DNA from: an uncultured Woeseiaceae bacterium
GTDB taxonomy: Bacteria; Pseudomonadota; Gammaproteobacteria; Steroidobacterales; Woeseiaceae
NCBI GenBank assembly: GCA_902517795.1
Contig: CABYDR010000001.1
Location: forward strand, 2,512 to 66,511
DNA length: 64,000 nt
Direction of reading: 5' to 3'
Shown: positions 1-64,000 of the stretch, in pieces
Position numbering within the stretch: position 1 is the stretch's first letter
How the letters are laid out: each line of letters opens with the position of its first letter
Notes under the pieces: model-generated
Told to the model about the DNA's origin: nothing
Databases searched by the model: none
The model's input: the letters and a program-made list of their open reading frames with translations, nothing else
Position numbers and translations under genes: made by a program

Positions 1-650
1 TCTTTTGGGCATTCGAGATCAATCATTATATTTCTTGACGGGCCAACAACCTTTCTTACTTCTCTGATTATTGAAGCTGCCTCACCCAAGCCTCGATTCT
101 GAAGAGGATAAACTTTTATGCTGTCATAATTTTTATTTATCTGCTCTTCGACATTAGCAATCAAATTATTATCATCTTGCTTAATATCACTCCATGTATT
201 GGCGTATACAGGGATGGATTTACTATTATTTGTCCGTAACAATTCACTGACGCTTTTATTCGTATATTTTCCCAATATATCCCAAAGCGCTATCTCTATG
301 GCACTAATTGCACACATAAGATCATAGTTATCATCTTTGTAAGTCAGTTTGTTGATAAAAATGACTGGATTGATTTTCCTAAACGATAGTTTTTTAGTTA
401 GATTGTCATGAATTAATCTATTGATCAGGATTTCACTTCCATCCGATACGAAGGCTTCGCCCCAACCTTCAATTCCACACTTAGTGGTTAATTTTAGTAA
501 TAAAAAAGATTTGACTGATGAATAGAGATGCTCATTAGTGACTTTTTTTGTTATGTATGTTTCGACTTTTAAAATATCAAATCGTTCTTTACAATGTGAA
601 AGACTATTCATCAAAGAAAAAGTTAATTTATCGATTCTCTTAGTCATCAT
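1..650 (-). CDS. enolase-superfamily enzyme (mandelate racemase/muconate lactonizing enzyme family), N-terminal part; C-terminus lies beyond the window start
   Basis: Not in the ORF track because it runs off the edge. Manual translation from ATG at 648-650 is open to nt 1: MMTKRIDKL..CGIEGWGEAF..AISAIEIALWDILGKY..SIKVYPL..IMIDLEC. These are typical MR/MLE capping-domain and barrel motifs. Confidence 0.55.
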   Translation of the reverse strand, partial: MMTKRIDKLTFSLMNSLSHCKERFDILKVETYITKKVTNEHLYSSVKSFLLLKLTTKCGIEGWGEAFVSDGSEILINRLIHDNLTKKLSFRKINPVIFINKLTYKDDNYDLMCAISAIEIALWDILGKYTNKSVSELLRTNNSKSIPVYANTWSDIKQDDNNLIANVEEQINKNYDSIKVYPLQNRGLGEAASIIREVRKVVGPSRNIMIDLECPK

Positions 651-718
651 TAATTTAATTATTTTTTAAAAAAGATTAAAATTACTATATAAAAATCTTA
701 TAAACCAACTTAACAAAT

Positions 719-2353
719 ATGGAATTTGATTACATTATTATTGGTGCTGGTTCAGCAGGGTGTGTTCTCGCAAATCGGCTATCAGATAGTAACAATAATA
801 TACTAATTATTGAGGCTGGCCCCAACAACAATAGCTATAAGATAAATATGCCAGCATCAATGCTGACAAACCTAAAAGAAAAAAAATACAATTGGTCCTT
901 TAAAGGTGAGCCTGAGAAAAATCTTAATGGTCGTAAAATTCAGCATGATCGAGGAAAAGTGATTGGAGGTTCATCCTCAATTAATGGAATGGTTTATGTC
1001 CGAGGTCATGCTGAGGATTTTAATGGATGGAGTGAACTTGGTTGCGAGGGCTGGAGTTATGCTGATGTTCTGCCCTATTTTATTAGGATGGAAGCTTATT
1101 CTGGGGGTGACAAAGATTATAGAGGTGAAGATGGCCCATTAAAGATCCATAGACCAACACCCAAAGATCCTATTTCACTTGCTTTTCTAGAATCCGGAAA
1201 AGAGAAAAATTATCAGATTACAAACGATATAAATGGGTTTTGCCAAGAAGGGTTTGGTGTTTTTGATAGCACGATTGACAAAGGCAAGCGCTTTAGTGCA
1301 GCAGATGCTTATTTAAAACCAGTAAAAAATAGAAATAATTTAACAATACTGTCTGAATCCCATGTTAATAAGATAATTTTCAAAAATAAGATTGCTATTG
1401 GAATTGAATTTTATGATAAACAAAAAAACAAAGTACTGGCTTATGCTTCAAAAGAAATAATATTATCTGCAGGTGCTATTGGAACACCACATATATTAAT
1501 GCTCTCTGGTATTGGCCCCGAACAACAGTTGAGAAAATTAAATATTGATGTTGTAAAGAATAGTCCTGGTGTCGGATCAAATCTTAATGATCATCCAGAT
1601 TTTGTTCTAAAATACCAGTGTACAAAACCGGTCTCACTGTGGCCTAAAACGAAGATGATTCCGAGTATTATTCAGGGATTACGGTGGTTTTTATTCTCTG
1701 ATGGTATGTGTGCAAGCAATCATTTTGATGTCATTGCATGTATTAGATCAAATCGTTCCGTTAATTATCCAGATATACAATTATGCCTTTCTCCAATTGC
1801 AGTTGATGATAAAACTTGGAAACCAATCCAGAAGCATGCTTTCCAAATTCATATTGGCTTGATGCAAACATTCAGTAGAGGTCATTTAAGATTGGCAGAC
1901 TCGAACCCATTAAGTGACCCAATTATTTCTGCAAATTATTTATCAGATAAAAGAGATACTCAGGCTATTTTAGATGGAATTAAAATAGTCAGAGATTTGA
2001 TTAAAGCACCCTCTTTCAAAGAATTATGTGGAGATGAGATCTTTCCAGGAATAAAAAATCAGTCTGATTATGAACTGACTGAAGAAATTAAAAATCATCT
2101 TAATACGCAATGGCATCTATCAGGAACAGCTTCAATGGGTGAAGAAAATAATCCAAACGCTGTTGTAGATAATCATGGTAAAGTATTTGGTGTAGATAAA
2201 CTGCGTGTAGTTGATGCATCAATTATGCCTCGTGCAACTAACGGCAATACAAACAGTCCGACTATCATGTTGGCCGAAAAATTAAGTGATAGCATCCTTG
2301 GTAAAAAAGCTTTGCCAAAAAATAATATAAACATATGGCAACGAGAAAACTAA
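719..2353 (+). CDS. GMC-family FAD oxidoreductase, choline dehydrogenase-like (possible betA)
   Basis: N-terminal FDYIIIGAGSAGCVLANRLS Rossmann motif and GMC signature GGSSSINGMVYVRG. Followed by an aldehyde dehydrogenase and a BCCT-type transporter. Confidence 0.8.
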   Translation: MEFDYIIIGAGSAGCVLANRLSDSNNNILIIEAGPNNNSYKINMPASMLTNLKEKKYNWSFKGEPEKNLNGRKIQHDRGKVIGGSSSINGMVYVRGHAEDFNGWSELGCEGWSYADVLPYFIRMEAYSGGDKDYRGEDGPLKIHRPTPKDPISLAFLESGKEKNYQITNDINGFCQEGFGVFDSTIDKGKRFSAADAYLKPVKNRNNLTILSESHVNKIIFKNKIAIGIEFYDKQKNKVLAYASKEIILSAGAIGTPHILMLSGIGPEQQLRKLNIDVVKNSPGVGSNLNDHPDFVLKYQCTKPVSLWPKTKMIPSIIQGLRWFLFSDGMCASNHFDVIACIRSNRSVNYPDIQLCLSPIAVDDKTWKPIQKHAFQIHIGLMQTFSRGHLRLADSNPLSDPIISANYLSDKRDTQAILDGIKIVRDLIKAPSFKELCGDEIFPGIKNQSDYELTEEIKNHLNTQWHLSGTASMGEENNPNAVVDNHGKVFGVDKLRVVDASIMPRATNGNTNSPTIMLAEKLSDSILGKKALPKNNINIWQREN

Positions 2354-2365
2354 ATTGGAGTAATA

Positions 2366-3787
2366 ATGGAAAACTTTAAGAAATTCTATATTGACGGGCA
2401 ATGGGTAGACCCTCAATCTTCGACTACATTTCCTTTTATAAATCCTGCTACTGAAGAAAAGATAGGCGTCATCGCAATGGGTGGAAAAAAAGATGTGGAT
2501 CTTGCAGTCGCTGCAGCAAAAAAAGCGTTTGAATCATTCTCTGTGACATCCAAAGATGTTCGATTGGAATATCTTAAAAAACTTAGAACTATCACATTAA
2601 ATAGATTTGATGAATTAGCTGAAGCTATAAGCACTGAAATGGGTGCACCAATTACAATGTCAAAAGAAGCACAAGCGGATGCTGCTATCGGTCATTTAGA
2701 TGGATTTATTAGTGCCCTAGATTCCTTGGAAGAAACTGAGAAATTAGATAATGGCGATATACTAACCAAAGAACCTATTGGAGTGTGTGGTCTTATCACC
2801 CCTTGGAATTGGCCAATTAACCAAATAACACTAAAAGTACTTCCCGCCTTGGCAACCGGTTGCACATGCATCCTCAAGCCCTCTGAACATACACCTTTAT
2901 CAGCTATTATTTATGCCGAAATAATAGCTGAAGCAGGCTATCCCGCTGGTGTTTTTAATTTAATAAATGGTGATGGACCTACAGTTGGAAGTGAATTATC
3001 TAAACACCCTGATATACAGATGATGTCATTTACTGGATCTACGAGAGCCGGAATCTGTGTTACCAAAGATTCAGCAGATACAGTTAAACGTGTGACGCTT
3101 GAGCTAGGTGGAAAATCTCCTAATTTGGTATTCTCAGACTGTGATTTAGAGGAACGAGTGAGCGCCTCAGTAAATGAGTGCATGTTCAATACTGGTCAAT
3201 CTTGTGATGCCCCAACACGTCTCATAGTTGAAGAGTCCTGCTATGATGAGGTAGTTAAAATTGCTAAAAAATCATGCGATAAAGTATTAGTGGACTCACC
3301 AAAAAAAGAAGGTGATCACATTGGGCCGCTATTTGATAAAATTCAATTCGAACGGGTACAAACCCTAATTAATACTGGGATTGATGAGGGTGCGACACTA
3401 TTGTGCGGTGGACCTGGAAAACCGGAAGGTTTTGAAAATGGTTGGTTCGTCAAACCGACTATTTTTAAAGATGTTACAAATGATATGAAAATTGCCAAAG
3501 AAGAAATTTTTGGTCCTGTTTTAGTAATTATTCCTTTTAAAGATGAAGATGAAGCTATAGAAATTGCCAATGACACACCCTATGGTCTTGCTGCTTATCT
3601 TCAAACTGGATCTGATGAAAGAGCAAAGAGAGTTTCCGCAAAACTCAGAGCAGGTGCAGTTCATATCAATGGTGGTGAGTATAATTATGGATCACCTTTC
3701 GGTGGTTATAAGCAGTCCGGTAATGGTCGTGAAGGTGGAATAATGGGCTTAGAAGACTATTTGGAATCAAAAACCTTACATTATTAA
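2366..3787 (+). CDS. NAD(P)-dependent aldehyde dehydrogenase (possible betaine-aldehyde dehydrogenase)
   Basis: ALDH motifs ELGGKSP and catalytic Cys context FNTGQSCDAP, plus EEIFGPV. Starts 13 nt after the GMC oxidoreductase. Confidence 0.85.
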   Translation: MENFKKFYIDGQWVDPQSSTTFPFINPATEEKIGVIAMGGKKDVDLAVAAAKKAFESFSVTSKDVRLEYLKKLRTITLNRFDELAEAISTEMGAPITMSKEAQADAAIGHLDGFISALDSLEETEKLDNGDILTKEPIGVCGLITPWNWPINQITLKVLPALATGCTCILKPSEHTPLSAIIYAEIIAEAGYPAGVFNLINGDGPTVGSELSKHPDIQMMSFTGSTRAGICVTKDSADTVKRVTLELGGKSPNLVFSDCDLEERVSASVNECMFNTGQSCDAPTRLIVEESCYDEVVKIAKKSCDKVLVDSPKKEGDHIGPLFDKIQFERVQTLINTGIDEGATLLCGGPGKPEGFENGWFVKPTIFKDVTNDMKIAKEEIFGPVLVIIPFKDEDEAIEIANDTPYGLAAYLQTGSDERAKRVSAKLRAGAVHINGGEYNYGSPFGGYKQSGNGREGGIMGLEDYLESKTLHY

Positions 3788-3817
3788 TATAAATCATATA
3801 TTTATTACAATATATCA

Positions 3818-5044
3818 ATGTCTTACTTTATGTCATCATGGTTAAACCTTGGCCTTTTGACCAGCTATGCATTTATTGCATACATACTCATTAAATGGGG
3901 AAATATTCGGTGTATTGGAGTTACGCCACTTAGAACACCGGTTTTCATGGCAATATTATTTACTTCGGGTCTCGAAGTGGGTGGAATTATGCTGCCATTA
4001 ATCGATTTTCCTGTATTTGAAGATACTTTAGCTAATCCAGAATATAAATTCACTAACCCATTGGCAATGGAGTTTGCTTCTATGGGTTTTGCCATATGGT
4101 CTGGTTACTTTATGATGTGTTTTTATTTTTGTGTTATAGAGCCAAAAGTAAGGTTTTTTGAGATTCCTTTTATTAAATTTCTGAATACAGTTGTTATTAT
4201 CATTACATGTTCATTTACGACATTTTTATTTCTGTCAAATCTCCCATTTTATTTACCTGAATTTGGTGACGGTAAATCACTTAACCTCTTCTTTTATTTA
4301 GTTGTCCTTATTGTCATATCAACAGCAACATACTCGAGTACTAAAATCAAATACGTCAAAATATTGAGCATGACATCGTCAACTTTATTTTTTTTATTAA
4401 TCTTTGGTATGTGGATCACATCAATTATCTGGGAAGATATTGAATATACTCAGATATTTAGCTCAATGGCTCGCATTGGAGATTATTTTAAAGATTTACC
4501 ACAATACTTGCTGCCAATTAATCTTTATCATGAGTTTTATTTATACTGGTGGTTCTCTTGGTACATTATGATCGGTCAATTCTTAGCAAGATTTGTAGGT
4601 GGAATCAGAACCTATCAATTGTTGCTCATGATACTTATTATCCCTTCAATTCCATTGGGTTTGTGGTTTTCGGTAATTTATATCTATCACCAAAATAATA
4701 TCGAGATATACGGCTTATATAACCTTATGATGATGTTTGTTGGGACCTTATTTGTAATTAACTCTCTTGATTCTTTGATTAGATTATATACAGATAACTT
4801 AAACCTTACACCTCAAAATCTTGGGCAAAAGAAATACATTTTATTAAATATAATATCATTGAGTTTTCTTACTTTACTCTATAATTTCGAATTTTTAAAA
4901 ATTGAATGGATCGGTGCTATTGTAATTGCTATGTTCCTAGGATGCCTAATAAACATATTGTTTACAAAACTGAGAATTGTGAATGATATTAAATCATCAC
5001 CACCGGAAAACAAACTCGATTTCAAAAAAGTCGACTCCACTTAA
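3818..5044 (+). CDS. short, divergent BCCT-family (betaine/carnitine/choline) transporter
   Basis: Multi-TM protein. YLYWWFSWYIMIGQFLARFVGGIRTYQ corresponds to the BCCT Trp-rich signature (W..WW.SW.P..G.F.ARIS.GRTI). N-terminal KWGNIRCIG resembles the conserved G.I.LG segment. Confidence 0.6.
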   Translation: MSYFMSSWLNLGLLTSYAFIAYILIKWGNIRCIGVTPLRTPVFMAILFTSGLEVGGIMLPLIDFPVFEDTLANPEYKFTNPLAMEFASMGFAIWSGYFMMCFYFCVIEPKVRFFEIPFIKFLNTVVIIITCSFTTFLFLSNLPFYLPEFGDGKSLNLFFYLVVLIVISTATYSSTKIKYVKILSMTSSTLFFLLIFGMWITSIIWEDIEYTQIFSSMARIGDYFKDLPQYLLPINLYHEFYLYWWFSWYIMIGQFLARFVGGIRTYQLLLMILIIPSIPLGLWFSVIYIYHQNNIEIYGLYNLMMMFVGTLFVINSLDSLIRLYTDNLNLTPQNLGQKKYILLNIISLSFLTLLYNFEFLKIEWIGAIVIAMFLGCLINILFTKLRIVNDIKSSPPENKLDFKKVDST

Positions 5045-5076
5045 TATGCCAATAAATTGATTTTAAAATATTGGTT

Positions 5077-5301
5077 TTATTTTTTATTAAGGTTGTACAA
5101 CTTGAGCGATAAAAGCATTCCCAAAGTCATTATAATTACAGAAATCTTTCCGCGATGAGCTGTTTCATATGTCCATAAATTGGTATCCAAAAAGTAAAAT
5201 ATATAAATTGAAATTACCCATGGAATGAAATTGATTATGTTCTTAATGCTTTTAGACAGTTTATCCATATTTCTCACAGAAATGTTGTAAGGTATTAACA
5301 A
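5077..5301 (-). CDS. hypothetical small two-TM membrane protein
   Basis: 74-aa ORF filling an otherwise empty intergenic gap, with two hydrophobic segments. No homology recognised. Confidence 0.3.
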   Translation of the reverse strand: MLIPYNISVRNMDKLSKSIKNIINFIPWVISIYIFYFLDTNLWTYETAHRGKISVIIMTLGMLLSLKLYNLNKK

Positions 5302-5314
5302 TGTTTAATTTATC

Positions 5315-6226
5315 GTGGCACAATATTCTATTATGAGTCAATCGCAGTCAATTTTTAATCACATTTATTTGAATAAATGGAATTTATTCTGGCTGACCTC
5401 TATACCGATGTCATTAATCATGACGTACGTGATGATTCAGCATGACTTGACAACTGGTGATGGTGTATCGGAAATGATTGGTTTCTCAGTAAGATGGGCT
5501 GTCCCGCTAATATACATCGTCACAGCCGCTTCAGCTGTTTATATATTGTTCCCCAACACTTTTACAAAATGGTGGTTTAGAAATAGAAAGTATATAGGCC
5601 TTACATTTGCTGTGGCTATGGGTTGGCAAGGTACTTTCATTTATATAATGTCAACATTCTTTCGAGATTATTACTTCGAAGATGTCTATCTATTGCGTAA
5701 TGAGATTGAAGGCAGTATTGGTTATATCTTTCTAGCAGCAATGGTTGTGACTTCTTTTAAGTTTGGAAGTAAATATGTCAATGGTGTTCAATGGAAAATT
5801 ATCCATAAAAGTGGGGTTTATTTTCTGTGGGCCTATGCCTACACCGTATATTGGTGGGCTTTGTATTACTATGATGATCCCGTTCTTTTTGAGTATATTT
5901 TCTACTGGCTTGGATTTGCCGCATTTGCTTTACGTATATTTGCATGGGGGAAAAAAAGAGCCAGAAACTCAAGCAACCCAAATTTATTTCTCTCAACTAC
6001 AGGATATTTTTTGGTAATATTTGGATTGGTCATCGCCTACTCTGGATTAACATGGCGAGAGACTGCTACAAATATTTTACTTGCCCCTAAATGGTCAGCA
6101 AACCTAGAACTGTGGCTTCCATTCTGGCCATTTGAGCCTTTTTTCTGCTTTTTTATTATGGGTTTGGGTGTGATGATCTTGACGCCAAAAGAGAAACAAA
6201 AGCCATTGGGTGAAAAACCTATCTAA
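5315..6226 (+). CDS. hypothetical Trp/Tyr-rich integral membrane protein
   Basis: 303-aa ORF with a GTG start (alternative ATG at 5333) and about 7 hydrophobic helices. No motif recognised. Confidence 0.5.
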   Translation: MAQYSIMSQSQSIFNHIYLNKWNLFWLTSIPMSLIMTYVMIQHDLTTGDGVSEMIGFSVRWAVPLIYIVTAASAVYILFPNTFTKWWFRNRKYIGLTFAVAMGWQGTFIYIMSTFFRDYYFEDVYLLRNEIEGSIGYIFLAAMVVTSFKFGSKYVNGVQWKIIHKSGVYFLWAYAYTVYWWALYYYDDPVLFEYIFYWLGFAAFALRIFAWGKKRARNSSNPNLFLSTTGYFLVIFGLVIAYSGLTWRETATNILLAPKWSANLELWLPFWPFEPFFCFFIMGLGVMILTPKEKQKPLGEKPI

Positions 6227-6923
6227 TTGTAATTTCCTCTTCTGATAGATCTAGAATAGCATTATAAGAATTTTTTAAATCATTTAATAATCGCCCATAC
6301 ATGAGGCCACTGAGTTTTTGAGCTGATAAATATCCGTGTAACTCATCAGACAGATAGTATTGCTCATTAAATTTATATTTCTCTAGTACCTGAGAACCAT
6401 AGAATTGACCATCAAAGGTGTTATAGCTCATTTCAATACGGAAATTTGTGTAAACTTCTTTTACATAATCATTTACTAAAAAATCAATGTCATCTTCCAT
6501 ACTTAATTTCCTTTGATTTTTATGATTATAAATATCCAGCAACCTATTTTTGAGTTGCTTGTTAGATATAAGCTCGAATGAACCAGATGATATAAGCTCG
6601 GTATATATCCCATCCTCCGGAAAAAATGAAATTGAAACATTAACAGAAATTAATTTAGATATCGCATCTCGGTCTGAGAGTTCTTTATGAGAATGACTCA
6701 TATCATTTTGGAGCTCAGCTATCAATTCAAGCGACTCAATTATATTTTTCTGAACCTCTTCTATTTGTGAGAGATCATTCTTAATAGCTGTATTCAAATC
6801 ACTGAGTAACTCGTTCTTTATTTCTTGGCTTTTATTTTGAGATCTTATTTCCTCAATATAAAATGAAAATAATATTCCCACGATTATTACTGACGCCTCA
6901 ATTGTATATCTCAAAATCGTCAT
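6219..6923 (-). CDS. hypothetical N-terminally membrane-anchored helical protein
   Basis: One N-terminal TM (ASVIIVGILFSFYI) followed by a predicted helical region. Starts 5 nt downstream of the stop of the serine hydrolase gene. Confidence 0.5.
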   Translation of the reverse strand: MTILRYTIEASVIIVGILFSFYIEEIRSQNKSQEIKNELLSDLNTAIKNDLSQIEEVQKNIIESLELIAELQNDMSHSHKELSDRDAISKLISVNVSISFFPEDGIYTELISSGSFELISNKQLKNRLLDIYNHKNQRKLSMEDDIDFLVNDYVKEVYTNFRIEMSYNTFDGQFYGSQVLEKYKFNEQYYLSDELHGYLSAQKLSGLMYGRLLNDLKNSYNAILDLSEEEITIR

Positions 6924-6927
6924 AAAA

Positions 6928-8082
6928 TTAATTATTCTCTCTATCGAAGTATAAATCAGTTATTTTATCGGATATCTGTCCAGCATCAATTTCTTCATTA
7001 TTACAAAAAACTACCGATGAAAATTCTAGATCCTCAAACCTAGAATATTTGGCCGTATACCCAACCCATGAACCAGAATGAGACCATCTATTGAAACCTC
7101 TATAGACATCAAAATTCTGTGCAAATGCATACGTATCCTCGTCACGGTAAACGTCGTTGTCTTTTCTTGCTTTTTCGGCTGATTGCTTAAAAAAGTTTCG
7201 CTTCATTCGTTGAATCAATTTATCTTTTTGATCGCCTAATTTGTTGACATAAAAATTCTGGTCCCATTTAATGAAGTCATTAATCGTCGTATACAGACCT
7301 CCATCACCTACATTACTCAAATTGGTCATAAAAATTTTGTACTCCCCAGGATGATTTTCTCTTGGTGTATATGCATCGGCTCTATTCGTAACAACTTGAT
7401 TCACATCATCATTAAAAAAAGTATTATCCATACCCAATGGCTTGAAGATCTCTTTTTCAGCAAACTCTCTAAGAGTCATGCCAGTAATATTTTCTATCAC
7501 TATTGCCAGTAATCCGTAGCCTAGATTACTGTACCAAAACTTTGTCTCAGGCTTCATAATGAGAGGAAGGGTTTTAAATAACGCATACACCTCATCATTA
7601 GACATGTAATCCTGGTTACCCCATCTAAATTCCTCTCCTACAGAGTTAATGAAACGACCAGGATAATCACTGTATTCATAGTCCCCAAGACCACTGTAGT
7701 GATGAACTAGATGCCTAATTGTGACATTCTCTTTATAGTCTATTAAATCAGGAATATATTTTTTTATTGGTTCATCTAGAGATAAGACGCCCTTTTCTTC
7801 CAATATAAGGATTGCCATTGCAGTGAACTGTTTACTGATGGAGCCAATCCTGAAAACTGAATCTGGAGTTAGTGATATTTCATGTTCAAGATTAGAGAGC
7901 CCATAGCCTCGTTTAAAAAGATATTCTTTATTTTTGATTACACCTATAGCACAAGCAGGTTCAGCTTCGAGATTTATCTCAGAAAAAATACTGTCAATCC
8001 TGTCAGACAATGATCTTTCGTTGGAACTCACATTACAGAATGATGTAATCAAAAGAGCAAACAAAAGTATTTTTCTAATCAT
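6928..8082 (-). CDS. secreted serine hydrolase, beta-lactamase (class C)/DD-peptidase fold
   Basis: Signal peptide, S-x-x-K motif in GSISKQFTA, and YSN motif (WYSNLGYG). Confidence 0.8.
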   Translation of the reverse strand: MIRKILLFALLITSFCNVSSNERSLSDRIDSIFSEINLEAEPACAIGVIKNKEYLFKRGYGLSNLEHEISLTPDSVFRIGSISKQFTAMAILILEEKGVLSLDEPIKKYIPDLIDYKENVTIRHLVHHYSGLGDYEYSDYPGRFINSVGEEFRWGNQDYMSNDEVYALFKTLPLIMKPETKFWYSNLGYGLLAIVIENITGMTLREFAEKEIFKPLGMDNTFFNDDVNQVVTNRADAYTPRENHPGEYKIFMTNLSNVGDGGLYTTINDFIKWDQNFYVNKLGDQKDKLIQRMKRNFFKQSAEKARKDNDVYRDEDTYAFAQNFDVYRGFNRWSHSGSWVGYTAKYSRFEDLEFSSVVFCNNEEIDAGQISDKITDLYFDRENN

Positions 8083-9055
8083 TTAATTCATCAAAGGTGT
8101 TATATACTGCTTCTGCAATAACTAAATCTTGGACTGCAACACCAGTTAAATCTGCAACAGTAATATCCTCATCATTTTTTCTTCCTTTCTGAGGGTTTTC
8201 AAATATGCATCCGATCTCGATAAGATCTGCTTCATTTATTGCATTATGTTTAAGCGCTTGGTGTATTTCACCCCTCAAGACATTCTGCTCAATACTGTCA
8301 GCAACAACCAGATCAGCTTTAGCAAGAATATTATAATCAAGCTCGCATTTGTCATGTGTGTCCGAACCAACAGCTGTGATATGGGTACCGGGCTGAACCC
8401 ACTCGGAATTAACTAGAGGCGATCTGGCTGAAGTAGTTGTAATTATGAGTTTAGATGACCTCACCGCAGATTCTAAATTTTTTTCAATTTCGACATTGAT
8501 ATTATCTGATTTTATGTCATTTGAGAGTTTGTCAATTTTGCTCTCATCCCTACCCCACAATAAGACTTTAGAAATACCCATCTCTTGGCAGATATATTTC
8601 GTTTGGTATCTAGCTTGGACCCCTGTACCAACAATCAATACCTCATCCACATTTTTTGATGCCAGTTCACTTGAAGTGATGGCACCCGCAATACCGGTTC
8701 GAATATCTGTCAAATTTGCCTCATCGATTAAGATAGATAATGGTTGGCCCGTTTTTATATCAAATAAAAGCATCATGCCTTGTCCTGGCTTGATACCAAG
8801 CTCATTATTACCTACAAACCCAGATGCAATTTTTATGACATAATGCTTTCCACCCTTCAGATAACCATACTTAATGTGAACGTCACCAGGTGGATCTTCC
8901 ATTATCAACTCACCAACTGGTGGGATTTCAGCGAGGCCTTTTGAATAATCAATAAAGCCCTGCTTCATTGGCTCAATCACATCAATTTTTGAAAGAATAG
9001 GCTCAATTTGATACCAGTTTATAACTTTTGGTTTCATGACGGTTTTGATTGCCAT
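8075..9055 (-). CDS. ornithine cyclodeaminase/mu-crystallin family protein
   Basis: LTDIRTGIAGAI segment and Rossmann VGTGVQARYQ typical of the OCD family. Overlaps the downstream hydrolase gene by 8 nt. Confidence 0.8.
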   Translation of the reverse strand: MAIKTVMKPKVINWYQIEPILSKIDVIEPMKQGFIDYSKGLAEIPPVGELIMEDPPGDVHIKYGYLKGGKHYVIKIASGFVGNNELGIKPGQGMMLLFDIKTGQPLSILIDEANLTDIRTGIAGAITSSELASKNVDEVLIVGTGVQARYQTKYICQEMGISKVLLWGRDESKIDKLSNDIKSDNINVEIEKNLESAVRSSKLIITTTSARSPLVNSEWVQPGTHITAVGSDTHDKCELDYNILAKADLVVADSIEQNVLRGEIHQALKHNAINEADLIEIGCIFENPQKGRKNDEDITVADLTGVAVQDLVIAEAVYNTFDELND

Positions 9056-9089
9056 AATAATATTAAAATTAAATAGCTAGGAATTATAA

Positions 9090-9572
9090 CTATTGGATTA
9101 ATTGTCCTTCTATCCAGGAACACGAAACTTCTTTATATTCTCTCTTATCTGCAAGACCAACACTGAACGTATCAATTCTTCCTAGAGATCTTATTACACA
9201 GGAGCCATTTCCATGAGGTAAATCATTTGCAAACTCTCCCATATACTCCTCACCTTGAGAATACCTAATATGACCCTTACCGTGCTTCATTCCTTGGGAA
9301 AATTCTCCTTCATAAACATCTCCATTAGACCAGGAATAAGCTCCATATCCATGAGATAGTCCTTCTGAAAATGCTCCTTCATATTTATCGCCATTTCTAT
9401 ACTCAAGAACACCCTGCCCATGTGATTTTCCATTAACGAATGATCCAGTGTATTTACTGCCATCGGCATTTATCATTGTGCCATTTTTATTTTCACAGTC
9501 GCCCTCAATACATAATTGTGCAGATGCATTCATGTACAGAAAAAAACCGAACAAAATGATGAAGATTCTCAT
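9090..9572 (-). CDS. secreted MORN-repeat protein
   Basis: Signal peptide plus about 5 repeats of Y.G.F..G..HG.G (YTGSFVNGKSHGQG, YEGAFSEGLSHGYG, YEGEFSQGMKHGKG, YMGEFANDLPHGNG). Confidence 0.8.
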   Translation of the reverse strand: MRIFIILFGFFLYMNASAQLCIEGDCENKNGTMINADGSKYTGSFVNGKSHGQGVLEYRNGDKYEGAFSEGLSHGYGAYSWSNGDVYEGEFSQGMKHGKGHIRYSQGEEYMGEFANDLPHGNGSCVIRSLGRIDTFSVGLADKREYKEVSCSWIEGQLIQ

Positions 9573-9635
9573 AGACCAAAATATACATTAATTGAATTCT
9601 TGAGGCTATAATTAGAATAAAAACTGGAGAAAAAA

Positions 9636-9998
9636 ATGAAAAATCTCAATGTTATTGTCAAAAGATTTGATATGCCTGACGAAGTAATTCATTTTGAAAA
9701 AGGTGTGTTTGAGACTATAAAAATAAATGGCACTGTATTAGGAAGAGCAACCTATGAACCTGGGTGGAAATGGTCAAAACATGTAGGCCCGAAAATCAAT
9801 AAAGATTATTGTGATGTTGAGCACCTGGGTATGGTGATATCTGGTCAAGCAACGGCAGCTTCTCCAGATGGAGAAATAACTGTTTTTAAACCTGGTGATA
9901 TTTTCTACGTACCAAAAGAAGATCATGATAGCTGGGTTGTGGGTGACGAGCCTTATGTTTCCCTGCATTTTCTTGGTGCCGACAAATACACCAAATAA
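9636..9998 (+). CDS. cupin-domain protein
   Basis: 120-aa single beta-barrel-sized protein. The HLGMVISG ... GDIFYVP spacing resembles cupin motifs 1 and 2. Confidence 0.6.
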   Translation: MKNLNVIVKRFDMPDEVIHFEKGVFETIKINGTVLGRATYEPGWKWSKHVGPKINKDYCDVEHLGMVISGQATAASPDGEITVFKPGDIFYVPKEDHDSWVVGDEPYVSLHFLGADKYTK

Positions 9999-9999
9999 A

Positions 10000-10824
10000 T
10001 TATTGAGCAACTACGCTTATCACATTTGAACCAGTGCTAGTTCCGTTATTATTTTTAGCAAATATTCGATACCAGTAAGTACCTGCAGTAACAATAGAAC
10101 TGTCTTCGAATGACTCTGTTGTTGGCAATCCAACACTCACGTATGTCCCTGTCGGCGAATTTTTTCTCTGCACATCATAATTAGTCTCTGAATTATCACC
10201 AGCACTCCATGTTAATGAGATTTTTCCACTAGTCACTACTGCTGATAGTCCTGACGGAGATAGAGGTGGCACTGACGTCTTCCTGCAATTCGTTGTTGAA
10301 TCATTAATGTTACCCATTCTAAAACACTGATTTGAAATCATTTGGATATCATAATAACCCGTGTTGTAACAGGTATCCTCATATGAGCCAGTGTCTGTGA
10401 GGCCATTAGTCATAAGAATTTTACCGTTAACAATATGCCCTAAACAGTCTTGTGCTCCAGTTTCTTGAAAACCTTGACCAAAATTATGCGGATAATTGAA
10501 TCGCACCTTAAGATCATTGTGTGATGATATGATTACCTCTTGAGTGACTGTGAATAGACCAAGAGTATTTTGAGTGTAACCGTTTTGAACACCACTAGCT
10601 CCACCCGGGCGAAGAGTTGATGTACATTGCCACGTTCCAACCAAATCTTCAGTATCAATACCACCAGTTATAATATTATTTATTCTAGTAAAGATATCGT
10701 TCAAAACATCGGCTGAGACTACATCACCCTCCTGAATATTGATTGATTCAGGAGTGCATTGAACCTCTTGAGAGTTTGCTTGTATGCTAACCATTAAAAC
10801 TAAAAATAAAATTATGCTTCTCAT
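10000..10824 (-). CDS. secreted protein with C-terminal fibronectin type III-like domain
   Basis: Signal peptide. The C-terminal about 90 aa (PSGLSAVVTSGKISLTWSAG..YDVQRK..GTYWYRIFAKNNNG) follows the FN3 pattern. Confidence 0.55.
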   Translation of the reverse strand: MRSIILFLVLMVSIQANSQEVQCTPESINIQEGDVVSADVLNDIFTRINNIITGGIDTEDLVGTWQCTSTLRPGGASGVQNGYTQNTLGLFTVTQEVIISSHNDLKVRFNYPHNFGQGFQETGAQDCLGHIVNGKILMTNGLTDTGSYEDTCYNTGYYDIQMISNQCFRMGNINDSTTNCRKTSVPPLSPSGLSAVVTSGKISLTWSAGDNSETNYDVQRKNSPTGTYVSVGLPTTESFEDSSIVTAGTYWYRIFAKNNNGTSTGSNVISVVAQ

Positions 10825-10834
10825 TTTGATTGCC

Positions 10835-11110
10835 TTATTGATAGGTTATTTTTCCGTATATTGCCGTCCCATATCTGTTTTTTTCTGCTAAATTATTCGC
10901 ATTTTCAATATCTCTTATCTTAGAGTTAGGCAGATCGTCAAATGCACGTGAGTCACGATGAAAACGATTGGGATTATCAGATCGAATTTCTGAGGTTGTT
11001 CCTTCTGAGGGTGGAGGACTTCCTGAGAGAATTTCTGTATCACCGGGGCCTCCACAACTAGCAAGAGAAAAAATGATGGAGACTTTTATTAGTTTTTTTA
11101 TGAAGTGCAA
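10835..11110 (-). CDS. hypothetical small lipoprotein
   Basis: Lipobox-like SLASC after a hydrophobic N-terminus. 91 aa. Confidence 0.4.
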   Translation of the reverse strand: MHFIKKLIKVSIIFSLASCGGPGDTEILSGSPPPSEGTTSEIRSDNPNRFHRDSRAFDDLPNSKIRDIENANNLAEKNRYGTAIYGKITYQ

Positions 11111-11129
11111 ACCTCACCTCTTTCTAATG

Positions 11130-11753
11130 CTATGAACATATTGTCCTAAATGTTAAATTAATTCTAGGTTCTCTAATTTTTTTTGATTTTGGCAATTGAT
11201 GCATCCAATGTTCCTGTAACCTATCTTTCATTGTCAACAAACTACCATTGCCTAGTGTCAGATGTATTTTTTCTTTAGTCTTTTTGTGCTTAAAAGAAAA
11301 TTTTCTCATAGCTCCTAAGCTGACTGAAGCGATAACACCATTTTTTTTTAATTCTTTTTCATTATCTGAGTGCCACCCCATTCCATCATCACCATCATGA
11401 TAAAAATTCAGAAGGCATGAATTAAATTTTCTTGATACGTTTTTTTCAACAATATACTTTATTTCAAGCAATTCATTAGTCCAAGGCAATGCAGCTCTTT
11501 TTATCTTTGAGTATGTATAACAAAAAGGTCGATCTCCATACCAGGCAGTTTTTCTCCTAGTGATGAAATGCTTTCCAAATATTACTGATTCATCATTTTT
11601 CCATTGTATGTTTTTTGATAACAGCAATAAAAAAAGTTTAGATTTTTCTTCTGAAATTAATGAATCAATATAAATCGCTATACCGTCCTTATTGATTATT
11701 GTTTGGCTTGACACAGCGTTGTCTGATGAGGTGATATTTAAACTTGCATGCAT
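11130..11753 (-). CDS. alkB: AlkB-like Fe(II)/2-oxoglutarate-dependent dioxygenase
   Basis: LLNFYHDGDDGMGWHSD (H-x-D), a later H, and the terminal RINLTFR motif characteristic of AlkB. Confidence 0.8.
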   Translation of the reverse strand: MHASLNITSSDNAVSSQTIINKDGIAIYIDSLISEEKSKLFLLLLSKNIQWKNDESVIFGKHFITRRKTAWYGDRPFCYTYSKIKRAALPWTNELLEIKYIVEKNVSRKFNSCLLNFYHDGDDGMGWHSDNEKELKKNGVIASVSLGAMRKFSFKHKKTKEKIHLTLGNGSLLTMKDRLQEHWMHQLPKSKKIREPRINLTFRTICS

Positions 11754-11762
11754 ATATTGATA

Positions 11763-12995
11763 TTATCTAAATTTCTCAATCAGAGCATCAATCAGATCAT
11801 CACTCTTGTCCCAATATTGATTATTAATGTCGCCATCAGCTCGAGGCCATGTTGAATAGATTGCTACAACCATTTCTGCTTGCGGAGCCACGCGTAACAA
11901 TTGACCATGGATTCCATACCCATTCAGATCTCGCTCTGTATTACCCTTGCCCCACCAAAATGAACGGTAATATGGTGAAGTTCCATCAGATACATCATAA
12001 GGCCAATTTTGATCTTCATGAGCATGCATATCTCTAATAAATTCAGCAGGAATAATCTGTTGATCAAATGCTTTACCTTCATTCAAAACCAAAAGCCCGA
12101 TGCGACTCAAATCTCTCAATGTGGAATTCATACCGTGGTCGGCTAAAACGAAACCGCTCTCATCTACTGTGATGTAGGCATCAAACTCTGCACCCATAGG
12201 TTTCCATATATATTCAGAAATTAAATTTGCCAGAGGTTTTCTTGAGGCTTTTTCTAGGACCCAGCCAATTACATCCGTTGATCCAGATCGGTATTTAAAT
12301 GTTCCTATATTTGATTCTTTTCGACCTATTGTTGGAAGGAAATTATAAAGCCCATTTTCTATTTTCTCTGGACAATAATCTGCATCCGTCCATCCAATAG
12401 CACAATCTTGAATACGAAAAGTTGTTGTGAAATCCGGATAGTCTTCTGAATAGTCTGAACCGTCTTTCATATCTAGTACTAATCTCAGAGAATCAGTCCC
12501 CCACCCACTTTTTGACAATTCAGGCACGTAATATGAAACAGGTTTATCAAAGTCAATCAATCCATCTTGCTCTAACTTGCCGGCTAATAGACCCACTACA
12601 GATTTTGAGATTGAATTCATAAGATGGGGTTTATCTTCGGTCAGATTCTCATAATATCGTTCTAATAGAATTTCATCATTTTTTAAAATGATAATCCCAT
12701 CGATGTATCGTTTTTCAGCGATTTCATTTATAGATTGTGTTTGCCCATCATAGTCAAGATCGAAGTTTTCAGTGTATTTTTTACTTTTCTTAAGTTCTAA
12801 AGTTTTCTCATCACCGTGTTCTATATTGACAGTTGGCAAAACTTCTCGGAGATGACTAAAACTCCATCGATTGAAAGGTCCAAATTGAAAATTTGAAAGA
12901 TTGACATCCTTTGGTCTGGCACTTTGATCAGCAAAAACTATAGATGGAGATAGTAAAGCAATTAGAATTATATATTTAAAATACCTTCTCATCAT
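11763..12995 (-). CDS. secreted serine hydrolase, beta-lactamase fold
   Basis: Signal peptide and S-x-x-K in NSISKSVVG. Second member of this fold in the window. Confidence 0.75.
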   Translation of the reverse strand: MMRRYFKYIILIALLSPSIVFADQSARPKDVNLSNFQFGPFNRWSFSHLREVLPTVNIEHGDEKTLELKKSKKYTENFDLDYDGQTQSINEIAEKRYIDGIIILKNDEILLERYYENLTEDKPHLMNSISKSVVGLLAGKLEQDGLIDFDKPVSYYVPELSKSGWGTDSLRLVLDMKDGSDYSEDYPDFTTTFRIQDCAIGWTDADYCPEKIENGLYNFLPTIGRKESNIGTFKYRSGSTDVIGWVLEKASRKPLANLISEYIWKPMGAEFDAYITVDESGFVLADHGMNSTLRDLSRIGLLVLNEGKAFDQQIIPAEFIRDMHAHEDQNWPYDVSDGTSPYYRSFWWGKGNTERDLNGYGIHGQLLRVAPQAEMVVAIYSTWPRADGDINNQYWDKSDDLIDALIEKFR

Positions 12996-13002
12996 TTGGT
13001 CC

Positions 13003-15012
13003 CTAGTTCTTTAAACCAATATCTCTTTTCATTATGTCATCAACATACAGATCAGAATCAATTTCAAGAAGAAATCTATTATTTATGAGGTCTTGAGAGG
13101 ACTTTCTGAGTCTCTCAATATATTCATTTTTGGTTTTATATCTTTCCTGTATTGATAATCTTGGGTCGCCACTCTTTAGTCTTTCTGATTTAGTTTTGGC
13201 AAATGGAATATATGAACCAACTGCACCACATAAAGATCCTTTTGCGAAACCTTCGCTGCCTATATTCCATCCAACATAGGTAGCAATGGGAGCATCGAGA
13301 TAAGGCAATTTTATCCCCTCATAGTCATTGCCATCGGAATCGACTTTTGGAATGAAAATAGGATAAGACTCACCTTCATTTGCTGGAATAACTGAGTAGT
13401 CTGTGACTTCTAGGTTGTTTATAAAACTAGGAAATGGGACATTAGGAATATCAGGAAAACCAGCTTTTACTTGATCAAAATCACCCAATGTTCCACTTGA
13501 ATGAGATGGAAATTGGCTCTCTGGAGGTGATACTCCTTCAGTAACCCAGAGATCTAATGCCTTAAGCAAGGCCCTCATTGGCCCACCATTATGTAATGTG
13601 TTGACTGTATATTGACAATAATTGAGGTGATACGGTTTATCCCCATAAACTTCAGAGTGTGGAGTACTGGGCATATAATAAGCTCGTACATTTTCAGGTA
13701 AATCGATATCTTGACCTTTTGTGTCAGTGACGACTAGAGATGATCTTCCCTGCCAAAACTCAGTTGCTGTATCGGTATGAAATACTTTTGGACAAGTATT
13801 AGTTTCTAAACATCGCTTCATGATTCCATCAGTTTTTCCAGTTAAATGATCTTCAATTACTGAATAAGTAAATGGAAATTGATCTCCTGGCTGGAGATGA
13901 TCTTTATGCTCTTGAGACCAACGTCCTGGCTGAGAAAAGCGAAAATTTATCCATGTTTTTCGAGAGCCAGCAACATCAGGATTCAAACCATCAAAAACCA
14001 TTCGGTTTTTTTCATCCTCATTAAATCCTTGATACAAAAAATCTCTAACAAACCTTCCACTTTGGGAAATCCCATGGCCGTATGCATAAATAGTTGATGG
14101 TTCGCCATTAATCAGCATAGGATTCGGTGCACCCATCTTATCTTCTTTTTCATAGCGAAGAAATGAAACAACATCTCTTACAGAAGCAAATGCTAAACCC
14201 ATAACTTTGGGTTTTTTTGCCTCATAAACAAATTCAAAAATTGCACTTGCATCGTAACCTTTTGGTCGATAAATAGTGATCTGTTTATTTGTATACGGTT
14301 TGATTCCTGACCTTTGATCAGAGAAGTATTCAAACTTTAGATCTTCTGGAGTTGAACGCTTATCCTTCTGCCTAGATCTGACAGTCAATTTTGCTTTTGA
14401 TGTATCCAGTGAAGCAGCAGGATAACTTAATGTTGCCACAAATGGGTTGAAATCATGATTAAAAACGATTTCATCACTTACAAGTCCAGTTACACCAGAA
14501 ATTGTTGGAACCTGAAGACCCATTTGATTCTCTCCTGATGGCATATCTCCTTGCCAGCCTGACCATACAATTGAATAACCTTCATTCATTAAATGCCCAT
14601 TACCAGCATCCAAATCTTCATAATAATCATTCCATTTTGCATCATTGAACAAGATTAAAGATATTTTGTCGCCTCTATTGAGCACTTCATAAAAAATTCT
14701 TTTATTTCCTTTTTCTAGATCCATGGGCATAAGGATTACCACGTCTGCCACAGCTTCAACCAATCCATCAGAATTTACTGGCGCAATATCAATGTCTACT
14801 ATCCCTTGATTAAGACGATGTTGTGGATCTACAGCGATGGTCGCTTTTGCTGTAATTTTCTTATATTGACCAACCTCACCGAATTGCCTTCCATCAAATG
14901 TTGGTGATTCTATCGACAAAATATTAAAATTAATCACTTCAGAACGAGTGTGGTTACTGATACAAAGAAAAGGTGCTATAAATAAAATTTGCAATATATA
15001 TTTACATTTCAT
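13003..15012 (-). CDS. large secreted protein, putative alpha/beta hydrolase
   Basis: Signal peptide and a nucleophile-elbow-like G-x-S-x-G (GHGISQSGRF). No further motif recognised. Confidence 0.45.
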   Translation of the reverse strand: MKCKYILQILFIAPFLCISNHTRSEVINFNILSIESPTFDGRQFGEVGQYKKITAKATIAVDPQHRLNQGIVDIDIAPVNSDGLVEAVADVVILMPMDLEKGNKRIFYEVLNRGDKISLILFNDAKWNDYYEDLDAGNGHLMNEGYSIVWSGWQGDMPSGENQMGLQVPTISGVTGLVSDEIVFNHDFNPFVATLSYPAASLDTSKAKLTVRSRQKDKRSTPEDLKFEYFSDQRSGIKPYTNKQITIYRPKGYDASAIFEFVYEAKKPKVMGLAFASVRDVVSFLRYEKEDKMGAPNPMLINGEPSTIYAYGHGISQSGRFVRDFLYQGFNEDEKNRMVFDGLNPDVAGSRKTWINFRFSQPGRWSQEHKDHLQPGDQFPFTYSVIEDHLTGKTDGIMKRCLETNTCPKVFHTDTATEFWQGRSSLVVTDTKGQDIDLPENVRAYYMPSTPHSEVYGDKPYHLNYCQYTVNTLHNGGPMRALLKALDLWVTEGVSPPESQFPSHSSGTLGDFDQVKAGFPDIPNVPFPSFINNLEVTDYSVIPANEGESYPIFIPKVDSDGNDYEGIKLPYLDAPIATYVGWNIGSEGFAKGSLCGAVGSYIPFAKTKSERLKSGDPRLSIQERYKTKNEYIERLRKSSQDLINNRFLLEIDSDLYVDDIMKRDIGLKN

Positions 15013-15094
15013 TCAATTAATCTAACTTATTTAATATTCCAAAATCAATTATTAGATAATCAAACCAGATTTTACAATAACATTAGGAGGTAAA

Positions 15095-15787
15095 ATGGCA
15101 ACCATACTTGTTACAGGCGCAAATCGAGGTCTGGGTATTGAATTTGTTGAGCAATATATTAATGGGGGCAATGAAGTTATCGCAACCTACAGAAATGAAA
15201 ACAGCTCGATTGATTTAATTGAAATGGGTAATGAACGATCTAATTTAAAATTACTTCAGCTTGATGTCAGCTCAAACAAATCTCTCGATAGTTTTGCAGA
15301 AAATTTAGGCAACTCGCCGATAGATATTTTTATCAATAATGCTGGTGTCTATGGCCCAAGAAACAGTTCATTTGCTAATGTGGATGAAGAAAACTGGATA
15401 CCGGCAATAAAAATAAATGCTATTGCTCCAGTTCTTCTGACTCAATTAATTATCAAAAATATTAGGGCAGGAACTGATAAAAAACTGATCTATATAACTT
15501 CAAAAATGGGATCAATTGACGACAATAAAGGTGGTGGCGCTTATGTTTACCGTAGCTCAAAAACAGCACTTAACGCGGTCGTAAAGAGCCTATCGATAGA
15601 TTTAAAAAATGAGAACATTGCTGTTGCTTTGATTCATCCTGGTTGGGTAAAAACTGATATGGGTGGACCCAATGCACTTATTGACAAAGACACGAGCGTA
15701 AGAGGAATGACTGAAGTTATCTCTAATCTTGATATCTCATCAACTGGTAACTTTTTTAATTATGATGGAACAATCATTCCTTGGTGA
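15095..15787 (+). CDS. short-chain dehydrogenase/reductase (SDR) family oxidoreductase
   Basis: TGANRGLG cofactor motif, NNAG, and catalytic YRSSK (Y-x-x-x-K). Confidence 0.85.
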   Translation: MATILVTGANRGLGIEFVEQYINGGNEVIATYRNENSSIDLIEMGNERSNLKLLQLDVSSNKSLDSFAENLGNSPIDIFINNAGVYGPRNSSFANVDEENWIPAIKINAIAPVLLTQLIIKNIRAGTDKKLIYITSKMGSIDDNKGGGAYVYRSSKTALNAVVKSLSIDLKNENIAVALIHPGWVKTDMGGPNALIDKDTSVRGMTEVISNLDISSTGNFFNYDGTIIPW

Positions 15788-15823
15788 GTAACCTTAATAA
15801 TATTTTTTAGCCTAAGGCTTGAA

Positions 15824-16495
15824 TCATCTGGACTCATGTAGGCAGTCCACTCTAAATTTTGTTCCGAGGTGACCGACGTATTTGGCGCCATTGGCACAAT
15901 TGTAAGTGCCTTGTCCGTGTCGTTTGTAATCTTGGTGCTCACCGACGTATATGTCTCCATTGTTATATTTGTAAGTGCCTTGTCCGTGCTGTTTGTCATC
16001 TTGGTACTCACCGATGTATTTGTCTCCATCGGCATAAGTGTAAGTGCCTTGTCCGTGCTGTTTGTCATCTTGGTACTCACCGACGTATTGAATTCCACTA
16101 GCCCAAGTGTAAGTGCCTTGTCCGTGCTGTTTGCCATCATGGTACTCACCGACGTATTGGTTTCCACTAGCCCAAGTGAAAGTGCCTTGTCCGTGTCGTT
16201 TGCCATCTTGGTGCTCACCGATGTATTGGTCTCCATCGGCAAAAGTGAAAGTGCCTTGTCCGTGTCGTTTGTCATCTTGGTACTCACCGATGTATTGGTC
16301 TCCATTGGCCCAAGTGTAAGTGCCTTGTCCGTGTCGTTTGCCATCTTGGTACTCACCGACGTATTGACTTCCACTAGCCCAAGTGGAAGTGCCAACACAG
16401 TCATGCCACATTACGGATGGATCAGTAGGACAAGTTGTTTGTGCCTGGGAATTGATTGAGAATAAGAACGCTGTAATGAGGAGCAGTTTTTTCAT
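15824..16495 (-). CDS. secreted MORN-repeat protein (about 8 near-identical 23-aa repeats)
   Basis: Signal peptide MKKLLLITAFLFSINSQAQ followed by repeats of Y[VI]GEYQDGKRHGQGTYTWA.GDQ. This frame is preferred over the other ORFs across the repeat. Confidence 0.85.
   Translation of the reverse strand: MKKLLLITAFLFSINSQAQTTCPTDPSVMWHDCVGTSTWASGSQYVGEYQDGKRHGQGTYTWANGDQYIGEYQDDKRHGQGTFTFADGDQYIGEHQDGKRHGQGTFTWASGNQYVGEYHDGKQHGQGTYTWASGIQYVGEYQDDKQHGQGTYTYADGDKYIGEYQDDKQHGQGTYKYNNGDIYVGEHQDYKRHGQGTYNCANGAKYVGHLGTKFRVDCLHESR
15878..16392. repeat. 69-bp tandem repeat array (about 7 copies) inside the MORN gene
   Basis: The motif g[ta]aagtgccttgtccgtg recurs at 15902, 15971, 16040, 16109, 16178, 16247 and 16316, an exact 69-nt period. 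Confidence 0.9.
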
Positions 16496-16555
16496 GTGTT
16501 TAATTTATAACAAAATAGTTATTTTCTGCAAAAGATAATCCTAGTTAGCCTCGGA

Positions 16556-16612
16556 TGATGTCCGAGGCCGGAATCGAACTGGCACGTCCTTCCGAACAAC
16601 GGATTTTAAGTC
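16556..16612 (-). repeat. degenerate copy A of the 3' half of tRNA-Leu(UAA) (att-like remnant)
   Basis: tgatgtccgaggccggaatcgaactggcacgtccttccgaacaacggattttaagtc aligns with 27894-27950 with about 8 mismatches in 57 (by eye). The acceptor part is remodelled into a perfect 8-bp hairpin at 16548-16568. Confidence 0.7.
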
Positions 16613-16716
16613 ATTTACAGAGATAAATAATCTTGACTAATATTTAATTAGGATATTTTTCCAGTATTATATAATATATTTGTTAATAATTTTTATAACT
16701 ATTAGGAAAGAGACAT

Positions 16717-17127
16717 ATGAAATTAATAACAATACTTACGGCATTAATGATATTAATTATTAATGGTTGCGGTGGAAGCGCACCAACATTTGATGGAACC
16801 TCAGAAGAAACTGCTGAGTCATCAATGATGAAAATGTTCCCCGACATTGATTTTGATGATGATGGACCTTCAGAAGAAGCCATGAAAAATCTTCCACCAG
16901 CGTTAGAAACGTACATGTGCAAATCAATAGAGATTATGTTCTCAAATTTTGGGCAGAACGAAGAAGAATCTCTTTCAGAAGTTCGAGAGATCTTTAATGG
17001 AATGACAGCGAATGAAATGGAAGCTTATGGCATGGAAAATGATCTGATCGGATGCATAAGCGGAATGATGGAAGGGCTTAAAGAATTAGAAGAAGGGCTT
17101 GAAGAATTAGAAAATATGTTTCAATAA
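16717..17127 (+). CDS. small acidic lipoprotein
   Basis: Lipobox LIINGC after a hydrophobic N-terminus. The mature part is Glu/Asp/Met-rich. It is the only gene of cassette 1. Confidence 0.55.
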   Translation: MKLITILTALMILIINGCGGSAPTFDGTSEETAESSMMKMFPDIDFDDDGPSEEAMKNLPPALETYMCKSIEIMFSNFGQNEEESLSEVREIFNGMTANEMEAYGMENDLIGCISGMMEGLKELEEGLEELENMFQ

Positions 17128-17138
17128 TATTATCAATT

Positions 17139-17160
17139 ACTTATCGAGGTGCCCAAGACC
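17139..17160 (-). repeat. short remnant D of the tRNA-Leu 3' end plus flank
   Basis: acttatcgaggtgcccaagacc versus acttatcttggtgcccagggcc at 27887-27908. The 7-nt flank is identical and the tRNA part matches about 11 of 15. The match is short, so this is tentative. Confidence 0.4.
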
Positions 17161-17219
17161 TAACAATATAATTGCTCCTATAAATTAATAATTTAATTCA
17201 AAAAAATGGTGATAAATAA

Positions 17220-18191
17220 GTGCGTATTTTCAAATCAATAATTTTTCTAATTATATTTATATTCAGTATCTCTGGAAATTTCTCGTTAGCTGAAGACTAT
17301 TCAGATTCTGATATTACAAAAGTTGTCATGCTAGGATCAGGAAACCCATTCCCTGATCCAAAGAGATCAGGTCCATCTGTAGCTATTGTTGTTAATGGCG
17401 TTCCTTATTTATTTGATGCTGGTGCGGGAGTTTGGCAGGCAACTGGTGCAGCTACACCAAAATACGGAGGAACAATCAAAGCATTAGAAAGTGGTAATAT
17501 CTCAAAAGTGTTTATCACTCACTTACACTCCGATCATGTTGTTGGTCTACCAAGTTTAATACTTCTTCCCTGGGCACTTGGTCGTGAAGCTCCTCTTGAG
17601 GTATGGGGGCCTCCCGGAACTGAGCATATGATTAAGCATCTGGTAGAGGCATATAGAGAAGATGTAGGGTCAAGAAAATATGGTCTGGGTCAAGACAATG
17701 ATACTGGTTGGCGCGCTATAGGACATAATGTGCCAAAAGCCGGGTTAGTTTATCAAGATGAAAATGTAAAAATTGAAGCTTATCGGACCTTACATACTAC
17801 ATGGCCAATAACTTATGCGTATCGTGTTACCACCCCAGATAAAGTAGTGACCATTTCTGGGGATACAGTCAAGAACAAAGGAATCATTGAGGCAAGCAGA
17901 GGTACTGATATTTTAGTTCATGAAGTAGTTACTATCGAAGGTCAAGATACAGCAGGTTGGGCAAATGGTGGAAAGGAAGATCGTCATAATTTCGGCAATA
18001 TAATTGGCTTCTATCATGCAAATACTAAAGATCTAGCTGAAATTGCAAATGAAGCAAAGCCGAAGCTACTTGTTCTCTATCATGTGCAAAATTATACATC
18101 GCCGCTTCGACCCGAGGTTACAGTAGAAGAGATAAAGAAATATGGATATGACGGAAAAGTAATTCTTTCACAAGATCAAGATATATATTAA
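17220..18191 (+). CDS. secreted MBL-fold metallo-hydrolase
   Basis: Signal peptide and the metallo-beta-lactamase motif THLHSDH. GTG start. Confidence 0.8.
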   Translation: MRIFKSIIFLIIFIFSISGNFSLAEDYSDSDITKVVMLGSGNPFPDPKRSGPSVAIVVNGVPYLFDAGAGVWQATGAATPKYGGTIKALESGNISKVFITHLHSDHVVGLPSLILLPWALGREAPLEVWGPPGTEHMIKHLVEAYREDVGSRKYGLGQDNDTGWRAIGHNVPKAGLVYQDENVKIEAYRTLHTTWPITYAYRVTTPDKVVTISGDTVKNKGIIEASRGTDILVHEVVTIEGQDTAGWANGGKEDRHNFGNIIGFYHANTKDLAEIANEAKPKLLVLYHVQNYTSPLRPEVTVEEIKKYGYDGKVILSQDQDIY

Positions 18192-18225
18192 TACTGCTTT
18201 TTATTTGTTATATAAAATTTTATCG

Positions 18226-18283
18226 TGGTGCCCACGGCTAGACTCGAACCGGCAATATCCATTCGGACAACGGATTTTAAGTC
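18226..18283 (-). repeat. copy B of the 3' half of tRNA-Leu(UAA)
   Basis: tggtgcccacggctagactcgaaccggcaatatccattcggacaacggattttaagtc aligns with 27894-27950 with about 7 differences including 1 indel (by eye). Preceded by ttatc, as at the intact tRNA. Confidence 0.8.
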
Positions 18284-18286
18284 TTA

Positions 18287-19444
18287 CTACAAAATATTTT
18301 CGCTTGGTCTCTTCCGAAGTACTGCCCAAAACATAATTGACACAAAAACCATGCTGGTTGTGTAAGTCAAAAATACGATATGGCCGTAGTTATATACATA
18401 TCCTGCAACAGCAGAAGCTATTAACGAAGATAGTGAATAAATTGCAGGAATAAGAATAACAATTTTCCCATATCTATCTTCAGCGGCAATCGACGCAAAC
18501 ATATAAGCTAGTATAGCAGACCAACATGCTTGGAAAAGTACAGATAATACCCAGAACACAGATTCATTAAATATAGTAATCAAACCCACCATTACCAAAA
18601 TAAATATCAGCCCAATGGCTATGATCATACTATTTCGATTAATTCGGTTATAAACGAGAATAGGAAGAAAAGCGCCCAAGGTACCAATTCCAACAGCTGT
18701 TGATAGTGTTATTGCAATTGATTCAGTTGTGTAACCTGTATTAGTGGCAATGCGTTCATAGAATACCCAAAAGCCATTTAAACCTAAGTTAAAGATGAAT
18801 AAAGCTGCCATCGCCATAATGGCAGGACTTAATTGCTTAACATCAATTGCTTGGTTATTGTGCTGTGCTCCAATATCAATACTTTGTTTCCCAGTCAATG
18901 GAAAGGTGATTAATGCAACCGCAAGCACTACTGCCATGGCAAGCAACATGAATACGCCGGTAAGACCCCAAATAGGTGATATCCAGATAGGTACAACGTA
19001 AAGGCCAATCATCATCAATATAGATTGAAACAATTGAGAAAACCCAAAACCACGATCTGGGTTTTTGGCAGCGCCCAAGCAGGCCATTGAAATACAATAT
19101 AATATTCCAGTACCAATACCGGCTATGCCTAACGCTATTAGTAAAATTGCAAAACTAGTGGTAAATGCGGCAAAAATATAACCAAAAAATGCACATGCGC
19201 CACCAAACAATAATAATAATTTTCTATTGATCCGTCTGACCCAAAAACTGAGTAACAAACTGATAAGCACTTTAGCGCTCATGCCAGGGACCATTAACAT
19301 ACCAAGTTGCTGGTTACTGAAGCCACGATTGTCTGCAGCTGCACCAACAATAACGGGACTGATATTAAAAAAAAGTGCACTTAACGCAATAATTCCAGCA
19401 AAAGTTAGGATAGTCGTAAGTTGATTAACGTCTCTTCTTATCAT
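18287..19444 (-). CDS. MFS-type transporter
   Basis: 385 aa with about 12 hydrophobic helices in a 6+6 arrangement. Confidence 0.7.
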   Translation of the reverse strand: MIRRDVNQLTTILTFAGIIALSALFFNISPVIVGAAADNRGFSNQQLGMLMVPGMSAKVLISLLLSFWVRRINRKLLLLFGGACAFFGYIFAAFTTSFAILLIALGIAGIGTGILYCISMACLGAAKNPDRGFGFSQLFQSILMMIGLYVVPIWISPIWGLTGVFMLLAMAVVLAVALITFPLTGKQSIDIGAQHNNQAIDVKQLSPAIMAMAALFIFNLGLNGFWVFYERIATNTGYTTESIAITLSTAVGIGTLGAFLPILVYNRINRNSMIIAIGLIFILVMVGLITIFNESVFWVLSVLFQACWSAILAYMFASIAAEDRYGKIVILIPAIYSLSSLIASAVAGYVYNYGHIVFLTYTTSMVFVSIMFWAVLRKRPSENIL

Positions 19445-19451
19445 TATTTGG

Positions 19452-21083
19452 TTACCGCCAACACTGATCTAATTCATCCCAGCTATCTTGACGCAGATCT
19501 GTTTTCATATCTTTTAGCTGGTGTTTAGCAACTTTTTCTGATGGGGTATACGGAAAAGACTTAACGTATTCAAAATAACGTGGGATCTTAAACGGTGCGA
19601 GTCGTTGCTGACAATGAATAATAATATCTGCTGGAGATATTTGTTCAATTGTATAGCCTGCCGACAATAACACATAGATTTTTACCTCTTCATCACGCTT
19701 TTTATCGGGTACAGCTATTGCAGCCGCATCCTCGATACCTTGTTTAGAACGAATGGCAGTCTCAACCTCCAAAGCAGAGATATTTTCCATAGACCGACGA
19801 ATCATGTCTTTTAAGCGACCAACGATCGTATGATATCCAAGCTCATCCTTGATAAATAAATCTCCGGTTCTAAACCACCCATCAATAAAGATCTCTTTGT
19901 TAGCTTCGGGTTTCTTATAATAACCTTTAATGATGCCAGCACCTTTTATCCATAGCTCACCAGAGTTTCCTGACTCAACTTCGTTTCCATTATCATCGGC
20001 AATTTTTACCTCTCGAAAAGGTGCAGGTAATCCGCAACTATTTAGAGCTGAGTCAGTGTTAACAGTTTCTGGTACAAATAGTCCTGGACCGATCTCTGTC
20101 ATGCCGTAAGAATCTCTGGTTAAAACTTTAAATCGCTCTTCAACAAGACGTGTCATCTCTGCATTAAGAGCAAATCCTATAAATTTCTTAAGCGATGTAG
20201 CAGAATCTCGCGGTGATGGAGGCGCTTCAAGTAAAGGTGTTGGGAAATAGGCCAATTCGATCTGATGATTATCAATCCAGTCTAAAAATCGACTAACACT
20301 CATGCCTTTAGATACATGAACAGTCATCCCTGAAAATAATCCCATAATAAGCATATATTGATCGTCAATATAGAAAAAAGGAGCATCGGCTAATACTGAT
20401 TTAATGCCCTTGTTTCGAAGAGCAGCTACACAACCTATTATTATCCAGAATTTTTGTGATTGCATGCAGCCCTTTGGAAATCCTGTGGTACCGGACGTAT
20501 ACTGAATATTAAGAAGATCATCAGAATTTACTTGATAGTTATATTGAGCATCTTTGCTTCCGCGCAACAGAATGGAATTCCAGTTATTCTTTGTGTCTTT
20601 ATCAGTGACGATAATGATTGACTCATCGGTTAAAGCTTCTGGTTTTTTGCTCATCGCTTTTAGAGTTGATAAGAATTTATCCTCTATAACTACAAACTCA
20701 GCATCAGAATCATTAAGAACATAGTCTAACTCGGCGCTCGTGTATGCATGATTGACAGGAATCATCACAGCACCGATCACGGCTATTGCCAACCAGGATA
20801 CTGGGAACTCTATTCTATTACTCATAATAACAGCAACATGAGTTCCTTTTTTAATCCCTTTTTGCTGAAATCCATCCGCCAACTTATATACCAACACACG
20901 TAAATCAGCATAAGATATGGATTTGGCTTGTGGTTCCTGCTCAAAGAAGTTAATGGCTAATGCCGTTGGATAATGATCAGCCGCTTGATCAAGTAACTCT
21001 TGTATATTTTCAGGAAAATCAATAGTTTCTTCAATAAACTTTTTTTCTTTAAAGTATTTTTTAGTAGCGACTTCTATCTTCAT
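19452..21083 (-). CDS. acyl-CoA synthetase / AMP-dependent ligase
   Basis: AMP-binding motif YTSGTTGFPKG and the later GWFRTGD motif. Confidence 0.85.
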   Translation of the reverse strand: MKIEVATKKYFKEKKFIEETIDFPENIQELLDQAADHYPTALAINFFEQEPQAKSISYADLRVLVYKLADGFQQKGIKKGTHVAVIMSNRIEFPVSWLAIAVIGAVMIPVNHAYTSAELDYVLNDSDAEFVVIEDKFLSTLKAMSKKPEALTDESIIIVTDKDTKNNWNSILLRGSKDAQYNYQVNSDDLLNIQYTSGTTGFPKGCMQSQKFWIIIGCVAALRNKGIKSVLADAPFFYIDDQYMLIMGLFSGMTVHVSKGMSVSRFLDWIDNHQIELAYFPTPLLEAPPSPRDSATSLKKFIGFALNAEMTRLVEERFKVLTRDSYGMTEIGPGLFVPETVNTDSALNSCGLPAPFREVKIADDNGNEVESGNSGELWIKGAGIIKGYYKKPEANKEIFIDGWFRTGDLFIKDELGYHTIVGRLKDMIRRSMENISALEVETAIRSKQGIEDAAAIAVPDKKRDEEVKIYVLLSAGYTIEQISPADIIIHCQQRLAPFKIPRYFEYVKSFPYTPSEKVAKHQLKDMKTDLRQDSWDELDQCWR

Positions 21084-21086
21084 AGA

Positions 21087-21824
21087 TTATTTACCTTTGA
21101 TATGATCTATGCCTGATTTTGCCTCAGGTTCTTGATGGTACACCTCTAGCTGATGAGCATATAATTTGCGTGTTAAGCTAATGGCTTCTTTTAAACTCAT
21201 CTCTGGGCATTTTTGCAGGCATTCCATTTCTGTCTGAATCGCAATTAATGGATGTAAGGCGATCATATTTGCAATCTCTAATGCTCTTTCGAAAACTTTA
21301 TCATTCGAAACTACCTCATTAATTAATTGGTATTGCAATGCTTGGTCTGCGGTAATCTTCTCACCTGTGAGTGCAATCCAATTTGCCCACACACGGGGAA
21401 TTTGAAGAGATAAACGTGATGTACCACTGGCTCCTGCCATCCCATAAGCGATCTCAGGTAAGCCAAATCTTGCGCCTTTACCAGCTACTCTTATATCGGT
21501 AAGTAATGAAACATAAATCAAACCTTCGCCAATGCACCAACTATTTATCGCACCAATAATAGGTTTGTTTCGAGGCAATGAAAATATCATTTCTGTGATA
21601 TCTTCACCATCTGGATAAGCATCCCCTTCATTGAGATCATCTCCGGCACTAAAACACTTGCCTTCACTACCTTTCAGAATTCCGACTTTAATATTATCGT
21701 CATTCAAAAAGTCATTTAAATGAGAATATAATTGCTTATGCATAGCAAACGTCAAGACGTTAACTTTACCATTATCAATTGTAAATATTCCGATGTGTCC
21801 CTGTTTTTCATAAGTAATAGTCAT
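21087..21824 (-). CDS. enoyl-CoA hydratase/isomerase (crotonase) family protein
   Basis: Crotonase-fold pattern (FSAGDDL, GGAINSWCIGEG-type oxyanion segment, GLPEIAYGM). Confidence 0.85.
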   Translation of the reverse strand: MTITYEKQGHIGIFTIDNGKVNVLTFAMHKQLYSHLNDFLNDDNIKVGILKGSEGKCFSAGDDLNEGDAYPDGEDITEMIFSLPRNKPIIGAINSWCIGEGLIYVSLLTDIRVAGKGARFGLPEIAYGMAGASGTSRLSLQIPRVWANWIALTGEKITADQALQYQLINEVVSNDKVFERALEIANMIALHPLIAIQTEMECLQKCPEMSLKEAISLTRKLYAHQLEVYHQEPEAKSGIDHIKGK

Positions 21825-21855
21825 TAATGTTACCTAAAATTTATTTTAATAAGTG

Positions 21856-21885
21856 ATGGTTAAGTATGGTTAAGCATGGATTAAG
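21856..21885. repeat. three tandem 10-bp direct repeats (atggttaagt / atggttaagc / atggattaag)
   Basis: Read directly from the sequence. Starts 32 nt upstream of the enoyl-CoA hydratase start codon and ends 38 nt before tRNA fragment C. Confidence 0.6.
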
Positions 21886-21923
21886 AGTATAGTTATAGCT
21901 CTATTATTACCAATAACTTATCG

Positions 21924-21979
21924 TGGCGCCCGATGCCGGACTCGAACCGGCACGTCCTTTCAGACAACGGATTTTAAGA
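21924..21979 (-). repeat. copy C of the 3' half of tRNA-Leu(UAA)
   Basis: tggcgcccgatgccggactcgaaccggcacgtcctttcagacaacggattttaaga aligns with 27894-27949 with about 5 mismatches in 56 (by eye). Preceded by acttatc, as at the intact tRNA. Confidence 0.85.
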
Positions 21980-22118
21980 CAGTAGCCATAAAATAAGTAT
22001 TTAGACATATCTCACTATCTCTATCATTTCAAAGGAAATTATTTTATGTATAAAGCACCTATGCCTGTTATATAGTTATTGAGAATGTCTAAATATTAAT
22101 TAAAATAAGAATCTGATA

Positions 22119-23306
22119 ATGATTAAACTAATAATACTCACAATAGTAATATTTTTTGTGCAAATTAATACAACTCTTTCTCAAGAAGTTAGATGTGATA
22201 GAGAAATGAATATCACTTATTACAAAAATCCCAAAATATTACTAAATGAATTTTCATCATTTCCTGAACGTAAGTCACAAGTGGCTATAAATGCTTCAAA
22301 TAAAGCTGAAAAAATAGTAGATGAATACTGGAATCATATTGGACCCGAAAAACACCTACATGAACTAAATACTGTTTTGACTAAATACAGCATTATTACT
22401 GAAAATTTTGAAAAAAATGGAGAGTTTGAGTTTTTATTCAATAATAATGGCAAATTACAAGCCACTAATTTCGCAAACTGTAAAACAGAAATCCTTTATT
22501 GGGAATATCAATCACAACCATATAATGGAACATTCAGTATATACATAGGCTCCAAGGATACTAATGAATACCTCATAAGATTTGGGATTCAAGGCTCACA
22601 TTCACAAAATCATTACAGGCTCAACTATTATAAAAGAGGAAGTCAAAATTGCTACAACTCGATGAATCCAATCTGTCATAAACATCTAACTGAATTAAGA
22701 ATATTGGGATACGCAGATCTAGAATCAAATTTAAAATTTGATGAATTAAAAAATATTGTTAAAACCGAATTGGAAACAGCTAAAAAAATAACCGAAGAAG
22801 CATATGCTAAGCAATTAGCTCAAGAAAAAGCTGATAGAGATCGGGCTCAGAATGCAAAAGAAGCTAGAGTAAAGGCGGAAAGAGAGAGAATTGAAGCAGA
22901 AAAGGCGAAAAGATTGAGACTTATAAAAGAAAAAGAAGAATTTGATGGCTCTCCTTATGGTCAACTTTATAATTCATATTCATCATATTTGATGATTAGT
23001 GATTTATATGATGCTAGAAAGGAATTTGCAACTCCATATATTACACAAACAAAAATGTCTGAAGTAAAGAAGAAGATGAGAGAAATAGAGAACAAAATGA
23101 TATCTGAAAAAAAACTTGATACAGATATGATTTGGGCTAATGCTGAAAAAAGTTACCAAACTGAATTCTCAACTTCAATGGGTCTCATAAAATCTTCCGG
23201 CATCTATTCAAATGAAGCAAATTCAATGGCAAAAATACAATTAATAACGTTCGATGCAATTCATAAAGATGTTGTTGGATACAAATCAATTGAAAAGGAT
23301 TTTTAA
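22119..23306 (+). CDS. hypothetical secreted protein with central E/R/K-rich helix (module protein A)
   Basis: Signal peptide MIKLIILTIVIFFVQINTTLSQ. Charged segment AQEKADRDRAQNAKEARVKAERERIEAEKAKRLRLIKEKEE. No catalytic motif recognised. Confidence 0.6.
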   Translation: MIKLIILTIVIFFVQINTTLSQEVRCDREMNITYYKNPKILLNEFSSFPERKSQVAINASNKAEKIVDEYWNHIGPEKHLHELNTVLTKYSIITENFEKNGEFEFLFNNNGKLQATNFANCKTEILYWEYQSQPYNGTFSIYIGSKDTNEYLIRFGIQGSHSQNHYRLNYYKRGSQNCYNSMNPICHKHLTELRILGYADLESNLKFDELKNIVKTELETAKKITEEAYAKQLAQEKADRDRAQNAKEARVKAERERIEAEKAKRLRLIKEKEEFDGSPYGQLYNSYSSYLMISDLYDARKEFATPYITQTKMSEVKKKMREIENKMISEKKLDTDMIWANAEKSYQTEFSTSMGLIKSSGIYSNEANSMAKIQLITFDAIHKDVVGYKSIEKDF

Positions 23307-23371
23307 TAACTGATTTTTCTCCTCTAATGCTATTTACTTTCAAACGTATTGATTTTATTTTTCTAAAGTGG

Positions 23372-23480
23372 TTATAGCGATGCCCGGGTGCCAACACAGT
23401 TATGCCACTTTATGGATGTACCAGAAGGACAAGTTGTTTGAGCTTGAGCATTGATTGAGAATAAGAATGCTGTAATGAGG
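23372..23480 (-). pseudogene. 5'-truncated remnant of a MORN-repeat protein gene
   Basis: 23388-23480 aligns with 16389-16481 (signal peptide and N-terminus of the MORN gene) with about 11 mismatches in 93 (by eye). The start codon is missing and there is an in-frame TAA at 23372-23374. Confidence 0.7.
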
Positions 23481-23483
23481 GGT

Positions 23484-24104
23484 TCACTTAATAAGCTCTT
23501 TTGCAATGAAAGAAACTCTTAATACACCACTTTCTCTTTGAAATTGCTCGCCACCTATAGAGGCAATATAAGTCTTCCAAGCTGCATTTATACCATCAAA
23601 GAAAATAACATTTGACCTCCCTGCTTGGTTAATCTCCATCATTTCTCCAGCAATATTGACCGAAAGCAATTTTTTTATATAAAGCTCTACTGATTCCTTA
23701 CCACCAAGAAATATAACTCTATTAGAAGTAAAAATTAATTCGCCAAAATCAATACTCGTTAGAGCCTGTTTTTGTTTTCTTGAAAACTCGCCTATACGAT
23801 AACTAAGACCATCCATGACTCTGAGAGAAATACCTTGATATATTCCCTTTTGTTTAATATTTTTAAATTCTAATAATTGGACATCATCTAATTTCAAAAT
23901 AATTCTTTCTTGATCTTGGAGCCTTATTGACGAGTCTTGAATTGCAGCTTCCAAGACTAGATTTTCCAGCGCTTTTGCTTCCTCCTTGGAAATTCTTGTG
24001 ACGGGAATCTCTTTATTGATTTTAAATTCTGGTTTTTTGATAAGCTTAATTACAAAGAGAATTAATACCATAAACATCAATATTACAAAGATATCTAAAA
24101 TCAT
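23484..24104 (-). CDS. hypothetical membrane-anchored protein (module protein B)
   Basis: Strong SD (aaggagg, 5 nt before the ATG) and an N-terminal TM. The C-terminal beta-rich part (GELIFTSNRVIFLGG..MEINQAGRSNVIFF) is faintly reminiscent of bacterial PH-like domains. Confidence 0.6.
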   Translation of the reverse strand: MILDIFVILMFMVLILFVIKLIKKPEFKINKEIPVTRISKEEAKALENLVLEAAIQDSSIRLQDQERIILKLDDVQLLEFKNIKQKGIYQGISLRVMDGLSYRIGEFSRKQKQALTSIDFGELIFTSNRVIFLGGKESVELYIKKLLSVNIAGEMMEINQAGRSNVIFFDGINAAWKTYIASIGGEQFQRESGVLRVSFIAKELIK

Positions 24105-24146
24105 ATTATCCTCCTTGTAAGGTTAAATATACTGCCTATATTTTAT

Positions 24147-24515
24147 CTAGAGATTATCAAATAAATCGTCATTCTTATCCACCTTGGTAGACTCGTCGAT
24201 TAGCTTCGATGATGTGTCTTTAGTTGCTACTTTTTTCTCTGTAACTTCCTCTTTCTGAATATCAGGGCTCTCCTGTGTTTCAGTGTTATCTTTTTTCTTT
24301 ACAGGTGCTTGAGAGGATTTTGATATTTTTCTATAAATTAGCCGAATGATAACGAAAGGAACGTAAATCATTAAGAACACCATTATTATGGCTCCAATTA
24401 TTGCCAATGGTATTTCTAGAGGAGTCCCTTTTAAAAATCGGCCCGCGATGAAAGCTATTGCAAATAAAGCACCGAAAGATACATATAATATTTTCTTAGT
24501 AGACCAATTTTTCAT
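24147..24515 (-). CDS. hypothetical 2-TM protein with disordered Lys/Glu/Thr tail ending NDDLFDNL (module protein C)
   Basis: Its ATG overlaps the stop of the upstream gene (TAATG). Two hydrophobic helices are followed by an about 55-aa low-complexity tail. Confidence 0.6.
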   Translation of the reverse strand: MKNWSTKKILYVSFGALFAIAFIAGRFLKGTPLEIPLAIIGAIIMVFLMIYVPFVIIRLIYRKISKSSQAPVKKKDNTETQESPDIQKEEVTEKKVATKDTSSKLIDESTKVDKNDDLFDNL

Positions 24516-24955
24516 TATATATCATCGAATAAATTATCAACTTTTTTTTCATCTGCTGCTAAAGCTTTCTCTGTTTGAGTTTTTTTCGTTGCTGCTTCTG
24601 ATTTTTTAGTATTTTGTTTATTTACTTTTTTAGTTGGTGTTGGGGTTTCATCTACCATTATCATCATTAAAGCAATCACAAACATGACCCATCCAAGAAT
24701 GGTTAAATCTACGTTTGGCAGATCACCATGCACAATTTCCCCAAGAGACCAAATATTTAAAGCTGAAACGCCCCATCCGTCAAGAAGATAGGCGCTGATT
24801 AATCGCCATGCACCCCATACCAAAGCTAATAAAAATACTAAACCTAATAGAGCTTCTCTACCGTGTTTTCTTCCATACAAACTAGAAACCAATACTAATA
24901 ATGCAAGACTAAAAGGCCAATTTTCTTGAGCCCACTGTAAGGTTTCAGTTAGCAT
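24515..24955 (-). CDS. hypothetical 3-TM protein with Lys-rich tail ending VDNLFDDI (module protein D)
   Basis: The ORF track starts at 24967. I prefer the ATG at 24953-24955 because GGAGG (24961-24965) lies 5 nt upstream. Overlaps the end of the upstream gene by 11 nt. Confidence 0.6.
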   Translation of the reverse strand: MLTETLQWAQENWPFSLALLVLVSSLYGRKHGREALLGLVFLLALVWGAWRLISAYLLDGWGVSALNIWSLGEIVHGDLPNVDLTILGWVMFVIALMMIMVDETPTPTKKVNKQNTKKSEAATKKTQTEKALAADEKKVDNLFDDI

Positions 24956-26324
24956 ATTTACCTCCAAATTCGTTGAATAATTTATTGAGATTTTTTGAAT
25001 CTTTTGAGAGTTTTAAGCCTTCATTTTTAACTCTTTCCATTGCTTTTAACACTTTTTCGTCTTCATAATAACTTAACGCTTTCTCAAGATTGGCTAACCT
25101 CATTTCTAGGTTTTTATAGAGTGCCCCATAAAGCTTTTTATATCTACCAAGTGTCTTTTCATAATAACCATTTCCTTCTAAAGTTTGATTAACTTTTGGG
25201 TTATCATGTATATCAGCGTATGAATTCTCTACTCTATTCTTCAGTACTTTAGCATTACTCTCAGTTGATAGGATTATCGTAATTAAGCCTGGAGTTTTTT
25301 TCCAAATTACACTGCCAAGCGCTTGAGCCTCTTTAGCAAATTTCCCTTTACCAAACCAAGATGATTTGTGATTCTTATCTAAAGTTTCAAGATCTGAATT
25401 CATTTTATCAATCTGAGTTTTCATCGTTTTGCCAGTCTTTACTGCTTTGTCTATGGCTTTATCAAATAAAGCCATGACTTCTTTACACCCATCATCAAGT
25501 TCTTTTTTTTCTTTTGCTCTTTGCTTAGCTTCTTCTTCTTTCTTTTTTATATCAGCAGCAATCTCTGGGACAAGGGGAGCAACATTAGCCTCAATATATT
25601 TCGAGATTACCTCAGCATTTACTGGATCTTCAAAACCAGAAAAATCATCAAAACTAAGATTTTTGGGAAGCGAATCTTTTATAGACACTTCACACTTGCT
25701 TTTAAAAATTTTTATCATTGAATGATTAGCGATCTTAGAAGATGTTGCTACTTTCTTTAATTCACTCTCGTACAACAGATCAAAAGTGTCAAGAATGTGA
25801 ACCCCGACAGCTAATTTAAAAAGATTCTCTTCGAGAAAAGGAACGGTGACTTTTTTAAACTGTGAGCTTGTTGTAAGACCATTCTCATTGTTGTAAACAC
25901 GGGCTACTACTCTTAGATCGACCCCAAATAACTTCAAGGGAACGTCATGTTCTAAGAATCTTCCTTTTAAGATAAGAAGTTCTTTTTCATATTTTTCTTG
26001 TTCTTTTTTTTCTTGGGCAAGAAGCTTCTGACGTTCTTTTTCATCTGCAATTGATTTTCTTTCAGCTGCTTTTACTGCTGCTGCTGATGCTTTTTCACTT
26101 TCTCTTACCCTTTTGGCGTGTTCTCTAGCAGATCGTTTCCTAGATCGCTCAGCTTCTCTTTCTCGCCTCTTTCGAGCTGTTTCAGCCGCTCTTGCTTCTT
26201 TCCTTCGAGCAGTTTCAGCTGCTCTCTTTCGTTTTCGCGCCTGCACAGCACTTTTTTTTACCGCATTACTCGCAGCGGCTCCCCAATCCACTTTGCCTTT
26301 TTTCCAAACTTTTTTATATGCCAT
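24945..26324 (-). CDS. hypothetical soluble protein with extremely basic Arg/Lys/Ala/Glu N-terminal region (module protein E)
   Basis: 459 aa with no signal peptide or TM. Residues about 25-115 are R/K/E/A-rich with an internal AAETAR repeat. The remainder is predicted helical. No catalytic motif recognised. Confidence 0.6.
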   Translation of the reverse strand: MAYKKVWKKGKVDWGAAASNAVKKSAVQARKRKRAAETARRKEARAAETARKRREREAERSRKRSAREHAKRVRESEKASAAAVKAAERKSIADEKERQKLLAQEKKEQEKYEKELLILKGRFLEHDVPLKLFGVDLRVVARVYNNENGLTTSSQFKKVTVPFLEENLFKLAVGVHILDTFDLLYESELKKVATSSKIANHSMIKIFKSKCEVSIKDSLPKNLSFDDFSGFEDPVNAEVISKYIEANVAPLVPEIAADIKKKEEEAKQRAKEKKELDDGCKEVMALFDKAIDKAVKTGKTMKTQIDKMNSDLETLDKNHKSSWFGKGKFAKEAQALGSVIWKKTPGLITIILSTESNAKVLKNRVENSYADIHDNPKVNQTLEGNGYYEKTLGRYKKLYGALYKNLEMRLANLEKALSYYEDEKVLKAMERVKNEGLKLSKDSKNLNKLFNEFGGKYAN

Positions 26325-26403
26325 AATTAACTGTTAGTATTGATTGAATATATTTTAATAATATAATTATTTTATTATCATAATTTATCATAATAATAAA
26401 ATC

Positions 26404-27663
26404 ATGAATAAAACGTTATTGCAATTAATCAGACCCCACCTGTTGTTATTGACTCTATGTTTAAGCGCCTATGTATCTGCTGAATCATATGACACAAATG
26501 AATATATTGGTTTAGATAATGCAATCTGCAAAAACGCAAGCAAACATCTAACTCTAGAAACCTCAGGCTTCTTTGAATACATTGGTGCTGGTGAATCAAA
26601 AATATTTGAATGCGGGAAGCATAGTGACGAACCATGCAGAAAAGATTCTGAGTTAATTTGTAGAAATACACATAAAAAATACATTCTAGATAGATCTGAA
26701 GCTCTTCTAATTGGCGCTAATAAATATACTGATAACACAAAAAAAATAAAAAACCGAAAAAAATTAGAGCGAGCAATCAAAAAGCAAACCAAATTAAATG
26801 AAAATTGGAAAAATTCAAACGATATTCTTTCACTGATCGGCTCTTTAGAGAGGGAAGTTATGCTTACTGCCTCTTTATTGCCCTCCGAGACTTATTCTCA
26901 AATTAACAATGAGCTTAAAGTTCAACATGATCAAATTCGACAGGAAATCCTTGAGCAACAGAGAATCGCAAGAGAAGCAAGCTTGAAAAAACAAAGGCAA
27001 AAAGCAGCTAAACAAGCAATAGAAACTCGTCAACAACGGGAGATTGATGAGCAGATACAAATCATGATGTATCTTTTAGGGATACTTGCGATTGTAGTTT
27101 TAGCTGGAACACTTACAAACAAATGGATATTTTTTGACAGTGAACAAGATTTTTTTATGACCCTAGGTTTATTAGCTTCTATTACGACCTGTTTCTTTAT
27201 GATTGAAGAATATGATTACAAACAAAACGTTACTGTTTCAGGAGATCTATTTTATTGGTCTATAACCAGTGTTTCTGCCCTGCTTTCAATATGGTTAATA
27301 TTTAAAACATACATGACTTCAATAAAAGGAAATGGCTTCTTTGTAGGAACTTTTATTTATTTATTTAAAGTGGCATTTAGCATTATTCTGGTAATGTTCA
27401 TTGTTGCTAAAATTGCTGACATTACAAGCAATAAAGATGGAAGGACAAGGGCAAATCGTGCTCCAGCTTTGGCAATTCTTGCTTTAATTGCGATTTTTTG
27501 GAAACCAATAAAATGGCTTCTTATAAATGGTGATAGAGTGAGAGAAAAAAAAGCAGCTAATAGAATGAAAACTCAAGTTAAAACCGCACCGCCTGTGAGT
27601 GAAACTAAAGCTTCTAATCATAAAAACCTAGACGCCAGCGATGATATGTTTAGCGATATTTAA
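26404..27663 (+). CDS. hypothetical polytopic membrane protein with Cys-containing N-terminal exodomain, charged helix, about 5 TM and a tail ending SDDMFSDI (module protein F)
   Basis: Signal peptide, five Cys in the mature exodomain, charged segment EQQRIAREASLKKQRQKAAKQAIETRQQRE, then hydrophobic helices. Divergent from protein E across a 79-bp AT-rich spacer. Confidence 0.6.
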   Translation: MNKTLLQLIRPHLLLLTLCLSAYVSAESYDTNEYIGLDNAICKNASKHLTLETSGFFEYIGAGESKIFECGKHSDEPCRKDSELICRNTHKKYILDRSEALLIGANKYTDNTKKIKNRKKLERAIKKQTKLNENWKNSNDILSLIGSLEREVMLTASLLPSETYSQINNELKVQHDQIRQEILEQQRIAREASLKKQRQKAAKQAIETRQQREIDEQIQIMMYLLGILAIVVLAGTLTNKWIFFDSEQDFFMTLGLLASITTCFFMIEEYDYKQNVTVSGDLFYWSITSVSALLSIWLIFKTYMTSIKGNGFFVGTFIYLFKVAFSIILVMFIVAKIADITSNKDGRTRANRAPALAILALIAIFWKPIKWLLINGDRVREKKAANRMKTQVKTAPPVSETKASNHKNLDASDDMFSDI

Positions 27664-27893
27664 TTTCCATTGATTTGAAGGTATTTTTGTAACTTGACTA
27701 ATGAATTTTCGGTTTTGATGTCATTAGAAATAATCTTACGTGAATTAATAAAATAACATAAGTATTATGGAATATTCATAAAAACACTAAAAAGTTGCCT
27801 AAATTTTGCCTAAAATCACAAAAAAACCCCTTCCCTAATCTTCCAAAGAAAATCAACAAAGAGGTTTAATTTAATCAAATCAACTACTTATCT

Positions 27894-27980
27894 TGGTGCC
27901 CAGGGCCGGACTCGAACCGGCACGTCCTTTCGGACAACGGATTTTAAGTCCGTAGCGTCTACCAATTCCGCCACCCGGGC
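27894..27980 (-). tRNA. leuZ: tRNA-Leu (anticodon UAA)
   Basis: The reverse complement GCCCGGGTGGCGGAATTGGTAGACGCTACGGACTTAAAATCCGT...GGTTCGAGTCCGGCCCTGGGCACCA has a 7-bp acceptor stem, a long variable arm, a CTTAAAA anticodon loop and an encoded CCA. Confidence 0.9.
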
Positions 27981-27994
27981 CTAGGAAAGTTGAT

Positions 27995-28068
27995 TGGAGG
28001 CTAGGGTCGGAATCGAACCGGCGTCCGCGGCTTTGCAGGCCGCTGCATAACCACTCTGCCACCTAGCC
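27995..28068 (-). tRNA. cysT: tRNA-Cys (anticodon GCA)
   Basis: The reverse complement is GGCTAGGTGGCAGAGTGGTTATGCAGCGGCCTGCAAAGCCGCGGACGCCGGTTCGATTCCGACCCTAGCCTCCA. It folds as a cloverleaf with a CTGCAAA anticodon loop. Confidence 0.9.
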
Positions 28069-28140
28069 TGAACAACCAATAACTTCATATAGACTATGTA
28101 AAGATTATGACATTACATATATATCGAAGTATACATCGCT

Positions 28141-29430
28141 ATGCTTTATAATCAATCTCAAAAAATGATAACAATGTTAAATTTTATGAAAAAAATTAAA
28201 CCTATTGCATTATTAATGTATATATTTTCCTCAGTTTCAATCGCTGAAGACTCTCTTGATATTCAATTCTCAGATATATCGATAAAGACACCTGCTGGAA
28301 GCATGTCACCTCACCTGTCTACAAGTAAATCTAATATCACGATTTTGAATTGGCTAGAGCCAACTGATGATGGGCATAGAATACAGTTTTCTAGATTTGT
28401 TTCTGGCTGGACAGAACCATCGACAGTAACAAATGGAAATGATTGGTTTATTAACTGGGCTGATTTCCCTTCAGTCATTAATTTTAATCAAAATCAATAT
28501 GCAGCTCACTGGCTAAAAAAGAGCGGTGAATCAACATACGCTTATGATACTTATATTTCTATATCGAAAAATAATGGAAAATCCTGGTCAAAACCAATAA
28601 AAGCTCATGAAGATAAAACTCAAACAGAGCATGGCTTTCTCTCTTTTTATGAGTATAAAAATGAACTTGGATTTATATATCTAGACGGCAGAAAAATGGC
28701 AAATAAAGCTACACACGATAAAAACCATTCATCAATGTCGCTAAGATCAGGTTCTATCGATAGAAATTTGAAATTAAATAATACACACAATATTGATGGT
28801 TTAGTCTGTGAATGCTGTCAGACAGATATCACGATGACAGACAGGGGTCCAATCGGAGTATATCGCGACCGATCGACAGAAGAATATAGAGATATATATA
28901 TAACTAAATTAGAAAATGAGAGCTGGACTGAAGGTAAGCCATTACATCTAGATAACTGGAAAATTAACGGGTGCCCTGTAAATGGACCTGTAATAACGGG
29001 AAATAACAATGAGATTACAGTTGCCTGGTATACAAGATCTGGTGGAAAATCTAATATAAAGGTTGCCAAATCATTTGATTATGGTGAAACATTTAACGAG
29101 CCACTGCTCATCGGAACAAATGAGACAGTTGGTCATATAAGCATGACTAGCGATAACAAGAGAAATACTTGGTTGTTATGGCAAAAAACAGCAAAAAAAG
29201 GATTGGTCGAGCTCGTTTTAACAAGAATTGAACCCGACACAAATCAAATTATGCACAAAATTATTGAAGAAGCTGGAAAAAGCCCGAGATTCAGCTTTCC
29301 ACAGATTATTAGAAATGGTGAAACGATAATTCTAGCTTATACCACTGTGATTAATGATTCTCGTGAAACAAGAGGTAATAACAAGAAAACCTCAATTAAA
29401 TCAATATCTTTTAATACTAATCTATACTAG
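28141..29430 (+). CDS. secreted BNR/Asp-box repeat protein (sialidase-like beta-propeller superfamily)
   Basis: Asp-box-like motifs SKNNGKSW and SFDYGETF. The real start is probably the ATG at 28186 (MKKIKPIALLMYIFSSVSIAED signal peptide). Confidence 0.6.
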   Translation: MLYNQSQKMITMLNFMKKIKPIALLMYIFSSVSIAEDSLDIQFSDISIKTPAGSMSPHLSTSKSNITILNWLEPTDDGHRIQFSRFVSGWTEPSTVTNGNDWFINWADFPSVINFNQNQYAAHWLKKSGESTYAYDTYISISKNNGKSWSKPIKAHEDKTQTEHGFLSFYEYKNELGFIYLDGRKMANKATHDKNHSSMSLRSGSIDRNLKLNNTHNIDGLVCECCQTDITMTDRGPIGVYRDRSTEEYRDIYITKLENESWTEGKPLHLDNWKINGCPVNGPVITGNNNEITVAWYTRSGGKSNIKVAKSFDYGETFNEPLLIGTNETVGHISMTSDNKRNTWLLWQKTAKKGLVELVLTRIEPDTNQIMHKIIEEAGKSPRFSFPQIIRNGETIILAYTTVINDSRETRGNNKKTSIKSISFNTNLY

Positions 29431-29434
29431 ATTA

Positions 29435-29749
29435 TTATTTAATTTTTAATTTTGGTGCGTTAGTCATTATGCTTTTTATGCCTCTGTTCATTGAAGCTTT
29501 GTCCGCGTAACTTTGACTTGTCGCAATAACCTTATTATTTGCCGCTCTAACATTAAATGACCACTTTCCTGCTCTATTTTGCTTGGTATCAAATGAATCT
29601 TTACTTGCAGAGTTCATTGCTAGTGATTTAATGCCTTTCATGCAACCCGATCTTGAGGCATACCCTTGACTGGCACAGATTATCTGACCATTTCTTGCTC
29701 TGAGTCTGAATCTGGACTTTCCAGATCTGTCTTTATAAATTTCAAACAT
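29435..29749 (-). CDS. yegP: YegP-family protein (two DUF1508 repeats)
   Basis: Two tandem repeats of the pattern F.L.A.NG..I..SQ.Y.S......GI.S (FRLRARNGQIICASQGYASRSGCMKGIKS and FNVRAANNKVIATSQSYADKASMNRGIKS). Confidence 0.75.
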   Translation of the reverse strand: MFEIYKDRSGKSRFRLRARNGQIICASQGYASRSGCMKGIKSLAMNSASKDSFDTKQNRAGKWSFNVRAANNKVIATSQSYADKASMNRGIKSIMTNAPKLKIK

Positions 29750-29925
29750 TTTTTACTCCTATGTGCATAAATATAAAATGATATACTAACAAAAATAATT
29801 ACAAATAAAATTTAAAAAAAAATATTTTTAGGATTGGATATCTTTGCAATTAGTTGTATAGTATTTATCTTAAATCAACAACTAAACATTCAAATTATCC
29901 AAGACTCATGGGGAATAGAGAAAAA

Positions 29926-30336
29926 ATGAAAGCGTCGTCCTTTTTAAAGTTGGCCACTATATTTGGATCAACATTGCTAATTTTATCAGGATGCGCAGCT
30001 CCTGTTTATGTTTACCCAGAAACACCATCTTATGCTGTGCATTTTGAAAAAAATCCACGATCATTAAACTGCAGGCAATTGAATGAAGTTCGAATACAAG
30101 TATCATCATATATTGATGTAATTGCTGAAGAACAGATCGAAGGTGCTTCAAGAAGTACACCGAACTTCACTGCCGGTGTATCAATTTCTAATCCAACAAC
30201 TGGTAGAGATTTTCTTGGTTATCGTTCTGAAGGTGTAATGCCTGAAGTAAATGAATTTAGAAGATTAAAAGTCCTTCTAGAGGAAATAGAAGATTTACAA
30301 GTGCTGAAGTGCACAAGAACTAGTTTAGATAATTAA
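29926..30336 (+). CDS. hypothetical lipoprotein
   Basis: The ORF track starts at 29854. The internal ATG at 29926 gives MKASSFLKLATIFGSTLLILSGC with a lipobox. Confidence 0.5.
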   Translation: MKASSFLKLATIFGSTLLILSGCAAPVYVYPETPSYAVHFEKNPRSLNCRQLNEVRIQVSSYIDVIAEEQIEGASRSTPNFTAGVSISNPTTGRDFLGYRSEGVMPEVNEFRRLKVLLEEIEDLQVLKCTRTSLDN

Positions 30337-30390
30337 AATCAATTTAATAAAATTATTTAATTAATACAAATAAGTAACTGATAAATAGAG

Positions 30391-31248
30391 TTATTTACAA
30401 TCATCATTTCTTATACCCCAGGGAAGCTTTGTTTTACAAAGTATGGCTTTATCAATATTGATATTGAGTATTTTTGCAAATCTTAGATTTGCATACCGAA
30501 GATCAGCATTAAAGAAATTTGTGTTTATAAGTTTAGCACCAGTAAAATCAGTACCCGATAAATCCGCACTTGAAAAATTGGTATTAGATAAGTCTGCATT
30601 CATAAAATTAGATTGTCTTAAATTTGATTTGATGAACTGAGCATCAACTAATTTGGTGTCTACAAATACTGATCCATGAGCATCTGAATGACTAAGATCT
30701 CCTTCTTCAATATTTGCTTCCGAAAAATTAGACATAGATAAGACCGATGAACGCATCACAATATTTTTCATTCCTGCTTTAACGAGTGATGATCTGCTAA
30801 TATTTATATTATTTGCCCAGGCATTATTTAACTCAGCTTCATCAAGAATTGTGTTTTTAAGACTTGTATTTCTTATGCTTGAATTGGATAAATTCGAATA
30901 ACTTAGATCCGCATCCATCAAATCAGAATCGTCCAGCTTTGCTGATTGAAATGAAGCATATCTTAAATTAGTGTTTTTAAAATTTGCGGCTGTTATTGTT
31001 GAATTATTCAGTGACGCATTAATCAAAGTTGAATCAGAAAAATTAGTGTTGGCTAAATTCGCATTTTCTAATTCAGCATTATTCAGATTTATATCGCTTA
31101 AATTAGTATTCGAAAGATTGCATCCGTTACAGATATTTGATTCAAGAAAATTATCAAGCTCTATGCTTCTATCTTGAGCAAAAGCTAACTTGATTGGAAA
31201 TATCAAAAAAATGTAAAGCTGGATTTTTTTATTTAGCATTAAAATCAA
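30391..31248 (-). CDS. secreted pentapeptide-repeat protein
   Basis: Signal peptide followed by more than 35 consecutive A(D/N)LXX-type pentapeptides (NLSNTNLSDINLNNAELENANLANTNFSDS...). Confidence 0.85.
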   Translation of the reverse strand: MILMLNKKIQLYIFLIFPIKLAFAQDRSIELDNFLESNICNGCNLSNTNLSDINLNNAELENANLANTNFSDSTLINASLNNSTITAANFKNTNLRYASFQSAKLDDSDLMDADLSYSNLSNSSIRNTSLKNTILDEAELNNAWANNINISRSSLVKAGMKNIVMRSSVLSMSNFSEANIEEGDLSHSDAHGSVFVDTKLVDAQFIKSNLRQSNFMNADLSNTNFSSADLSGTDFTGAKLINTNFFNADLRYANLRFAKILNINIDKAILCKTKLPWGIRNDDCK

Positions 31249-31336
31249 ATATGATGAGTATTAATACAATAATAATAACAAGGGCAATTATGTCAACTAT
31301 GCGTTGCTCTTGCTCTAGTTCGAAACAACTTTAAAT

Positions 31337-32140
31337 CTAATGATTTTTTTTCAATGAAGTTTTCATATAGTCTACAAGAATCATATGCGGCACAGTTAGC
31401 GCTGCCAGGCCAATAAAAGTTATCTTTAGCAAATCATCTGAAATCATTTTGTTATCGCTAACATAATAAACAGTAGAAAAAATTAGCATAAATGTCACCA
31501 TGCTATATACCAGAGTTTCTTTTATTGCTTGATGCTTCTCTTTTTTACTTAATATTCTTAGAACTTTATTCATATGCCTAGGGCCATGTATCAAACAAAA
31601 GTAGATTGAGAAAGAGACTAGAGGTGGCAACACATAAATCAAAATTAATAAAATAATTAATTGAACATACCTTTTTACATAGGATTTTCTTCTAATAAAA
31701 TTAACTGTGTATAAAAAGAACACTAAAAACCAAGCGTAAAATAGATAAGTGATTATTGAGATTAGAAAGGTTGCTGTGTCAGCACCTAGCAAAAAAAATA
31801 TATCTGTTGCTTCTTCAGTATGCGACCATGGGATCATAACTGGCACCAAGCCAGCGTGTGAAAAAAAGGATATCCTGTTTATTTTTTCATCATCATCGTA
31901 TTCACTATGCGCGAAGTGAAGACCGGAAATCAACAAAAAAATTATAAGTGAAATCAGGGGCTGATATAACCAAAATACAATAACAAATAGAGAAATGACG
32001 ATGTAGGAAAAATGAAAGACAAAAAAATAATTTGCTGTATTAGGCCATCCCTTCATTCGCGCAATCGTGTTATCTAATGCGCCGTGCGGTATACCGAGAA
32101 GAATAATGCATAACAGTGCTACCCAGTTGTATACCTCCAT
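31337..32140 (-). CDS. blh: Brp/Blh-family beta-carotene 15,15'-dioxygenase (retinal synthesis)
   Basis: Polytopic membrane protein with the N-terminal GIPHGALD motif and conserved His residues. Lies directly after crtY in the proteorhodopsin cluster. Confidence 0.8.
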   Translation of the reverse strand: MEVYNWVALLCIILLGIPHGALDNTIARMKGWPNTANYFFVFHFSYIVISLFVIVFWLYQPLISLIIFLLISGLHFAHSEYDDDEKINRISFFSHAGLVPVMIPWSHTEEATDIFFLLGADTATFLISIITYLFYAWFLVFFLYTVNFIRRKSYVKRYVQLIILLILIYVLPPLVSFSIYFCLIHGPRHMNKVLRILSKKEKHQAIKETLVYSMVTFMLIFSTVYYVSDNKMISDDLLKITFIGLAALTVPHMILVDYMKTSLKKNH

Positions 32141-32145
32141 ATAAT

Positions 32146-33255
32146 TTATCCTCTTTTGATGCTTTTAAGAATTTGCTCAATAAATGGCTTTTTTGGCATT
32201 TGAGCTATCACTTTTGACCAAATATTGAAGCTTGTTGTGTTTGTCATAAACCTTGCAAATTCGTCTGCAGATAATGATTTTGACGTATTAAGGAACAAAT
32301 CAATGGCAATCTGAGGGTTATTTATTAATACTTTGTTGAATATCTCATCCATGAAAGTAACAAATTTATTCATTGTTACTGGAACATCATAGCACTCATT
32401 TCTTATATTATTTGCCAATTCGCCAACTTGAGATTGAATATTATGAAAAGCATATCCTGAGGACATCCTGACAGCACCTCCCCTTGCTCCAATGCAATGG
32501 ATACCCTTATTTTTATATTCTATTTTACCTTGAGATATAACACCCTTTTCAGATGAAAGTTTTTTTAGATAATTTAGGTTTTTATTTTTCATCCATAATT
32601 TTATCTGATCCTCATACCATTCTACCTGGTTGAGCTCTTTTGAAATTACAGTTGACTCAACGAATAACTTTCTTTCTGAAAAAGGGAGTGCATATATAAA
32701 GTGCAACCCATTATATTGATCAACATCAAAATCCATTAAAATCACTGAATCAATGTGATGAGCTTCAGTTAATTCAAACTCTATACCGTAAAAATGTTGT
32801 CTTAATAAACCAGCATTTAGTTTTGGTGGTCTACTATCATAAACATGGCATGCAGAGACAATATTATTTTTACAGATTATTTCTTTTCGATTATTTTTTT
32901 TTGAGATCTCAACTACTGCGTCTCTTATAATAAGAATATTAGAATTATTTAACTCATTTTCAATTTGTGATAAATACATGGATGCATTTATACATACGTA
33001 TTTATAACTTGAGCTGGAGTGAATTATTTTTTGTGTTTTATTAGAAACTGTCCAATCTTCCCAACTACCCTTTATTGAATTTTTAAAAATAGAAAGATTG
33101 TCTTTATGCATCCAAGTGCACCAATTTGCAACTTTATTCTCTGGAAGCTCTGGCTCAATAACAACTATCTTCTTTTTTGTTTGATCTCGAAATAAATTTC
33201 TCGCCAATGATAGTCCAGCATTACCAGCACCTATAATTGCAATATCAAAGTTCAT
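32146..33255 (-). CDS. crtY: lycopene beta-cyclase
   Basis: Rossmann start MNFDIAIIGAGNAGLSLA. The ORF track extends to 33324, but that would overlap crtB by 80 nt, so the ATG at 33253-33255 is preferred. Confidence 0.8.
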   Translation of the reverse strand: MNFDIAIIGAGNAGLSLARNLFRDQTKKKIVVIEPELPENKVANWCTWMHKDNLSIFKNSIKGSWEDWTVSNKTQKIIHSSSSYKYVCINASMYLSQIENELNNSNILIIRDAVVEISKKNNRKEIICKNNIVSACHVYDSRPPKLNAGLLRQHFYGIEFELTEAHHIDSVILMDFDVDQYNGLHFIYALPFSERKLFVESTVISKELNQVEWYEDQIKLWMKNKNLNYLKKLSSEKGVISQGKIEYKNKGIHCIGARGGAVRMSSGYAFHNIQSQVGELANNIRNECYDVPVTMNKFVTFMDEIFNKVLINNPQIAIDLFLNTSKSLSADEFARFMTNTTSFNIWSKVIAQMPKKPFIEQILKSIKRG

Positions 33256-34162
33256 TGGCACCTGATAAACCCTGAAAATATTTATGGAGCTTTTTTTCAT
33301 GAAGGGGAACTTTTTTTGGAACAATGCAATTCAGTGAGATAATGCTTAAAAGCATTTTCTTTTTATTACTAACAATTGTTCTTCCTTTCCACCATTGAGT
33401 GCCATTTTGGACCAGTTTAACTCCAATTTGCCGATATAATTTTAGTGCGATAGCTATAGCAATTCTCGATCTCATGGGAATGTAATAAATTCCTTTTGAA
33501 GCACTTTCATAATATTTTTCTGCAAGAGAAAAAAGTTTTGCAGTCGCATTTGAAATAGCTTCTTTGTCTGATAAATTTTTCTGAGCTATCCTCTCAGGTT
33601 CATTATCTAACCAAGTTGATGGAATATATCTTCGTCCAATTTGAGCATCTTCAAGGACATCTCTAGCGATATTAGTCAATTGCATTGCAACACCCAGGTC
33701 TACAGCAAAATATACTGACTGCCTTTCAGAACAATTTAGGATGCTTTGAACCATAACACCAACAGTTCCTGCAACAGCATGGCAATACCTTAGTAGTTCT
33801 TTTTCATCAGCAATTCTTACTGATCCTTGATCACTCAGCATTCCCTCCATTAATTCTTCCGCCGCATGGACTGGTATAGAGCATTCTGATACAAGATCAA
33901 GGAATTCTTTTACAACTTCTGGCTGATTCTTCTGATCTTTATTTACTAAGTGATCTTTAATATTGTTCAGCAATAATTCTCTGTTTGGATTATTGCTGTC
34001 TGCGAGATTATCAACGTATCTACAAAACTTATAAAGTCTTGCCACTTTTTGAGAAAGTATTTTACCTAAAAACTGACTAGCCCAATAAAAAGAGCTCCCA
34101 TATTTTTTTAATACTTGTTTAGGTTCATTTTGAATCATTTTTTTCACCTGATCCGACTTCAA
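33245..34162 (-). CDS. crtB: phytoene synthase
   Basis: Squalene/phytoene synthase motifs YCHAVAGTVG and QLTNIARDVLEDAQIGRRYIP. Confidence 0.85.
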   Translation of the reverse strand: MKSDQVKKMIQNEPKQVLKKYGSSFYWASQFLGKILSQKVARLYKFCRYVDNLADSNNPNRELLLNNIKDHLVNKDQKNQPEVVKEFLDLVSECSIPVHAAEELMEGMLSDQGSVRIADEKELLRYCHAVAGTVGVMVQSILNCSERQSVYFAVDLGVAMQLTNIARDVLEDAQIGRRYIPSTWLDNEPERIAQKNLSDKEAISNATAKLFSLAEKYYESASKGIYYIPMRSRIAIAIALKLYRQIGVKLVQNGTQWWKGRTIVSNKKKMLLSIISLNCIVPKKVPLHEKKLHKYFQGLSGANEL

Positions 34163-35642
34163 CTCCTGTCATAAGCTCTTGCATTACTTTAGCAGAACTT
34201 ATGACACCAGGTAATCCTGCACCAGGATGTGTCCCTGCACCAACAAAATAGAGATTTTTGTATCTCTTATGTTGATTGTGAAATCTAAACCATGCAGATT
34301 GGGTAAGCTTTGGCTCAACTGAAAATCCAGCACCATTAATAGACCTATAGTCATCTTTAAATTCTTGTGGAGTCATCCAAAATACTCCCTCTATACACTC
34401 ATTTAAATTCGGCATGATTGTTTGATTTAATGCTTCAATTATCTTATCTGCTAGGACTTTTCCCTCTATCTTCCAGTTAACATCCCCTTGTAAATTTGGA
34501 ACAGGACACAATACGTAGAATGAGTCATGCCCTTCAGGAGCGAATGAGCTATCTGTCGCAGATGGACGATGCAAGTATAAGGAGAAATCATCGCCTAATT
34601 TTTTTTTCTCAAAAATATCATGCAATAGTGATTGGTATTTTTTCCCCATCCATATCGTATGGTGGGCGACATTATTAAATTTAACTTTGGTGCCAAAATA
34701 AAGCACGTAAAGTCCCATTGAATAGGTTTTTTTTAGGTTAAATGGATTTGTGACAGATTTTTCACTAAGTAATTCTCGGTAACAAACTTCTGGATCACCG
34801 GCAAATACAATATTATCAGCGATGAGATTTGTATTATCTTCAGTATCTATTGAAATAACTTTATTGCCTTGTTTATTAATTCTTTTAACATCGCAATTTT
34901 TAATAATTTTAATTTCATGCCTTAACATTAGTTTTTCTAGCTCACTGACTAATTTACCGGTCCCCCCCATACAAAAGAACACACCCCACTTTCTTTCTAA
35001 ATAATGAATTAATGCATAGATAGATGTTGTAGTGAATGGGTTTCCTCCAATTAAAAGAGGATGAATTGAGAATGCTTTTCTGATCAAAGGATGTTTAAGA
35101 TGTTTGCTGACCATTTGCCAAACTGTTCTATAACATTTTAATCTCAGTAAGGCCGGTATCTGAGATACCATTGAATATAGGGATACAAATGGCCTATGGA
35201 CAAGTTTTTTGAAGCCAATATCGTAGATTAATTTTGACTCAACTAAAAGGTCCTCATACCTTCTAGTATCTTTAGGATCAAATTTTTCAATTTCCGACTT
35301 TGTATCTTCTATAGAAGCTCTATAGTTAAAATACTCGTCGGATTCACTAAAGTAAAAACGGTAGTAAGGATCGAGGTGGACAAATTCTAGATGATCATCT
35401 AGATGCTCATCAAATAGCTCGAATAATTCGCGAAATAAAAAAGGTGCCGTTATGACTGTTGGTCCAGCATCATGTTTATACTCACCTTTTTTGAAGGTTC
35501 TTGCCCTGCCGCCTAATTGATCCAGTCTCTCAATTAATATCACCTCATGACCGAGCGATCTTAGCCTGAGTGCCGATGCGATACCAGCAAACCCTGAACC
35601 AATAACAATTGATTTGATTGAATAAGTTTTTGATATTTCCAA
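34125..35642 (-). CDS. crtI: phytoene desaturase
   Basis: N-terminal FAD motif VIGSGFAGIASALRL..LIERLDQLGGRA, C-terminal FVGAGTHPGAGLPGV, about 500 aa. Confidence 0.85.
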   Translation of the reverse strand: MEISKTYSIKSIVIGSGFAGIASALRLRSLGHEVILIERLDQLGGRARTFKKGEYKHDAGPTVITAPFLFRELFELFDEHLDDHLEFVHLDPYYRFYFSESDEYFNYRASIEDTKSEIEKFDPKDTRRYEDLLVESKLIYDIGFKKLVHRPFVSLYSMVSQIPALLRLKCYRTVWQMVSKHLKHPLIRKAFSIHPLLIGGNPFTTTSIYALIHYLERKWGVFFCMGGTGKLVSELEKLMLRHEIKIIKNCDVKRINKQGNKVISIDTEDNTNLIADNIVFAGDPEVCYRELLSEKSVTNPFNLKKTYSMGLYVLYFGTKVKFNNVAHHTIWMGKKYQSLLHDIFEKKKLGDDFSLYLHRPSATDSSFAPEGHDSFYVLCPVPNLQGDVNWKIEGKVLADKIIEALNQTIMPNLNECIEGVFWMTPQEFKDDYRSINGAGFSVEPKLTQSAWFRFHNQHKRYKNLYFVGAGTHPGAGLPGVISSAKVMQELMTGVEVGSGEKNDSK

Positions 35643-35683
35643 GCTGTTTACCCAAAGCTTGATATTGAGGTTTGATGGATTGT

Positions 35684-35709
35684 GAAGGTCGGGAATAAGC
35701 CCGACCTTT
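35684..35709 (-). terminator. stem-loop between proteorhodopsin and crtI (possible partial terminator or RNA-stability element)
   Basis: A 9-10 bp perfect stem (aaggtcggg / cccgacctt) with a 6-nt loop, starting 26 nt after the PR stop codon. No U-tract follows on the transcript, so termination efficiency is uncertain. Confidence 0.4.
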
Positions 35710-35734
35710 CACGAATCCGATTAACTCAGATCAA

Positions 35735-36415
35735 TTATCCTGAGTCTTTAACTGCTGCTGCCCATATAACTAAACCAAATGCAGTCTTGTTTACCAAGTC
35801 TGCTAAGTTGTAAATTATATTAAGAGCATCGGCATTTCCTTCACCACCGACTAAGTAACCTATTGGGTATATAGCCCATCCAACTAGAACGATCATCCGG
35901 AGAGCGTTAAAAGCCATCTGACCAGCTGCATTTCCGCTAGCCTCGCTGGCTTTCGCTGCATCTCCAGCGAAAATCAAGTAGATTACAGCTGCCCATCCAA
36001 TCATACCAATAGTGAATGCAGGCATGCTTGCCATATATCCAGTTTCTCCCATGTAGCCACCTATTAACATGACTAGAGAAGCAATTAGTAGCTTCCAGAA
36101 TAGTGAAGATCTAACTGTAGTCACAGCAGCAAGAATGAGATAAAACTCAACTATCTGCAATGGAACAGTAATCAACCAATCAATATATCTGAGAACTGTT
36201 GGTGACTCACCAGTTGCTACCCATCCGGCCCTCATGTAGAGATAGTGCCAAAAAGCAACACCTGTTACCAAAGCTGCAACTGTGAGCGATGTTCTCCACT
36301 TACCATTTACATCTCCTCTTTCAGCAAGAAAGAAGACAGTAGATGCAAGCATTATCGCAGTTGCCAGCCAAAAGGAAATACCAACGGCATCGTTGGTTGC
36401 GAGCATAGATTCCAT
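35735..36415 (-). CDS. proteorhodopsin, blue-tuned (Gln at the position-105 equivalent)
   Basis: RYIDWLITVPLQIVEFY contains the Asp97 acceptor, Gln105 and Glu108 donor equivalents. FWHY contains the His75 equivalent and NLADLVNKTAFG the Schiff-base Lys. I prefer the ATG at 36413-36415 (MESML...) because AAGGGGA lies 6 nt upstream. The ORF track starts at 36436. Confidence 0.9.
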   Translation of the reverse strand: MESMLATNDAVGISFWLATAIMLASTVFFLAERGDVNGKWRTSLTVAALVTGVAFWHYLYMRAGWVATGESPTVLRYIDWLITVPLQIVEFYLILAAVTTVRSSLFWKLLIASLVMLIGGYMGETGYMASMPAFTIGMIGWAAVIYLIFAGDAAKASEASGNAAGQMAFNALRMIVLVGWAIYPIGYLVGGEGNADALNIIYNLADLVNKTAFGLVIWAAAVKDSG

Positions 36416-36732
36416 AAGAAATCCCCTTATTTTCAAATTGTTAGCACTCCAGTTTTTAATTTGAAATACTAACTTTTAAAAACATGACTTCATTTTGAAT
36501 TAATACTTTAGAATATCAAAATAAAGTCACCCAAAAGCCTGTGCAAGGCTCATTTGTGCCATAAGTTAAAATTGAGACTTTAACTTGTATATCATGAATA
36601 GCACAATTTTCTAGATGAGAATGATTCTCATACCTCACCTAACTAAAATTTAACAATACTTAACAATAGAATTCAAGTCATATTTAACTTAAATATTGAC
36701 ATATTCTGACATGCAAAAATGGGCTAATTGAA

Positions 36733-36808
36733 TGGAGCGGGAAACCGGGTTCGAACCGGCGACCTCAACCTTGGCAAGGTTGCGCTCTACCAACTGAGCT
36801 ATTCCCGC
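36733..36808 (-). tRNA. glyW: tRNA-Gly (anticodon GCC)
   Basis: The reverse complement is GCGGGAATAGCTCAGTTGGTAGAGCGCAACCTTGCCAAGGTTGAGGTCGCCGGTTCGAACCCGGTTTCCCGCTCCA, with a TTGCCAA anticodon loop. Confidence 0.9.
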
Positions 36809-37132
36809 ATAAGTAAGAAATATATTCTAACTGGATCTTGAGATTAGATAAAGAATTGATTGCCGTCACACCACCGTCACTTATCAGGCTTACAGGTATT
36901 ACAGATCTTTTGGAGTTATTTGGAGGTTGTAAAATTTTTTTAAAGGTTAATTTTGATTTGGTTACATCAATTAAACAAGAACAAGATTAATGTCATGAAA
37001 GTTAATTTCTTCATACCTAAACCCTAACAAGAACTCCCTGAATAAACAAATCAGGATGCTTTTTGATAAATAAACCTCCTATTTATTCACTATTTATTTA
37101 CAGAAATATTCCTATGTTGTTAAATACAGGCT

Positions 37133-38401
37133 ATGTCTTATTCTGAAACAATATCCAATTTAATAGAGAATCTTTTCGAAAACAGCAAAAGAGCTTCATC
37201 AAAACTATTATCCAAAAGAGAGAGAAGCTCAAAAGATATAAAAGAGCTTGCCAGCGATATAATTGACTCGGGTAACAATATAGCAAGAGTTCAAAGTGCA
37301 AAAGAGTTCTTTAGCATTATCAATAATCTTAGTGATTGCGAATTCAAGAAATTAATACTGCATCTTAGAGATGATAGAGATATCAATATTGAAAAAGCTA
37401 AACTTGCCGTAAAAGCCTATGATGATGACAAATCAGAAAAAAACTATATTGCACTTCAAAAAGCAAATGTGTCTGAAAGAAAGATACTTTTTAGAAAATT
37501 AAATTCATTCGATGAGTCGACCACCTACCTAGTAAAACTTCGCGAAAGAATCCTCTCTTCTTCATCAAAAAATCAAAACTATAATAAAGTTGATAATGAT
37601 CTAAAGACATTATTTTTCGATTGGTTTAATCGTGGTTTTTTGGTTCTGAAGCCAATTGATTGGAATACGCCAGCAGCTATATTAGAAAAGATCATTAAGT
37701 ATGAGTCAGTTCATCAAATAAATAGCTGGAGCGAATTAAGAGATAGAATCAATTCTATAGATAGAAAATGTTTTGCGTTTTTTCATCCTGCAATGGGAAA
37801 CGAACCATTAATTTTTGTTGAGATAGCACTTACCTCAGAATTGCCAAAGAATATTAATCAAATACTTAACACCACCAGATCAACAAGCAATATCAATAAA
37901 TTAAATAAGGCAATATTTTATTCGATATCAAATTGCCAAAGAGGTCTAGACGGAATCTCTTTTGGCAATTATTTAATTAAAGATGTGGTTAGATACATAC
38001 AAACAGAAATACCAGGCATAAAAGAGTTTTTCACTTTATCGCCTGTGCCTGGCTTTATGGACTGGATGAAAATAAATAATTATGACTTCTACAGAGACTT
38101 AAATTCTAATCTATCAGTAGAAACTATTACGGAAAATAAAAAGTCATTAGATGATCTGGTAAGAAGATATTTACTAGTAACAAATAGAAAAGATAACAAA
38201 CCCAATGATTCAGTGACTAGATTTCACATTGGCAATGGTGCATCGATGCATCAGATTAATTTTTTAGCGGATACTTCAAAAAACGGCCTAAAGAAAGGTT
38301 GTTCATTCATGATCAACTATAGGTATGACATTAATAATATAAAAAGCAATCAGGAAAAGTATGCTGCAAATGGACATATCCAGTACAAAAAAAATATCTA
38401 A
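37133..38401 (+). CDS. malonyl-CoA decarboxylase family protein
   Basis: The segment CFAFFHPAMGNEPLIFVEIALT and overall size match the MCD family. The N-terminal helical domain is also present. Confidence 0.7.
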   Translation: MSYSETISNLIENLFENSKRASSKLLSKRERSSKDIKELASDIIDSGNNIARVQSAKEFFSIINNLSDCEFKKLILHLRDDRDINIEKAKLAVKAYDDDKSEKNYIALQKANVSERKILFRKLNSFDESTTYLVKLRERILSSSSKNQNYNKVDNDLKTLFFDWFNRGFLVLKPIDWNTPAAILEKIIKYESVHQINSWSELRDRINSIDRKCFAFFHPAMGNEPLIFVEIALTSELPKNINQILNTTRSTSNINKLNKAIFYSISNCQRGLDGISFGNYLIKDVVRYIQTEIPGIKEFFTLSPVPGFMDWMKINNYDFYRDLNSNLSVETITENKKSLDDLVRRYLLVTNRKDNKPNDSVTRFHIGNGASMHQINFLADTSKNGLKKGCSFMINYRYDINNIKSNQEKYAANGHIQYKKNI

Positions 38402-38408
38402 CTTTATT

Positions 38409-39149
38409 TTACTTGATGGTCACTAAGACATACTCGATTGTCTCTTTCCCTTCATTCCCTCTTTCAAATGTGTCATTTGGAGATTCTGACTCTAACCATT
38501 CAACATCTCCAGGAGAGATCTCTCTTTCGCGGAATAAATATTCTCCATTTCTCTTTGATGAAATTGAGCCCCCTTTTATTACAATTGAAATTCGCCGTCC
38601 ATTTTGTAAGTGAGCCCCCTCCCACTCGCGTGGATTTAATATAACTTTTTGTGCAAAGAATCTGTGATTATCAAAAAGTAACTCTAGATTTACATATGGA
38701 TAGGTTTGCAGTTCAGTATCACCTCTCTCTTTTTCTGATGTATCTTGTTTCAGTGTCACGTATATCAATTCTATTGGGTTATCCCCACTGTTACCTGAGT
38801 CATGGCGATCCTCTATGGGGATAGCACCCACCCATCCGACCGAACCATCAGGAGAAAATTCTTTTTCGTACTCAAGTTCACCGTGCATTCTGCCAGACCA
38901 ATACCCACCTTTTATGTGAACATAAATCTGGTTTCCAGGGTGACTGTGGACACCTTCCCACTCTCCAGGGCCGACTACCAGCCTTTGAAGAACAACATAT
39001 TCATTATTAAAAATTACCTCACCGTCAGGATCATCAAGATTGGGATAATTAAGAAGATATTTAGAGAGATTTTCAGAATTTGAATTAGGTGCAAAAAGAA
39101 AATTAACTAGAAGAATAAATATAAAAGCTAATTTATTCTTTTTGCTCAT
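38409..39149 (-). CDS. secreted bicupin-like protein
   Basis: Two similar halves (PGEWEGVHSHPGNQIYVHIKGG and PREWEGAHLQNGRRISIVIKGG). The preferred start is the ATG at 39147-39149, with AAGGAG upstream and the signal peptide MSKKNKLAFIFILLVNFLFA. Confidence 0.55.
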   Translation of the reverse strand: MSKKNKLAFIFILLVNFLFAPNSNSENLSKYLLNYPNLDDPDGEVIFNNEYVVLQRLVVGPGEWEGVHSHPGNQIYVHIKGGYWSGRMHGELEYEKEFSPDGSVGWVGAIPIEDRHDSGNSGDNPIELIYVTLKQDTSEKERGDTELQTYPYVNLELLFDNHRFFAQKVILNPREWEGAHLQNGRRISIVIKGGSISSKRNGEYLFREREISPGDVEWLESESPNDTFERGNEGKETIEYVLVTIK

Positions 39150-39150
39150 T

Positions 39151-41034
39151 TCAAGATAGCTCCTTAACAGCACGCCATGCCTCTTCAATTGCCCTATTCA
39201 TTAATGAGCTTCCAGATGCATCACTATTTGCAATTGCTATTTTTCCAAATGGTCTTATGCCGATTTCACTCACTTTTCCATATGAATAACCATGCGCCCA
39301 TCTATTAACAGTAATACTTGCAACATCGCGATCGAAATTAAAGTAGTTTTTCGGTAACATTCCAGTTAAATGCTCTCTTATCTCCGCCTCATAATCTGAA
39401 AACTTCTTTCCAAGCATCCTGTATCTTGCCTCTTTGAATTGCTGGATAGCCGGGGCACCATGTGTGTCACCCTGGAGACAGCATCTCATGTGAAGGATAC
39501 AAGGATCATTAGGTGAATTAGTATACTCATATCCACCCATACTGGTTGGAAAATCCATATTAACTGCCTGATGCATGTTTCCTGGAGACATCGCCATGCC
39601 AATTCCTGCCTCCTTAACTGCCCTCCAATTTCTTAAACCAATAGTTGAGTACTGGAGAGGAATCTTTGTCAGTTTCATTAACTCTTGATACTGATCTTCA
39701 GGTAAATTATTAACTATATGTGGTATCATCATGTTATAGCAGGCTAAAATAACATTCTTTGACTTTACTCTGTAAGACGTTTCATTCTTTATATAATCTG
39801 TATAAACATAATCAGAATTACTTGCATCAGTCTCATGCTCAATATTTATGGCCGTGCTATTAAGCCTTAATCTTACATTGCTATTTTTTTTATCTAATTG
39901 GTGATAGTTAAACTTAGATAAGATTATTTCTTCAACATTGTCACCTTTTCCTACATTTGGAATAAGCTTTTTTACAAGCATTCTAGCTATAGTTGCATTG
40001 CCATCAGGATAGTGCTCAATAAATGGCTCCTCCACTGCGTATGTCCCGTCCTTTCGGTCAATATAATTCTGATAAGCCCCATCGTCGAGGACTTCCTTCC
40101 AAGTTGCCGCGTTCATGCCCAATGCTCCACCCTCAAGCGCACCATTTATAGTCATTACATCTGGTATTCCACCATAATCAACGATAGATTGTCTTGCCAT
40201 TCTATGAATCAGTGGATCTACAACCCCCAATGTATCTCTCATGTAATCAAAATAGGATACTTCTCTTACATATCTTCTCCATTGACTTTTTTCTATTCCA
40301 AGCGTCGAAGGTTTGCTCGTCAATAACTTTAATAGCTGTCTTTTTCCTTCAATATTCAAGGGAACTTGCTCGACAGCTTCATTGATGTCAATTTTGGGTC
40401 GCAGAAGACCTTCAATAAAACCCGGGTAGTCGCAAAATGGGTGTCTCACAATTTTATCTTCACCAAAATAACGCTCATTGAAATAAGTAACTGCTTCTAA
40501 CCCATGTTTTTTGAAGAAGTCTCTGTCATAAGCAGACTTAAAGGTTTCCATGTCAACACCGAGCTCATCCAAAAGTTTTAGTACAACATTACTGAATCCA
40601 CTGGGGTATTCAAATGACTCAGAGCCCCCCTCACCCAAAATCAATTTACCATCAACAATATGTTCATTCCTTCTGGCATGACCTCCAAAGTCGTCGTGAT
40701 TTTCAATTATGAGGATTTTTTTATTACTACCGTATTGTTGAGAGAAGAAATAGGCTGATGCAAGTCCGCTTATTCCTCCACCGACAACAACCAAATCATA
40801 CTCTTCGTCTAAGAGATTTCTCTTGCCCCAATCATTATTGCTCGTCCATGCTTTTTTATGGGCACTCTCGTTAGACCCAGGGTGACTGCCCCTAAGCCCA
40901 TTAAGTGCTGGCGGGTAACTCGAATTAGATATATCTTTAGGGTGTTGACCCATGCTGCTTCCAACTGGCATAGCCGAAGAGCCAAAGAGCATTAAACAGC
41001 CATTAATAAAATCTCTTCTATCAATTTTACTCAT
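39151..41034 (-). CDS. Tat-exported FAD-dependent amine-oxidase-like oxidoreductase (spermidine dehydrogenase-like)
   Basis: Twin-arginine-type N-terminus MSKIDRRDFINGCLMLFGSSAM and dinucleotide motif YDLVVVGGGISGLASAYFF. Confidence 0.65.
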   Translation of the reverse strand: MSKIDRRDFINGCLMLFGSSAMPVGSSMGQHPKDISNSSYPPALNGLRGSHPGSNESAHKKAWTSNNDWGKRNLLDEEYDLVVVGGGISGLASAYFFSQQYGSNKKILIIENHDDFGGHARRNEHIVDGKLILGEGGSESFEYPSGFSNVVLKLLDELGVDMETFKSAYDRDFFKKHGLEAVTYFNERYFGEDKIVRHPFCDYPGFIEGLLRPKIDINEAVEQVPLNIEGKRQLLKLLTSKPSTLGIEKSQWRRYVREVSYFDYMRDTLGVVDPLIHRMARQSIVDYGGIPDVMTINGALEGGALGMNAATWKEVLDDGAYQNYIDRKDGTYAVEEPFIEHYPDGNATIARMLVKKLIPNVGKGDNVEEIILSKFNYHQLDKKNSNVRLRLNSTAINIEHETDASNSDYVYTDYIKNETSYRVKSKNVILACYNMMIPHIVNNLPEDQYQELMKLTKIPLQYSTIGLRNWRAVKEAGIGMAMSPGNMHQAVNMDFPTSMGGYEYTNSPNDPCILHMRCCLQGDTHGAPAIQQFKEARYRMLGKKFSDYEAEIREHLTGMLPKNYFNFDRDVASITVNRWAHGYSYGKVSEIGIRPFGKIAIANSDASGSSLMNRAIEEAWRAVKELS

Positions 41035-42234
41035 TTACTTTACCGTTGTTTTCTCATAGATATCGGCATCGGATAGTTTCTTCCAATCGACATCGACGCC
41101 AAGCCCTGGTTTCTTGAATTCTCTTGTAAACCCATTTTCAATCAAATTATCATTCTTGAGACCAAAATGATACATGTCAATAGGAGCTGGCGTTTCAAAA
41201 TATGTAGATTTGCATGAAGCTAGCATAATATGAAGATTTACTGCCTGTGCCAGCGTATTGCCCCAACATTGCATTTCTAATTTTGCTGAATATTTATTTA
41301 TTATATTAATTAACTCGAGACTCTTAGTAAGACCGCCTACAATAGTTGCGTCAAATCTCGCGGCGCTCCAACAGTCATGCTTTAATCCATTTTCAATGTG
41401 ATCTTCAGAATAGAGGGTATAGCCATCTGGAATAATTGGAATAGAAATAGATCTCTTTAACCTGCTGTAATCGTCCAATAAATTATCCTTCATTGGTGCC
41501 TCTAGCCATTTAAATGTATTTTTATTCATCGCTTTACCAATTCTAAATGCTTGATCAAAATTATATTCACCTTCAAGGTCTAATATAAATTGGAATGCCT
41601 TATTACGAAATTGTTCTTCGATAAGGTTGACTAACTCAAGATCTTTCTCTATCAATCCCCAAGTATGAATTTTAAATACCTCAAAACCCATTAGAGCATG
41701 TAACTCAATGTTTGCGATCAAATCTTTGTTTTCACTATAAAAAGGCAGGCTTGCATACGCCTTCATGCTATGTTTCTGTCCACCAAGAAATTTATAAAGT
41801 GGCATGGAGGCTTTTTTGGCAGCCAAGTCCCAACATGCAATATCAATGCACGTGAGCACACTATCAGAGACATTTGAATATTTATTTTTAAGAAGTCTCC
41901 TTAAAACAATAGGATCATTTTCTCTGTTCGAAATTAAATACGAGCAAACGGATACAAGCTCGTAATAATGACTTAAATCAAACTCTTTAATCGAGTTAGT
42001 TGTTATGCCAGATAAACCTTCTAGACCATCTGATGTGATTACTCTCAAGATAAGATTTAAATGTTTCCATACCTCCCACTTAGAAGAGTATTTGGCATCT
42101 GTTTCATTTAAACCATAGGCATAAATCTCTATGGTTTTTATCTCTGGATTATTAGAAGAAGAGAAATATGAATCGTAATTGATATTGATTTTATTAGGAA
42201 GCTTATAAATTAAATCTCTAGTTTTATAGGACAT
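41035..42234 (-). CDS. enolase-superfamily enzyme (mandelate racemase/muconate lactonizing enzyme family)
   Basis: AIDIACWDLAAK-type motif (CIDIACWDLAAKKASMPLYKFLGG) and the barrel-domain pattern. Its stop abuts the start of the flavoprotein gene. Confidence 0.75.
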   Translation of the reverse strand: MSYKTRDLIYKLPNKININYDSYFSSSNNPEIKTIEIYAYGLNETDAKYSSKWEVWKHLNLILRVITSDGLEGLSGITTNSIKEFDLSHYYELVSVCSYLISNRENDPIVLRRLLKNKYSNVSDSVLTCIDIACWDLAAKKASMPLYKFLGGQKHSMKAYASLPFYSENKDLIANIELHALMGFEVFKIHTWGLIEKDLELVNLIEEQFRNKAFQFILDLEGEYNFDQAFRIGKAMNKNTFKWLEAPMKDNLLDDYSRLKRSISIPIIPDGYTLYSEDHIENGLKHDCWSAARFDATIVGGLTKSLELINIINKYSAKLEMQCWGNTLAQAVNLHIMLASCKSTYFETPAPIDMYHFGLKNDNLIENGFTREFKKPGLGVDVDWKKLSDADIYEKTTVK

Positions 42235-42795
42235 TTATGATTCTTTTTTCATAGACGGCCACGCTAATTGAAGATACCTGAACATAGACCAAAGAGTCAT
42301 TCCAACAGCAAGCAAAAGAAGTGTAAAACCTGTCGCGTATGTATCAATATTCATTATTGGTTCCTTGTATACCATGAAACCAATGCCGAACATTTGAAGG
42401 GCAGTTTTTAGTTTTCCCGACCAAGAAACGGCTACCTTTGATCTGTCACCAATTGTTGCCATCCATTCCCTTAAGGCCGATATCGTTATCTCTCGACCTA
42501 TAATAATTACAGCAATTATATCTACATACCACCCTGGATCTGATTGAACAAGAAGCACTAATACGATTGCAACCATCAATTTATCGGCAACGGGGTCAAG
42601 AAATGCACCAAATCTTGATATCTGCCCATATTTTCTGGCTATATAACCATCAAAAAAGTCAGTAATTGCAGCAATCCCAAAGATTATGCCTGCAATTGGT
42701 CTAGCTATAGCGTGATCCACATAGAAACATACCACTACTATCGGGATTGCAAGAATTCGCATTATCGTAAGCAGATTTGCAAGTGAATATTTCAT
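42235..42795 (-). CDS. pgsA: CDP-diacylglycerol--glycerol-3-phosphate 3-phosphatidyltransferase
   Basis: CDP-alcohol phosphatidyltransferase motif DFFDGYIARKYGQISRFGAFLDPVADK. 186 aa, directly after uvrC as in E. coli. Confidence 0.9.
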   Translation of the reverse strand: MKYSLANLLTIMRILAIPIVVVCFYVDHAIARPIAGIIFGIAAITDFFDGYIARKYGQISRFGAFLDPVADKLMVAIVLVLLVQSDPGWYVDIIAVIIIGREITISALREWMATIGDRSKVAVSWSGKLKTALQMFGIGFMVYKEPIMNIDTYATGFTLLLLAVGMTLWSMFRYLQLAWPSMKKES

Positions 42796-42817
42796 AACAA
42801 TATAGTAATTCTCAGCC

Positions 42818-44641
42818 CTACTTATGTAAATTATTACTTATGCGAACTGCTAAATCTTTACTGATGCCTCTGACCTTCCTGAGATCATCGGCACTGGCTA
42901 TTAAAACACCTTGGATACCACCAAACTGTTTAAGCAGTTCACGTTTTTTTACAGGTCCTAAACCCTCGATACCGTCTAATTTTGAGGACTTTCTGTTTAT
43001 TTTTCTTCTGATGCGATGACCAGTAACAGCAAATCTATGGGCTTCGTCTCTGATCTGCTGTATATAGTGAAATGCAGGCGAGTGAGATAAAACTTTTAGT
43101 ATATTTTTACTGTCATTAACATATATAGTTTCGTCTCCTGATTTTCTTTCTTTTCCTTTAGCTATTGCAGCAACAGATAAATCACTTATTTCTAGTGATT
43201 TTAAGATTTCATTTACCCTGCTTAACTGCCCTTTTCCCCCATCAATGAATAATATATCTGGCTTCTTTTCAGCTTTATTTTTAACTTTTTTGTATCTTCT
43301 TAGGATTGCTTCCGCCATCGCGGCATAATCATCACCTATTTGGGTTGTTTTAATATTATAGCGTCGATAGTCGGATTTTAATGGGCCATTTTTATCGAAT
43401 ACAACGCATGATGCCACAGTTGCTTCACCTGATATATGACTTACATCTATACATTCCATTCTTTCCGGCATCCTTCCATTCAAAATCAATTTTCCGAGAC
43501 TCTTAAGTTTAATCTCAGTTGATGAATCTATGGATAATTCATATTCCAAGCCTGATCGAGCATTTTTATTTGCTAGCTCTTGCCATTTTAATCTGTTGCC
43601 ACGGACATTATTGTTGAGTTTGATTTTTTTTCTGTATTTTGTTTTTAGAGAATTTTGAATCCATTCTTTATTATAAATCTCTTCTGATAATATAATTTCT
43701 GAAGGTGGTTCTATCTCAAAATAATGCTGGAGTATGAACCCTTCTTGAATAATCTCTTTGTCTTTGCAATTTTTAATTTTAGGAAAATGGTTCTTACTTC
43801 CCAAAATAGAGCCACCTCTAATAAATAAAACCGTAACACAATGTATATTTCCATTAGTTGCAATGCCGATGACATCCATATCGTATTTTTTATTTGAAAT
43901 GGCCAGCTGTTTTGCTTGTATTTCTTTTAATCGTTTAATTTGATCTCTGTAACGAATAGCTTCCTCATAATTCTGTTGGTTGGATTGCAAATCCATTTTT
44001 TTTATCAGTTGGTTGATTATTGAAGTATTTTTTCCTCTTAAGAAAGATATGGTCGACCTTACATCTTGCGAATACTCATCTTTTTTAATTAGGTTTACAC
44101 AAGGTGCTGAACATCTTTTTATTTGATACTGCAAACATGGTCTTGATCTATTTCTAAAATAACTGTCCTTGCATTGTCTAACCTTAAATATCTTTTGCAG
44201 CTCGGTGAGGGTTTCCCTAACGGCCATTACGTTTGGATAGGGCCCAAAATATTCTCCTTTTAGAACTTTATTTTTCCTTTGAAATTCAATTCTTGGAAAA
44301 TCCTGATGAGAAGATACATATATATATGGATAACTCTTATCATCTCTCAGCACAACATTGTATTTTGGTCTGTACCTTTTTATTAATGAGTATTCAAGGA
44401 TCAATGCTTCATTCTCGGTGTTGGTTACAGTTAGATCCAAACTTTTTACATTGCTCATTAGCAATCTTGTCTTACCGTGAGACTCATTTTTATTAAAGTA
44501 GCTGGGTATTCTTTTTTTCAAATTTTTTGCTTTACCAACATAAAGAACTTTTTCATCCGAATCTAACATCCTATAAGTACCAGGTTTTGATGGGATATTT
44601 TTAATGATAGTCGTGGGATGATCTTTTATTTCTATTAGCAT
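42818..44641 (-). CDS. uvrC: excinuclease ABC subunit C
   Basis: GIY-YIG N-terminus (PGTYRMLD..VLYVGKAKNLKKR), UVR domain and a C-terminal helix-hairpin-helix. 607 aa. Confidence 0.95.
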   Translation of the reverse strand: MLIEIKDHPTTIIKNIPSKPGTYRMLDSDEKVLYVGKAKNLKKRIPSYFNKNESHGKTRLLMSNVKSLDLTVTNTENEALILEYSLIKRYRPKYNVVLRDDKSYPYIYVSSHQDFPRIEFQRKNKVLKGEYFGPYPNVMAVRETLTELQKIFKVRQCKDSYFRNRSRPCLQYQIKRCSAPCVNLIKKDEYSQDVRSTISFLRGKNTSIINQLIKKMDLQSNQQNYEEAIRYRDQIKRLKEIQAKQLAISNKKYDMDVIGIATNGNIHCVTVLFIRGGSILGSKNHFPKIKNCKDKEIIQEGFILQHYFEIEPPSEIILSEEIYNKEWIQNSLKTKYRKKIKLNNNVRGNRLKWQELANKNARSGLEYELSIDSSTEIKLKSLGKLILNGRMPERMECIDVSHISGEATVASCVVFDKNGPLKSDYRRYNIKTTQIGDDYAAMAEAILRRYKKVKNKAEKKPDILFIDGGKGQLSRVNEILKSLEISDLSVAAIAKGKERKSGDETIYVNDSKNILKVLSHSPAFHYIQQIRDEAHRFAVTGHRIRRKINRKSSKLDGIEGLGPVKKRELLKQFGGIQGVLIASADDLRKVRGISKDLAVRISNNLHK

Positions 44642-44724
44642 TTTAATTACTGGATCAGAATTTTCTTATAAACTTATCAATGTGATTAATCAATTATAAA
44701 TCAAAAGATGATTTTATAACCATA

Positions 44725-45282
44725 ATGCCATTTATATTATTCAATAAACCATATAATGTTCAGTGCCAATTCTCAGGGCCCAGTCCGAATTTATCAGATC
44801 ACATTCATACAAAAGATGTATACGCAGCAGGCAGACTCGATAAGAGAAGCGAAGGTCTTTTAATCCTAACTGATGATGGGCGGCTTCAGTCGCGAATAAC
44901 AGAACCAAAAATGAAACTTGAAAAACATTATTGGGTTCAGCTAGAAGGTGAATTGAGAGACGAACATACCGATATACTCGAAAAAGGTGTCATGCTCAGA
45001 GATGGAAATGCGAGAGCTTTATCTGCGAAATTAATTGATGAGCCAGTATCATTATGGCGAAGATCTAAACCTATCAGATATAGGAAACATATAAATACCT
45101 CATGGGTAAATATCGTTATTTCTGAGGGGAGAAATCATCAAATCAGAAGAATGACCGCACACATAGGTTTTCCCACGCTGAGACTTATTCGCCATAGAAT
45201 AGGTCCTTGGAAACTGGAAAAGTTAGTGCCTGGTGAATTGATAGCCTATAGAAATAAAGAGGCTTGGTCGAACCTAAAATAA
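44725..45282 (+). CDS. rluE: 23S rRNA pseudouridine synthase E (RsuA/RluE family)
   Basis: Catalytic motif AAGRLDKRSEGLLILTDDG and the later GRNHQIRRM. Confidence 0.8.
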   Translation: MPFILFNKPYNVQCQFSGPSPNLSDHIHTKDVYAAGRLDKRSEGLLILTDDGRLQSRITEPKMKLEKHYWVQLEGELRDEHTDILEKGVMLRDGNARALSAKLIDEPVSLWRRSKPIRYRKHINTSWVNIVISEGRNHQIRRMTAHIGFPTLRLIRHRIGPWKLEKLVPGELIAYRNKEAWSNLK

Positions 45283-45292
45283 GGTGATCATC

Positions 45293-46636
45293 TTAGGCTG
45301 ATAACCCAGATATACCCAGCGCTATCTCCATAGCCTGCTCGTAATTTAATCTCGGATCTACAGGAGACTTATAGGCAATTGCCAGATCCTCATCATTCAA
45401 ACCTCTTGCACCTCCAGTGCATTCGGTAACATTTTCACCTGTTAATTCAAGGTGAACGCCCCCTAAGTACGAGCCCATATTTTTATGAATCTTAAAGGCT
45501 GACTCTAGCTCAGAGGTGATATTATCGAATCTTCTGGTCTTGACTCCGCTGGATGTTGATTCTGTGTTTCCGTGCATTGGATCGCATACCCAAAGAACGG
45601 GTGAAGCTGATTCTTGAACTGTCTTAATCAGTTGAGGTAATGTATCTTCGATTTTATCTGCTCCAAATCTATGAATTAGAGTAATTCTTCCAGGAATATT
45701 CTCAGGATTTAGTGACTTCAAGAGATCTTGCAACCAATCTTTAGTCATACCTGGTCCAATTTTGATGCCCATAGGATTTGCTACACCGCGAAAGTACTCA
45801 ACGTGCGCACCATCTAATTCAGCGGTTCTCATGCCAATCCATGGAAAATGCGTGGTCAGATTATAATAATTCTTCGTTCTTTCAATATATCGAGTTTGAG
45901 CTTGCTCGTAATGCAAATGAAGACCTTCATGAGCAGCATATATTTCTGCTTTTTGCGAAAGGAATAATGGTCTTCCTGAAGTACTCTCTATAAAGTCAAT
46001 CGATTCGGTTATGCTTTGAATTATTTTTTTGTACCTATCGCCCATCTCTGAATGACCTAGCCAATCAAGATCCCAGTATTCTGGGTGATGAAGATCGACG
46101 AAACCTCCATCGATTAGAGATCTCACAAAATTCATAGTTAGAGCTGCTCTTTCGTATCCTCTTAAAATCAATGATGGATCAGGAACTCGATCATCGCTAG
46201 TGAATGCACTTCTGTTGATTATATCGCCACGATAACTAGGAAGCTCTTGCCCATTCTTTAATTCTATATCTGCTGATCTTGGCTTGGCATACTGACCTGC
46301 CATCCTACCAACTCTCACTACCGGTTTTTTGAGGCCATACTGCATTACTGTGCTCATCTGTAGCAGAATCTTTAATTTAGCGACAATGCTATCTGAATTG
46401 CAGTCTGAAAAGCTTTCAGCGCAATCACCGCCTTGAAGAATGAAAACATCTCCTCTTTGTGCTGACGCTATATGCTCACGCAATTTATCCACTTCCCATG
46501 AAGTAACAATCGGCGGTAATTGACTTAAATCTAAAACAGCCTGGTTTAATTGATTCGCATCAGGGTAAGTCGCTTGTTGAGAAGCATTCATTTTTTGCCA
46601 AGAGTCTGGCGACCAATTTTTTTTGTTATCACTCAA
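45293..46636 (-). CDS. class II 3-deoxy-7-phosphoheptulonate (DAHP) synthase
   Basis: The 447-aa length and motifs (GRMAGQYAKPRS, CDPMHGNT) are typical of class II (plant-like) DAHP synthases. Confidence 0.85.
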   Translation of the reverse strand: MSDNKKNWSPDSWQKMNASQQATYPDANQLNQAVLDLSQLPPIVTSWEVDKLREHIASAQRGDVFILQGGDCAESFSDCNSDSIVAKLKILLQMSTVMQYGLKKPVVRVGRMAGQYAKPRSADIELKNGQELPSYRGDIINRSAFTSDDRVPDPSLILRGYERAALTMNFVRSLIDGGFVDLHHPEYWDLDWLGHSEMGDRYKKIIQSITESIDFIESTSGRPLFLSQKAEIYAAHEGLHLHYEQAQTRYIERTKNYYNLTTHFPWIGMRTAELDGAHVEYFRGVANPMGIKIGPGMTKDWLQDLLKSLNPENIPGRITLIHRFGADKIEDTLPQLIKTVQESASPVLWVCDPMHGNTESTSSGVKTRRFDNITSELESAFKIHKNMGSYLGGVHLELTGENVTECTGGARGLNDEDLAIAYKSPVDPRLNYEQAMEIALGISGLSA

Positions 46637-46871
46637 TGTATCAAAATTGCCTATTTTAAAATTCCAGAGAAGAATTGTGCACGTGTAAACATCTTAATGC
46701 AATCATAAGCTTACAAACATTATGTAAATTTTTTCTCTAATTTCTAATCATATATGCAATTAAGGAAAACAAATGAAATCTAAAACACTACTGGAAAGAA
46801 TTCAAAAGGATTGGCAAAATATGAACTATTATTGATATTGCATTTACCTCATTTTTCAAAGGGAGTCCATT

Positions 46872-48389
46872 TTGAAAGAAATTCTAGAAAAACTTAATCT
46901 AAACGCCATCAATCCTGGAAGTTGGTCAGGCACTCAATCCATGCAAACAGATAAGGAAAAATTAATCGAATCGATTAATCCATCTTCAAAGGAAGTTATA
47001 GCTTCTGTTATCAATACAAATAATGATGAATATGAGCAAATCATTAAGAATGCACAAGAAGCTGCAAAAGAATGGAAAAAGATACCGGCTCCTGTCCGTG
47101 GGGATGCTGTCAGAAGAATTGGTGAATCACTCAGAGAACATAAGGATGCACTCGGAAGCCTTGTTAGCCTTGAAATGGGAAAAATTAAAGCTGAAGGTGA
47201 CGGTGAAGTTCAGGAGATGATAGACATGGCAGACCTTGCTGTGGGTCAATCGAGAATGCTCTATGGAGTTACCACTCAATCTGAAAGACCAATGCACAGA
47301 ATGTATGAACAATGGCATCCTTTAGGATTAGTTGGAATTATAACGGCTTTTAATTTTCCAGTAGCTGTATGGTCATGGAATGCTTTTATTGCAGCTATAT
47401 GTGGCAATATAAATATATGGAAGCCCTCCCCTAAGACTCCTCTTTGTTCTGTTGCTGTGCAAAAAATATGCAATCAGGCCTTGAAGGATCAGGGCTTTCC
47501 TGATGTTTTTCATCTTATGAATGATGAATCAAATGTTCTGTCACAAAAATTGATTGATGATGAAAGAATTGGCTTATTGTCATTTACTGGATCCAGTCAT
47601 GTAGGAAGAAAAGTTGGACAACAAGTAGCATCAAGGATGGGAAAGTACCTTCTTGAATTGGGTGGAAATAATGCAATTATAGTAGATAAATCTGCAAACT
47701 TTGATATTACTGTTCCCGGTATTGTATTTGGCTCAGTGGGAACAGCAGGACAGAGATGCACAACAACTAGGCGTGTCTTTGTCCATCAATCGCGCATGGC
47801 AGAATTACAGGAAAAACTCATTAATGCATACAAGCAAATACCAATAGGTGACCCGCTTAATCCAGACACCCTGATGGGACCAATTATCGATGAGCCATCA
47901 CTTCAAAATCTTGAAGAGGCAATCGATCAAATAAAAAAAGCAGGAGGAGAAATCTTAATAGGAGGAAAACGTACAAAAGAAGAAGGTTTTTTCTTTGAGC
48001 CTACAATTGCCCTAGCAGAAAACGATTGGGATATTGTTCAAAAAGAGACTTTTGGCCCAATACTTTATTTAATACCTTTTGATACACTCGATGATGCCAT
48101 AAATATGCAAAATAACGTGAAACAAGGTCTTTCTTCGGCAATTTTTACCGATAACTTGCAAAATGCTGAGTTTTTCCTGTCTAACTTGGGATCAGATTGT
48201 GGAATCGCTAATGTCAATATTGGTACATCCGGAGCTGAAATTGGGGGTGCATTTGGAGGTGAGAAAGAAACTGGTGGCGGAAGAGAAGCCGGTTCAGACG
48301 CCTGGAAAGCCTATATGCGAAGACAGACTAATACAATTAACTGGGGCAAAGAGTTGCCTCTTGCACAAGGTGTTAATTTTGACATTTGA
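46872..48389 (+). CDS. ALDH7-family aldehyde dehydrogenase (alpha-aminoadipic semialdehyde / piperideine-6-carboxylate dehydrogenase-like)
   Basis: Long stretches match antiquitin-type enzymes: [73 protein letters not shown] start. Confidence 0.85.
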
Positions 48390-48415
48390 TTATAATTTTA
48401 ACGTCTAAACTAGAA

Positions 48416-49048
48416 TCATTTTAACCTTAACAATAAAAATAATGATGAGATTATAGCTGCTGTCGCCCCCCAAATCCTATAATCTTTATAATGGTATTCA
48501 AAGACAGGAATATCAGTATTCTTGATTTTAATTTTTCTTGTTATTTTATTTTTTTTATTGATAAAAAAATCAAACGGTACGTAAAAATAATCTTCGACTT
48601 CAGAATCATCAATCTTAATAGAAATTTCATTTTCTATAATACCAACGATAGGATGAATCAAAAACCCAGTAAGAGTTGGAACAGAGTCTAGAAATCCAAG
48701 AATTTTTATTTTTTGATCAGGTATACCAATTTCTTCTCTAGTCTCCCTCAGTGCAGTATTGACTAGGCTCTTGTCTTTTTTTGACCATCGCCCACCAGGA
48801 AAACATATCTCACCAGAATGTGATTTCAATTTTTTTGAACGAACAGTGAACAATAAATTAAGTGTATTGTCCTTTTTTATTATTGGGACCAATACTGAGG
48901 ACTGAATAAAATTTTTTTGATCCTGCTCACTCAACAATGATGCGATCTTTTTTTTTGAAAATCTTTTGTCTATTGAATTAATTGAAAATAAGAGTGGTTC
49001 CTTTTGACTGAGGTTTTCAAAGCATCTCAATTCATGGTCAATAAGCAT
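48416..49048 (-). CDS. nudL: NUDIX hydrolase, CoA pyrophosphatase-like
   Basis: Nudix box GGRWSKKDKSLVNTALRETREEIGI preceded by the CFPGG context typical of CoA pyrophosphatases. Confidence 0.7.
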   Translation of the reverse strand: MLIDHELRCFENLSQKEPLLFSINSIDKRFSKKKIASLLSEQDQKNFIQSSVLVPIIKKDNTLNLLFTVRSKKLKSHSGEICFPGGRWSKKDKSLVNTALRETREEIGIPDQKIKILGFLDSVPTLTGFLIHPIVGIIENEISIKIDDSEVEDYFYVPFDFFINKKNKITRKIKIKNTDIPVFEYHYKDYRIWGATAAIISSLFLLLRLK

Positions 49049-49078
49049 AAAAATATATTAAGCCCTACTTAATTGAGA

Positions 49079-50464
49079 TTATTTTAAACCACCTTCAGTA
49101 AGGTCCAATGGATCCAATGCCTGATCAATCTCATCTTCCGACAGATCTGTCATTTCCATTGCTACATCTTTAATTGATCTGTTCTGTTGATATGCTTTTT
49201 TTGCAATTTTTGCACCTAACTCATAACCAATCTTTGAGTTTAATGCAGTGACTAATATTGGGTTACGTTTGAGGTTTTTATCGATAACTTCCCGATTGAC
49301 CTCAAACCCAGAAATTGCCTTTTCATCGATAGAAGAAATGGCATTTGCCATGATATTAATACTTTGTATTAAGTTATAAGCAATAACCGGTAACATGACA
49401 TTTAATTGGAAATTGCCAGACTGAGCTGAGTAAGCTATTGTCGCGTCATTTCCAATTACTTGTGCACAAGCCATAATTACAGCCTCAGGAATAACTGGAT
49501 TTACTTTACCTGGCATAATGCTTGAACCTGGTTGAAGTTCGGGTAATTTTATCTCACTGATACCAGCGAGTGGTCCAGAGTTCATCCACCTGAGATCATT
49601 TGAAATTTTAATTAGACATGTAGCTAATGATCTCAGATGACTAGATAGTTCCAGCGAGCTATCTTGTGAGGACATAGCCTCAAAATATGAGGGGGAAACC
49701 TTAAAATCAATACTTGTTTTTTTAGAGACATTTTTTACAAATTTCTCTGCAAAATCCGGATGAGCATTAATTCCTGTTCCAACAGCTGTGCCTCCTTGAG
49801 CGAGACAAGATAACCGCCCCTGACTTTCTTCGATTCTGTCGCGTACTTTTTGAAGTTGATGTTTCCAACCATCAACTTCTTGAGCCAATGTGATAGGCAT
49901 GGCGTCCATGAGATGTGTTCGTCCCGTCTTAACGACGTCTTTCAAGCTATCACTCTTGTGACCCAATGAGGAGATGATGTTGTTGAGCGCTGGTAATAAA
50001 CTCTCTTTGAGCCGGATAATTGCAGCTACGCTTATAGCAGTGGGAACAACATCATTACTGCTTTGGCTCATGTTAACATCATCATTAGGATGAACTTTCT
50101 CATCTGTTAACAAAGAAGCTATGCTAGCAATTACTTCATTGGCATTCATATTCGAACTTGTCCCAGATCCTGTCTGAAACACGTCAACTAAAAATTCCTC
50201 ATTAACATCACCATCTATAAGATTTTGAGCGGCTTTTTGTATAGATTTTGATTTTTTCTTACTTATTAAGCCCAGTTGTTCGTTCGTGAGTGCTGCTGAC
50301 CACTTAATAAGACCCAATGCAGATATAAATTCAGATGGCATGGTTAGGTCGCTTATACAAAAATTATCAAGTGCCCTTTGAGTTTGGGCGCCCCACTTAG
50401 CATCCATCGGCACTTTAAGATCGCCCATGCTATCTGTTTCAATCCTGAATTTATCTTTTTTCAT
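49079..50464 (-). CDS. fumC: class II fumarate hydratase
   Basis: Signature GSSIMPGKVNP. 461 aa, aspartase/fumarase family. Confidence 0.9.
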   Translation of the reverse strand: MKKDKFRIETDSMGDLKVPMDAKWGAQTQRALDNFCISDLTMPSEFISALGLIKWSAALTNEQLGLISKKKSKSIQKAAQNLIDGDVNEEFLVDVFQTGSGTSSNMNANEVIASIASLLTDEKVHPNDDVNMSQSSNDVVPTAISVAAIIRLKESLLPALNNIISSLGHKSDSLKDVVKTGRTHLMDAMPITLAQEVDGWKHQLQKVRDRIEESQGRLSCLAQGGTAVGTGINAHPDFAEKFVKNVSKKTSIDFKVSPSYFEAMSSQDSSLELSSHLRSLATCLIKISNDLRWMNSGPLAGISEIKLPELQPGSSIMPGKVNPVIPEAVIMACAQVIGNDATIAYSAQSGNFQLNVMLPVIAYNLIQSINIMANAISSIDEKAISGFEVNREVIDKNLKRNPILVTALNSKIGYELGAKIAKKAYQQNRSIKDVAMEMTDLSEDEIDQALDPLDLTEGGLK

Positions 50465-50567
50465 AATATATTTTTTTTGTAATATTATTTAATTATGACA
50501 CAGCAAATAATTAAATTTTAGCTCTATTAGTGTATGATTCTATTTTAATATCTTATGCAAACAAGTA

Positions 50568-51926
50568 ATGCCTTACAGTAACCTCAAATCAATATCACCT
50601 CTTGATGGTCGTTATTCTGAGAAAGTCTCAGAATTAAGAGATATATTCAGTGAATACGGCTTAATAAAGTACAGAGTGTTTATTGAAATCAAATGGCTGC
50701 AACATTTATCGTCAATAAATGATTTGAAAGAATTGCCAAAATTTAACTCCGATCTCGAAAAAAAATTAAATTCAATTTTAAATTCCTTTAGCGTTGATCA
50801 AGCAAACGAAATAAAAAAAATTGAAAGTGTCACAAATCACGACGTGAAAGCGATTGAATATTACCTGAGAGATTCACTGAAGGATTATGACGGCATTGAG
50901 GGGTTTATTCATTTTGGATGCACTTCAGAAGATATAAATAATTTGTCTTACGCTCTTATGTTTCGTGAAGCGCGAGAAAATATACTTTTACCAATGATGA
51001 AGGATATCAAAACAGCGTTAACTGATATCACAGATAAATATTCTGACACCCCCATGATTTCAAGAACTCATGGGCAGACCGCCAGTCCAACCACTGTAGG
51101 AAAGGAAATGGCTAATATCATACACAGATTGAATGCTGCGGTTACAGATCTTAATGAAATTATTATTCTTGGAAAATTTAATGGTGCGGTTGGAAATTTC
51201 AATGCGCACTATTCAGCCTACCCAGAATTAGATTGGATTGAAATAAGTAATAACTTCATAAAATCAATTGGATTAACGCCAAATGAGCTTACCACACAAA
51301 TAGAACCTCACGATTGGACTGCTAAGTTTTGTCATTGCTTGATAAGATACAACGTAATCCTACTTGATTTATGCAAAGACATATGGGGATATATTTCAAT
51401 TGGTTATTTTAAACAAAAATTGAATAAAAATGAGGTTGGATCTTCAACAATGCCCCATAAAGTCAATCCAATTGACTTTGAGAATGCAGAGGGTAACTTG
51501 GGAGTCGCAAATTCTATGCTGAGTCACTTTTCAGAAAAACTGCCAATCTCTCGCTTTCAAAGAGATCTGACTGATTCTACAGTTCAGAGAAACTTTGGTG
51601 TTGCGATTGGATATACAATTATTTCAATGAAATCGTTACTAAAAGGCCTAAAAAAACTTGAGCTGGATGAGGATAAAATTAATGATGACCTGCTAAATTC
51701 TTGGGAGGTAATCAGTGAAGCCATTCAAACTGTAATGAGGAGATACAATATTCCTGAACCCTATGAAAAATTAAAAGAGCTCACCAGAGGTCAAAAAATT
51801 AATAATGAAATTCTAATCGAATTCATTGAATCTCTTGAAATTCCAGATACCGCAAAAAAAGAATTAATTTCTATCAGTCCATCTAGTTATATTGGTGCCG
51901 CGTCGATACTCGCAAAAAAAATATAG
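50568..51926 (+). CDS. purB: adenylosuccinate lyase
   Basis: SSTMPHKVNP signature, N-terminal SPLDGRY motif. 452 aa. Confidence 0.9.
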   Translation: MPYSNLKSISPLDGRYSEKVSELRDIFSEYGLIKYRVFIEIKWLQHLSSINDLKELPKFNSDLEKKLNSILNSFSVDQANEIKKIESVTNHDVKAIEYYLRDSLKDYDGIEGFIHFGCTSEDINNLSYALMFREARENILLPMMKDIKTALTDITDKYSDTPMISRTHGQTASPTTVGKEMANIIHRLNAAVTDLNEIIILGKFNGAVGNFNAHYSAYPELDWIEISNNFIKSIGLTPNELTTQIEPHDWTAKFCHCLIRYNVILLDLCKDIWGYISIGYFKQKLNKNEVGSSTMPHKVNPIDFENAEGNLGVANSMLSHFSEKLPISRFQRDLTDSTVQRNFGVAIGYTIISMKSLLKGLKKLELDEDKINDDLLNSWEVISEAIQTVMRRYNIPEPYEKLKELTRGQKINNEILIEFIESLEIPDTAKKELISISPSSYIGAASILAKKI

Positions 51927-51986
51927 ACATACAGGAAGATCAGCTTCTATTAGAGAATCAATAGATTAAATAGTTAAAAATTAACC

Positions 51987-53090
51987 GTGATTGATGTCAA
52001 TAATAAAAAGGTAATAATCGGACTATCCGGTGGAGTTGATTCTGCTGTATCAATGTTGCTGCTGAGAGAAAAAGGTGCAATTGTTGAGGCATTGCATATG
52101 ACAAATTGGGATGACGATGACCAATATTGTAGTGCAGCAGAAGATCTTCAAGACGCAAAAAAACTATGCAAACAATTATCTGTTCCTTTGCATCACATTA
52201 ATTTCACTAAAGAATATAGAGAAAATGTATTTGAAAACTTCCTTAATGAATATAAAAAAGGAAGGACACCAAATCCAGATATTCTTTGCAACAGAGAAAT
52301 TAAGTTTGGGGTATTTAAGAATCATGCGGAAAGATTAGGCGCAGAATTTATTGCCACAGGTCATTATGCTAAGATAAAAAGCGACAATGGGGCATTAAAA
52401 CTTTTTAAATCAAAAGACAAAAATAAAGATCAAACATACTTCCTCTATGCGGTTGAACCAAAAAATTTCATAAACACCATATTCCCACTTGCAGATATCT
52501 CTAAGGAAGAAGTAAGAGCGATAGCACAAGCCAATGGCTTGATAAATTATAAAAAAAGAGACAGTACTGGAATCTGTTTCATAGGCAAACGACCGTTTAA
52601 GGAATTCCTTGGATCATATATTCCATCTGAACCTGGAAATATAATAGACAAAGACGGGGCCATTGTTGGTGAACACGATGGACTCATGTTTCATACGATT
52701 GGGCAAAGACAAGGATTAAATATCGGTGGCATAAAGAATGGAAGTGGTGAGCCTTGGTATGTTTCAGAGAAAGATATAAAAAATAATACATTAATAGTAG
52801 TTCAAGGTGATCACCCTTCTCTTTATTCAAAGGGAATAGTAATAATTGATGAATCGTGGATTGAATCTTCACCAGTGACAAAAAACAGTGCCAATGACCA
52901 TTTAGAATGCACAGTAAAAGTCAGATACAGACAGGCTGATCAAGGATGCAAATTATATCTTACTGAGGATGAAAAAATTACGGTAATATTCAATGAGCCG
53001 CAAAGATCAGTTGCCTTGGGGCAATCGGCTGTTTTCTATATGGGTGAGGAATGTTTAGGCGGAGGCATAATTGACGAAATCATCAAATAA
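51987..53090 (+). CDS. mnmA: tRNA-specific 2-thiouridylase
   Basis: PP-loop GLSGGVDSAV, CNREIKF motif. 367 aa, GTG start. Confidence 0.9.
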   Translation: MIDVNNKKVIIGLSGGVDSAVSMLLLREKGAIVEALHMTNWDDDDQYCSAAEDLQDAKKLCKQLSVPLHHINFTKEYRENVFENFLNEYKKGRTPNPDILCNREIKFGVFKNHAERLGAEFIATGHYAKIKSDNGALKLFKSKDKNKDQTYFLYAVEPKNFINTIFPLADISKEEVRAIAQANGLINYKKRDSTGICFIGKRPFKEFLGSYIPSEPGNIIDKDGAIVGEHDGLMFHTIGQRQGLNIGGIKNGSGEPWYVSEKDIKNNTLIVVQGDHPSLYSKGIVIIDESWIESSPVTKNSANDHLECTVKVRYRQADQGCKLYLTEDEKITVIFNEPQRSVALGQSAVFYMGEECLGGGIIDEIIK

Positions 53091-53188
53091 GAAAAATTAG
53101 AGCCAAAAAATAACAAATTTAAGTCATGTTCGGATATAATTCTGCGCCAAGAGAGACAGAGAAAACCACTATAAGCTAGGAACTCAGA

Positions 53189-55852
53189 ATGCAATACCAA
53201 TCATCTGCAAAGAAAGAATTAACCATCAATAATAGAAAATTTGAGTATTTTGATCTCAACTCAATAGATAATGAACTTGTAAGAACCCTTCCCTATTCAT
53301 TAAAAATACTTCTTGAAAACCTTCTAAGACATGAAGATGGTATTAACGTGACCAGAGAAGATATACTGGCAATTGCAAACTGGGATCCAAACCAAAAACC
53401 AGAAAAAGAAATTTCATTCACACCGTCGCGTGTGATTTTACAAGATTTTACTGGTGTTCCAGCTGTGGTTGATTTGGCGGCAATGAGAGACGCTATAGTA
53501 AATCTAGGTTCAGATGCAAATAAAATAAATCCGTTATCTCCTGTTGAGCTCGTAATTGATCATTCTGTGCAAGTAGATAACTACGCCAAATCCAATGCGC
53601 TAGATTTAAACAATATAATAGAATTCAAAAGGAATAAGGAAAGATATTCATTTTTGAAGTGGGGTCAAAAAGAATTTAAGAATTTTAAAGTTGTACCTCC
53701 AAATACAGGAATTGTTCATCAAGTTAATTTGGAATACCTTAGCCGGGTTGTTTTTAATCACAACTCCTCTGATTCAAATACTCTTTATCCAGACACAGTA
53801 GTAGGAACCGACAGTCATACGACGATGATCAATGGTCTTGGAATATTAGGTTGGGGAGTGGGCGGAATAGAGGCTGAAGCTGCCATGTTAGGGCAACCAA
53901 TCACTATGCTAATCCCTCAAGTTGTTGGTTTTAAGTTAACTGGAAAGTTACGCGAGGGAACCACTGCAACAGATTTAGTGTTAGCAGTAACAGAAATTCT
54001 TAGGAACAAAGGTGTTGTTGGTAAATTTGTTGAATTCTTTGGAGATGGTTTAGATGACCTTCCATTGGCGGATAGAGCTACTTTAGGAAATATGTCACCA
54101 GAATTTGGCAGCACCTGTGCCATATTTCCTATAGATCAAGAAACACTTAGGTATCTGAGCTTATCTGGAAGAGATGAAGATCAGATTCGCGTAGTTGAGG
54201 GCTATGCTAGAGCACAGGGTTTTTGGCGGAACACTGAACAAGATGATGCCAGATACTCTGATCTTATTGAGCTCGACATGAGCGCAGTTGAACCAAGTAT
54301 CGCTGGACCAAAGAGACCGCAAGACAGAATACTTTTGCATGACGCCAAAAAAACAATTTGCTCGCATATTGATAAAATTAAAACCAATAAAAATTCACAA
54401 AAATTAGATGATGGGGGCGCAAAAAAAAGTATTTTAAATGATGGCTCTATATTGATAGCTGCTATTACAAGTTGCACAAATACATCCAATCCAGCTGTAA
54501 TGATCGCAGCAGGAATTCTTGCTAAAAAAGCAAATGAGCTTGGTCTAAGCACCAAAAGTTGGGTAAAAACCAGCCTAGCTCCTGGCTCGAGAGTCGTGAC
54601 TGATTATCTGGAAAAAGCAGGTCTTGATGAGCATCTCGATAAGCTTGGATTTCAAACTGTTGGCTATGGTTGCACTACATGCATAGGTAATTCTGGACCG
54701 CTCAATCAAGACATATCAGAAGCAGTCATTGAAGGAAATATAATCGGTTGCAGCGTTCTATCAGGAAATCGAAATTTTGAAGGCAGAATCCATCCACTAG
54801 TTCAAATGAATTTTCTTGCGTCACCTCCGCTGGTTGTTGCTTATTCATTAGTAGGAACCATGAACATTAATTTAGCTAATGATTCTATCGGGAAAGATAA
54901 AGACGACAATGATGTTTATTTAAAAGATATCTGGCCAAGTCAAAGTGAAGTCTCGATCGTACTTTCATCTTCTATTAACTCAGAAATGTTTGCCTCCAGC
55001 TATAAATCTGTCTTTGATGGTGACGACAATTGGAATTCTCTTGATATAGCAACAGGAGAGAAATTTGCATGGGACAGTAAATCCACTTATATAAAACATC
55101 CACCATACTTCGAAAATATGAAACAAGAACCTGCTGGTGTAATGGATATAAAAAATGCAAGGTTATTGGCTCTGCTTGGTGATTCTGTGACAACAGATCA
55201 TATATCACCCGCTGGCGCAATCGCAAAAGACAGTCCTGCTGCAAAATACCTAATTGATCAGGGAATTGATGAAAATAATTTCAACTCATATGGATCCAGA
55301 AGAGGAAATCATGAAGTCATGATGAGGGGTACATTTGCTAATATCAGGTTGCGCAATAAAATGGCACCAGGAACTGAGGGAGGATGGACGACACATCACC
55401 CCAGTAACGAAATAATGACAATTTATGATGCCGCACAAAAATACAAAAAAGATGCTGCCCCCCTCGTGATAATAGCTGGCAGTGAATATGGAACTGGATC
55501 ATCGCGTGACTGGGCAGCAAAAGGCACGCTTCTACTTGGCGTAAAAGCGGTTATAGCAAAGAGTTATGAAAGAATTCATAGGTCCAATCTTATTGGAATG
55601 GGAGTGCTGCCCTTACAATTCAAAGATGGAGAGTGCGCAGAGTCTTTTGGTATAAACGGCAATGAAGAGTTCACAATTACAGGTCACATTGACCCAAAAA
55701 ATAAATATGCAACAGTTACAGCAAAAACAGCTGATTCTGAAAAAATTTCTTTTGAAACACAAATAAGAATAGACACACCAAAAGAACGAGAATATTTCGA
55801 GCATGGCGGGATATTGCAATATGTCTTAAGACAGATCGTCAATCAAAAATAA
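53189..55852 (+). CDS. acnA: aconitate hydratase A
   Basis: 887 aa with Fe-S cluster Cys motifs (ITSCTNTSNP, GCTTCIGNSG) and the aconitase swivel domain. Confidence 0.9.
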   Translation: MQYQSSAKKELTINNRKFEYFDLNSIDNELVRTLPYSLKILLENLLRHEDGINVTREDILAIANWDPNQKPEKEISFTPSRVILQDFTGVPAVVDLAAMRDAIVNLGSDANKINPLSPVELVIDHSVQVDNYAKSNALDLNNIIEFKRNKERYSFLKWGQKEFKNFKVVPPNTGIVHQVNLEYLSRVVFNHNSSDSNTLYPDTVVGTDSHTTMINGLGILGWGVGGIEAEAAMLGQPITMLIPQVVGFKLTGKLREGTTATDLVLAVTEILRNKGVVGKFVEFFGDGLDDLPLADRATLGNMSPEFGSTCAIFPIDQETLRYLSLSGRDEDQIRVVEGYARAQGFWRNTEQDDARYSDLIELDMSAVEPSIAGPKRPQDRILLHDAKKTICSHIDKIKTNKNSQKLDDGGAKKSILNDGSILIAAITSCTNTSNPAVMIAAGILAKKANELGLSTKSWVKTSLAPGSRVVTDYLEKAGLDEHLDKLGFQTVGYGCTTCIGNSGPLNQDISEAVIEGNIIGCSVLSGNRNFEGRIHPLVQMNFLASPPLVVAYSLVGTMNINLANDSIGKDKDDNDVYLKDIWPSQSEVSIVLSSSINSEMFASSYKSVFDGDDNWNSLDIATGEKFAWDSKSTYIKHPPYFENMKQEPAGVMDIKNARLLALLGDSVTTDHISPAGAIAKDSPAAKYLIDQGIDENNFNSYGSRRGNHEVMMRGTFANIRLRNKMAPGTEGGWTTHHPSNEIMTIYDAAQKYKKDAAPLVIIAGSEYGTGSSRDWAAKGTLLLGVKAVIAKSYERIHRSNLIGMGVLPLQFKDGECAESFGINGNEEFTITGHIDPKNKYATVTAKTADSEKISFETQIRIDTPKEREYFEHGGILQYVLRQIVNQK

Positions 55853-55857
55853 TTTTC

Positions 55858-56655
55858 ATGGAAAATATAGAGTTAGTGGACATAGGCGCAAATCTGACTC
55901 ATAAAGATTTTTCTGCTGACTTGGATAATGTAATTGAAGAAGCTCTAAATAATAATATAAGCAAAATAATTGTCACAGGCACAACAGGACAAGAGAGCTT
56001 TAAGGCCGCGAACTTAACCAAAAACTATCCAAAAATACTTTACAGCACAGTAGGTGTTCACCCACATTACGCCAATGATTATTGTCATGCGGAAGAAGAA
56101 ATCATAATAGAGCTATCTGCTAAATCAAACGTAGTAGCAATCGGTGAGTGCGGATTAGATTACTATAGAAATTTCTCAACAAAGACGAATCAATTAAATG
56201 CATTTCAGGGTCAAATAGAAATAGCGCATGAACAAAAACTCCCTTTGTTTATGCATCAACGAGATGCTCATGATGATTTTATTGCCCTGTTAAGGTCCAA
56301 CTCAAAGATTCTCGAAAAAGGAGTCGTGCATTGTTTTACTGGAACTAAGCAGATGTTGTATGAGTATCTTGATATGGATCTTTATATTGGCGTTACTGGC
56401 TGGATATGCGATGAAAGACGCGGCAAAAATCTTCAGAGTTTTGTCAAAGATATTCCACTAGAGAGGTTGTTGATAGAGACTGATTGCCCTTATCTTATTC
56501 CAAGAACTCTTAAAAATAGACCAAAAAATAACAGAAATGAACCAAAATATTTAATTGAAATTTTGGATACCTTGGAAATGCTAACTCCATATTCAAAAAA
56601 AGAAATTGCAGATGCTTCGTATAAAAATGCGTGCAATCTTTTTAAATTATATTAA
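55858..56655 (+). CDS. tatD: TatD-family metal-dependent hydrolase/DNase
   Basis: Size and motifs (GVHPH, AIGECGLDY, LFMHQRDA, ETDCPYL) of the TatD family. Confidence 0.85.
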   Translation: MENIELVDIGANLTHKDFSADLDNVIEEALNNNISKIIVTGTTGQESFKAANLTKNYPKILYSTVGVHPHYANDYCHAEEEIIIELSAKSNVVAIGECGLDYYRNFSTKTNQLNAFQGQIEIAHEQKLPLFMHQRDAHDDFIALLRSNSKILEKGVVHCFTGTKQMLYEYLDMDLYIGVTGWICDERRGKNLQSFVKDIPLERLLIETDCPYLIPRTLKNRPKNNRNEPKYLIEILDTLEMLTPYSKKEIADASYKNACNLFKLY

Positions 56656-56683
56656 ATATCAATAACTTATATTATATAATTAA

Positions 56684-57979
56684 CTATAAATATTTATTAG
56701 TTAATTCTCTAAATTCTTTCAATGAAGGTTTAATCTGATAAAAGTGATTGGGTTTGTTCAAGATTGATTTTAACTCATCCGGTATGTTTACTTTTCCCTC
56801 TATTAAGGGCTCAACAATGGTTTCGAATTTTGCTGGATGTGCTGTCGCCACTATAACCCAATCTTCTGTCTTAATATCATTATCAAGATTCTGATATGCA
56901 CAACTGGCAGTGGATGTATGTGGACATAAAATAATATTTTGCTCATGAAATGAACGGATTATCTCATTCTTTATCTCATCGTCAGAAATTGATGTGGCAC
57001 TAATTTTTCTTTGAATATCCTGAAAACTAAATAGACTGGTCAACCTTTCCATATTACTTGCATTACCTACGTCCATTGCATTTGCAAGCGTTTGTATAGT
57101 TTCACGTTTTTCCCACTGATCTCCATCAATAAAATCTTTTATCATCTTGTTCTCATTAAGCGCTAAGACAATCCTCCCTATCGGAAAGCCCATTTGTTTC
57201 GATAATATGCAAGCGAGTCCATTTCCCAAGTTACCCGTAGGTATAATAAAATTCGGTTTTCTATTGGTCTTGTTATAGTGGGAGATACCGGTGTGAGCAT
57301 AATAAATTGCCTGAGGTAGCAATCGCCCCATATTTATACTGTTTGCAGAACTGAATCTATATTGTGCCATCAAGTCATGATCTGCAAATACCTTTTTTAC
57401 TAAGTCCTGACAAGAATCAAAACTGCCCTTAACTGAGAGGGCCAGTATATTATCACCCCAGGATGTTAATTGTTTTTCTTGTCTTTTTGAAACTTTGCCT
57501 TCAGGAAAGAAAATTATAACTTTAACATTGGGTAACCCATGAAATGCAGCTGCTACCGCTCCTCCTGTATCACCAGATGTAGCAACAAGAATAACTAATG
57601 GATCATTTTTATCTTTATTTAATTTGCTTAAACACGAAGCCAAAAATCTAGCTCCAACATCCTTAAATGCAGCTGTAGGCCCATGAAATAATTCTAAATA
57701 CCAAAGATTATTTTTTTCATATTTAACCGAAGGTATATTGAAAGATAAACATTCTTTGATTATGTTATCCAAATCTTTTTTTAATGCAGAGCGTTCAAAG
57801 AATGGGGATAGAAGTATTTTTGCTGTATCAATGATAGATTTTGAATCATTAAATTCTTTTTCTTTAAAAATTGGAAGAGATTCGGGTAAAAACAGCCCGC
57901 CATCATCAGCAATACCCTTTTTAAGCACATCATCAATGCTTGAAGCAAAGTCTTTACCTCTTGTACTAATGTACTTCAT
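56684..57979 (-). CDS. thrC: threonine synthase
   Basis: PLP-lysine context GPTAAFKDVGARF. 431 aa, last gene of the thrA-thrB-thrC arrangement. Confidence 0.9.
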   Translation of the reverse strand: MKYISTRGKDFASSIDDVLKKGIADDGGLFLPESLPIFKEKEFNDSKSIIDTAKILLSPFFERSALKKDLDNIIKECLSFNIPSVKYEKNNLWYLELFHGPTAAFKDVGARFLASCLSKLNKDKNDPLVILVATSGDTGGAVAAAFHGLPNVKVIIFFPEGKVSKRQEKQLTSWGDNILALSVKGSFDSCQDLVKKVFADHDLMAQYRFSSANSINMGRLLPQAIYYAHTGISHYNKTNRKPNFIIPTGNLGNGLACILSKQMGFPIGRIVLALNENKMIKDFIDGDQWEKRETIQTLANAMDVGNASNMERLTSLFSFQDIQRKISATSISDDEIKNEIIRSFHEQNIILCPHTSTASCAYQNLDNDIKTEDWVIVATAHPAKFETIVEPLIEGKVNIPDELKSILNKPNHFYQIKPSLKEFRELTNKYL

Positions 57980-57982
57980 TTT

Positions 57983-58927
57983 TTAATCTTCTATTGCAGA
58001 TCCTTTAGAGTTTGATTGGCTGATCCATGTTTGACAATCGTAACCTTGATTTAAACAAGATTCTCTCATTAACCTCTCTAATTGAGAAGATTTATTGTTT
58101 TCACATATAGCGAATATACTTGGCCCGCTCCCAGAAATGGAACATCCAAGCGCCCCATTATTAAGGGCGATTTCTTGTATTTTTTTGAAACAAGGCACAT
58201 CAGGTGCCCTCTGCGGTTCTATCAAAATATCTCTTAAATTTTCTCGTATAAGAGTGATATCATTTTGAATTACACCAAGAACAAAACCAGCAAGATATGA
58301 CTGTTGTTCAAGCAGTACATCTAATGAATAATTCTTTTTAAGCTTCAACCTGCTTTCGGCAGTATTAACCTTTAATTCAGGATGAAGGACTATACTTGAA
58401 AGTGTGTCGGGCATTTTTATGGAACTTGTCACTGGAAGACTATTTTGAGGGCAAAAAACAAGTCCGCCAAATAAACTCGGTGCAACATTATCTGCATGAA
58501 GACCACCGCTGGCAAATTTTTCTCCCTCTAGTGCATACATGAGTATTTCTTTTTTGCTTAAAGGATTTTCTAGCAATGCATTTGCTGCAACAGCACCTGC
58601 AACAGCAGATGCAGCTGAACTGCCCATGCCCGATTGCAATGGAATGCCTTTATGGATTACTAATTCTAATCCACATGATTGAGACTGACTCTCCCACAAA
58701 CTGTTTGCAGATATTGAAGCTGTATTCTCATTGGTATTTTTAGATAAAGAAGAATGAACATCACCATTTAAATCATATATTTCTTTGATACGAACGCCTT
58801 TCTCCTCAGTCTTTCTGGCTGATACTCTATCACCAACATTCTCAATTGCTAATCCCAACATATCAAAACCAACCCCAACATTTCCAATCGAAGCTGGCGC
58901 AAAAGCTGTTATATATTTATCTGTCAT
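57983..58927 (-). CDS. thrB: homoserine kinase
   Basis: GHMP kinase motif PLQSGMGSSAASAVAG. Lies between thrA and thrC. Confidence 0.9.
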   Translation of the reverse strand: MTDKYITAFAPASIGNVGVGFDMLGLAIENVGDRVSARKTEEKGVRIKEIYDLNGDVHSSLSKNTNENTASISANSLWESQSQSCGLELVIHKGIPLQSGMGSSAASAVAGAVAANALLENPLSKKEILMYALEGEKFASGGLHADNVAPSLFGGLVFCPQNSLPVTSSIKMPDTLSSIVLHPELKVNTAESRLKLKKNYSLDVLLEQQSYLAGFVLGVIQNDITLIRENLRDILIEPQRAPDVPCFKKIQEIALNNGALGCSISGSGPSIFAICENNKSSQLERLMRESCLNQGYDCQTWISQSNSKGSAIED

Positions 58928-58928
58928 A

Positions 58929-61418
58929 TCAGTTAGTTAATTTTATTAAAGTTACAATATCAGCGAATATTCCCGCAGCTGTTACCTCTGGTCCGGCTCC
59001 AGGGCCTTGGATTACCATTGGATTTTTTGAGTAACGATCGGATTGAATCTGAATAATATTGTCTGTTAATTGAATATTACTGAATGCGTGATCTTTTGGG
59101 TATTCAGATAATCCAATAAAGACCTCATTGTCTTTGTTTAATTTAGCCGTGTACCTCAGGACCATAGAGTTTTTCTTGGCATTTAAAAACCTTTCCTGCA
59201 TATCATTATCATAACTTTTAAACAAATCCAGGAATTGATCTGAGTCAACATTCATTAATTCTTCTGGCACAAGATTTTCGATATTAAAAGTATCTATTTT
59301 TAGTGCCCTACCAGCCTCTCTACCTATTATCGCTAACTTTCTGGCAACATCCATGCCTGTTAGATCATCTCTTGGGTCGGGTTCAGTGTATCCACTGCTC
59401 TTTGCCTCAGAAACAATTTGAGAAAACGGTTTTGTACCATCATAAACATTGAATAAATAGGCCAATGTTCCTGAAAATATTCCTTCTATTGAATGAATAG
59501 TGTCACCTGTGTCAATCAAACTCTGAACTGTTGATATTACAGGCAAGCCTGCAGCAACTGTGGTCTCATAGAAACAATAGTTCCCAGTACTATTCGAAAG
59601 ATCTTTTATTTTTTTATATGCATCAAGATTACCACTGAAAGCCTTTTTATTAGGCGTGATAACATGCAATCCAGATTCTAGCCATTGTGAGTATTTACTG
59701 GATATATCTTCATTAGATGTACAATCTATAATCAATGTATTTTGATTTACGCCACCTTCAGAGACGTGTTTCACAAATTTATCGATATCAAAATCAACAG
59801 ACGAAGATTCAATTAACGTCTTCCAATCAGAACAATCCAATGAATCCTCAGTTAGGATCATTGCATTGGATTTAGCAATCCCCTTTATTTCAAGTTGTAT
59901 ATTGAATTTATTGCAAATTTTTTCTGTATTATTGTTCAGTTGATTTAACAATTCACCACCAACTACACCAATACCTATAATTCCAACATTCAGAGTAGAT
60001 TTAGTCATAAAAAATCCTTTATGAATTTCATTGAGTGCTTGGTTGGCATTTTTAGAATCAATTACAGCAGATATATTTCTCTCAGAGGAACCTTGAGCTA
60101 TGGCTCTAACACTAATACCTGCCTCACCAAGAGTATTAAAAAATTTTCCTGCTATTCCATATTGTCCAACCATATTATCTCCTACAACAGCAAGGACGGA
60201 GAGATCTCTTTTAATATCTATATTTGAAATTAGACCTGATTTGATCTCTTCAGAGAATGCATCATTTATTTGATTGTATGCAATTTCAATTAGTGATTGA
60301 GGAATCGCTATGCAGATTGAATGCTCTGAGCTCGCCTGAGAAATAAGTGACACGGAGATATTTTTTTCTTTCAGTGAGGCAAATAATTTATCAGCTGTAC
60401 CTGGAACACCTAACATTCCTGTCCCCTCTACATTGATTAAAGCCATTGACTCAATAACTGTAATGCCTTTTATTTCTCTGTTGGCATCAATGTTTGATGA
60501 AATTTTAGTGCCTTTTTTTTCGGGATCAAAAGTATTTCTTATAAAAATTGGAATTTCTTGCTTTATAAGCGGACTAAACGTTTTTGGATGAATAACTTTA
60601 GCACCAAAATAAGCGAGCTCCATTGCCTCATTGTAAGATAAATTAGATATCAATCTGGCACTTTTAACACGATTTGGATCAGCACTTAATACACCATCAA
60701 CATCCGTCCATATGACCAGCTCCTCTGCTTCAAAGAGAGAAGCAAAAATTGCAGCAGAGTAGTCACTGCCATTCCTACCGAGATTAGTCGAAATACCATT
60801 ATATTTAGAAGCTATAAAACCAGTGATTACATATATGCTAGATGGAGATGATGATATTAAATCAGAAAAACTTTCTTTGGACTTTAGCCAATCTACAGTG
60901 TGATCAATATGACTCTTTTCTAAAAAAAGAACTTTTCTACTATCCAAAAAAGCTGATTTTTTCTCTGCCAGTAGTTTATTTAAATATATATTCATTAATC
61001 TGGCTGACCACAACTCTCCATAACCAGCAATTATCTCACCCTTTTCTCCACAGTCTGCTGAATCAGATGGTTGCTCTAGAATATTTTTAATTTTATCAAA
61101 GTCACTAAAGACATTTTCAAGGTATTCTTTAGATTCTTTTTCTTCAAGCAAATCATTTGAAAGTACTGAAATTCTCTCAGAGATTAATTTATATTCATCA
61201 GATGAAAAGAGAGATTCAGATGTACAATCTTCTGATATCTTTATCAAAAGATCAGTGAATCCACCCATAGCAGAGACCACAATGCCATGATTATGGCTCT
61301 CGTTTACATAATATGAGTCTAATATAATTTTTGAAACTCTAACAAAACATGCTGTATCAGCAAGGCTAGAACCTCCAAATTTATATATTTTCCAGTTTTT
61401 TCTTTTGTTTGAGCTCAT
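58929..61418 (-). CDS. thrA: bifunctional aspartokinase / homoserine dehydrogenase I
   Basis: 829 aa with N-terminal aspartokinase (KFGGSS), ACT region and a C-terminal homoserine dehydrogenase Rossmann motif (GIIGIGVVGG). Confidence 0.9.
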   Translation of the reverse strand: MSSNKRKNWKIYKFGGSSLADTACFVRVSKIILDSYYVNESHNHGIVVSAMGGFTDLLIKISEDCTSESLFSSDEYKLISERISVLSNDLLEEKESKEYLENVFSDFDKIKNILEQPSDSADCGEKGEIIAGYGELWSARLMNIYLNKLLAEKKSAFLDSRKVLFLEKSHIDHTVDWLKSKESFSDLISSSPSSIYVITGFIASKYNGISTNLGRNGSDYSAAIFASLFEAEELVIWTDVDGVLSADPNRVKSARLISNLSYNEAMELAYFGAKVIHPKTFSPLIKQEIPIFIRNTFDPEKKGTKISSNIDANREIKGITVIESMALINVEGTGMLGVPGTADKLFASLKEKNISVSLISQASSEHSICIAIPQSLIEIAYNQINDAFSEEIKSGLISNIDIKRDLSVLAVVGDNMVGQYGIAGKFFNTLGEAGISVRAIAQGSSERNISAVIDSKNANQALNEIHKGFFMTKSTLNVGIIGIGVVGGELLNQLNNNTEKICNKFNIQLEIKGIAKSNAMILTEDSLDCSDWKTLIESSSVDFDIDKFVKHVSEGGVNQNTLIIDCTSNEDISSKYSQWLESGLHVITPNKKAFSGNLDAYKKIKDLSNSTGNYCFYETTVAAGLPVISTVQSLIDTGDTIHSIEGIFSGTLAYLFNVYDGTKPFSQIVSEAKSSGYTEPDPRDDLTGMDVARKLAIIGREAGRALKIDTFNIENLVPEELMNVDSDQFLDLFKSYDNDMQERFLNAKKNSMVLRYTAKLNKDNEVFIGLSEYPKDHAFSNIQLTDNIIQIQSDRYSKNPMVIQGPGAGPEVTAAGIFADIVTLIKLTN

Positions 61419-61494
61419 GTTTTACTTCGAGGCGCTAACGCCACAATTATTTACGAAAAGCGGATTATACATGATTATCAGAATAAAAAATAAG

Positions 61495-61569
61495 TGGTGG
61501 GGCGTGTAGGAGTCGAACCTACGACCAGTCGGTTAAAAGCCGAATGCTCTACCTCTGAGCTAACGCCCC
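61495..61569 (-). tRNA. lysT: tRNA-Lys (anticodon UUU)
   Basis: The reverse complement is GGGGCGTTAGCTCAGAGGTAGAGCATTCGGCTTTTAACCGACTGGTCGTAGGTTCGACTCCTACACGCCCCACCA, with a CTTTTAA anticodon loop. Confidence 0.9.
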
Positions 61570-61697
61570 ACTCTTGAAAATCGCAATTATTAAAAGTTAG
61601 TATTTTGCGTGGATAATACCGAACTGCCTGCAAATCTCAAGACAATTATTTGAGTGCGAAATTATACAATAAGAACGATTAATAATTGATTTATTTT

Positions 61698-62456
61698 TTA
61701 TAAATTTCTATCGCTCAAAACTTTAATTCTTTGTTCGGCTAATTTGGCCACTGTGGAATCTGGGTAATCATTTTGAATTTTTTCAAAGACAGATCTTGCT
61801 TGATTCCAGTCGCCTAATTCGAAGTGACAATATCCAATTTTAAGCAGTGCATCAGAGACTTTTCTTGAACGAGGATAATTCTCAATAACTTTTGTGAATT
61901 GATCTAATGCCTGTTGAAATTGATTCGCAGCATAATAGGATTCTGACAACCAATATTGTGCATTATCAATTAAGCTGCTCCCAGGAAAAGAAGACAAAAA
62001 TCTAATAAAAGCCAGAGATGCCAGCTCATATTCCTGCTCTTTTAAAAGCTCAAATGCAGCTTGATAATTTTCTTGATCTGTACCTCCAGGAACAGGAAGC
62101 TCTCCCAATAGAATTTCATCCTCATCTACAATATTCATTGAATTCAGAGCGCTAATCGATCTCTCTAGATCTTGTAAACGATCATCTAAATCTATATAAA
62201 GTGAACGCTGTCGATCCTGAGTAGATTGAGATTTATAATCTAAGTCTTCCAAAGATCCCTGCATTTGTGCGACTTGTCTTTGTAAGTCATCTAGCTGACG
62301 AACAATCTCCATGATTCCTTGTTCATTGGATCTCATGGGAGGATTTTGCATTGAAGATTGCGGGTTTTGATATGCGCCATTAACAGGCGCCTGCGCACAT
62401 CCATATGTGAGCACAGCAAATGATACTATGCTGATATACCTGAATTTAAAGCTCAT
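61698..62456 (-). CDS. cpoB: Tol-Pal system protein CpoB/YbgF
   Basis: Signal peptide, coiled-coil N-domain and C-terminal TPR repeats. Lies directly after pal. Confidence 0.85.
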   Translation of the reverse strand: MSFKFRYISIVSFAVLTYGCAQAPVNGAYQNPQSSMQNPPMRSNEQGIMEIVRQLDDLQRQVAQMQGSLEDLDYKSQSTQDRQRSLYIDLDDRLQDLERSISALNSMNIVDEDEILLGELPVPGGTDQENYQAAFELLKEQEYELASLAFIRFLSSFPGSSLIDNAQYWLSESYYAANQFQQALDQFTKVIENYPRSRKVSDALLKIGYCHFELGDWNQARSVFEKIQNDYPDSTVAKLAEQRIKVLSDRNL

Positions 62457-62463
62457 TGGTATT

Positions 62464-62988
62464 TTAATTTATAACAACGATCTCAACACGACGATTTTGC
62501 TGATAAGAACTCTCGTTGCTTCCAAATGCCATCGGCCTTTCTTCACCATAACTCACAGTTGTGATTTGATTTGCTGAAACACCATTAAGAAGCATAGCTC
62601 TTCTCACGGCTTGAGCTCGTCTTTCTCCTAGCCCAATGTTGTACTCACGTGAACCTCTCTCATCAGCATGACCTTCAAGTCTGACCGTGGCCAGTGTATT
62701 TGCATTTAATCTCTGCGCATATGCAGACACCAAATCATCGTATTCTAGGCGCAAGTCAGAACGATCAAAATCAAAGTAAATAATAGTGTCTAATGGCTCA
62801 GCAAAACTATCGTCGCCAATCCTTTCCATTGAATCATCGCCATCCATACCCATTCCATAAGAGGATGGATCATTGTCATCTGCAGATGACATGGATGATG
62901 AGCCTGTTGGACCAGGCCCTGAATACAATGTACAACCTGAGACGAAAAATATTAAAGTACTTACTGTTAACCACTTAAACCGATTCAT
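62464..62988 (-). CDS. pal: peptidoglycan-associated lipoprotein
   Basis: Lipobox FVSGC and an OmpA-like domain (LEGHADERGSREYNIGLGERRA). Confidence 0.9.
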   Translation of the reverse strand: MNRFKWLTVSTLIFFVSGCTLYSGPGPTGSSSMSSADDNDPSSYGMGMDGDDSMERIGDDSFAEPLDTIIYFDFDRSDLRLEYDDLVSAYAQRLNANTLATVRLEGHADERGSREYNIGLGERRAQAVRRAMLLNGVSANQITTVSYGEERPMAFGSNESSYQQNRRVEIVVIN

Positions 62989-63043
62989 TTTTTACTCCCT
63001 AATCTCGTTATTCAACTTAATATATCTATAATCTAACACATAA

Positions 63044-64000
63044 TTATAATTTTAAAAATGGTGACCAAACTGGTTCCCTTATGTCGCCCAATTTAGGCGC
63101 CATTCTTTGCCTAACTAAGCCGTCTGCAGTAACAGTCTCAAGCACACCATTACCCCTTAATTTTGTCGCATAAATCAGTGTATCGCTATTTGGCGCAAAG
63201 CTTGGTGATTCATCTTGCTTACCTGAGGATAATATCAGGAAGTTTTCCTCTTTAATATCAAGAATTGCGATTCTATAGTCACCTCGATATTGATGAACCA
63301 TAGCAAGTTTATTTCCATCAGGTGATAATCTTGGTCTGGCATTATAGCTACCTTCAAAAGTTACTCTAGTGGCTCTATCTGCATTAACCTTCATCTTATA
63401 TATCTGGGGTGACCCTCCACGATCAGATGTAAAATAAATTTCCTCTCCATTGGGTGCCCAAGTGGCTTCTGTATCGATAGCACGATTATAAGTTAGCCTT
63501 CTCAATTTTCTTGAAGCTATATCCAGTATATGGATATCAAGATTACCGTCAGATCCACCTAGCGTGAGAACTAACTGTCGACCATCTGGTGAGAAAGCTG
63601 GTGAGCCATTTATGCCTGGTAATTCAGAGATTTTTCTTCTATTACCGGTTCTTAGGTTTTGAACAAAAATAGATGACATGTTTCCTTCGAAAGAAACATA
63701 TGAGAGAAGCCTGCTATCCGGCGACCATGATGGAGACATTATGGGGTCTTTTGACTCAAGGATAATCTGCTCATTCTCACCATCAGAATCAGATACCACA
63801 AGGGCATAACTGCTTCTATCTCTTGATACATTGGACCTAACATATGCTACTTTTGTATCGAATACACCTCTTATTCCAGTCAGCTCCTCAAAAACCATAT
63901 CAGCAATCCTATGAGCTGATCTTCTCATAGTAATCTCATTTGCAGGCAGTCTATATCCGACAATTTGTTCGCGTTTAAATATATCGAAAAGTTGAAACTG
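63044..64000 (-). CDS. tolB: Tol-Pal system beta-propeller protein TolB (N-terminus beyond the window end)
   Basis: Repeated SP.WSPDG-type blades (SPSWSPDSRLLSY, SPAFSPDGRQLV, RLSPDGNKLA, SPSFAPNSDTL). The frame stays open upstream of the track's Met (63928) to nt 64000. Confidence 0.9.
   Translation of the reverse strand, partial: QFQLFDIFKREQIVGYRLPANEITMRRSAHRIADMVFEELTGIRGVFDTKVAYVRSNVSRDRSSYALVVSDSDGENEQIILESKDPIMSPSWSPDSRLLSYVSFEGNMSSIFVQNLRTGNRRKISELPGINGSPAFSPDGRQLVLTLGGSDGNLDIHILDIASRKLRRLTYNRAIDTEATWAPNGEEIYFTSDRGGSPQIYKMKVNADRATRVTFEGSYNARPRLSPDGNKLAMVHQYRGDYRIAILDIKEENFLILSSGKQDESPSFAPNSDTLIYATKLRGNGVLETVTADGLVRQRMAPKLGDIREPVWSPFLKL

Follow-up and report, generated by a model that had tools for sequence, protein, structure and literature searches.

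The window analysed here is a 64-kb stretch of DNA from an uncultured proteorhodopsin-bearing marine gammaproteobacterium, possibly a SAR86-like one. Positions are those of the whole window, and L-numbers (L001 to L194) are labels of the contigs that were compared with it. A single intact tRNA-Leu(UAA) gene was identified in the window, and an array of partial tRNA copies and cargo genes begins at its 3′ end (27894), as in a tRNA-anchored island. The features are listed from the tRNA outward.

27894-27980, minus strand: intact tRNA-Leu(UAA) gene (ARAGORN, Rfam)
27752-27893, minus strand: remnant of a phage-type attP arm (P′-alpha), directly behind the tRNA (nhmmer, E 1e-60)
23481-27706: five-gene cargo core, recurring as a unit in L113, L121 and L171-L176
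26404-27663, plus strand: core ORF, 419 aa
24945-26324, minus strand: core ORF, 459 aa
24515-24967, minus strand: core ORF, 150 aa
24147-24515, minus strand: core ORF, 122 aa
23484-24104, minus strand: core ORF, 206 aa
23388-23480, minus strand: 93-nt fossil of the 5′ end of a MORN-repeat gene, 95.7% identical to L137:2717-2809
21980-23387, plus strand: separate module, a 395-aa gene (22119-23306) plus the arm beside copy A (21980-22045)
21924-21979, minus strand: partial tRNA-Leu copy A, att scar, then about 24 nt of P′-alpha-type flank
18284-21923, minus strand: cassette 2 (Pfam)
21087-21824, minus strand: enoyl-CoA hydratase of cassette 2 (Pfam)
19452-21083, minus strand: AMP-binding acyl-CoA synthetase of cassette 2 (Pfam)
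18287-19444, minus strand: MFS transporter of cassette 2 (Pfam)
18226-18283, minus strand: partial tRNA-Leu copy B, att scar with a 1-nt insertion and a broken T-stem
17161-18225, plus strand: MBL-fold hydrolase cassette (ORF 17220-18191, Pfam, signal peptide)
17105-17160, minus strand: remnant D (nhmmer att-plus-arm profile, E 5e-5)
16613-17104, plus strand: small lipoprotein cassette (136-aa ORF 16717-17127, lipobox visible in the sequence)
16556-16612, minus strand: partial tRNA-Leu copy C, att scar; the 'delta' leader comes next
15824-16555, minus strand: 'delta' leader plus MORN-repeat protein gene; the leader is also found in L126

The att core, O, is the 3′ 60 nt of tRNA-Leu (27894-27953), from the anticodon stem to CCA. 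Direct repeats of this part, three long copies and one remnant, had been predicted by eye and were confirmed by formal searches. Using blastn-short with the tRNA against the window, copy A was recovered at 21935-21978 (97.7% over 44 nt, E 6e-18), copy C at 16566-16612 (91.5% over 47 nt, E 1e-12) and copy B at 18220-18283 (87.5% over 64 nt, E 9e-11). An nhmmer profile based on 35 different copies from metagenomes placed them at 21925-21980 (E 2e-18), 16556-16612 (E 4e-17) and 18226-18285 (E 3e-14), respectively; the best other match in the rest of the window, the T-arm of the neighbouring tRNA-Cys, had an E value of 0.006. Global identity to the 60-nt block was 88.3% for copy A, 83.6% for copy B and 83.3% for copy C, close to the 86-91% originally estimated. 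The long copies all start in the anticodon stem, within 2-5 nt of one position, and end with the tRNA 3′ end. The copies' identity of 83-88% lies within the range of neutral divergence of the flanking DNA, and the broken T-stem of copy B is what is expected of unselected scars. The MFS/copy B/MBL junction is much better preserved in L106 than in the window.

Remnant D was not significant alone (E 0.3) but became so once its flank entered the profile, and the predicted short remnant is real. It keeps ~16 nt at the 3′ end of the tRNA and, beyond them, ~28-40 nt of P′-alpha arm, with the 5′ part deleted; it matches phage contig L086 (blastn, E 1e-5) and is kept in L171, L172 and L174. The motif GATAAGT (acttatc on the plus strand) follows the intact tRNA, copy A and remnant D, and follows copy B in part. 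The shared flank that had been reported therefore stands for remnant D and partly for copy B, is absent from copy C, to which it had also been assigned, and extends to copy A.

Behind the intact tRNA lie 142 nt of phage arm with no integrase gene after them. The window sequence at 27752-27953 is 86-88% identical over 202 nt to the attP plus arm of L084-L088, and the 60-nt core of the tRNA is 98% identical to the attP of these phage contigs. Homology ends about 13 nt ahead of the position of the phages' integrase start codon. Folding of the arm remnant gave a long hairpin (27824-27867) with a T-run behind it, likely the terminator for the regenerated tRNA, and the paired direct repeats TTTAGGCAA (27795-27803 and 27806-27814) are putative arm-type integrase sites.

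The 60-nt block was found without an intact tRNA on 13 IMG/VR or metagenome contigs (11 without duplicate records). On these contigs a tyrosine integrase gene (PF00589, E 1e-20) lies about 155 nt downstream of the block, so that, as in a lambda-type integrase system, an attP with the same core stands beside an integrase gene. The attP-integrase contigs are L084-L088, L092, L129, L138, L145, L193 and L194, and also L170. Genes near the integrase include a CI-like repressor, Prim-Pol/helicase, Cas4-like exonuclease, RusA and TerS, and in L193 the attP site has late genes on one side and int on the other. The site also serves two further integrase families, one found in L170, a T7-like podophage (301-aa int, RNA polymerase, T7-type SSB, lysozyme), and the other in L132, where an integrase-bearing element stands behind an intact tRNA-Leu. 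A phage source is known for at least two arm families, alpha (temperate; TerS, tail or lysis genes) and gamma (T7-like).

The predicted absence of a recombinase from the array held in searches with Pfam, PHROGs and PADLOC. Pfam found none in the window's other ORFs (a few short ones, about 70-230 aa, aside), and tblastn of three integrase families plus one serine recombinase gave no match in the window. The array's intergenic gaps are no longer than 294 nt, and no integrase pseudogene was detectable in the window. An integrated element without an integrase gene, by the ORF scan and by tblastn of the window, departs from the lambda type. Since the window has no recombinase, the array is immobile now unless an integrase comes from outside.

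The cargo is largely as originally described. Pfam identified the MBL hydrolase and the MFS, synthetase and hydratase genes, the lipobox was seen, and all six ORFs at 22119-27663 lacked a family match. The count of four cassettes has to be raised, as at least six integration modules are recorded in the window. The 22.0-27.9 kb interval, taken for one cassette, is a composite of the phage-arm remnant, the five-gene core, the 93-nt MORN fossil and the 395-aa gene. The core proteins are mostly membrane or coiled-coil proteins with no match in Pfam, PHROG, PADLOC or PDB; the core is 96.5% identical in L171-L176, 91.9% (nt) in L113 and 76-79% in L121, with different neighbours each time. The 395-aa gene encodes a secreted or coiled-coil protein, and its module is missing wherever else the core occurs (L113, L121, L171-176); the arm beside copy A is 81% identical to L090:2374-2496 and L137:1056-1178. 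The MORN fossil shares 88% identity with the MORN gene that the window itself carries (16389-16481) and marks an older junction within the array. Because the interval is composite, it is not simply the youngest insertion, as had been proposed. The phage arm is the youngest trace, and the core is distal in 96%-identical relatives.

The remaining modules recur as well. Cassette 2 is present in L150 as a whole unit bounded at att copies (94.6% nt), has lost the internal stretch 18346-20868 in L106 and L173 and adjoins the five-gene core in L113. The MBL cassette lies directly behind the intact tRNA in L159 and behind various other arms in L090, L096, L112 and L117. The lipoprotein ORF overlaps the flank of remnant D; its cassette is present in L171-174 and missing from L140 and L097. 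In L126 the 'delta' leader stands directly behind the intact tRNA, ahead of a different secreted-protein gene, and the MORN gene is not in L097. The leader plus MORN gene is another recurrent module and at most a candidate for native flank. The island may extend beyond this point, as genes left of 16556 have homologues that sit in cassettes elsewhere.

Contigs that have the tRNA-Cys/BNR/proteorhodopsin side in common differ in what stands behind the intact tRNA, with at least eight distinct sequences there (the window, L159, L090/L155, L104, L126, L101/L151, L097/L167 and L002). The window's cassettes occur in metagenome contigs of relatives with other neighbours and in another order. The distal neighbour of cassette 2 is a different one in each of four settings (window/L106, L150, L113, L173), and the five-gene core is distal to other cassettes in L171-175 and L113. 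Whole-cassette content differs from the window in L159, L090, L097, L113, L150 and L171-175. The original prediction would have failed had all relatives carried one identical block; instead, presence, absence and order of cassettes differ between related contigs. No verified empty tRNA-Leu site was found; L126 was considered as one and rejected, its site proving occupied. Integrase-less cassettes were also identical in different contexts, which independent decay in each lineage explains poorly.

An att copy is missing at several junctions (for example core/395-aa gene and, in relatives, MBL/core), so illegitimate deletions have blurred the record. Independent contigs cover most of the window's junctions: L001 from the tRNA to the 419-aa gene, L171-174 from SDR to MBL plus the five-gene core, and L150 and L106 cassette 2 with its copies.

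Together, the attP-integrase match, the arm remnant and the variation in relatives point to an additive genomic island anchored at the tRNA. We consider it very probable that the locus is a flexible island of this kind at tRNA-Leu(UAA), formed by serial site-specific integration and then decay; repeated integration at one tRNA, as first proposed, agrees with the block being the attP core of integrase-bearing phage contigs and with the arm behind the tRNA. Temperate phages and related elements would bring an attP in which the tRNA is reproduced from its anticodon stem through to the 3′ terminus, and their tyrosine integrases would recombine it with the tRNA gene. The likely core site is the anticodon stem, which forms a perfect inverted repeat flanking a 7-nt loop; the exact crossover site is inferred. 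With every integration the element's copy would restore a functional tRNA, the alpha arm adding a terminator-like hairpin, and the displaced 3′ part would move away from the tRNA together with all earlier insertions. Genes for integrase, replication and phage functions would later be deleted, leaving cargo between decaying att scars. With no integrase pseudogene in the window, the loss of mobility genes is a step that we infer, and the order of events is likewise a reconstruction.

That the copies are decayed tandem tRNA duplicates, or an assembly chimera at tRNA-like repeats, with no integration at all, is very improbable and already contradicted by the evidence. A few near-full-length diverged tRNA-Leu pseudogenes do occur among the metagenomic copies (L096:122-226, L140:3344-3446), and a single-cell contig 100% identical to the window stops at window position 26600. 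However, the 5′ half is absent from all window copies, which share one boundary, the same block is an attP beside integrases, most window junctions are covered by independent contigs, and the 419-aa ORF is open across 26600 with its signal peptide intact.

Two other proposals concern how cassettes move. Integrase-less cargo with both att arms might still be mobile, cut out and reinserted in trans by an integrase from an infecting or a resident phage; this complements serial integration and resembles cis/trans mobilisation of CIMEs, or an integron with an outside recombinase. Mobilisation in trans is possible because related integrase-less cassettes keep both phage att arms: P′alpha-MFS-Palpha (L131, L164), P′alpha-CsgG cluster-Palpha (L146), P′gamma-cargo-Pgamma (L099, L149) and P′beta-369-aa gene-Pbeta (L090, L137, L093). 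Of the loci with at least 600 nt of sequence beyond a P′alpha arm, no fewer than 14 have cargo in the place of int, integrase-less P′alpha arms share an extension of their own, ATAATACTTATGTTATTTTA, before at least four different cargoes, and in four different contexts the ends of integrase-less cassette 2 coincide with att copies. Even so, we regard mobility in trans as somewhat unlikely. Neither a circular junction nor an excision product was seen, the window's cassettes were all absent from IMG/VR, P′beta was not found in viral contigs, and arms do not match everywhere (L114). The window's own arms are mostly truncated and its copies 12-17% diverged, so that this array looks fossil. Shuffling by RecA-dependent homologous recombination, with integrases needed only for the original entries, is rather doubtful. 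The 60-nt att copies plus 100-200-nt arms would act as portable homology, with circles popping out and in, unequal exchange with incoming DNA, and deletions. Many att copies of metagenome arrays are 95-100% identical over 60 nt, the arms stretching homology to about 200 nt; cargo varies behind conserved leaders, and the deletion endpoints in L106 and L173, as well as the L171 junction (18233|23448), lie outside att sites. Yet 60 nt is a short RecA substrate, and in most contexts cassette boundaries fall exactly at att-core edges, which homologous exchange alone would not predict. The present data do not separate RecA exchange from integrase action in trans.

Serial integration into a tRNA gene has several precedents. 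The region fGI-2 of 'Ca. Methylopumilus' is an additive flexible genomic island marked by tRNA-Lys 3′-end repeats (PMC10872708). As in additive islands (PMC10872708), a tRNA gene marks the start of the array, its 3′ part recurs throughout as direct repeats, size and content vary among close relatives, and cargo is mostly transport, metabolic and unknown genes. The window repeat is 57-60 nt, from anticodon stem to end, whereas that of fGI-2 is 20 nt (PMC10872708), and here the integrating elements and attP arms were identified in viromes and metagenomes. Tycheposons are found in Prochlorococcus islands, and Gammaproteobacteria are reported to have related elements (Hackl et al., bioRxiv 10.1101/2020.12.28.424599). 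The likeness originally drawn to tycheposon islands holds for serial tRNA-gene integration with mobility genes absent, tandem elements split by partial tRNAs with the older ones displaced inward by the newer, degenerate remnants, dispersed partial tRNAs, and a full tRNA at one side with a partial one at the other. In contrast to tycheposons, the window has no recombinase and the array no replication module (primase, helicase, polymerase); Prim-Pol/AAA_25 occurs only in alpha phage contigs, and integrases at the window's site sit in phage genomes (TerS, lysis and tail genes, or T7-like).

CIMEs, described together with tandem accretion at streptococcal tRNA genes, have lost integration and transfer genes and kept attL and attR; they descend from conjugative or mobilisable elements, and conjugation moves them after accretion (PMC5704250). 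Cassette 2 and the MBL and lipoprotein cassettes lie between att copies without integration or transfer genes, but the window's copies are 12-17% diverged and its arms truncated; intact-armed examples are L131, L146, L099 and L149. Unlike for CIMEs, the functional partners are phages, and mobilisation is putative. Marine T7-like podophages with tRNA-Leu integrases are known, namely cyanophage P-SSP7 and HTVC019P-type pelagiphages (bioRxiv 10.1101/410191; PMC3861242). L170 resembles them in being T7-like with a tyrosine integrase beside a partial tRNA-Leu; its host lineage differs, and its arms also flank phage-free host cassettes. Like integrons, the array has ordered, promoter-poor, recombinase-less cassettes split by a recurring recombination site, with an order that varies by strain. 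Unlike integrons, the window lacks intI, attI and attC hairpin sites, a piece of a tRNA serves as the recurring site, and lambda-type phage integrases with genes elsewhere are the candidate recombinases.

The stacking of tRNA scars is a known route to variable genome islands, for which the lineage described here is new; the scars would be leftovers of repeated insertions by phage-type integrases downstream of one tRNA-Leu gene. It is conceivable, if somewhat unlikely, that the tRNA-Leu site is an integron-like exchange platform with a borrowed recombinase, whose cassettes are moved when a phage expresses its integrase. If so, flexible genes would spread in this way through streamlined marine populations with few resident mobile elements.

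Four tRNA genes lie in the window, and all of them are encoded by the minus strand.

27894-27980, minus strand: tRNA-Leu(taa)
27995-28068, minus strand: tRNA-Cys
36733-36808, minus strand: tRNA-Gly
61495-61569, minus strand: tRNA-Lys

Each of the four was compared with the window using short-word BLAST, and partial copies were found for tRNA-Leu only.

21935-21978: match to tRNA-Leu, E 6e-18 (copy A)
16566-16612: match to tRNA-Leu, E 1e-12 (copy C)
18220-18283: match to tRNA-Leu, E 9e-11 (copy B)

A repeat profile built from 35 distinct metagenomic copies recovered the same three sites (21925-21980, 16556-16612 and 18226-18285, E 2e-18 to 3e-14), and nothing else in the window scored better than E 0.006. 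A shorter remnant, D, was below significance by itself and was found at 17105-17160 (E 5e-5) when sequence 3' of the tRNA was included in the profile. Every copy has the orientation of tRNA-Leu and lacks its 5' half. All of them start at about one point, to within a few bases, on the 5' side of the anticodon stem, and run as far as CCA. The co-oriented partial tRNA-Leu copies in the original prediction, made by eye from the sequence, therefore align significantly in formal searches, both self-BLAST and profile, and share a boundary. Identity to the 60-nt block from the anticodon stem to CCA (the core) is 88.3% for copy A, 83.6% for B and 83.3% for C. The predicted range of 86-91% thus holds for A, with B and C slightly below it. 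The scars in the window look old: their divergence is 12-17% and copy B has a broken T-stem, whereas the same MFS|copy|MBL junction is almost intact in contig L106.

IMG/VR was scanned with a 41-nt stretch of the repeat, which generated five viral contigs, 0/5 with an intact tRNA. All five have conserved arms on either side of the 60-nt block, and a gene for a 370-413-aa tyrosine integrase (PF00589, E 1e-20) lies ∼155 nt downstream of the block. Genes near this integrase, which belongs with the alpha family of attP arms, encode a CI-like repressor, AAA_24, a Cas4-like exonuclease, Prim-Pol/helicase, a DNA methyltransferase, RusA, HNH and a small terminase, a neighborhood typical of a temperate phage. 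The att site of contig L193 lies between int and late genes. No relative of the alpha integrase above 28% identity was found among deposited phage genomes. The gamma arm family is that of the attP in the T7-like podophage L170, where the order is lysozyme, core, small ORF, 301-aa integrase, RNA polymerase and T7-type SSB. Cyanophage P-SSP7 and pelagiphages are known examples of marine T7-like phages with an integrase for tRNA-Leu (bioRxiv 10.1101/410191; PMC3861242). A third, distant integrase lies behind an intact tRNA-Leu in contig L132, which brings the integrase families that use this tRNA to at least three. Two alleles of the core are known, GAGTCCGGCCCC versus GATTCCGGCTC[CT], and are told apart by polymorphisms. 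The L170 attP (6245-6330) has the variable-arm sequence GTTGAGATAACTCTCGTGCC, unlike the host tRNA, so integration of this phage would leave the rebuilt tRNA-Leu with an altered variable arm. A scar in contig L140 (∼1-70) carries the same variant.

Positions 27752-27953 of the window match the alpha phage attP at 86-88% over 202 nt, comprising the 60-nt core and a 142-nt P'-alpha arm behind the intact tRNA. The match ends ∼13 nt short of the point that corresponds to the int start of the phages, and the sequence beyond it is the 3' end of a cargo gene in convergent orientation. Within the arm, a long hairpin with a U-run behind it (27824-27867) may be an element-supplied terminator for the rebuilt tRNA. 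The arm also has a 9-nt direct repeat, TTTAGGCAA, present twice in 27795-27814; the repeats vary in sequence among arm variants while their spacing is constant, and are putative arm-type integrase sites. The first 24-40 nt of the P'-alpha type are kept by copy A and remnant D, less by copy B, and not at all by copy C. The predicted shared flank outside the tRNA thus stands for remnant D and partly for copy B, fails for copy C, and extends to copy A.

The array has the gene content first described, and the reported lack of a recombinase gene is borne out by ORF scans and tblastn. A Pfam scan of the window's other ORFs, with a few short ones left out, identified no recombinase, nor did tblastn across the window, where no integrase pseudogene is visible. 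The gaps between ORFs of the array are too short for a recombinase gene to have been missed there.

A metagenome scan with a 36-nt core stretch produced 81 stretches (L089-L168), each of which was compared with the window proteins, tRNAs and DNA. Extra contigs were added through exact-protein look-ups. Automated flank typing mixes up MBL flanks and those of 'delta', the leader beside copy C; the examples used are hand-checked only. Among contigs that retain the conserved tRNA-Cys/BNR-like/proteorhodopsin-carotenoid side, at least eight different sequences lie directly behind an intact tRNA-Leu.

Sequences directly behind tRNA-Leu
Phage arm and five-gene core (ORFs in 23481-27706): window
MBL gene: L159
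Gamma-type arms: L090, L155
DUF6090-like gene: L097, L167
TetR-like gene: MED-G80, L002
'Delta' leader and secreted-protein gene: L126
Two more types: L104; L101/L151

L159 is 91-95% identical to the window in nucleotides, and the counterpart of 18284-27893 is wholly missing. L126, with an intact tRNA and a copy-C-like flank, was considered as an empty attB and rejected, as translation shows a leader common to different secreted-protein genes. No verified empty site was found among the contigs compared. One close relative came out of a genome-collection scan with the BNR-like protein: MED-G80, on a contig that breaks off 700 nt behind the tRNA. The single-cell contig L001 (GCA_902522445.1, CABYVZ010000001.1; 209.5 kb) matches window 26600-39430 at 100% identity and stops at window 26600, inside the 419-aa gene and ∼1.3 kb from the tRNA. 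Two contigs (L096:122-226 and L140:3344-3446) have a near-full-length diverged tRNA-Leu 'copy' (∼86-88%) that includes part of the Leu-Cys spacer, which suggests that some events duplicated or imported the whole tRNA.

The relatives thus vary at the level of cassettes, in presence, neighbors and order, and window modules reappear in them as units beside other neighbors. The limits of cassette 2 (MFS/acyl-CoA synthetase/enoyl-CoA hydratase) are att copies. Its distal neighbor is the MBL cassette (window, L106), a phage arm (L150), the five-gene core (L113) or a 409-aa gene (L173), and its proximal neighbor is a 395-aa gene (window), a TetR cassette (L150) or an acyltransferase cassette (L173). 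Att copies stand on both sides of the five-gene core in L121, where the 395-aa gene is missing, and in L113 the core comes distal to cassette 2. In the 96%-identical L171-L175 the core is fused directly to the MBL cassette (junction 18233|23448), with RidA-like, 405-aa, 409-aa, deleted cassette 2 and acyltransferase cassettes on the tRNA side. The 22.0-27.9 kb interval, predicted to be one cassette, is instead a composite. Positions 23388-23480 are a 93-nt fossil of the 5' end of a MORN gene (95.7% to L137, 88% to window 16389-16481), and the interval was therefore put together from several pieces.

The best-supported reading is that the locus was built by serial site-specific integration at tRNA-Leu by phage-type tyrosine integrases. 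Each integration would rebuild the tRNA out of the copy that the element brings, and would push the old 3' part and earlier insertions away; later deletions would remove the mobility genes. The common boundary in the anticodon stem, the attP-integrase partners, the arm remnant and the variation among relatives argue for this reading, and so support the integration followed by loss that was originally proposed. The anticodon stem, whose strands form a perfect inverted repeat on either side of a 7-nt loop, would fit a core site. The T-arm and acceptor strand of the rebuilt tRNA have the polymorphisms of the phage allele of the core in L131 and L164, which places the exchange point 5' of the T-arm. 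Some junctions are products of illegitimate deletion.

Many of the related contigs carry cassettes that lack int and are enclosed by matched arms from a single phage family.

P'-alpha, MFS, P-alpha: L131, L164
P'-alpha, CsgG cluster, P-alpha: L146
P'-gamma, nuclease/peptidase, P-gamma: L099
P'-gamma, Schlafen-type helicase, P-gamma: L149
P'-beta, 369-aa gene, P-beta: L090, L137, L093

Cargo stands exactly at the expected int position behind P'-alpha in at least 14 loci with enough sequence, and int-less P'-alpha arms share an extra conserved stretch before at least four different cargo genes. Mobilization of int-less cassettes in trans, CIME-like or integron-like, would account for arms retained on both sides, for cargo in place of int, and for an identical int-less cassette 2 in four contexts. 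No circle junctions were found, and the window cassettes do not occur in viral contigs. We consider mobilization in trans rather unlikely. The viral contigs held no relatives of the acyl-CoA synthetase, the 459-aa protein or the MBL protein, and no match to the P'-beta junction pattern. Homologous recombination, with cores and arms as portable homology, fits the arm-flanked cassettes, the cargo in place of int and the four contexts of cassette 2 equally well.

The island may extend further left, to about 11.7 kb. A beta-lactamase-family gene (11763-12995) has homologues in L098 and L124 that begin exactly at the int-start position behind P'-alpha, and another in L161 also lies behind a P'-alpha arm. 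The MORN gene and copy C are both missing from L097. The left flank (6928-8082, 9090-9572, 11763-12995, 13003-15787) includes paralogues of island-type genes, namely a second MORN protein and a pair of genes of the beta-lactamase family, and it is these paralogues and the cassette-borne homologues that suggest the longer extent. No att scar left of 16556 survives in the profile search of the window. The position of the SDR gene differs in L097 and L124. The MORN gene (15824-16495) consists of tandem 69-nt units, in a number unlike that in the 95%-identical L171/L172, and long ORFs that overlap it in other frames or strand (15760-16404, 15869-16459) are most likely by-products of the repeat.

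The Gly-Cys-Leu tRNA cluster is normally compact. Here (region 28141-36808) tRNA-Gly is separated from tRNA-Cys/Leu by proteorhodopsin (35735-36436), carotenoid genes and blh (31337-35642), which split the cluster, an arrangement kept in MED-G80 (L002) and L159. BLAST found no partial tRNA-Gly or tRNA-Cys copies in the window. The BNR/sialidase-like protein (28141-29430) has a 79% match in one gammaproteobacterial MAG of the genome collection, where its other closest relatives are mostly Bacteroidota/Acidobacteriota (22-40%). Its gene is 37% to 93% identical across metagenome relatives while its neighbors exceed 90%, which suggests lateral acquisition or replacement.

The five-gene core had no Pfam, PHROGs, PADLOC or PDB sequence match that would indicate a function. 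The AlphaFold model of its 459-aa protein, which is confident (pLDDT 87.7), consists of long helices, and Foldseek produced no fold match better than E 0.29. Membrane proteins of the core (23484-27663; L171, L187, L190) end in a conserved D-[DN]-[LM]-F-[DS]-[DN]-[IL] (..DDLFDNL, ..VDNLFDDI, ..SDDMFSDI), which modules of no more than 54-62% identity retain. The peptide resembles a docking motif that these proteins share for a single partner. Members of the family come from marine metagenomes only, in 32 clusters. Relatives of the secreted MBL-fold protein (17220-18191) at ≥90% identity (ORF 88.9% in nucleotides; L179-L186) lie beside tRNA-Asn among unrelated core genes (CSD, PPIase, polysaccharide genes). 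Their precomputed Pfam assignment is PF23023 (Anti-Pycsar Apyc1); our own scan gave Lactamase_B and Lactamase_B_2 only.

Gene exchange in abundant, genome-streamlined ocean bacteria is only partly understood, and the tycheposons of Prochlorococcus are the best-described system. Tycheposon-seeded islands consist of tandem elements split by partial tRNAs, in which degenerate remnants pile up, and related elements are mentioned in Gammaproteobacteria (bioRxiv 10.1101/2020.12.28.424599). The predicted analogy holds for this island pattern but not for the defining genes. The window cassettes have neither a recombinase nor a replication module and are therefore not tycheposons; the integrases found at this site belong to phages. 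The window locus also has the pattern of additive flexible genomic islands, in which repeats of a tRNA 3' end serve as the mark (PMC10872708), and the decay and accretion proposed here follow the scheme described for CIMEs (PMC5704250).

No prior description of such an island in this lineage was found in the literature searched. For annotation, ∼11-15 kb of the window is flexible, horizontally acquired DNA. The arm-flanked int-less cassettes provide a defined set for a direct test of trans mobilization, the part worth an experiment. The att scars are tied to concrete phage attP-integrase partners, one tRNA site is common to at least three integrase families, and the same island-building logic now appears in a proteorhodopsin-bearing gammaproteobacterial lineage.

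What the first reader, a model, noticed from the sequence alone, without database searches (positions are those of the whole stretch)
22119..27663. Six-gene module of unrecognisable membrane and charged-helix proteins as cargo of the tRNA-proximal cassette
- Location: the cassette immediately next to intact tRNA-Leu contains only proteins I cannot assign to any family.
- Members: A is secreted (395 aa). B has an N-terminal TM plus a beta-rich domain. C has 2 TM and D has 3 TM. E is soluble (459 aa) with an extremely basic N-terminus. F has a signal peptide, a Cys-containing exodomain and about 5 TM.
- Operon structure: E-D-C-B form a tight operon. E and D overlap by 11 nt, with GGAGG embedded in the last codons of E. 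D and C share TAATG. B has an AAGGAGG Shine-Dalgarno.
- Flanks: F is divergent from E across a 79-bp AT-rich spacer, and A flanks the other side.
- Shared building blocks: a tethered C-terminal peptide in C, D and F, and E/R/K-rich helices in A, E and F. This argues that the genes work together.
- What is absent: no nuclease, ATPase, kinase, protease or phage structural motif is visible. If this is a defence or envelope system it would be of an undescribed type.
- Topology: the positive-inside rule places all three tails, protein E and the B domain in the cytoplasm. A and the F exodomain would be periplasmic, which is compatible with a trans-membrane assembly.
Basis: partly seen in the sequence, partly recalled or inferred. 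Interest (0 to 1): 0.8.

Follow-up and report, generated by a model that had tools for sequence, protein, structure and literature searches.

The report
Membrane-protein cassette sharing one docking tail
Next to a tRNA-Leu gene, an uncultured marine bacterium carries a small mobile-looking cassette of five unknown proteins, three of which end in the same seven-residue tail (DDLFDDI), apparently a portable tag that ties unrelated membrane proteins into one complex of unknown function.

Summary
The six ORFs and the operon details are exactly as described. Five genes (F divergent from E-D-C-B, 23484-27663) form a real module that recurs in about 40 marine metagenome contigs. Gene A occurs only in this window and is not part of it.

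The module is the first unit in a tandem array of integrase-less cassettes behind tRNA-Leu(UAA). Each unit ends in a partial copy of the tRNA (21911-21986, 18226-18283, 16566-16612). Other contigs show the same tRNA-derived borders, a different cassette order, and deletions.

None of the proteins matches Pfam, NCBIfam, PADLOC or PHROGs. The families are tiny: 19-52 clusters among 5.8 billion.
- **B:** a membrane anchor plus a remote PH-like (GLUE/GRAM-type) domain.
- **E:** a confidently modelled all-helical protein (net charge +30) with no structural match.

The key feature is the C-terminal peptide KK-x-DDLFDDI-COOH. It sits on C, D and F, and elsewhere on a TM2-domain protein and a soluble protein. 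It is near-invariant while the linkers drift, and its DNA has been copied between unrelated genes.

My inference is a tail-and-hub membrane assembly, with E or B as the tail receptor. The physiological role is unproven; phage exclusion and ion homeostasis are the candidates. It is novel but narrow in distribution.

The parts
27894..27980 (-). Intact tRNA-Leu(UAA). It is the anchor of the cassette array, and cassettes follow its 3' end towards lower coordinates.
   Evidence: ARAGORN; Rfam tRNA 58.6 bits.
27664..27893 (.). Spacer between the F stop codon and the tRNA 3' end. Positions 27789-27893 are the tRNA's downstream flank; in L025 the same sequence follows the distal partial tRNA copy instead.
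   Evidence: blastn L025 4838-4998 = window 27951-27789; sequences.
26404..27663 (+). F. It has a signal peptide, a periplasmic domain with 4 invariant Cys, a long helical stalk, 5 TM segments and a cytoplasmic linker plus tail. Together with B it forms the ancient core pair.
   Evidence: ORF; 19 homologue clusters only; invariant C42, C70, C78, C86; TM prediction; an F-like gene divergent from B even at 33-50% B identity.
27640..27660 (+). Tail of F: DDMFSDI-COOH.
26325..26403 (.). 79-bp AT-rich divergent intergenic region between E and F, with promoter-like hexamers on both strands.
   Evidence: consensus matches only.
24945..26324 (-). E. It is a soluble, all-helical protein of 459 aa with net charge +30. 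A conserved N-terminal peptide is followed by a long basic helix (residues 14-125) whose length varies between strains, and then by helical bundles. It is a candidate tail receptor or scaffold.
   Evidence: AF2 mean pLDDT 86; no fold match in PDB or BFVD; 32 homologue clusters; alignment with length-variable K/R/E-rich stretches; charge.
24515..24967 (-). D. It is a 3-TM protein (N-out, C-in by the positive-inside rule) that is translationally coupled to E, with a charged linker and a tail.
   Evidence: E and D are adjacent and overlapping in every locus that has E, including the 28%-identity locus L017.
24518..24538 (-). Tail of D: DNLFDDI-COOH.
24147..24515 (-). C. It is a 2-TM protein with a 65-residue charged C-terminal region and a tail. 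It is an optional member, present in the window, L018, L019, L008, L031, L032, L035, L038 and L040.
24150..24170 (-). Tail of C: DDLFDNL-COOH.
23484..24104 (-). B. It has an N-terminal TM anchor and a cytoplasmic PH-like (GLUE/GRAM-type) beta-domain at about residues 55-175. It was the search bait for most related loci and is present in every locus whose sequence reaches that end of the module. It is the best conserved member.
   Evidence: 52 homologue clusters, none under 56% identity; 80 invariant columns; a profile search finds 1,096 remote relatives, 15 of 48 hitting Pfam Vps36_ESCRT-II and 10 of 48 CheF-arch; best PDB match is the Vps36 GLUE domain 2dx5, E=0.05.
22119..23306 (+). A. It is a secreted-looking 395-aa protein and NOT part of the conserved module. 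It lies in a separate low-GC segment (21987-23440) between B and the first partial tRNA copy.
   Evidence: No homologue in the other loci surveyed; cassettes in L019, L008, L025 and L029 end about 30 nt after B; GC 29.8% against 33.5%; no similarity to F or to L001's 335-aa protein.
21911..21986 (-). Partial tRNA-Leu copy (from the anticodon loop to the 3' end, plus 13 nt of flank). It is the att-like distal border of the first cassette segment.
   Evidence: Direct repeat D2, 87% identity over 76 nt; blastn-short 97.7% over tRNA positions 33-76; alignment.
18226..18283 (-). Second partial tRNA-Leu copy. It closes cassette 2, which holds enoyl-CoA hydratase, acyl-CoA synthetase and an MFS transporter (18284-21910).
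   Evidence: Pfam on the cargo genes.
16566..16612 (-). Third partial tRNA-Leu copy. It closes cassette 3, which holds a metallo-beta-lactamase-fold gene (17220-18191).

Best explanation
Coordinates 23441-27880 hold a five-gene module, F divergent from E-D-C-B. It is the tRNA-proximal unit of a tandem array of integrase-less cassettes behind tRNA-Leu(UAA). Each unit is closed by a copy of the last ~55 nt of the tRNA.

The module encodes an accessory inner-membrane assembly. It is confined to one clade of uncultured pelagic Gammaproteobacteria; the nearest MAGs are labelled Woeseiaceae.

The module is built from two old gene pairs.
- **F and B.** F has a 4-Cys periplasmic domain on a helical stalk and a 5-TM bundle. 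B has one TM anchor and a cytoplasmic PH-like domain.
- **E and D.** E is a soluble, very basic, all-helical protein. D is a 3-TM protein translationally coupled to E.
- **C** is an extra 2-TM protein.

C, D and F end in a drifting charged linker followed by a near-invariant peptide, KK-x-D-D-L-F-D-D-I-COOH. In other strains a TM2-domain protein and a soluble 172-aa protein end the same way.

Shown:
- The module is conserved.
- The cassette has att-like borders.
- The tail is confined to the module's own genes and their immediate neighbours, is under strong constraint, and is copied between genes.

Inferred:
- The tail is a portable docking tag. It plugs otherwise unrelated proteins into one module-encoded cytoplasmic receptor, so that small membrane proteins are gathered around the F/B trans-envelope pair.
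- My estimates for the receptor are E about 45%, B's PH-like domain about 25%, and something else about 30%.

The physiological role is not shown. My leaning is a strain-variable envelope function: phage exclusion about 25%, ion or membrane-energetics accessory about 15%, otherwise unknown.
For: Conserved module:
- The order F<- ->E-D-(C)-B recurs in about 40 contigs from Tara, GOS, Arctic, Fram Strait and other marine samples.
- The bare pair F<- ->B persists down to 33-50% B identity.
- E and D stay adjacent even at 28% E identity.

Cassette:
- There is one intact tRNA-Leu plus 3 direct partial copies in the window.
- The same partial copies flank F..B in L019, L025, L008, L029 and L030.
- The cassette order is swapped in L019.
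- A genome with the same flanks has lost B-E and half of F (L041 against L008).
- No recombinase was found among the cassette genes or the 11 neighbouring genes tested.
- This pattern matches the tRNA-island logic described for tycheposons, with partial tRNAs and successive integrations pushing older units inward (bioRxiv 10.1101/2020.12.28.424599).

Tail:
- 41 distinct tail-bearing C-termini in 5 unrelated protein families show positions -7 to -1 as D39/D35/L35/F35/D33/D32/I34 of 41, while positions -16 to -11 vary.
- In all the DNA held, covering the 64-kb window and the related loci, every tail found lies on a module gene or an immediate neighbour.
- In L033 the last 75 nt of D and of the unrelated Sol172 gene are 73/75 identical. 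Sol172 and TM2 share 64/75 in L023.
- In L036 the Sol172 domain has no tail and is instead fused to TM segments, which fits the tail acting as a membrane-complex tether.

Receptor candidates:
- Every lineage with E has tails, and four lineages with bare F-B pairs have none.
- E is +30 in net charge. D's only sizeable cytoplasmic part is its linker plus tail.
- B was the search bait for most related loci and is present in every locus whose sequence reaches that end of the module. Its domain family weakly matches the Vps36 GLUE (PH-like) and CheF models.
- PH domains are known to bind acidic disordered peptides, for example TFIIH p62 (PMC10345426, PMC5727438; abstracts listed).
Against: - No binding has been shown or modelled.
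- B's PH-like assignment rests on sub-threshold matches: Pfam best E 5e-5 in relatives only, and PDB E 0.05.
- The association between E and tails is phylogenetically non-independent. It has exceptions: L030 has a tail on F but no E, and L022/L024 carry a tail-bearing scar ORF.
- About half of the F orthologues lack the tail, so it is dispensable for F.
- No integrase or excised circle was seen, so mobility is inferred from repeats and rearrangements only.
- In another clade the module sits at one stable chromosomal site between proteorhodopsin and xseA. That argues for vertical inheritance there.
- Nothing identifies the physiological role.
Confidence: 0.5

Rival explanations
1. The module is a new membrane-acting anti-phage (abortive-infection or superinfection-exclusion) system. 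F and B would sense envelope perturbation. The small holin-like proteins C and D (2-3 TM plus a charged C-terminus) would permeabilise the membrane, held in check or clustered through their tails.
For: - The module is cargo of a strain-variable tRNA-anchored cassette and shows presence/absence between near-identical backgrounds.
- A type I R-M system lies 3 kb away in L001/L020, and a PvuRts1I-like restriction enzyme lies nearby in L007.
- Accessory genes turn over quickly.
- C and D have holin-like size and topology.
- A remote relative of B's domain, fused to TerB, sits next to the CI-like repressor in Bordetella phages, a classic exclusion-gene position.
Against: - There is no PADLOC hit for any of the six proteins.
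- There is no PHROG lysis match below E 0.05.
- No nuclease, NTPase or protease is present.
- B is under strong purifying selection (70-98% identity), not diversifying.
- The families are confined to one clade, and B is absent from the phage, plasmid and IMG/VR collections. That is unlike typical horizontally spread defence systems.
- Most neighbourhoods are housekeeping genes.
Confidence: 0.22
2. The module is an accessory of membrane energetics or ion flux. The tail system would organise or regulate a voltage-gated-type ion channel and partners near proteorhodopsin.
For: - In the L004/L010/L033/L040 clade, an Ion_trans channel gene and a TM2(tail) gene lie on one strand directly beside B. 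A Sol172(tail) gene follows them in L004, L010 and L033 but is absent in L040. Proteorhodopsin lies immediately upstream in L010 and L040.
- In L026 proteorhodopsin is one tRNA away from B.
- In the window, proteorhodopsin lies 8 kb away.
Against: - The channel, TM2 and Sol172 genes are absent from the 64-kb window and from the tRNA-Leu cassettes.
- The proteorhodopsin adjacency is essentially one syntenic locus in one clade, so it counts as a single observation.
- The channel itself carries no tail.
Confidence: 0.13
3. The tail is not read by a module protein. Instead a housekeeping machine reads it, such as a protease or adaptor (as a C-terminal degron), a chaperone, or a PDZ or TPR protein, and the genes merely share a regulatory tag.
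For: - Acidic-hydrophobic C-termini are typical ligands of general hubs (own knowledge: SSB-Ct DDDIPF; EEVD with TPR domains).
- The tail persists in L030 without E.
- F works with or without the tail.
Against: - In all the DNA held, covering the window and the related loci, no ORF with the tail was found other than module genes and their immediate neighbours.
- Bare F-B lineages lack tails altogether.
- Tail DNA is exchanged only among module neighbours.
Confidence: 0.12
4. The genes are unrelated hypothetical genes that merely hitch-hike together in a variable island, so there is no functional system.
For: None of the proteins has a known function. Islands do accumulate orphan genes.
Against: - Gene order and overlaps are conserved across about 40 contigs and down to 28-33% identity.
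- E and D are translationally coupled.
- The shared tail is under strong constraint.
Confidence: 0.03

Closest known systems
tRNA-anchored flexible genomic islands and tycheposon-type cargo elements of marine bacteria (bioRxiv 10.1101/2020.12.28.424599)
   Same: An intact tRNA is followed by tandem units, each bounded by a partial tRNA copy. The order of units differs between strains. Units are gained and lost between close relatives, and the cargo is often of unknown function.
   Different: No tyrosine recombinase or replication module was found in the cassettes or among the neighbouring genes tested. The units are only 1.6-5.9 kb long. The host is a gammaproteobacterium, not Prochlorococcus. 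This comparison explains the context, not the cargo.
PH-domain recruitment of acidic disordered peptides (TFIIH p62/Tfb1 PH domain with XPC, TFIIE, p53; PMC10345426, PMC5727438)
   Same: A PH-fold domain could read a short peptide that pairs an acidic run with Phe and aliphatic residues on a disordered tether. That is the logic proposed for B and the DDLFDDI tail.
   Different: The known case is eukaryotic and nuclear. There is no sequence relationship. Binding is not shown here, and E may be the receptor instead.
Vps36/EAP45 GLUE domain, GRAM-like PH domains and bacterial PH domains (Pfam PF11605; PHb, PMC2817789)
   Same: Relatives of B's domain hit PF11605 (15 of 48, best E 5e-5). The family profile's best PDB hit is GLUE 2dx5, over the G-x-L-x-L-T-x-x-R-L-I-F strand pair. 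The predicted strand and helix order is compatible with a PH fold.
   Different: B itself matches no Pfam model at E<1. All matches are below curated thresholds. B is membrane-anchored and shows no ubiquitin or lipid link.
SSB C-terminal tail hub (acidic linker ending in DDDIPF-COOH; own knowledge)
   Same: It is a bacterial precedent for a disordered linker that ends in an acidic-hydrophobic C-terminal peptide used purely as a docking site.
   Different: In SSB, one protein's tail binds many partners. Here many unrelated proteins carry one tail, presumably for one partner. The setting is the membrane rather than DNA, and there is no sequence relationship.
Phage holins (class I with 3 TM, class II with 2 TM)
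   Same: D (3 TM, N-out/C-in) and C (2 TM, N-in/C-in) are small and carry charged hydrophilic C-termini.
   Different: There is no PHROG or Pfam holin match. No endolysin or spanin is present, and there is no phage context. The C-terminal regions are much longer and end in a conserved acidic peptide.

Membership tests
PH-like / GLUE-GRAM superfold (for B) | Significant sequence match to a curated PH-like model (e.g. Pfam PF11605 Vps36_ESCRT-II) | tested here: inconclusive
   B alone has no Pfam hit at E<1. 15 of 48 remote relatives hit PF11605 (best E 5e-5) and 10 of 48 hit CheF-arch. The family profile against PDB gives Vps36 GLUE 2dx5 at E=0.05.
PH-like / GLUE-GRAM superfold (for B) | Seven-stranded beta-sandwich capped by a C-terminal helix | tested here: inconclusive
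   The AF2 model has 7 strands (67-169) followed by C-terminal helices, but its mean pLDDT is 43, so the fold is not established.
Known anti-phage defence systems (PADLOC-DB v2) | At least one protein matching a defence-system model | tested here: not met
   0 families for all six proteins at E<=1.
Phage holin / lysis cassette (for C and D) | Match to a holin family and an adjacent endolysin or spanin | tested here: not met
   The best PHROG lysis hit is E 0.057, to an Rz-like spanin. No lysin-like domain is present in the cassette.
Phage holin / lysis cassette (for C and D) | Small protein with 2-3 TM segments and a charged cytoplasmic C-terminus | tested here: met
   Hydropathy and K/R distribution. 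This feature is not specific.
tRNA-integrating mobile element (tycheposon or genomic-island type) | Element flanked by direct repeats made of the tRNA 3' part (att sites) | tested here: met
   The window holds copies at 21911-21986, 18226-18283 and 16566-16612 plus the intact tRNA. The same copies flank F..B in L019, L025, L008, L029 and L030.
tRNA-integrating mobile element (tycheposon or genomic-island type) | Own tyrosine or serine recombinase (and a replication module) | tested here: not met
   No recombinase domain is found in A-F, in cassettes 2 and 3, or in the neighbouring genes tested. The rest of the genome is not available.
tRNA-integrating mobile element (tycheposon or genomic-island type) | Evidence of excision or integration (empty site, circle, different order) | tested here: inconclusive
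   The cassette order differs between the window and L019, and there is a partial deletion in L041. No clean empty site or circular junction was recovered. L025 has no terminal overlap.
ER/K single alpha-helix (for the N-terminal region of E) | Long isolated helix with balanced E and K/R content | tested here: not met
   The helix at residues 14-125 is predicted with pLDDT about 60-89. However, residues 21-125 hold 37 K/R against 19 D/E, a net charge of +18. It is a basic helix, not a balanced SAH.
PspA/IM30/ESCRT-III or other known helical membrane scaffolds (for E) | Sequence or fold match | tested here: not met
   There is no Pfam or NCBIfam hit above noise. PDB sequence profile best E is 0.033 on a low-complexity stretch. 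Foldseek best E is 0.56 against PDB and 0.04 against BFVD, with TM scores of 0.2 or less.
TM2 domain (for C and D) | Pfam PF05154 match | tested here: not met
   There is no hit for C or D. The tail-bearing neighbour in L004 does match, at E 1.5e-10.

The most novel reading that the evidence does not exclude
This would be a previously undescribed bacterial 'hub-and-tail' membrane system. A portable C-terminal short linear motif (KKxDDLFDDI) is copied between unrelated genes by recombination. A module-encoded receptor reads it, either the basic helical protein E or the membrane-anchored PH-like protein B. That lets a cell plug new small membrane proteins, a TM2 protein or a soluble factor into a trans-envelope sensor (F/B). 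The whole system rides on integrase-less tRNA-Leu cassettes and serves as a new kind of phage-exclusion or envelope-control device.
Probability: 0.3. Interest if true: 0.8.

Novelty: categorically new. Interest (0 to 1): 0.6.

Why it matters
Short linear motifs that wire proteins into complexes are a hallmark of eukaryotic cell biology. They are rarely recognised in bacteria beyond a few hubs such as the SSB tail, the FtsZ C-terminal peptide and clamp-binding motifs.

Here one heptapeptide is shared by up to five unrelated proteins of one gene cluster. It is conserved while the linkers drift, and it has been physically copied from gene to gene. If it is a docking tag, this gives a simple and testable example of how bacteria evolve modular membrane complexes by 'tagging' new subunits.

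The finding also adds:
- a first functional foothold for a family of about 1,100 unannotated PH-like domains;
- a new all-helical fold (E);
- an example outside cyanobacteria of tandem, integrase-less, tRNA-bounded cassettes as carriers of flexible genes in streamlined marine bacteria.

Its reach is limited by the narrow taxonomic distribution and the lack of any cultured host.

Tried and rejected
- **Family searches.** Pfam, NCBIfam, PADLOC and PHROGs on A-F gave only noise: ARGLU, DUF4834, MscL, a Pol III tau low-complexity stretch and similar.
- **AF2 of B.** With a 20-sequence alignment the model was unusable (pLDDT 43), so I ran no fold search on it.
- **Foldseek of the good E model.** Against PDB and BFVD there were no hits below E 0.04, and all were generic helical bundles such as syntaxin, SMC and tape-measure proteins. 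PDB sequence profiles for E and B gave nothing significant.
- **B in other collections.** Searches in GTDB species-representative genomes, IMG/VR, phage and plasmid collections found nothing. The first two are pattern-limited scans.
- **Source contig.** An exact look-up of E found no record.
- **Is A a paralogue?** I compared A with F's exodomain and with L001's 335-aa protein. BLASTP E was 1.2 or higher, so I rejected this.
- **Literature.** A search for the tail sequence returned one irrelevant hit.
- **Tail as a eukaryote-directed motif.** I considered LIR/Atg8-type F-x-x-I/L and FFAT or clathrin-box-like motifs. I rejected these because the host is a free-living proteorhodopsin-bearing planktonic lineage, V and L variants replace F, and the tail occurs only on cluster genes.
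- **Partial tRNA copies of other tRNAs.** I looked for copies of the other module-adjacent tRNAs (Val, Ser, Gly). None were found; only tRNA-Leu leaves copies.
- **L025 as a circular excised cassette.** There is no terminal overlap.
- **ncRNAs.** An Rfam scan of 16-29 kb found only the two tRNAs.

Full report
**Observation**

The six ORFs are at the stated coordinates. tRNA-Leu(taa) lies at 27894-27980 and tRNA-Cys at 27995-28068, just beyond F. The operon details are all correct:
- E and D overlap by 11 nt, with GGAGG upstream.
- D and C share TAATG.
- B is preceded by AAGGAGG.
- The E-F divergent spacer is 79 bp and AT-rich.

B has one N-terminal anchor. C has 2 TM, D has 2 strong plus 1 weak TM, and F has 5 TM after a 219-residue N-terminal region with a signal peptide. 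E has none and a net charge of +30.

None of the six proteins matches Pfam, PADLOC, NCBIfam or PHROGs above noise.

**Organism**

The flanking acyl-CoA synthetase is 83-89% identical to marine MAGs labelled Woeseiaceae or Gammaproteobacteria, from Antarctic and Fram Strait samples.

The window is 35.6% GC and carries a carotenoid and proteorhodopsin cluster at 31-36 kb. So the host is a free-living pelagic gammaproteobacterium known only from metagenomes.

**How wide the families are**

| Protein | Clusters found among 5.8 billion | Lowest identity |
|---|---|---|
| E | 32 | 28% |
| B | 52 | 56% |
| F | 19 | not stated |

All come from marine metagenomes, and all are unnamed or 'hypothetical'. 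B was not found in GTDB species representatives, IMG/VR, phage or plasmid collections.

**Conserved anatomy**

I surveyed 38 related contigs by BLAST and added a few more look-ups.
- B, the search bait for most loci, is present wherever the sequence reaches that end of the module, and is the best conserved member (80 invariant columns).
- An F-type gene is always divergent from B. This holds even where B is only 33-50% identical (L039, L044). There F may be reduced to exodomain, stalk and one TM.
- In many lineages E-D, and sometimes C, lie between F and B. E and D are always adjacent and overlapping, including in L017 where E is 28% identical.
- Bare F<->B pairs occur in L026/27, L029/30, L036, L039 and L044.
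- A has no homologue in any of the loci surveyed.

The module is therefore two old pairs, F/B and E/D, plus the optional C. A is a bystander.

**Cassette context**

The window holds one intact tRNA-Leu and three direct partial copies, at 21911-21986, 18226-18283 and 16566-16612. Each copy runs from the anticodon loop to the 3' end. They cut the region into tandem units:

| Unit | Coordinates | Content |
|---|---|---|
| First unit | 21987-27880 | F..B plus the A segment |
| Cassette 2 | 18284-21910 | Enoyl-CoA hydratase, acyl-CoA synthetase, MFS transporter |
| Cassette 3 | 16613-18225 | Metallo-beta-lactamase-fold gene |

The same tRNA-Leu-derived sequences bound F..B elsewhere:
- L025 reads tRNA part, F..B, partial copy, and then the sequence that follows the intact tRNA in the window.
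- L019 and L008 have a partial copy about 30 nt after B, followed by tRNA-Ser.
- L029 and L030 show minimal F-B cassettes.

In L019 the MFS cassette lies on the F side of the module, so the order of the units is swapped. L041, an NCBI MAG with the same flanks as L008, has lost B-E and the first 200 codons of F.

Right after B, the window shares 45 nt with its 96%-identical relative L018 and then diverges into the 29.8%-GC A segment.

No recombinase was found among A-F or the 11 neighbouring genes tested.

This is the signature described for tRNA-anchored islands and tycheposons: partial tRNAs, with later integrations pushing older units inward (bioRxiv 10.1101/2020.12.28.424599). The difference here is that there is no resident integrase.

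In a second clade the module sits at one fixed site between proteorhodopsin and snoaL-eamA-xseA, with tRNA-Val on one side or the other. It is therefore not mobile everywhere.

**The tail**

C, D and F end in DDLFDNL, DNLFDDI and DDMFSDI. These are the only genuine ORFs in 64 kb that end this way. The three tails are encoded with different codons.

Across the related loci there are 41 distinct tail-bearing C-termini. They belong to five unrelated families (F, D, C, a TM2-domain protein, a soluble 172-aa protein) plus one scar ORF.
- Positions -7 to -1 are D39/D35/L35/F35/D33/D32/I34 of 41.
- K-K is common at positions -10 and -9.
- Positions further upstream vary.
- Every tail found lies on a module gene or an immediate neighbour.

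About half of the F orthologues stop just before the linker and lack the tail.

Tail DNA moves between genes:
- In L033 the last 75 nt of D and of Sol172 are 73/75 identical, although the two genes are unrelated and on opposite strands.
- The same Sol172 gene ends differently in L004.
- Sol172 and TM2 share 64/75 in L023.
- F and TM2 share 51/75 in L004.

In L036 the Sol172 domain has no tail and is fused to TM segments instead. That is what one expects if the tail's job is to tether a protein to a membrane complex.

**The proteins**

*B.* An exhaustive profile search finds 1,096 relatives of residues ~55-175. They occur in many architectures, including TM plus domain, zinc ribbon plus domain, and TPR fusions.
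- 15 of 48 sampled relatives hit Pfam Vps36_ESCRT-II (the GLUE split-PH domain), and 10 hit CheF-arch.
- The family profile's best PDB hit is GLUE 2dx5 at E=0.05.
- The monomer model was poor (pLDDT 43), but it shows 7 strands followed by helices.

I call B PH-like with moderate confidence.

*E.* The model is confident (pLDDT 86). It shows a conserved N-terminal peptide, one long basic helix (residues 14-125, net +18) whose length varies between strains, a small helical domain with the invariant motif FKKVTxPxL, and a long helical bundle. It has no match in PDB or BFVD.

*F.* Four invariant Cys lie in the N-terminal domain, followed by a ~100-residue helical region, 5 TM segments and a strongly conserved NNKDGRTRANRAP loop.

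**Mechanism**

Shown: a conserved, partly translationally coupled module; a constrained tail confined to the module's genes and immediate neighbours; and exchange of tail DNA between genes.

Inferred: the tail is a docking peptide for one module-encoded cytoplasmic receptor.

Arguments for E as the receptor:
- All E-containing lineages have tails, and the four bare F-B lineages have none.
- E is soluble and very basic.
- E is coupled to D, whose only sizeable cytoplasmic part is its linker plus tail.

Arguments for B as the receptor:
- It is present in every locus that reaches that end of the module, and it is the most conserved member.
- It is PH-like. PH domains do read acidic-hydrophobic disordered peptides, as in TFIIH p62 (PMC10345426, PMC5727438; abstracts listed).
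- In L030 the tail on F survives without E.

The exceptions look like recent deletions. The 67-codon tail ORF of L022/L024 aligns at its 5' end to the start of E and at its 3' end to the tail of C.

My estimates are E about 45%, B about 25%, and another reader about 30%.

**Function**

Nothing identifies the function.

The defence reading has some support:
- The cargo is variable, with presence/absence between close strains.
- R-M genes lie nearby in two contexts.
- C and D have holin-like topology.
- A remote relative of the B domain, fused to TerB, sits next to a phage repressor gene.

Against the defence reading:
- There are no PADLOC hits and no enzymatic domains.
- B is strongly conserved.
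- The taxonomic range is narrow.
- Most neighbours are housekeeping genes.

An ion or energetics role is suggested only in one clade. There an Ion_trans channel gene and a TM2(tail) gene lie on one strand next to B, joined by Sol172(tail) in L004, L010 and L033, with proteorhodopsin just upstream in L010 and L040.

**Verdict**

The system matches nothing known.

It is interesting mainly for the portable C-terminal motif and the integrase-less tRNA cassettes. It is limited by its narrow distribution and unproven function.

Noticed in passing
window 16566-27980: A tandem array of three integrase-less units lies behind tRNA-Leu(UAA). Each unit is closed by a partial tRNA copy that starts at the anticodon loop. 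Units 2 and 3 carry metabolic genes: enoyl-CoA hydratase, acyl-CoA synthetase and an MFS transporter in one, and a metallo-beta-lactamase-fold gene in the other. In L019 the MFS unit lies on the other side of the module.
   Followed up: yes
window 31337-36808: A carotenoid and retinal gene cluster (lycopene cyclase at 32146-33324) sits with a proteorhodopsin-like gene (35735-36436) and tRNA-Gly(gcc). Proteorhodopsin lies directly beside the module in other clades (L026, L010, L040).
   Followed up: partly
L033 380-454 and 1168-1242; L023; L004: Tail-coding DNA has been copied between unrelated neighbouring genes. D and Sol172 are 73/75 nt identical in inverted orientation around B. Such inverted repeats could drive the inversions seen between L004 (E, D, B+, Sol-) and L007 (E, Sol+, B-).
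   Followed up: partly
L025 3340-4197; L036 2325-3857; L001 6140-6589: A further accessory domain recurs in module neighbours: a Cys4 ribbon of the form CxxC...NKDGSxDxR...CxxC. In L036 it is fused to the Sol172 domain and TM segments. It was judged by eye only.
   Followed up: no
L022 427-627; L024 1343-1543: A 67-codon ORF ending in NIFDDI lies between F and B. It looks like a deletion scar that joins the 5' end of E to the tail end of C.
   Followed up: partly
L041 9909-10714 (GCA_902596175.1) against L008: The chromosomal flanks are the same (tRNA-Ser, BKACE, HpaB). In L041, however, B, C, D, E and F codons 1-200 are deleted, leaving a 3' fragment of F.
   Followed up: yes
L042 3656-4345 (Bordetella phage vB_BaM-IFTN1): A remote member of B's PH-like domain family is annotated as a TerB-family protein. 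It sits two genes downstream of the CI-like repressor, a position typical of lysogen-expressed exclusion genes.
   Followed up: no
E orthologues (alignment A2, columns 50-190 and 330-420): E length varies from 453 to 555 aa. The variation comes from gain and loss of K/R/E/A-rich repeat units in two helical stretches, as if the helices act as adjustable spacers.
   Followed up: no
L008, L009, L010, L018, L019, L025, L030 contig ends: Metagenome contigs very often break at the borders of the module. This is consistent with strain-level variation or repeats (partial tRNAs) at those points.
   Followed up: no
window 15824-16495 and 30391-31248: A MORN-repeat protein (Pfam E 7e-50) lies just beyond the last partial tRNA copy. 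A secreted protein at 30391-31248 looks by eye like a pentapeptide-repeat protein.
   Followed up: no

Follow-up and report, generated by a model that had tools for sequence, protein, structure and literature searches.

We identified a short peptide, [DE]-[DN]-[LIMF]-F-x-[DN]-[IL]-COOH, at the extreme C-terminus of several proteins encoded by one locus in a 64,000-nucleotide stretch of DNA (the window) from a free-living marine planktonic bacterium that carries proteorhodopsin and a retinal operon. The motif is genuine and strictly terminal; it is conserved, specific to the gene cluster and co-distributed with protein E, which is encoded by the same locus. On balance, we lean towards the view that it is a locus-specific, tethered docking peptide whose partner is probably E, with binding proposed from comparative sequence evidence.

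Gene organization of the locus

The five genes of the locus, B to F (Table 1), are all without any annotation. The stop codon of D and the start of C overlap by 1 nt, and an in-frame ATG of D is also present at 24955. E and F are divergently oriented, and the gap between them contains promoter-like sites, identified as consensus matches only, at 26340-26367 on the plus strand (10/12) and 26381-26352 on the minus strand (9/12). Protein F is predicted to comprise, in order, a signal peptide, a periplasmic Cys domain with four invariant cysteines (C42, C70, C78 and C86), a charged coiled region, four to five transmembrane (TM) helices, a linker and the tail. The locus lies on the chromosome, and in several lineages it keeps its syntenic position between a proteorhodopsin/ion-channel side and an EamA/XseA side. 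What the cassette contains differs from strain to strain, and contig breaks are frequent at this locus; L073, one of the related loci, carries a KAP NTPase, a beta-flower-like protein and a PvuRts1I/SRA restriction-like gene as insertions.

Table 1. Genes, tail codons and the divergent intergenic region of the locus (window coordinates).
Feature	Position	Strand	Description
Gene B	23484-24104	-	206 aa; one N-terminal TM helix, then cytoplasmic beta-rich domain; no tail
Gene C	24147-24515	-	122 aa; 2 TM helices, ~55-residue Lys/Thr/Glu linker, tail DDLFDNL
C tail codons	24150-24170	-	D-D-L-F-D-N-L, then TAG
Gene D	24515-24967	-	150 aa from TTG 24967; 3 TM helices, 37-residue linker, tail DNLFDDI
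D tail codons	24518-24538	-	D-N-L-F-D-D-I, then TAA
Gene E	24945-26324	-	459 aa; cytoplasmic, all-alpha, net charge +30
E-F divergent intergenic region	26325-26403		79 bp; promoter-like hexamers on both strands
Gene F	26404-27663	+	419 aa; ORF, tail DDMFSDI
F tail codons	27640-27660	+	D-D-M-F-S-D-I, then TAA

Proteins C, D and F end in the same heptapeptide

Translation of 24147-24200 (minus strand), 24515-24568 (minus strand) and 27610-27663 (plus strand) gave the termini ...KNDDLFDNL, ...KKVDNLFDDI and ...ASDDMFSDI, each followed by a stop codon, as an earlier note on this DNA had claimed, and the tail codons lie exactly where it had placed them. A six-frame scan of the 64-kb window with D-x-[LM]-F-x-[DN]-[IL] returned only three matches, which are the last seven residues of C, D and F. 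No internal match was found in the 21,367 residues of window ORFs of at least 100 aa, and a looser pattern yielded no extra match in the window. From the amino-acid frequencies of the window, a single C-terminus would carry the motif with a probability of 6e-6, which amounts to about 4e-4 occurrences expected in 60 proteins; three were observed, so the motif is commoner here than chance predicts. Stop codons and synonymous codons differ among the three tails. Each tail has a charge of -4, and its three hydrophobic side chains, at positions -4, -3 and 0, lie among four negative charges, one of which is the free carboxylate.

The architecture that had been described was also recovered: Lys/Thr/Glu-rich linkers of about 55, 37 and 37 residues lie between the last TM helix and the tail of C, D and F, respectively, and the F linker has 74 residues should its fifth hydrophobic segment not form a TM helix. 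In net charge the linkers are basic (+2 to +5), and the tails are acidic. The positive-inside rule predicts a cytoplasmic tail for C and D, and for F only under the five-TM model, in which the fifth segment is uncertain. The TM parts had been called unlike one another. This holds for the TM bodies, which gave pairwise BLAST E values of at least 0.05 with F unrelated, but full-length C and D are weakly similar (BLAST E 6e-5) across the last TM helix, linker and tail, suggesting that they may share an ancestral C-terminal half.

The tail is conserved while the linkers diverge

We compared about 40 related marine metagenome loci. The alignment of homologues bore out the conservation of the terminal residues, with [DE][DN][LIM]F[DSG][DN][IL]-COOH kept in all complete C and D orthologues and in most F orthologues. 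All 10 BLAST matches of C and all 17 of D end in the motif, the latter at an overall identity of 25-87%. Tails are identical at 4-7 of 7 positions, whereas the linkers are 20-40% identical and variable in length; across carriers they comprise 34-91 residues of low-complexity, poorly conserved sequence. The motif always stands directly before the stop codon, indicating that the free carboxylate matters. These comparisons support the heptapeptide as a selected, strictly C-terminal short linear motif, and because the tail is kept while linkers, codons and stops differ, selection appears to act on the peptide and not on the DNA.

A linker-plus-tail cassette could instead have spread by common descent or gene conversion without a common partner or, in a variant of this idea, the tail could be an intramolecular autoinhibitory plug on its own basic linker. 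The C/D similarity described above fits such copying, as do the 21 identical nucleotides directly upstream of the tail in C and D of locus L001 and the positions -7 to -12 ('EKNEKKV') common to C and D within a genome, and the opposite charges of linkers and tails fit the plug. However, synonymous and stop codons differ between tails, and the F, TM2 and soluble carriers are unrelated and have different sequence upstream of the tail. Copying explains the spread of a module, but not the fixation of its last seven residues across E lineages that are 23-29% identical while the linkers randomise; nor does a purely intramolecular role predict the loss of the tails together with E, which is described below. 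We regard this explanation as quite unlikely.

Further carriers lie in or beside the cluster

The earlier note had suggested a search for other proteins with this ending. In a set of 1,221 ORFs (50 aa or longer) from the window and 35 related loci, the tailed ORFs were all inside or adjoining the cluster, and no tail was found outside it in the 64-kb window or in the flanks of L001, L060, L061 and L064, which are short stretches of genome. The description of the carriers as three membrane proteins holds for C, D and F in the window, but relatives have at least six tailed protein types, one of them soluble. The additional carriers are TM2-domain proteins, a soluble protein of ~170-220 aa, Zn-ribbon fusions and a 126-aa membrane protein. 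TM2 (PF05154) was matched by tailed neighbours in L001, L061, L072, L073/L074 and L076 (37.8 bits against a cutoff of 27.9), while C, D and F of the window gave no such match in Pfam. In the tails of the TM2 proteins, Leu or Val takes the place of the aromatic residue (DDLLDDI, DDLVDDI). L008 and L022 lack C, and in L017 and L061 C forms a fusion with a Zn-ribbon domain. Position -2 of the tail varies (D, S, K, N or G), and F-x-x-[IL] is present in 36 of 42 distinct tails.

Tailed proteins co-occur with protein E

Protein E has neither a TM helix nor a signal peptide, and its basic N-terminal helix spans residues 13-124. The AF2 single-chain model (pLDDT 80) is all helical. We found 28 close homologues, and a search of 1.84 billion representative proteins gave only 13 relatives. 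Foldseek gave no match below E = 0.1 in PDB or BFVD, the PDB sequence/profile search was empty, and E belongs to no Pfam or NCBIfam family.

Tailed proteins are present in 11 of 11 E-containing locus types, and intact ones in 0 of 4 E-less types (Fisher p = 7e-4, uncorrected for phylogeny and physical linkage). Since C, D and E are adjacent, this co-occurrence is partly physical linkage, and the independent signal rests on F. F is tail-less in 4/4 E-less types and tailed in 7/8 E-containing types (p = 0.01), and the F-only test gives p = 0.08 when the stand-alone, tail-less F-TM proteins beside distant E relatives are counted. The exception is L008/L009, where E and a tailed D are kept and F is tail-less. 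F in E-less loci ends just past 'INGDKVR..', after the last hydrophobic segment, with no linker and no tail. In the tree of B, E-containing lineages surround the E-less clade L010/L018/L019, which has a shortened F linker and a 60-aa remnant ORF still ending SDNIFDDI. Independent loss events of E are few: one loss is clearly derived, and one or two further E-less lineages are basal.

The E-containing types include E relatives of only 23-29% identity, which have tailed neighbours in four loci, the tails being DDLFKNL and EDIFKNI in L072, KDFFDDI and DDFFNDI in L073/L074, and EDLFDDL in L075. Peptide and reader may co-diversify, with LFKN[LI] in one lineage and DFF[DN]DI in another; no compensating charge change was found in the E of L072, whose tails have Lys at -2. 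The charge complementarity between E (+30) and the tails (-4 each) also counts for docking on E.

A housekeeping machine encoded elsewhere might also read the tail, whether as a degron for an AAA+/PDZ protease, through a beta-clamp/SSB-type hub or as a sorting or secretion signal, and E would then be irrelevant. Acidic-hydrophobic C-termini needing a free carboxylate are typical ligands of hubs and of PDZ or TPR modules; '[DS]-x-[IL]-COOH' agrees with PDZ patterns of class I/III, and 'D[LM]F' is similar to the core of the clamp-binding motif. However, the tails are gone together with E, though housekeeping hubs would stay, and the stretches scanned above held no tailed protein outside the cluster. 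The Gln that defines clamp ligands is absent, position -2 is variable, and B-F contain no PDZ or TPR domain. We consider a housekeeping reader very unlikely. The earlier note had proposed a common cytoplasmic partner, naming E, B or a host hub: co-occurrence favours E, but a hub such as the beta-clamp is unlikely because the defining Gln is missing and the stretches scanned held no carriers outside the cluster.

Protein B and the core of the locus

B is encoded in every locus, E-less ones included, and is the conserved core partner of F; its 52 homologues are all at least 57% identical. B and F are best read as a separable core of the locus, which the E/tail sub-module joins. The Vps36 GLUE model (PF11605) was matched by 16 of 17 B members, the best at 24.4 bits against a cutoff of 24.1 and the only one above it; the window's own B gave no PF11605 match. 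The AF2 single-chain model of B has a pLDDT of 48.

The tails might therefore dock not on E but on a cytoplasmic PH/GLUE-like domain of B, with E as a downstream component that makes the interaction useful. PH-like folds (PTB, EVH1 and the PH domain of TFIIH p62/Tfb1) often bind short peptides, some of them acidic-hydrophobic, and the matches to the GLUE (split-PH) model, one of them at gathering score, would give B an equally plausible kind of peptide-binding fold. The cytoplasmic part of B is mildly basic (+4), and B accompanies E in L072 and L073, both of the distant loci with contigs reaching past E's immediate neighbours. However, the GLUE match is borderline and the B model unusable, and B is highly conserved in the four E-less types without intact tails, where the F tail is lost. 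B is thus kept where the tails are gone, indicating that B alone does not maintain them, and we judge docking on B to be unlikely.

Comparison with known systems

The earlier note knew of no described system using this motif, and we found none either. In chemoreceptors, the NWETF pentapeptide, which tethers CheR and CheB, is likewise an acidic-aromatic C-terminal peptide that follows a membrane protein and a flexible linker of at least ~30 residues; as proposed here, it recruits a soluble cytoplasmic partner, and the tether is found on a subset of the family only. In contrast, E, the candidate partner, is neither a methyltransferase nor a methylesterase, and the peptide studied here is carried by several non-homologous proteins. 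The tails themselves are not NWETF (N-W-E-[TS]-F) peptides: they contain no Trp, end in LFDNL, LFDDI or MFSDI, and have Ile or Leu as the last residue, not Phe. C, D and F have no MCPsignal domain in Pfam or NCBIfam.

SSB, with its tip (DDDIPF), and FtsZ, with its C-terminal peptide, likewise end in a conserved acidic-hydrophobic peptide on a disordered linker; a basic-rimmed pocket reads the hydrophobic residues and free carboxylate of this peptide. There, one tail serves many partners, whereas many tails would serve one partner here. The tails lack the Pro-Phe end of SSB, and their carriers are TM proteins without an OB fold and without a tubulin fold. The beta-clamp motif (QL[SD]LF / QLxLxL) was rejected as well: V, S, N, G or D stands three residues before L-F, and never the conserved Q.

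Cargo peptides of encapsulins and microcompartments resemble the tails in that unrelated neighbours of the partner gene co-occur with it and end in one terminal peptide after a variable linker. E, however, is a helical, non-shell protein without an HK97 or BMC fold (Foldseek, Pfam), the carriers are mostly integral to the membrane, and the peptide is acidic, whereas theirs are Gly/Leu-rich. EEVD-COOH of Hsp70/Hsp90, read by TPR domains, and PDZ ligands are strictly C-terminal acidic or hydrophobic peptides needing a free carboxylate, but neither TPR nor PDZ domains could be detected in the locus, and these known systems are eukaryotic or periplasmic. As a PDZ ligand the tail fits at P0 (Ile/Leu), while P-2 varies (D, S, G, K or N) and B-F have no PDZ domain.

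In LiaI-LiaH and PspB/C-PspA, small proteins of 2-3 TM helices are encoded with a soluble all-alpha protein, as here, and that protein is recruited to the membrane. E, in contrast, has no PspA/ESCRT-III match in Pfam or by Foldseek, and to our knowledge neither system has a shared terminal peptide. A PspA/ESCRT-III or flotillin-type scaffold was rejected for E, with no PspA_IM30, Snf7 or Band_7 match in Pfam or NCBIfam and negative Foldseek and PDB profile searches. The flotillin-rhodopsin cluster in PMC10308929 is a gene set different from this locus. The LIR/AIM core, [WFY]-x-x-[LIV] after acidic residues, may be compared with the F-x-x-[IL] of most tails, a sequence pattern that by itself is weak evidence. 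The free-living context implies no Atg8/LC3 host, and the tails track E and not host-related features.

What the module does is a separate question. C, D and the TM2 proteins might act as effectors, either holin-like or membrane-disrupting, in a module for phage defence or lysis, the tail being a handle through which a sensor E gates them. Small 2-3 TM proteins with a charged C-terminal domain have the generic architecture of holins, and the strain-variable cassette content, the frequent contig breaks and the L073 inserts (KAP NTPase, beta-flower-like and PvuRts1I/SRA restriction-like) would suit such a module. However, PADLOC gave 0 matches at E <= 0.1 for any component, PHROGs gave only insignificant matches (E >= 0.01; an Rz-like spanin, for example, at 0.057), no endolysin, spanin or phage genes lie nearby, and the locus is chromosomal and syntenic in several lineages. 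We hold this idea to be highly improbable; as a proposal about the module's output, it can be combined with the docking mechanism.

Proposed mechanism and significance

In the mechanism that we favour, docking on E, several non-homologous cluster proteins (C, D and F and, in relatives, TM2, soluble and fusion proteins) would display the peptide at the tip of a disordered cytoplasmic tether about 35-90 residues long. The peptide would dock on the co-encoded E, a cytoplasmic, elongated, strongly basic and all-helical protein, and several interchangeable anchors would in this way bring E to the inner membrane or cluster it there. The E/tail sub-module would plug into a core formed by B (membrane-anchored, PH/GLUE-like) and the F TM domain. 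We infer the cytoplasmic position of the tails, their physical binding to E and its recruitment. More tentatively, and at somewhat less than even chances, the locus may represent a bacterial 'many anchors, one hub' system, undescribed before, in which the helical basic family E reads a DDLFDDI-COOH code on a strain-variable cassette of small proteins, membrane-bound or soluble, that can replace one another, the whole being plugged into the B and F core.

Short linear motifs on disordered tethers are central in eukaryotic networks, and few have been defined in bacteria (the SSB tip, the FtsZ tail and NWETF). The present analysis defines a new bacterial motif from sequence alone, together with a clear candidate reader and naturally occurring cases of gain and loss; motif variants peculiar to certain lineages are potential specificity controls. 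The proposed peptide-protein interaction is testable and provides an entry point to a module of unannotated genes in abundant uncultured proteorhodopsin-bearing marine bacteria, and scanning neighbouring genes for shared C-terminal peptides could be used generally to find hub systems. If the proposal is true, short linear motifs would serve these abundant uncultured bacteria as a self-contained prokaryotic system of signalling or recruitment, with a possible role in the control of membrane organisation or envelope defence.

Gene content and setting of the cluster

The genes B to F are tightly packed in chromosomal DNA of low GC content (31-40%), and the window also carries housekeeping genes for AcnA, bifunctional aspartokinase/homoserine dehydrogenase and UvrC. 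Judged by GC and gene content alone, the source might at a guess be a SAR86-like gammaproteobacterium. The GC content of the cluster itself is 31-35%, slightly below most of the remaining window. The proteorhodopsin gene (PF01036, E-value 1.7e-46) is followed by a set of retinal-synthesis genes recognised by family (amine-oxidase-type crtI, SQS_PSY for crtB, lycopene cyclase, and BCD for blh), and in the related loci L001, L018 and L061 a rhodopsin gene is found 0.3-2.5 kb from B. The published flotillin-associated rhodopsin cluster has a different gene set from B-F. In other lineages the cluster occupies a different but syntenic chromosomal setting without tRNA. Protein A had no counterpart in any related locus, and is thus apparently outside the module.

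Features of the window and of related loci (in the nucleotide coordinates of each)
Feature	Locus	Coordinates	Strand	Remark
Protein A	window	22119-23306	plus	signal peptide and Lys/Glu-rich coiled region; adjoins B
B	window	23484-24104	minus	
C	window	24147-24515	minus	
D	window	24515-24967	minus	
E	window	24945-26324	minus	
E terminal peptide	window	24948-25040	minus	E residues ~430-459
F	window	26404-27663	plus	divergent from E
tRNA-Leu(taa), tRNA-Cys(gca)	window	27894-28068	minus	directly downstream of F
Proteorhodopsin gene and retinal-synthesis set	window	31337-36436	minus	crtI, crtB, crtY, blh
Proteorhodopsin gene alone	window	35735-36436		
Zn-ribbon domain protein	L006	863-1720	minus	domain alone, tail-less
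C fused to Zn-ribbon domain	L017	1447-2631	minus	ends in tail
168-aa protein	L042	1421-1927	minus	ends YDDLFDDI
Insertion between two units	L073	1274-4883		KAP-family NTPase, beta-flower-like, 82-aa ORF, PvuRts1I/SRA-like

Relatives of B, E and F all came from marine metagenomes (e.g. Tara, Fram Strait); none carries any annotation, and no name for these proteins was found in the literature. F had no exact match in an assembly index, and a protein-pattern scan of GTDB species representatives with F gave no relatives. Searches of B-F against Pfam, NCBIfam, PADLOC and PHROGs found nothing significant, and PDB sequence-profile searches with B, E and F were empty. An effector role of the Legionella type, relying on a host LIR or a Dot/Icm signal, was considered and dropped, as the relatives are marine plankton that live freely and show no link to a host. 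Many metagenome contigs end within or beside the cluster, and L061, L062 and L063 share an identical B (P0085) that has, in different samples, three different neighbours (D, a C-type protein and a fusion of C with the Zn-ribbon domain), which suggests strain-level cassette variability.

Three membrane proteins end in the same heptapeptide

Translation of the window placed the shared endings where the earlier note had located them: C ends ...KNDDLFDNL, D ends ...KKVDNLFDDI and F ends ...ASDDMFSDI, each followed immediately by a stop codon. A six-frame scan of the 64 kb for D.[LM]F.[DN][IL] returned these three C-termini only, with no internal match, and a looser pattern added none. From the amino-acid frequencies of the window, about 4e-4 such endings are expected per 60 proteins against the three seen. 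The proposed layout of anchor, low-complexity linker and terminal motif was likewise borne out. Two TM helices are predicted in C and three in D, while F combines a signal peptide and 4-5 TM segments with an N-domain in which four cysteines are invariant. Lys, Thr and Glu abound in the linkers, which measure ~55 (C), ~37 (D) and ~37 (F) residues and are net basic. The view that the TM parts are unlike holds for the TM bodies, among which no similarity was detected, but C and D do match weakly from the last TM helix through the linker to the tail.

The tail is conserved while the linkers drift

We gathered ~40 related loci and assigned orthologues by BLAST. The pattern [DEG][DNT]LF[DG][DN][IL] formed the C-terminal end of 17/17 D and 10/10 C orthologue matches, and all F orthologues with a linker end in DD[LIM]F[DS]DI. 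Comparison of homologues, which the earlier note had called for, showed 4-7 of the 7 tail residues retained between clades, while the linkers, 34 to 91 residues long among relatives, drop to 20-40% identity; the TM bodies of D and C show only 27-65% identity. Since the tails differ from one another in codon choice and stop codons, their similarity is maintained at the protein level. In L001, 21 nucleotides directly upstream of the tail are identical between C and D, indicating occasional copying between the two genes. Cassette copying, or intramolecular autoinhibition, might be proposed to explain the shared ending; this would account for the similarity of C to D, but leaves unexplained a seven-residue island kept across unrelated carriers.

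These carriers are more diverse than the three membrane proteins first described. C, D and F do carry the tail, but the related loci add further carriers, one of them soluble. Next to B or E, TM2-domain proteins (PF05154) end in SDDLLDDI, NDLFDDI, SEDLLDNI, KDFFDDI or EDIFKNI, and a soluble protein of ~170-220 aa in ESDDLLDDI, SDDLFDNI or EDDLFKNL. Tails are also borne by a fusion of C with a Zn-ribbon domain (NDTLFDDI), by the F N-domain fused to the same domain (EDLFDDI), by a 126-aa membrane protein (DDFFNDI) and by a D-like neighbour of a distant E (EDLFDDL). The Zn-ribbon domain ('...YRCYECxAETLF...') occurs alone in L006. In L017 and L061 it is fused behind the TM hairpin of C, in P0019 behind the N-domain of F, and both kinds of fusion end in the tail. 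It had no Pfam or PDB match, and single-sequence PDB searches returned nothing for either the Zn-ribbon protein or the soluble tailed one.

The search for further tailed proteins that the earlier note had suggested covered the window and 35 loci, with 1,221 ORFs of 50 aa or more between them, and all tailed ORFs lay within or directly beside the cluster. None was found in the 10-kb flanks of L001, L060, L061 and L064. A DNA scan of GTDB representatives for DDLFDDI-stop gave 29 matches, approximately chance level and nearly all in non-genes or unrelated proteins, and the viral contigs searched gave chance or internal matches only. One of the 29 belongs to a Saprospiraceae MAG (L042), where an unrelated 168-aa protein with about three hydrophobic segments and an acidic linker lies beside glycosyltransferase, epimerase and O-antigen-ligase-like genes. 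The examined part of that locus holds no gene like E, and the ending of the protein could be convergence or chance. Taken together, the motif is very probably a functional, module-specific C-terminal signal.

Tails accompany protein E

Every E-containing locus type has one to five tailed proteins. Four types lack E and have B directly beside F (L010/L021, L018/L019, L023/L024 and L025/L027). In all four, F stops just past 'INGDKVRAKR' with no tail and no linker, save that the L010/L018/L019 clade retains the linker start (SSLEAKN...) before the stop codon. This clade is nested inside E-containing lineages in a neighbour-joining tree of B, indicating that E was lost there, and L010 still holds a 60-aa remnant ORF ending SDNIFDDI. 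An E-core profile run against 1.84 billion representative proteins matched 13 proteins only, among them six distant relatives, five of which are 23-29% identical to the window E. Tailed proteins, mostly TM2, follow the distant E in all four loci with a complete readable neighbour (L072, L073, L074 and L075); the L071 contig, which stops 196 bases past E and cuts the next gene, is outside this count. The tails also co-vary within a genome, both reading [LI]FKN[LI] in L072 and DFF[DN]DI in L073. A compensating charge change in the L072 E was sought, and nothing convincing was found.

In rough Fisher tests, which ignore both phylogeny and the fact that C, D and E are physically linked, presence of any tailed protein was associated with E at p = 7e-4. 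For the full-length F tail the value was p = 0.01, rising to 0.08 when stand-alone F-TM proteins that adjoin distant E and lack a tail were counted. L008/L009 are an exception, having E and a tailed D with a tail-less F.

This distribution bears on what might read the tail. The PH-like domain of B could be proposed as the receptor, but the E-less loci keep B while having no tails. Reading by a housekeeping hub or a protease is opposed by the confinement of tails to the cluster in the window and related loci and by their disappearance together with E; nor do the tails fit the clamp, SSB, NWETF or PDZ definitions.

Protein E as the candidate reader

E lacks both a TM helix and a signal peptide. 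Its net charge is +30, and the first 124 residues account for +23 of this. Its AF2 model (pLDDT 80, pTM 0.46) is all-alpha; besides a helical domain and a long hairpin, one long basic helix is predicted at residues 13-124. No match was found in Pfam, NCBIfam, PADLOC, PHROGs, PDB sequences, or PDB and BFVD folds, where Foldseek returned generic coiled-coil noise only. An ESCRT-III/PspA or BAR-like identity, suggested by the helix pattern, was dropped as no match supported it. The deepest-conserved stretches are 'LNGLFLExDxP...NGLTTxSQFKKVTxPYL' and 'WFxKGK', together with a C-terminal peptide 'DSKNIxKL(F..FGG)'. This second conserved terminal peptide, 'LSKDSKNxxKLFxxFGG', has low AF2 confidence and reads 'Y[SA]DSK[NH]I[ML]KL' in distant relatives; it might serve as an additional docking motif, with B or F as its target.

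According to the positive-inside rule, C, D and the TM2 proteins would have cytoplasmic C-termini, as would F under a 5-TM model, which also fits the stand-alone F-TM proteins. With the carboxylate counted, the tail bears four negative charges; it also has three hydrophobic residues, spaced apart, and is always the protein end. We take it to be a tethered docking peptide. We lean towards the view that this peptide is read by the basic, cytoplasmic protein E as its most likely partner, and that E would thereby be recruited to, or clustered at, the membrane through several interchangeable anchors.

Architecture of the module and its relation to known systems

B joins a single N-terminal TM helix to a beta-rich domain on the cytoplasmic side. 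A Vps36 GLUE (split-PH) model matched 16 of 17 B members, one at gathering score, and did not match the window B, whose AF2 model is unreliable (pLDDT 48). The F TM domain also occurs as a tail-less, stand-alone protein of ~180 aa adjoining distant E relatives, and in L073 a B/F pair is separate from an F-TM/E/tail-protein unit. The locus is thus made up of a conserved B+F core and a sub-module of E and tails. The insertion between the L073 units, whose beta-flower-like repeat protein has 111 aa and whose PvuRts1I/SRA-like protein is restriction-type, is defence-island-like and lies within the locus. A holin-like or defence effector role for the module has no support from PADLOC or PHROGs; it concerns the output of the module and would be compatible with docking.

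The logic of a terminal peptide held on an anchored, disordered linker is shared with SSB and FtsZ tails, with the chemoreceptor NWETF tether and with encapsulin cargo-loading peptides, but the sequence or domain features that define each of these systems were looked for and are absent here. Literature string searches on the motif and on bacterial TM2 function gave nothing relevant, in line with the earlier statement that no described system was known to use this motif. We rate the motif, the candidate reader family and the gene module as new, the anchor-linker-peptide logic being already known. The tail system is clean, conserved and open to direct testing.
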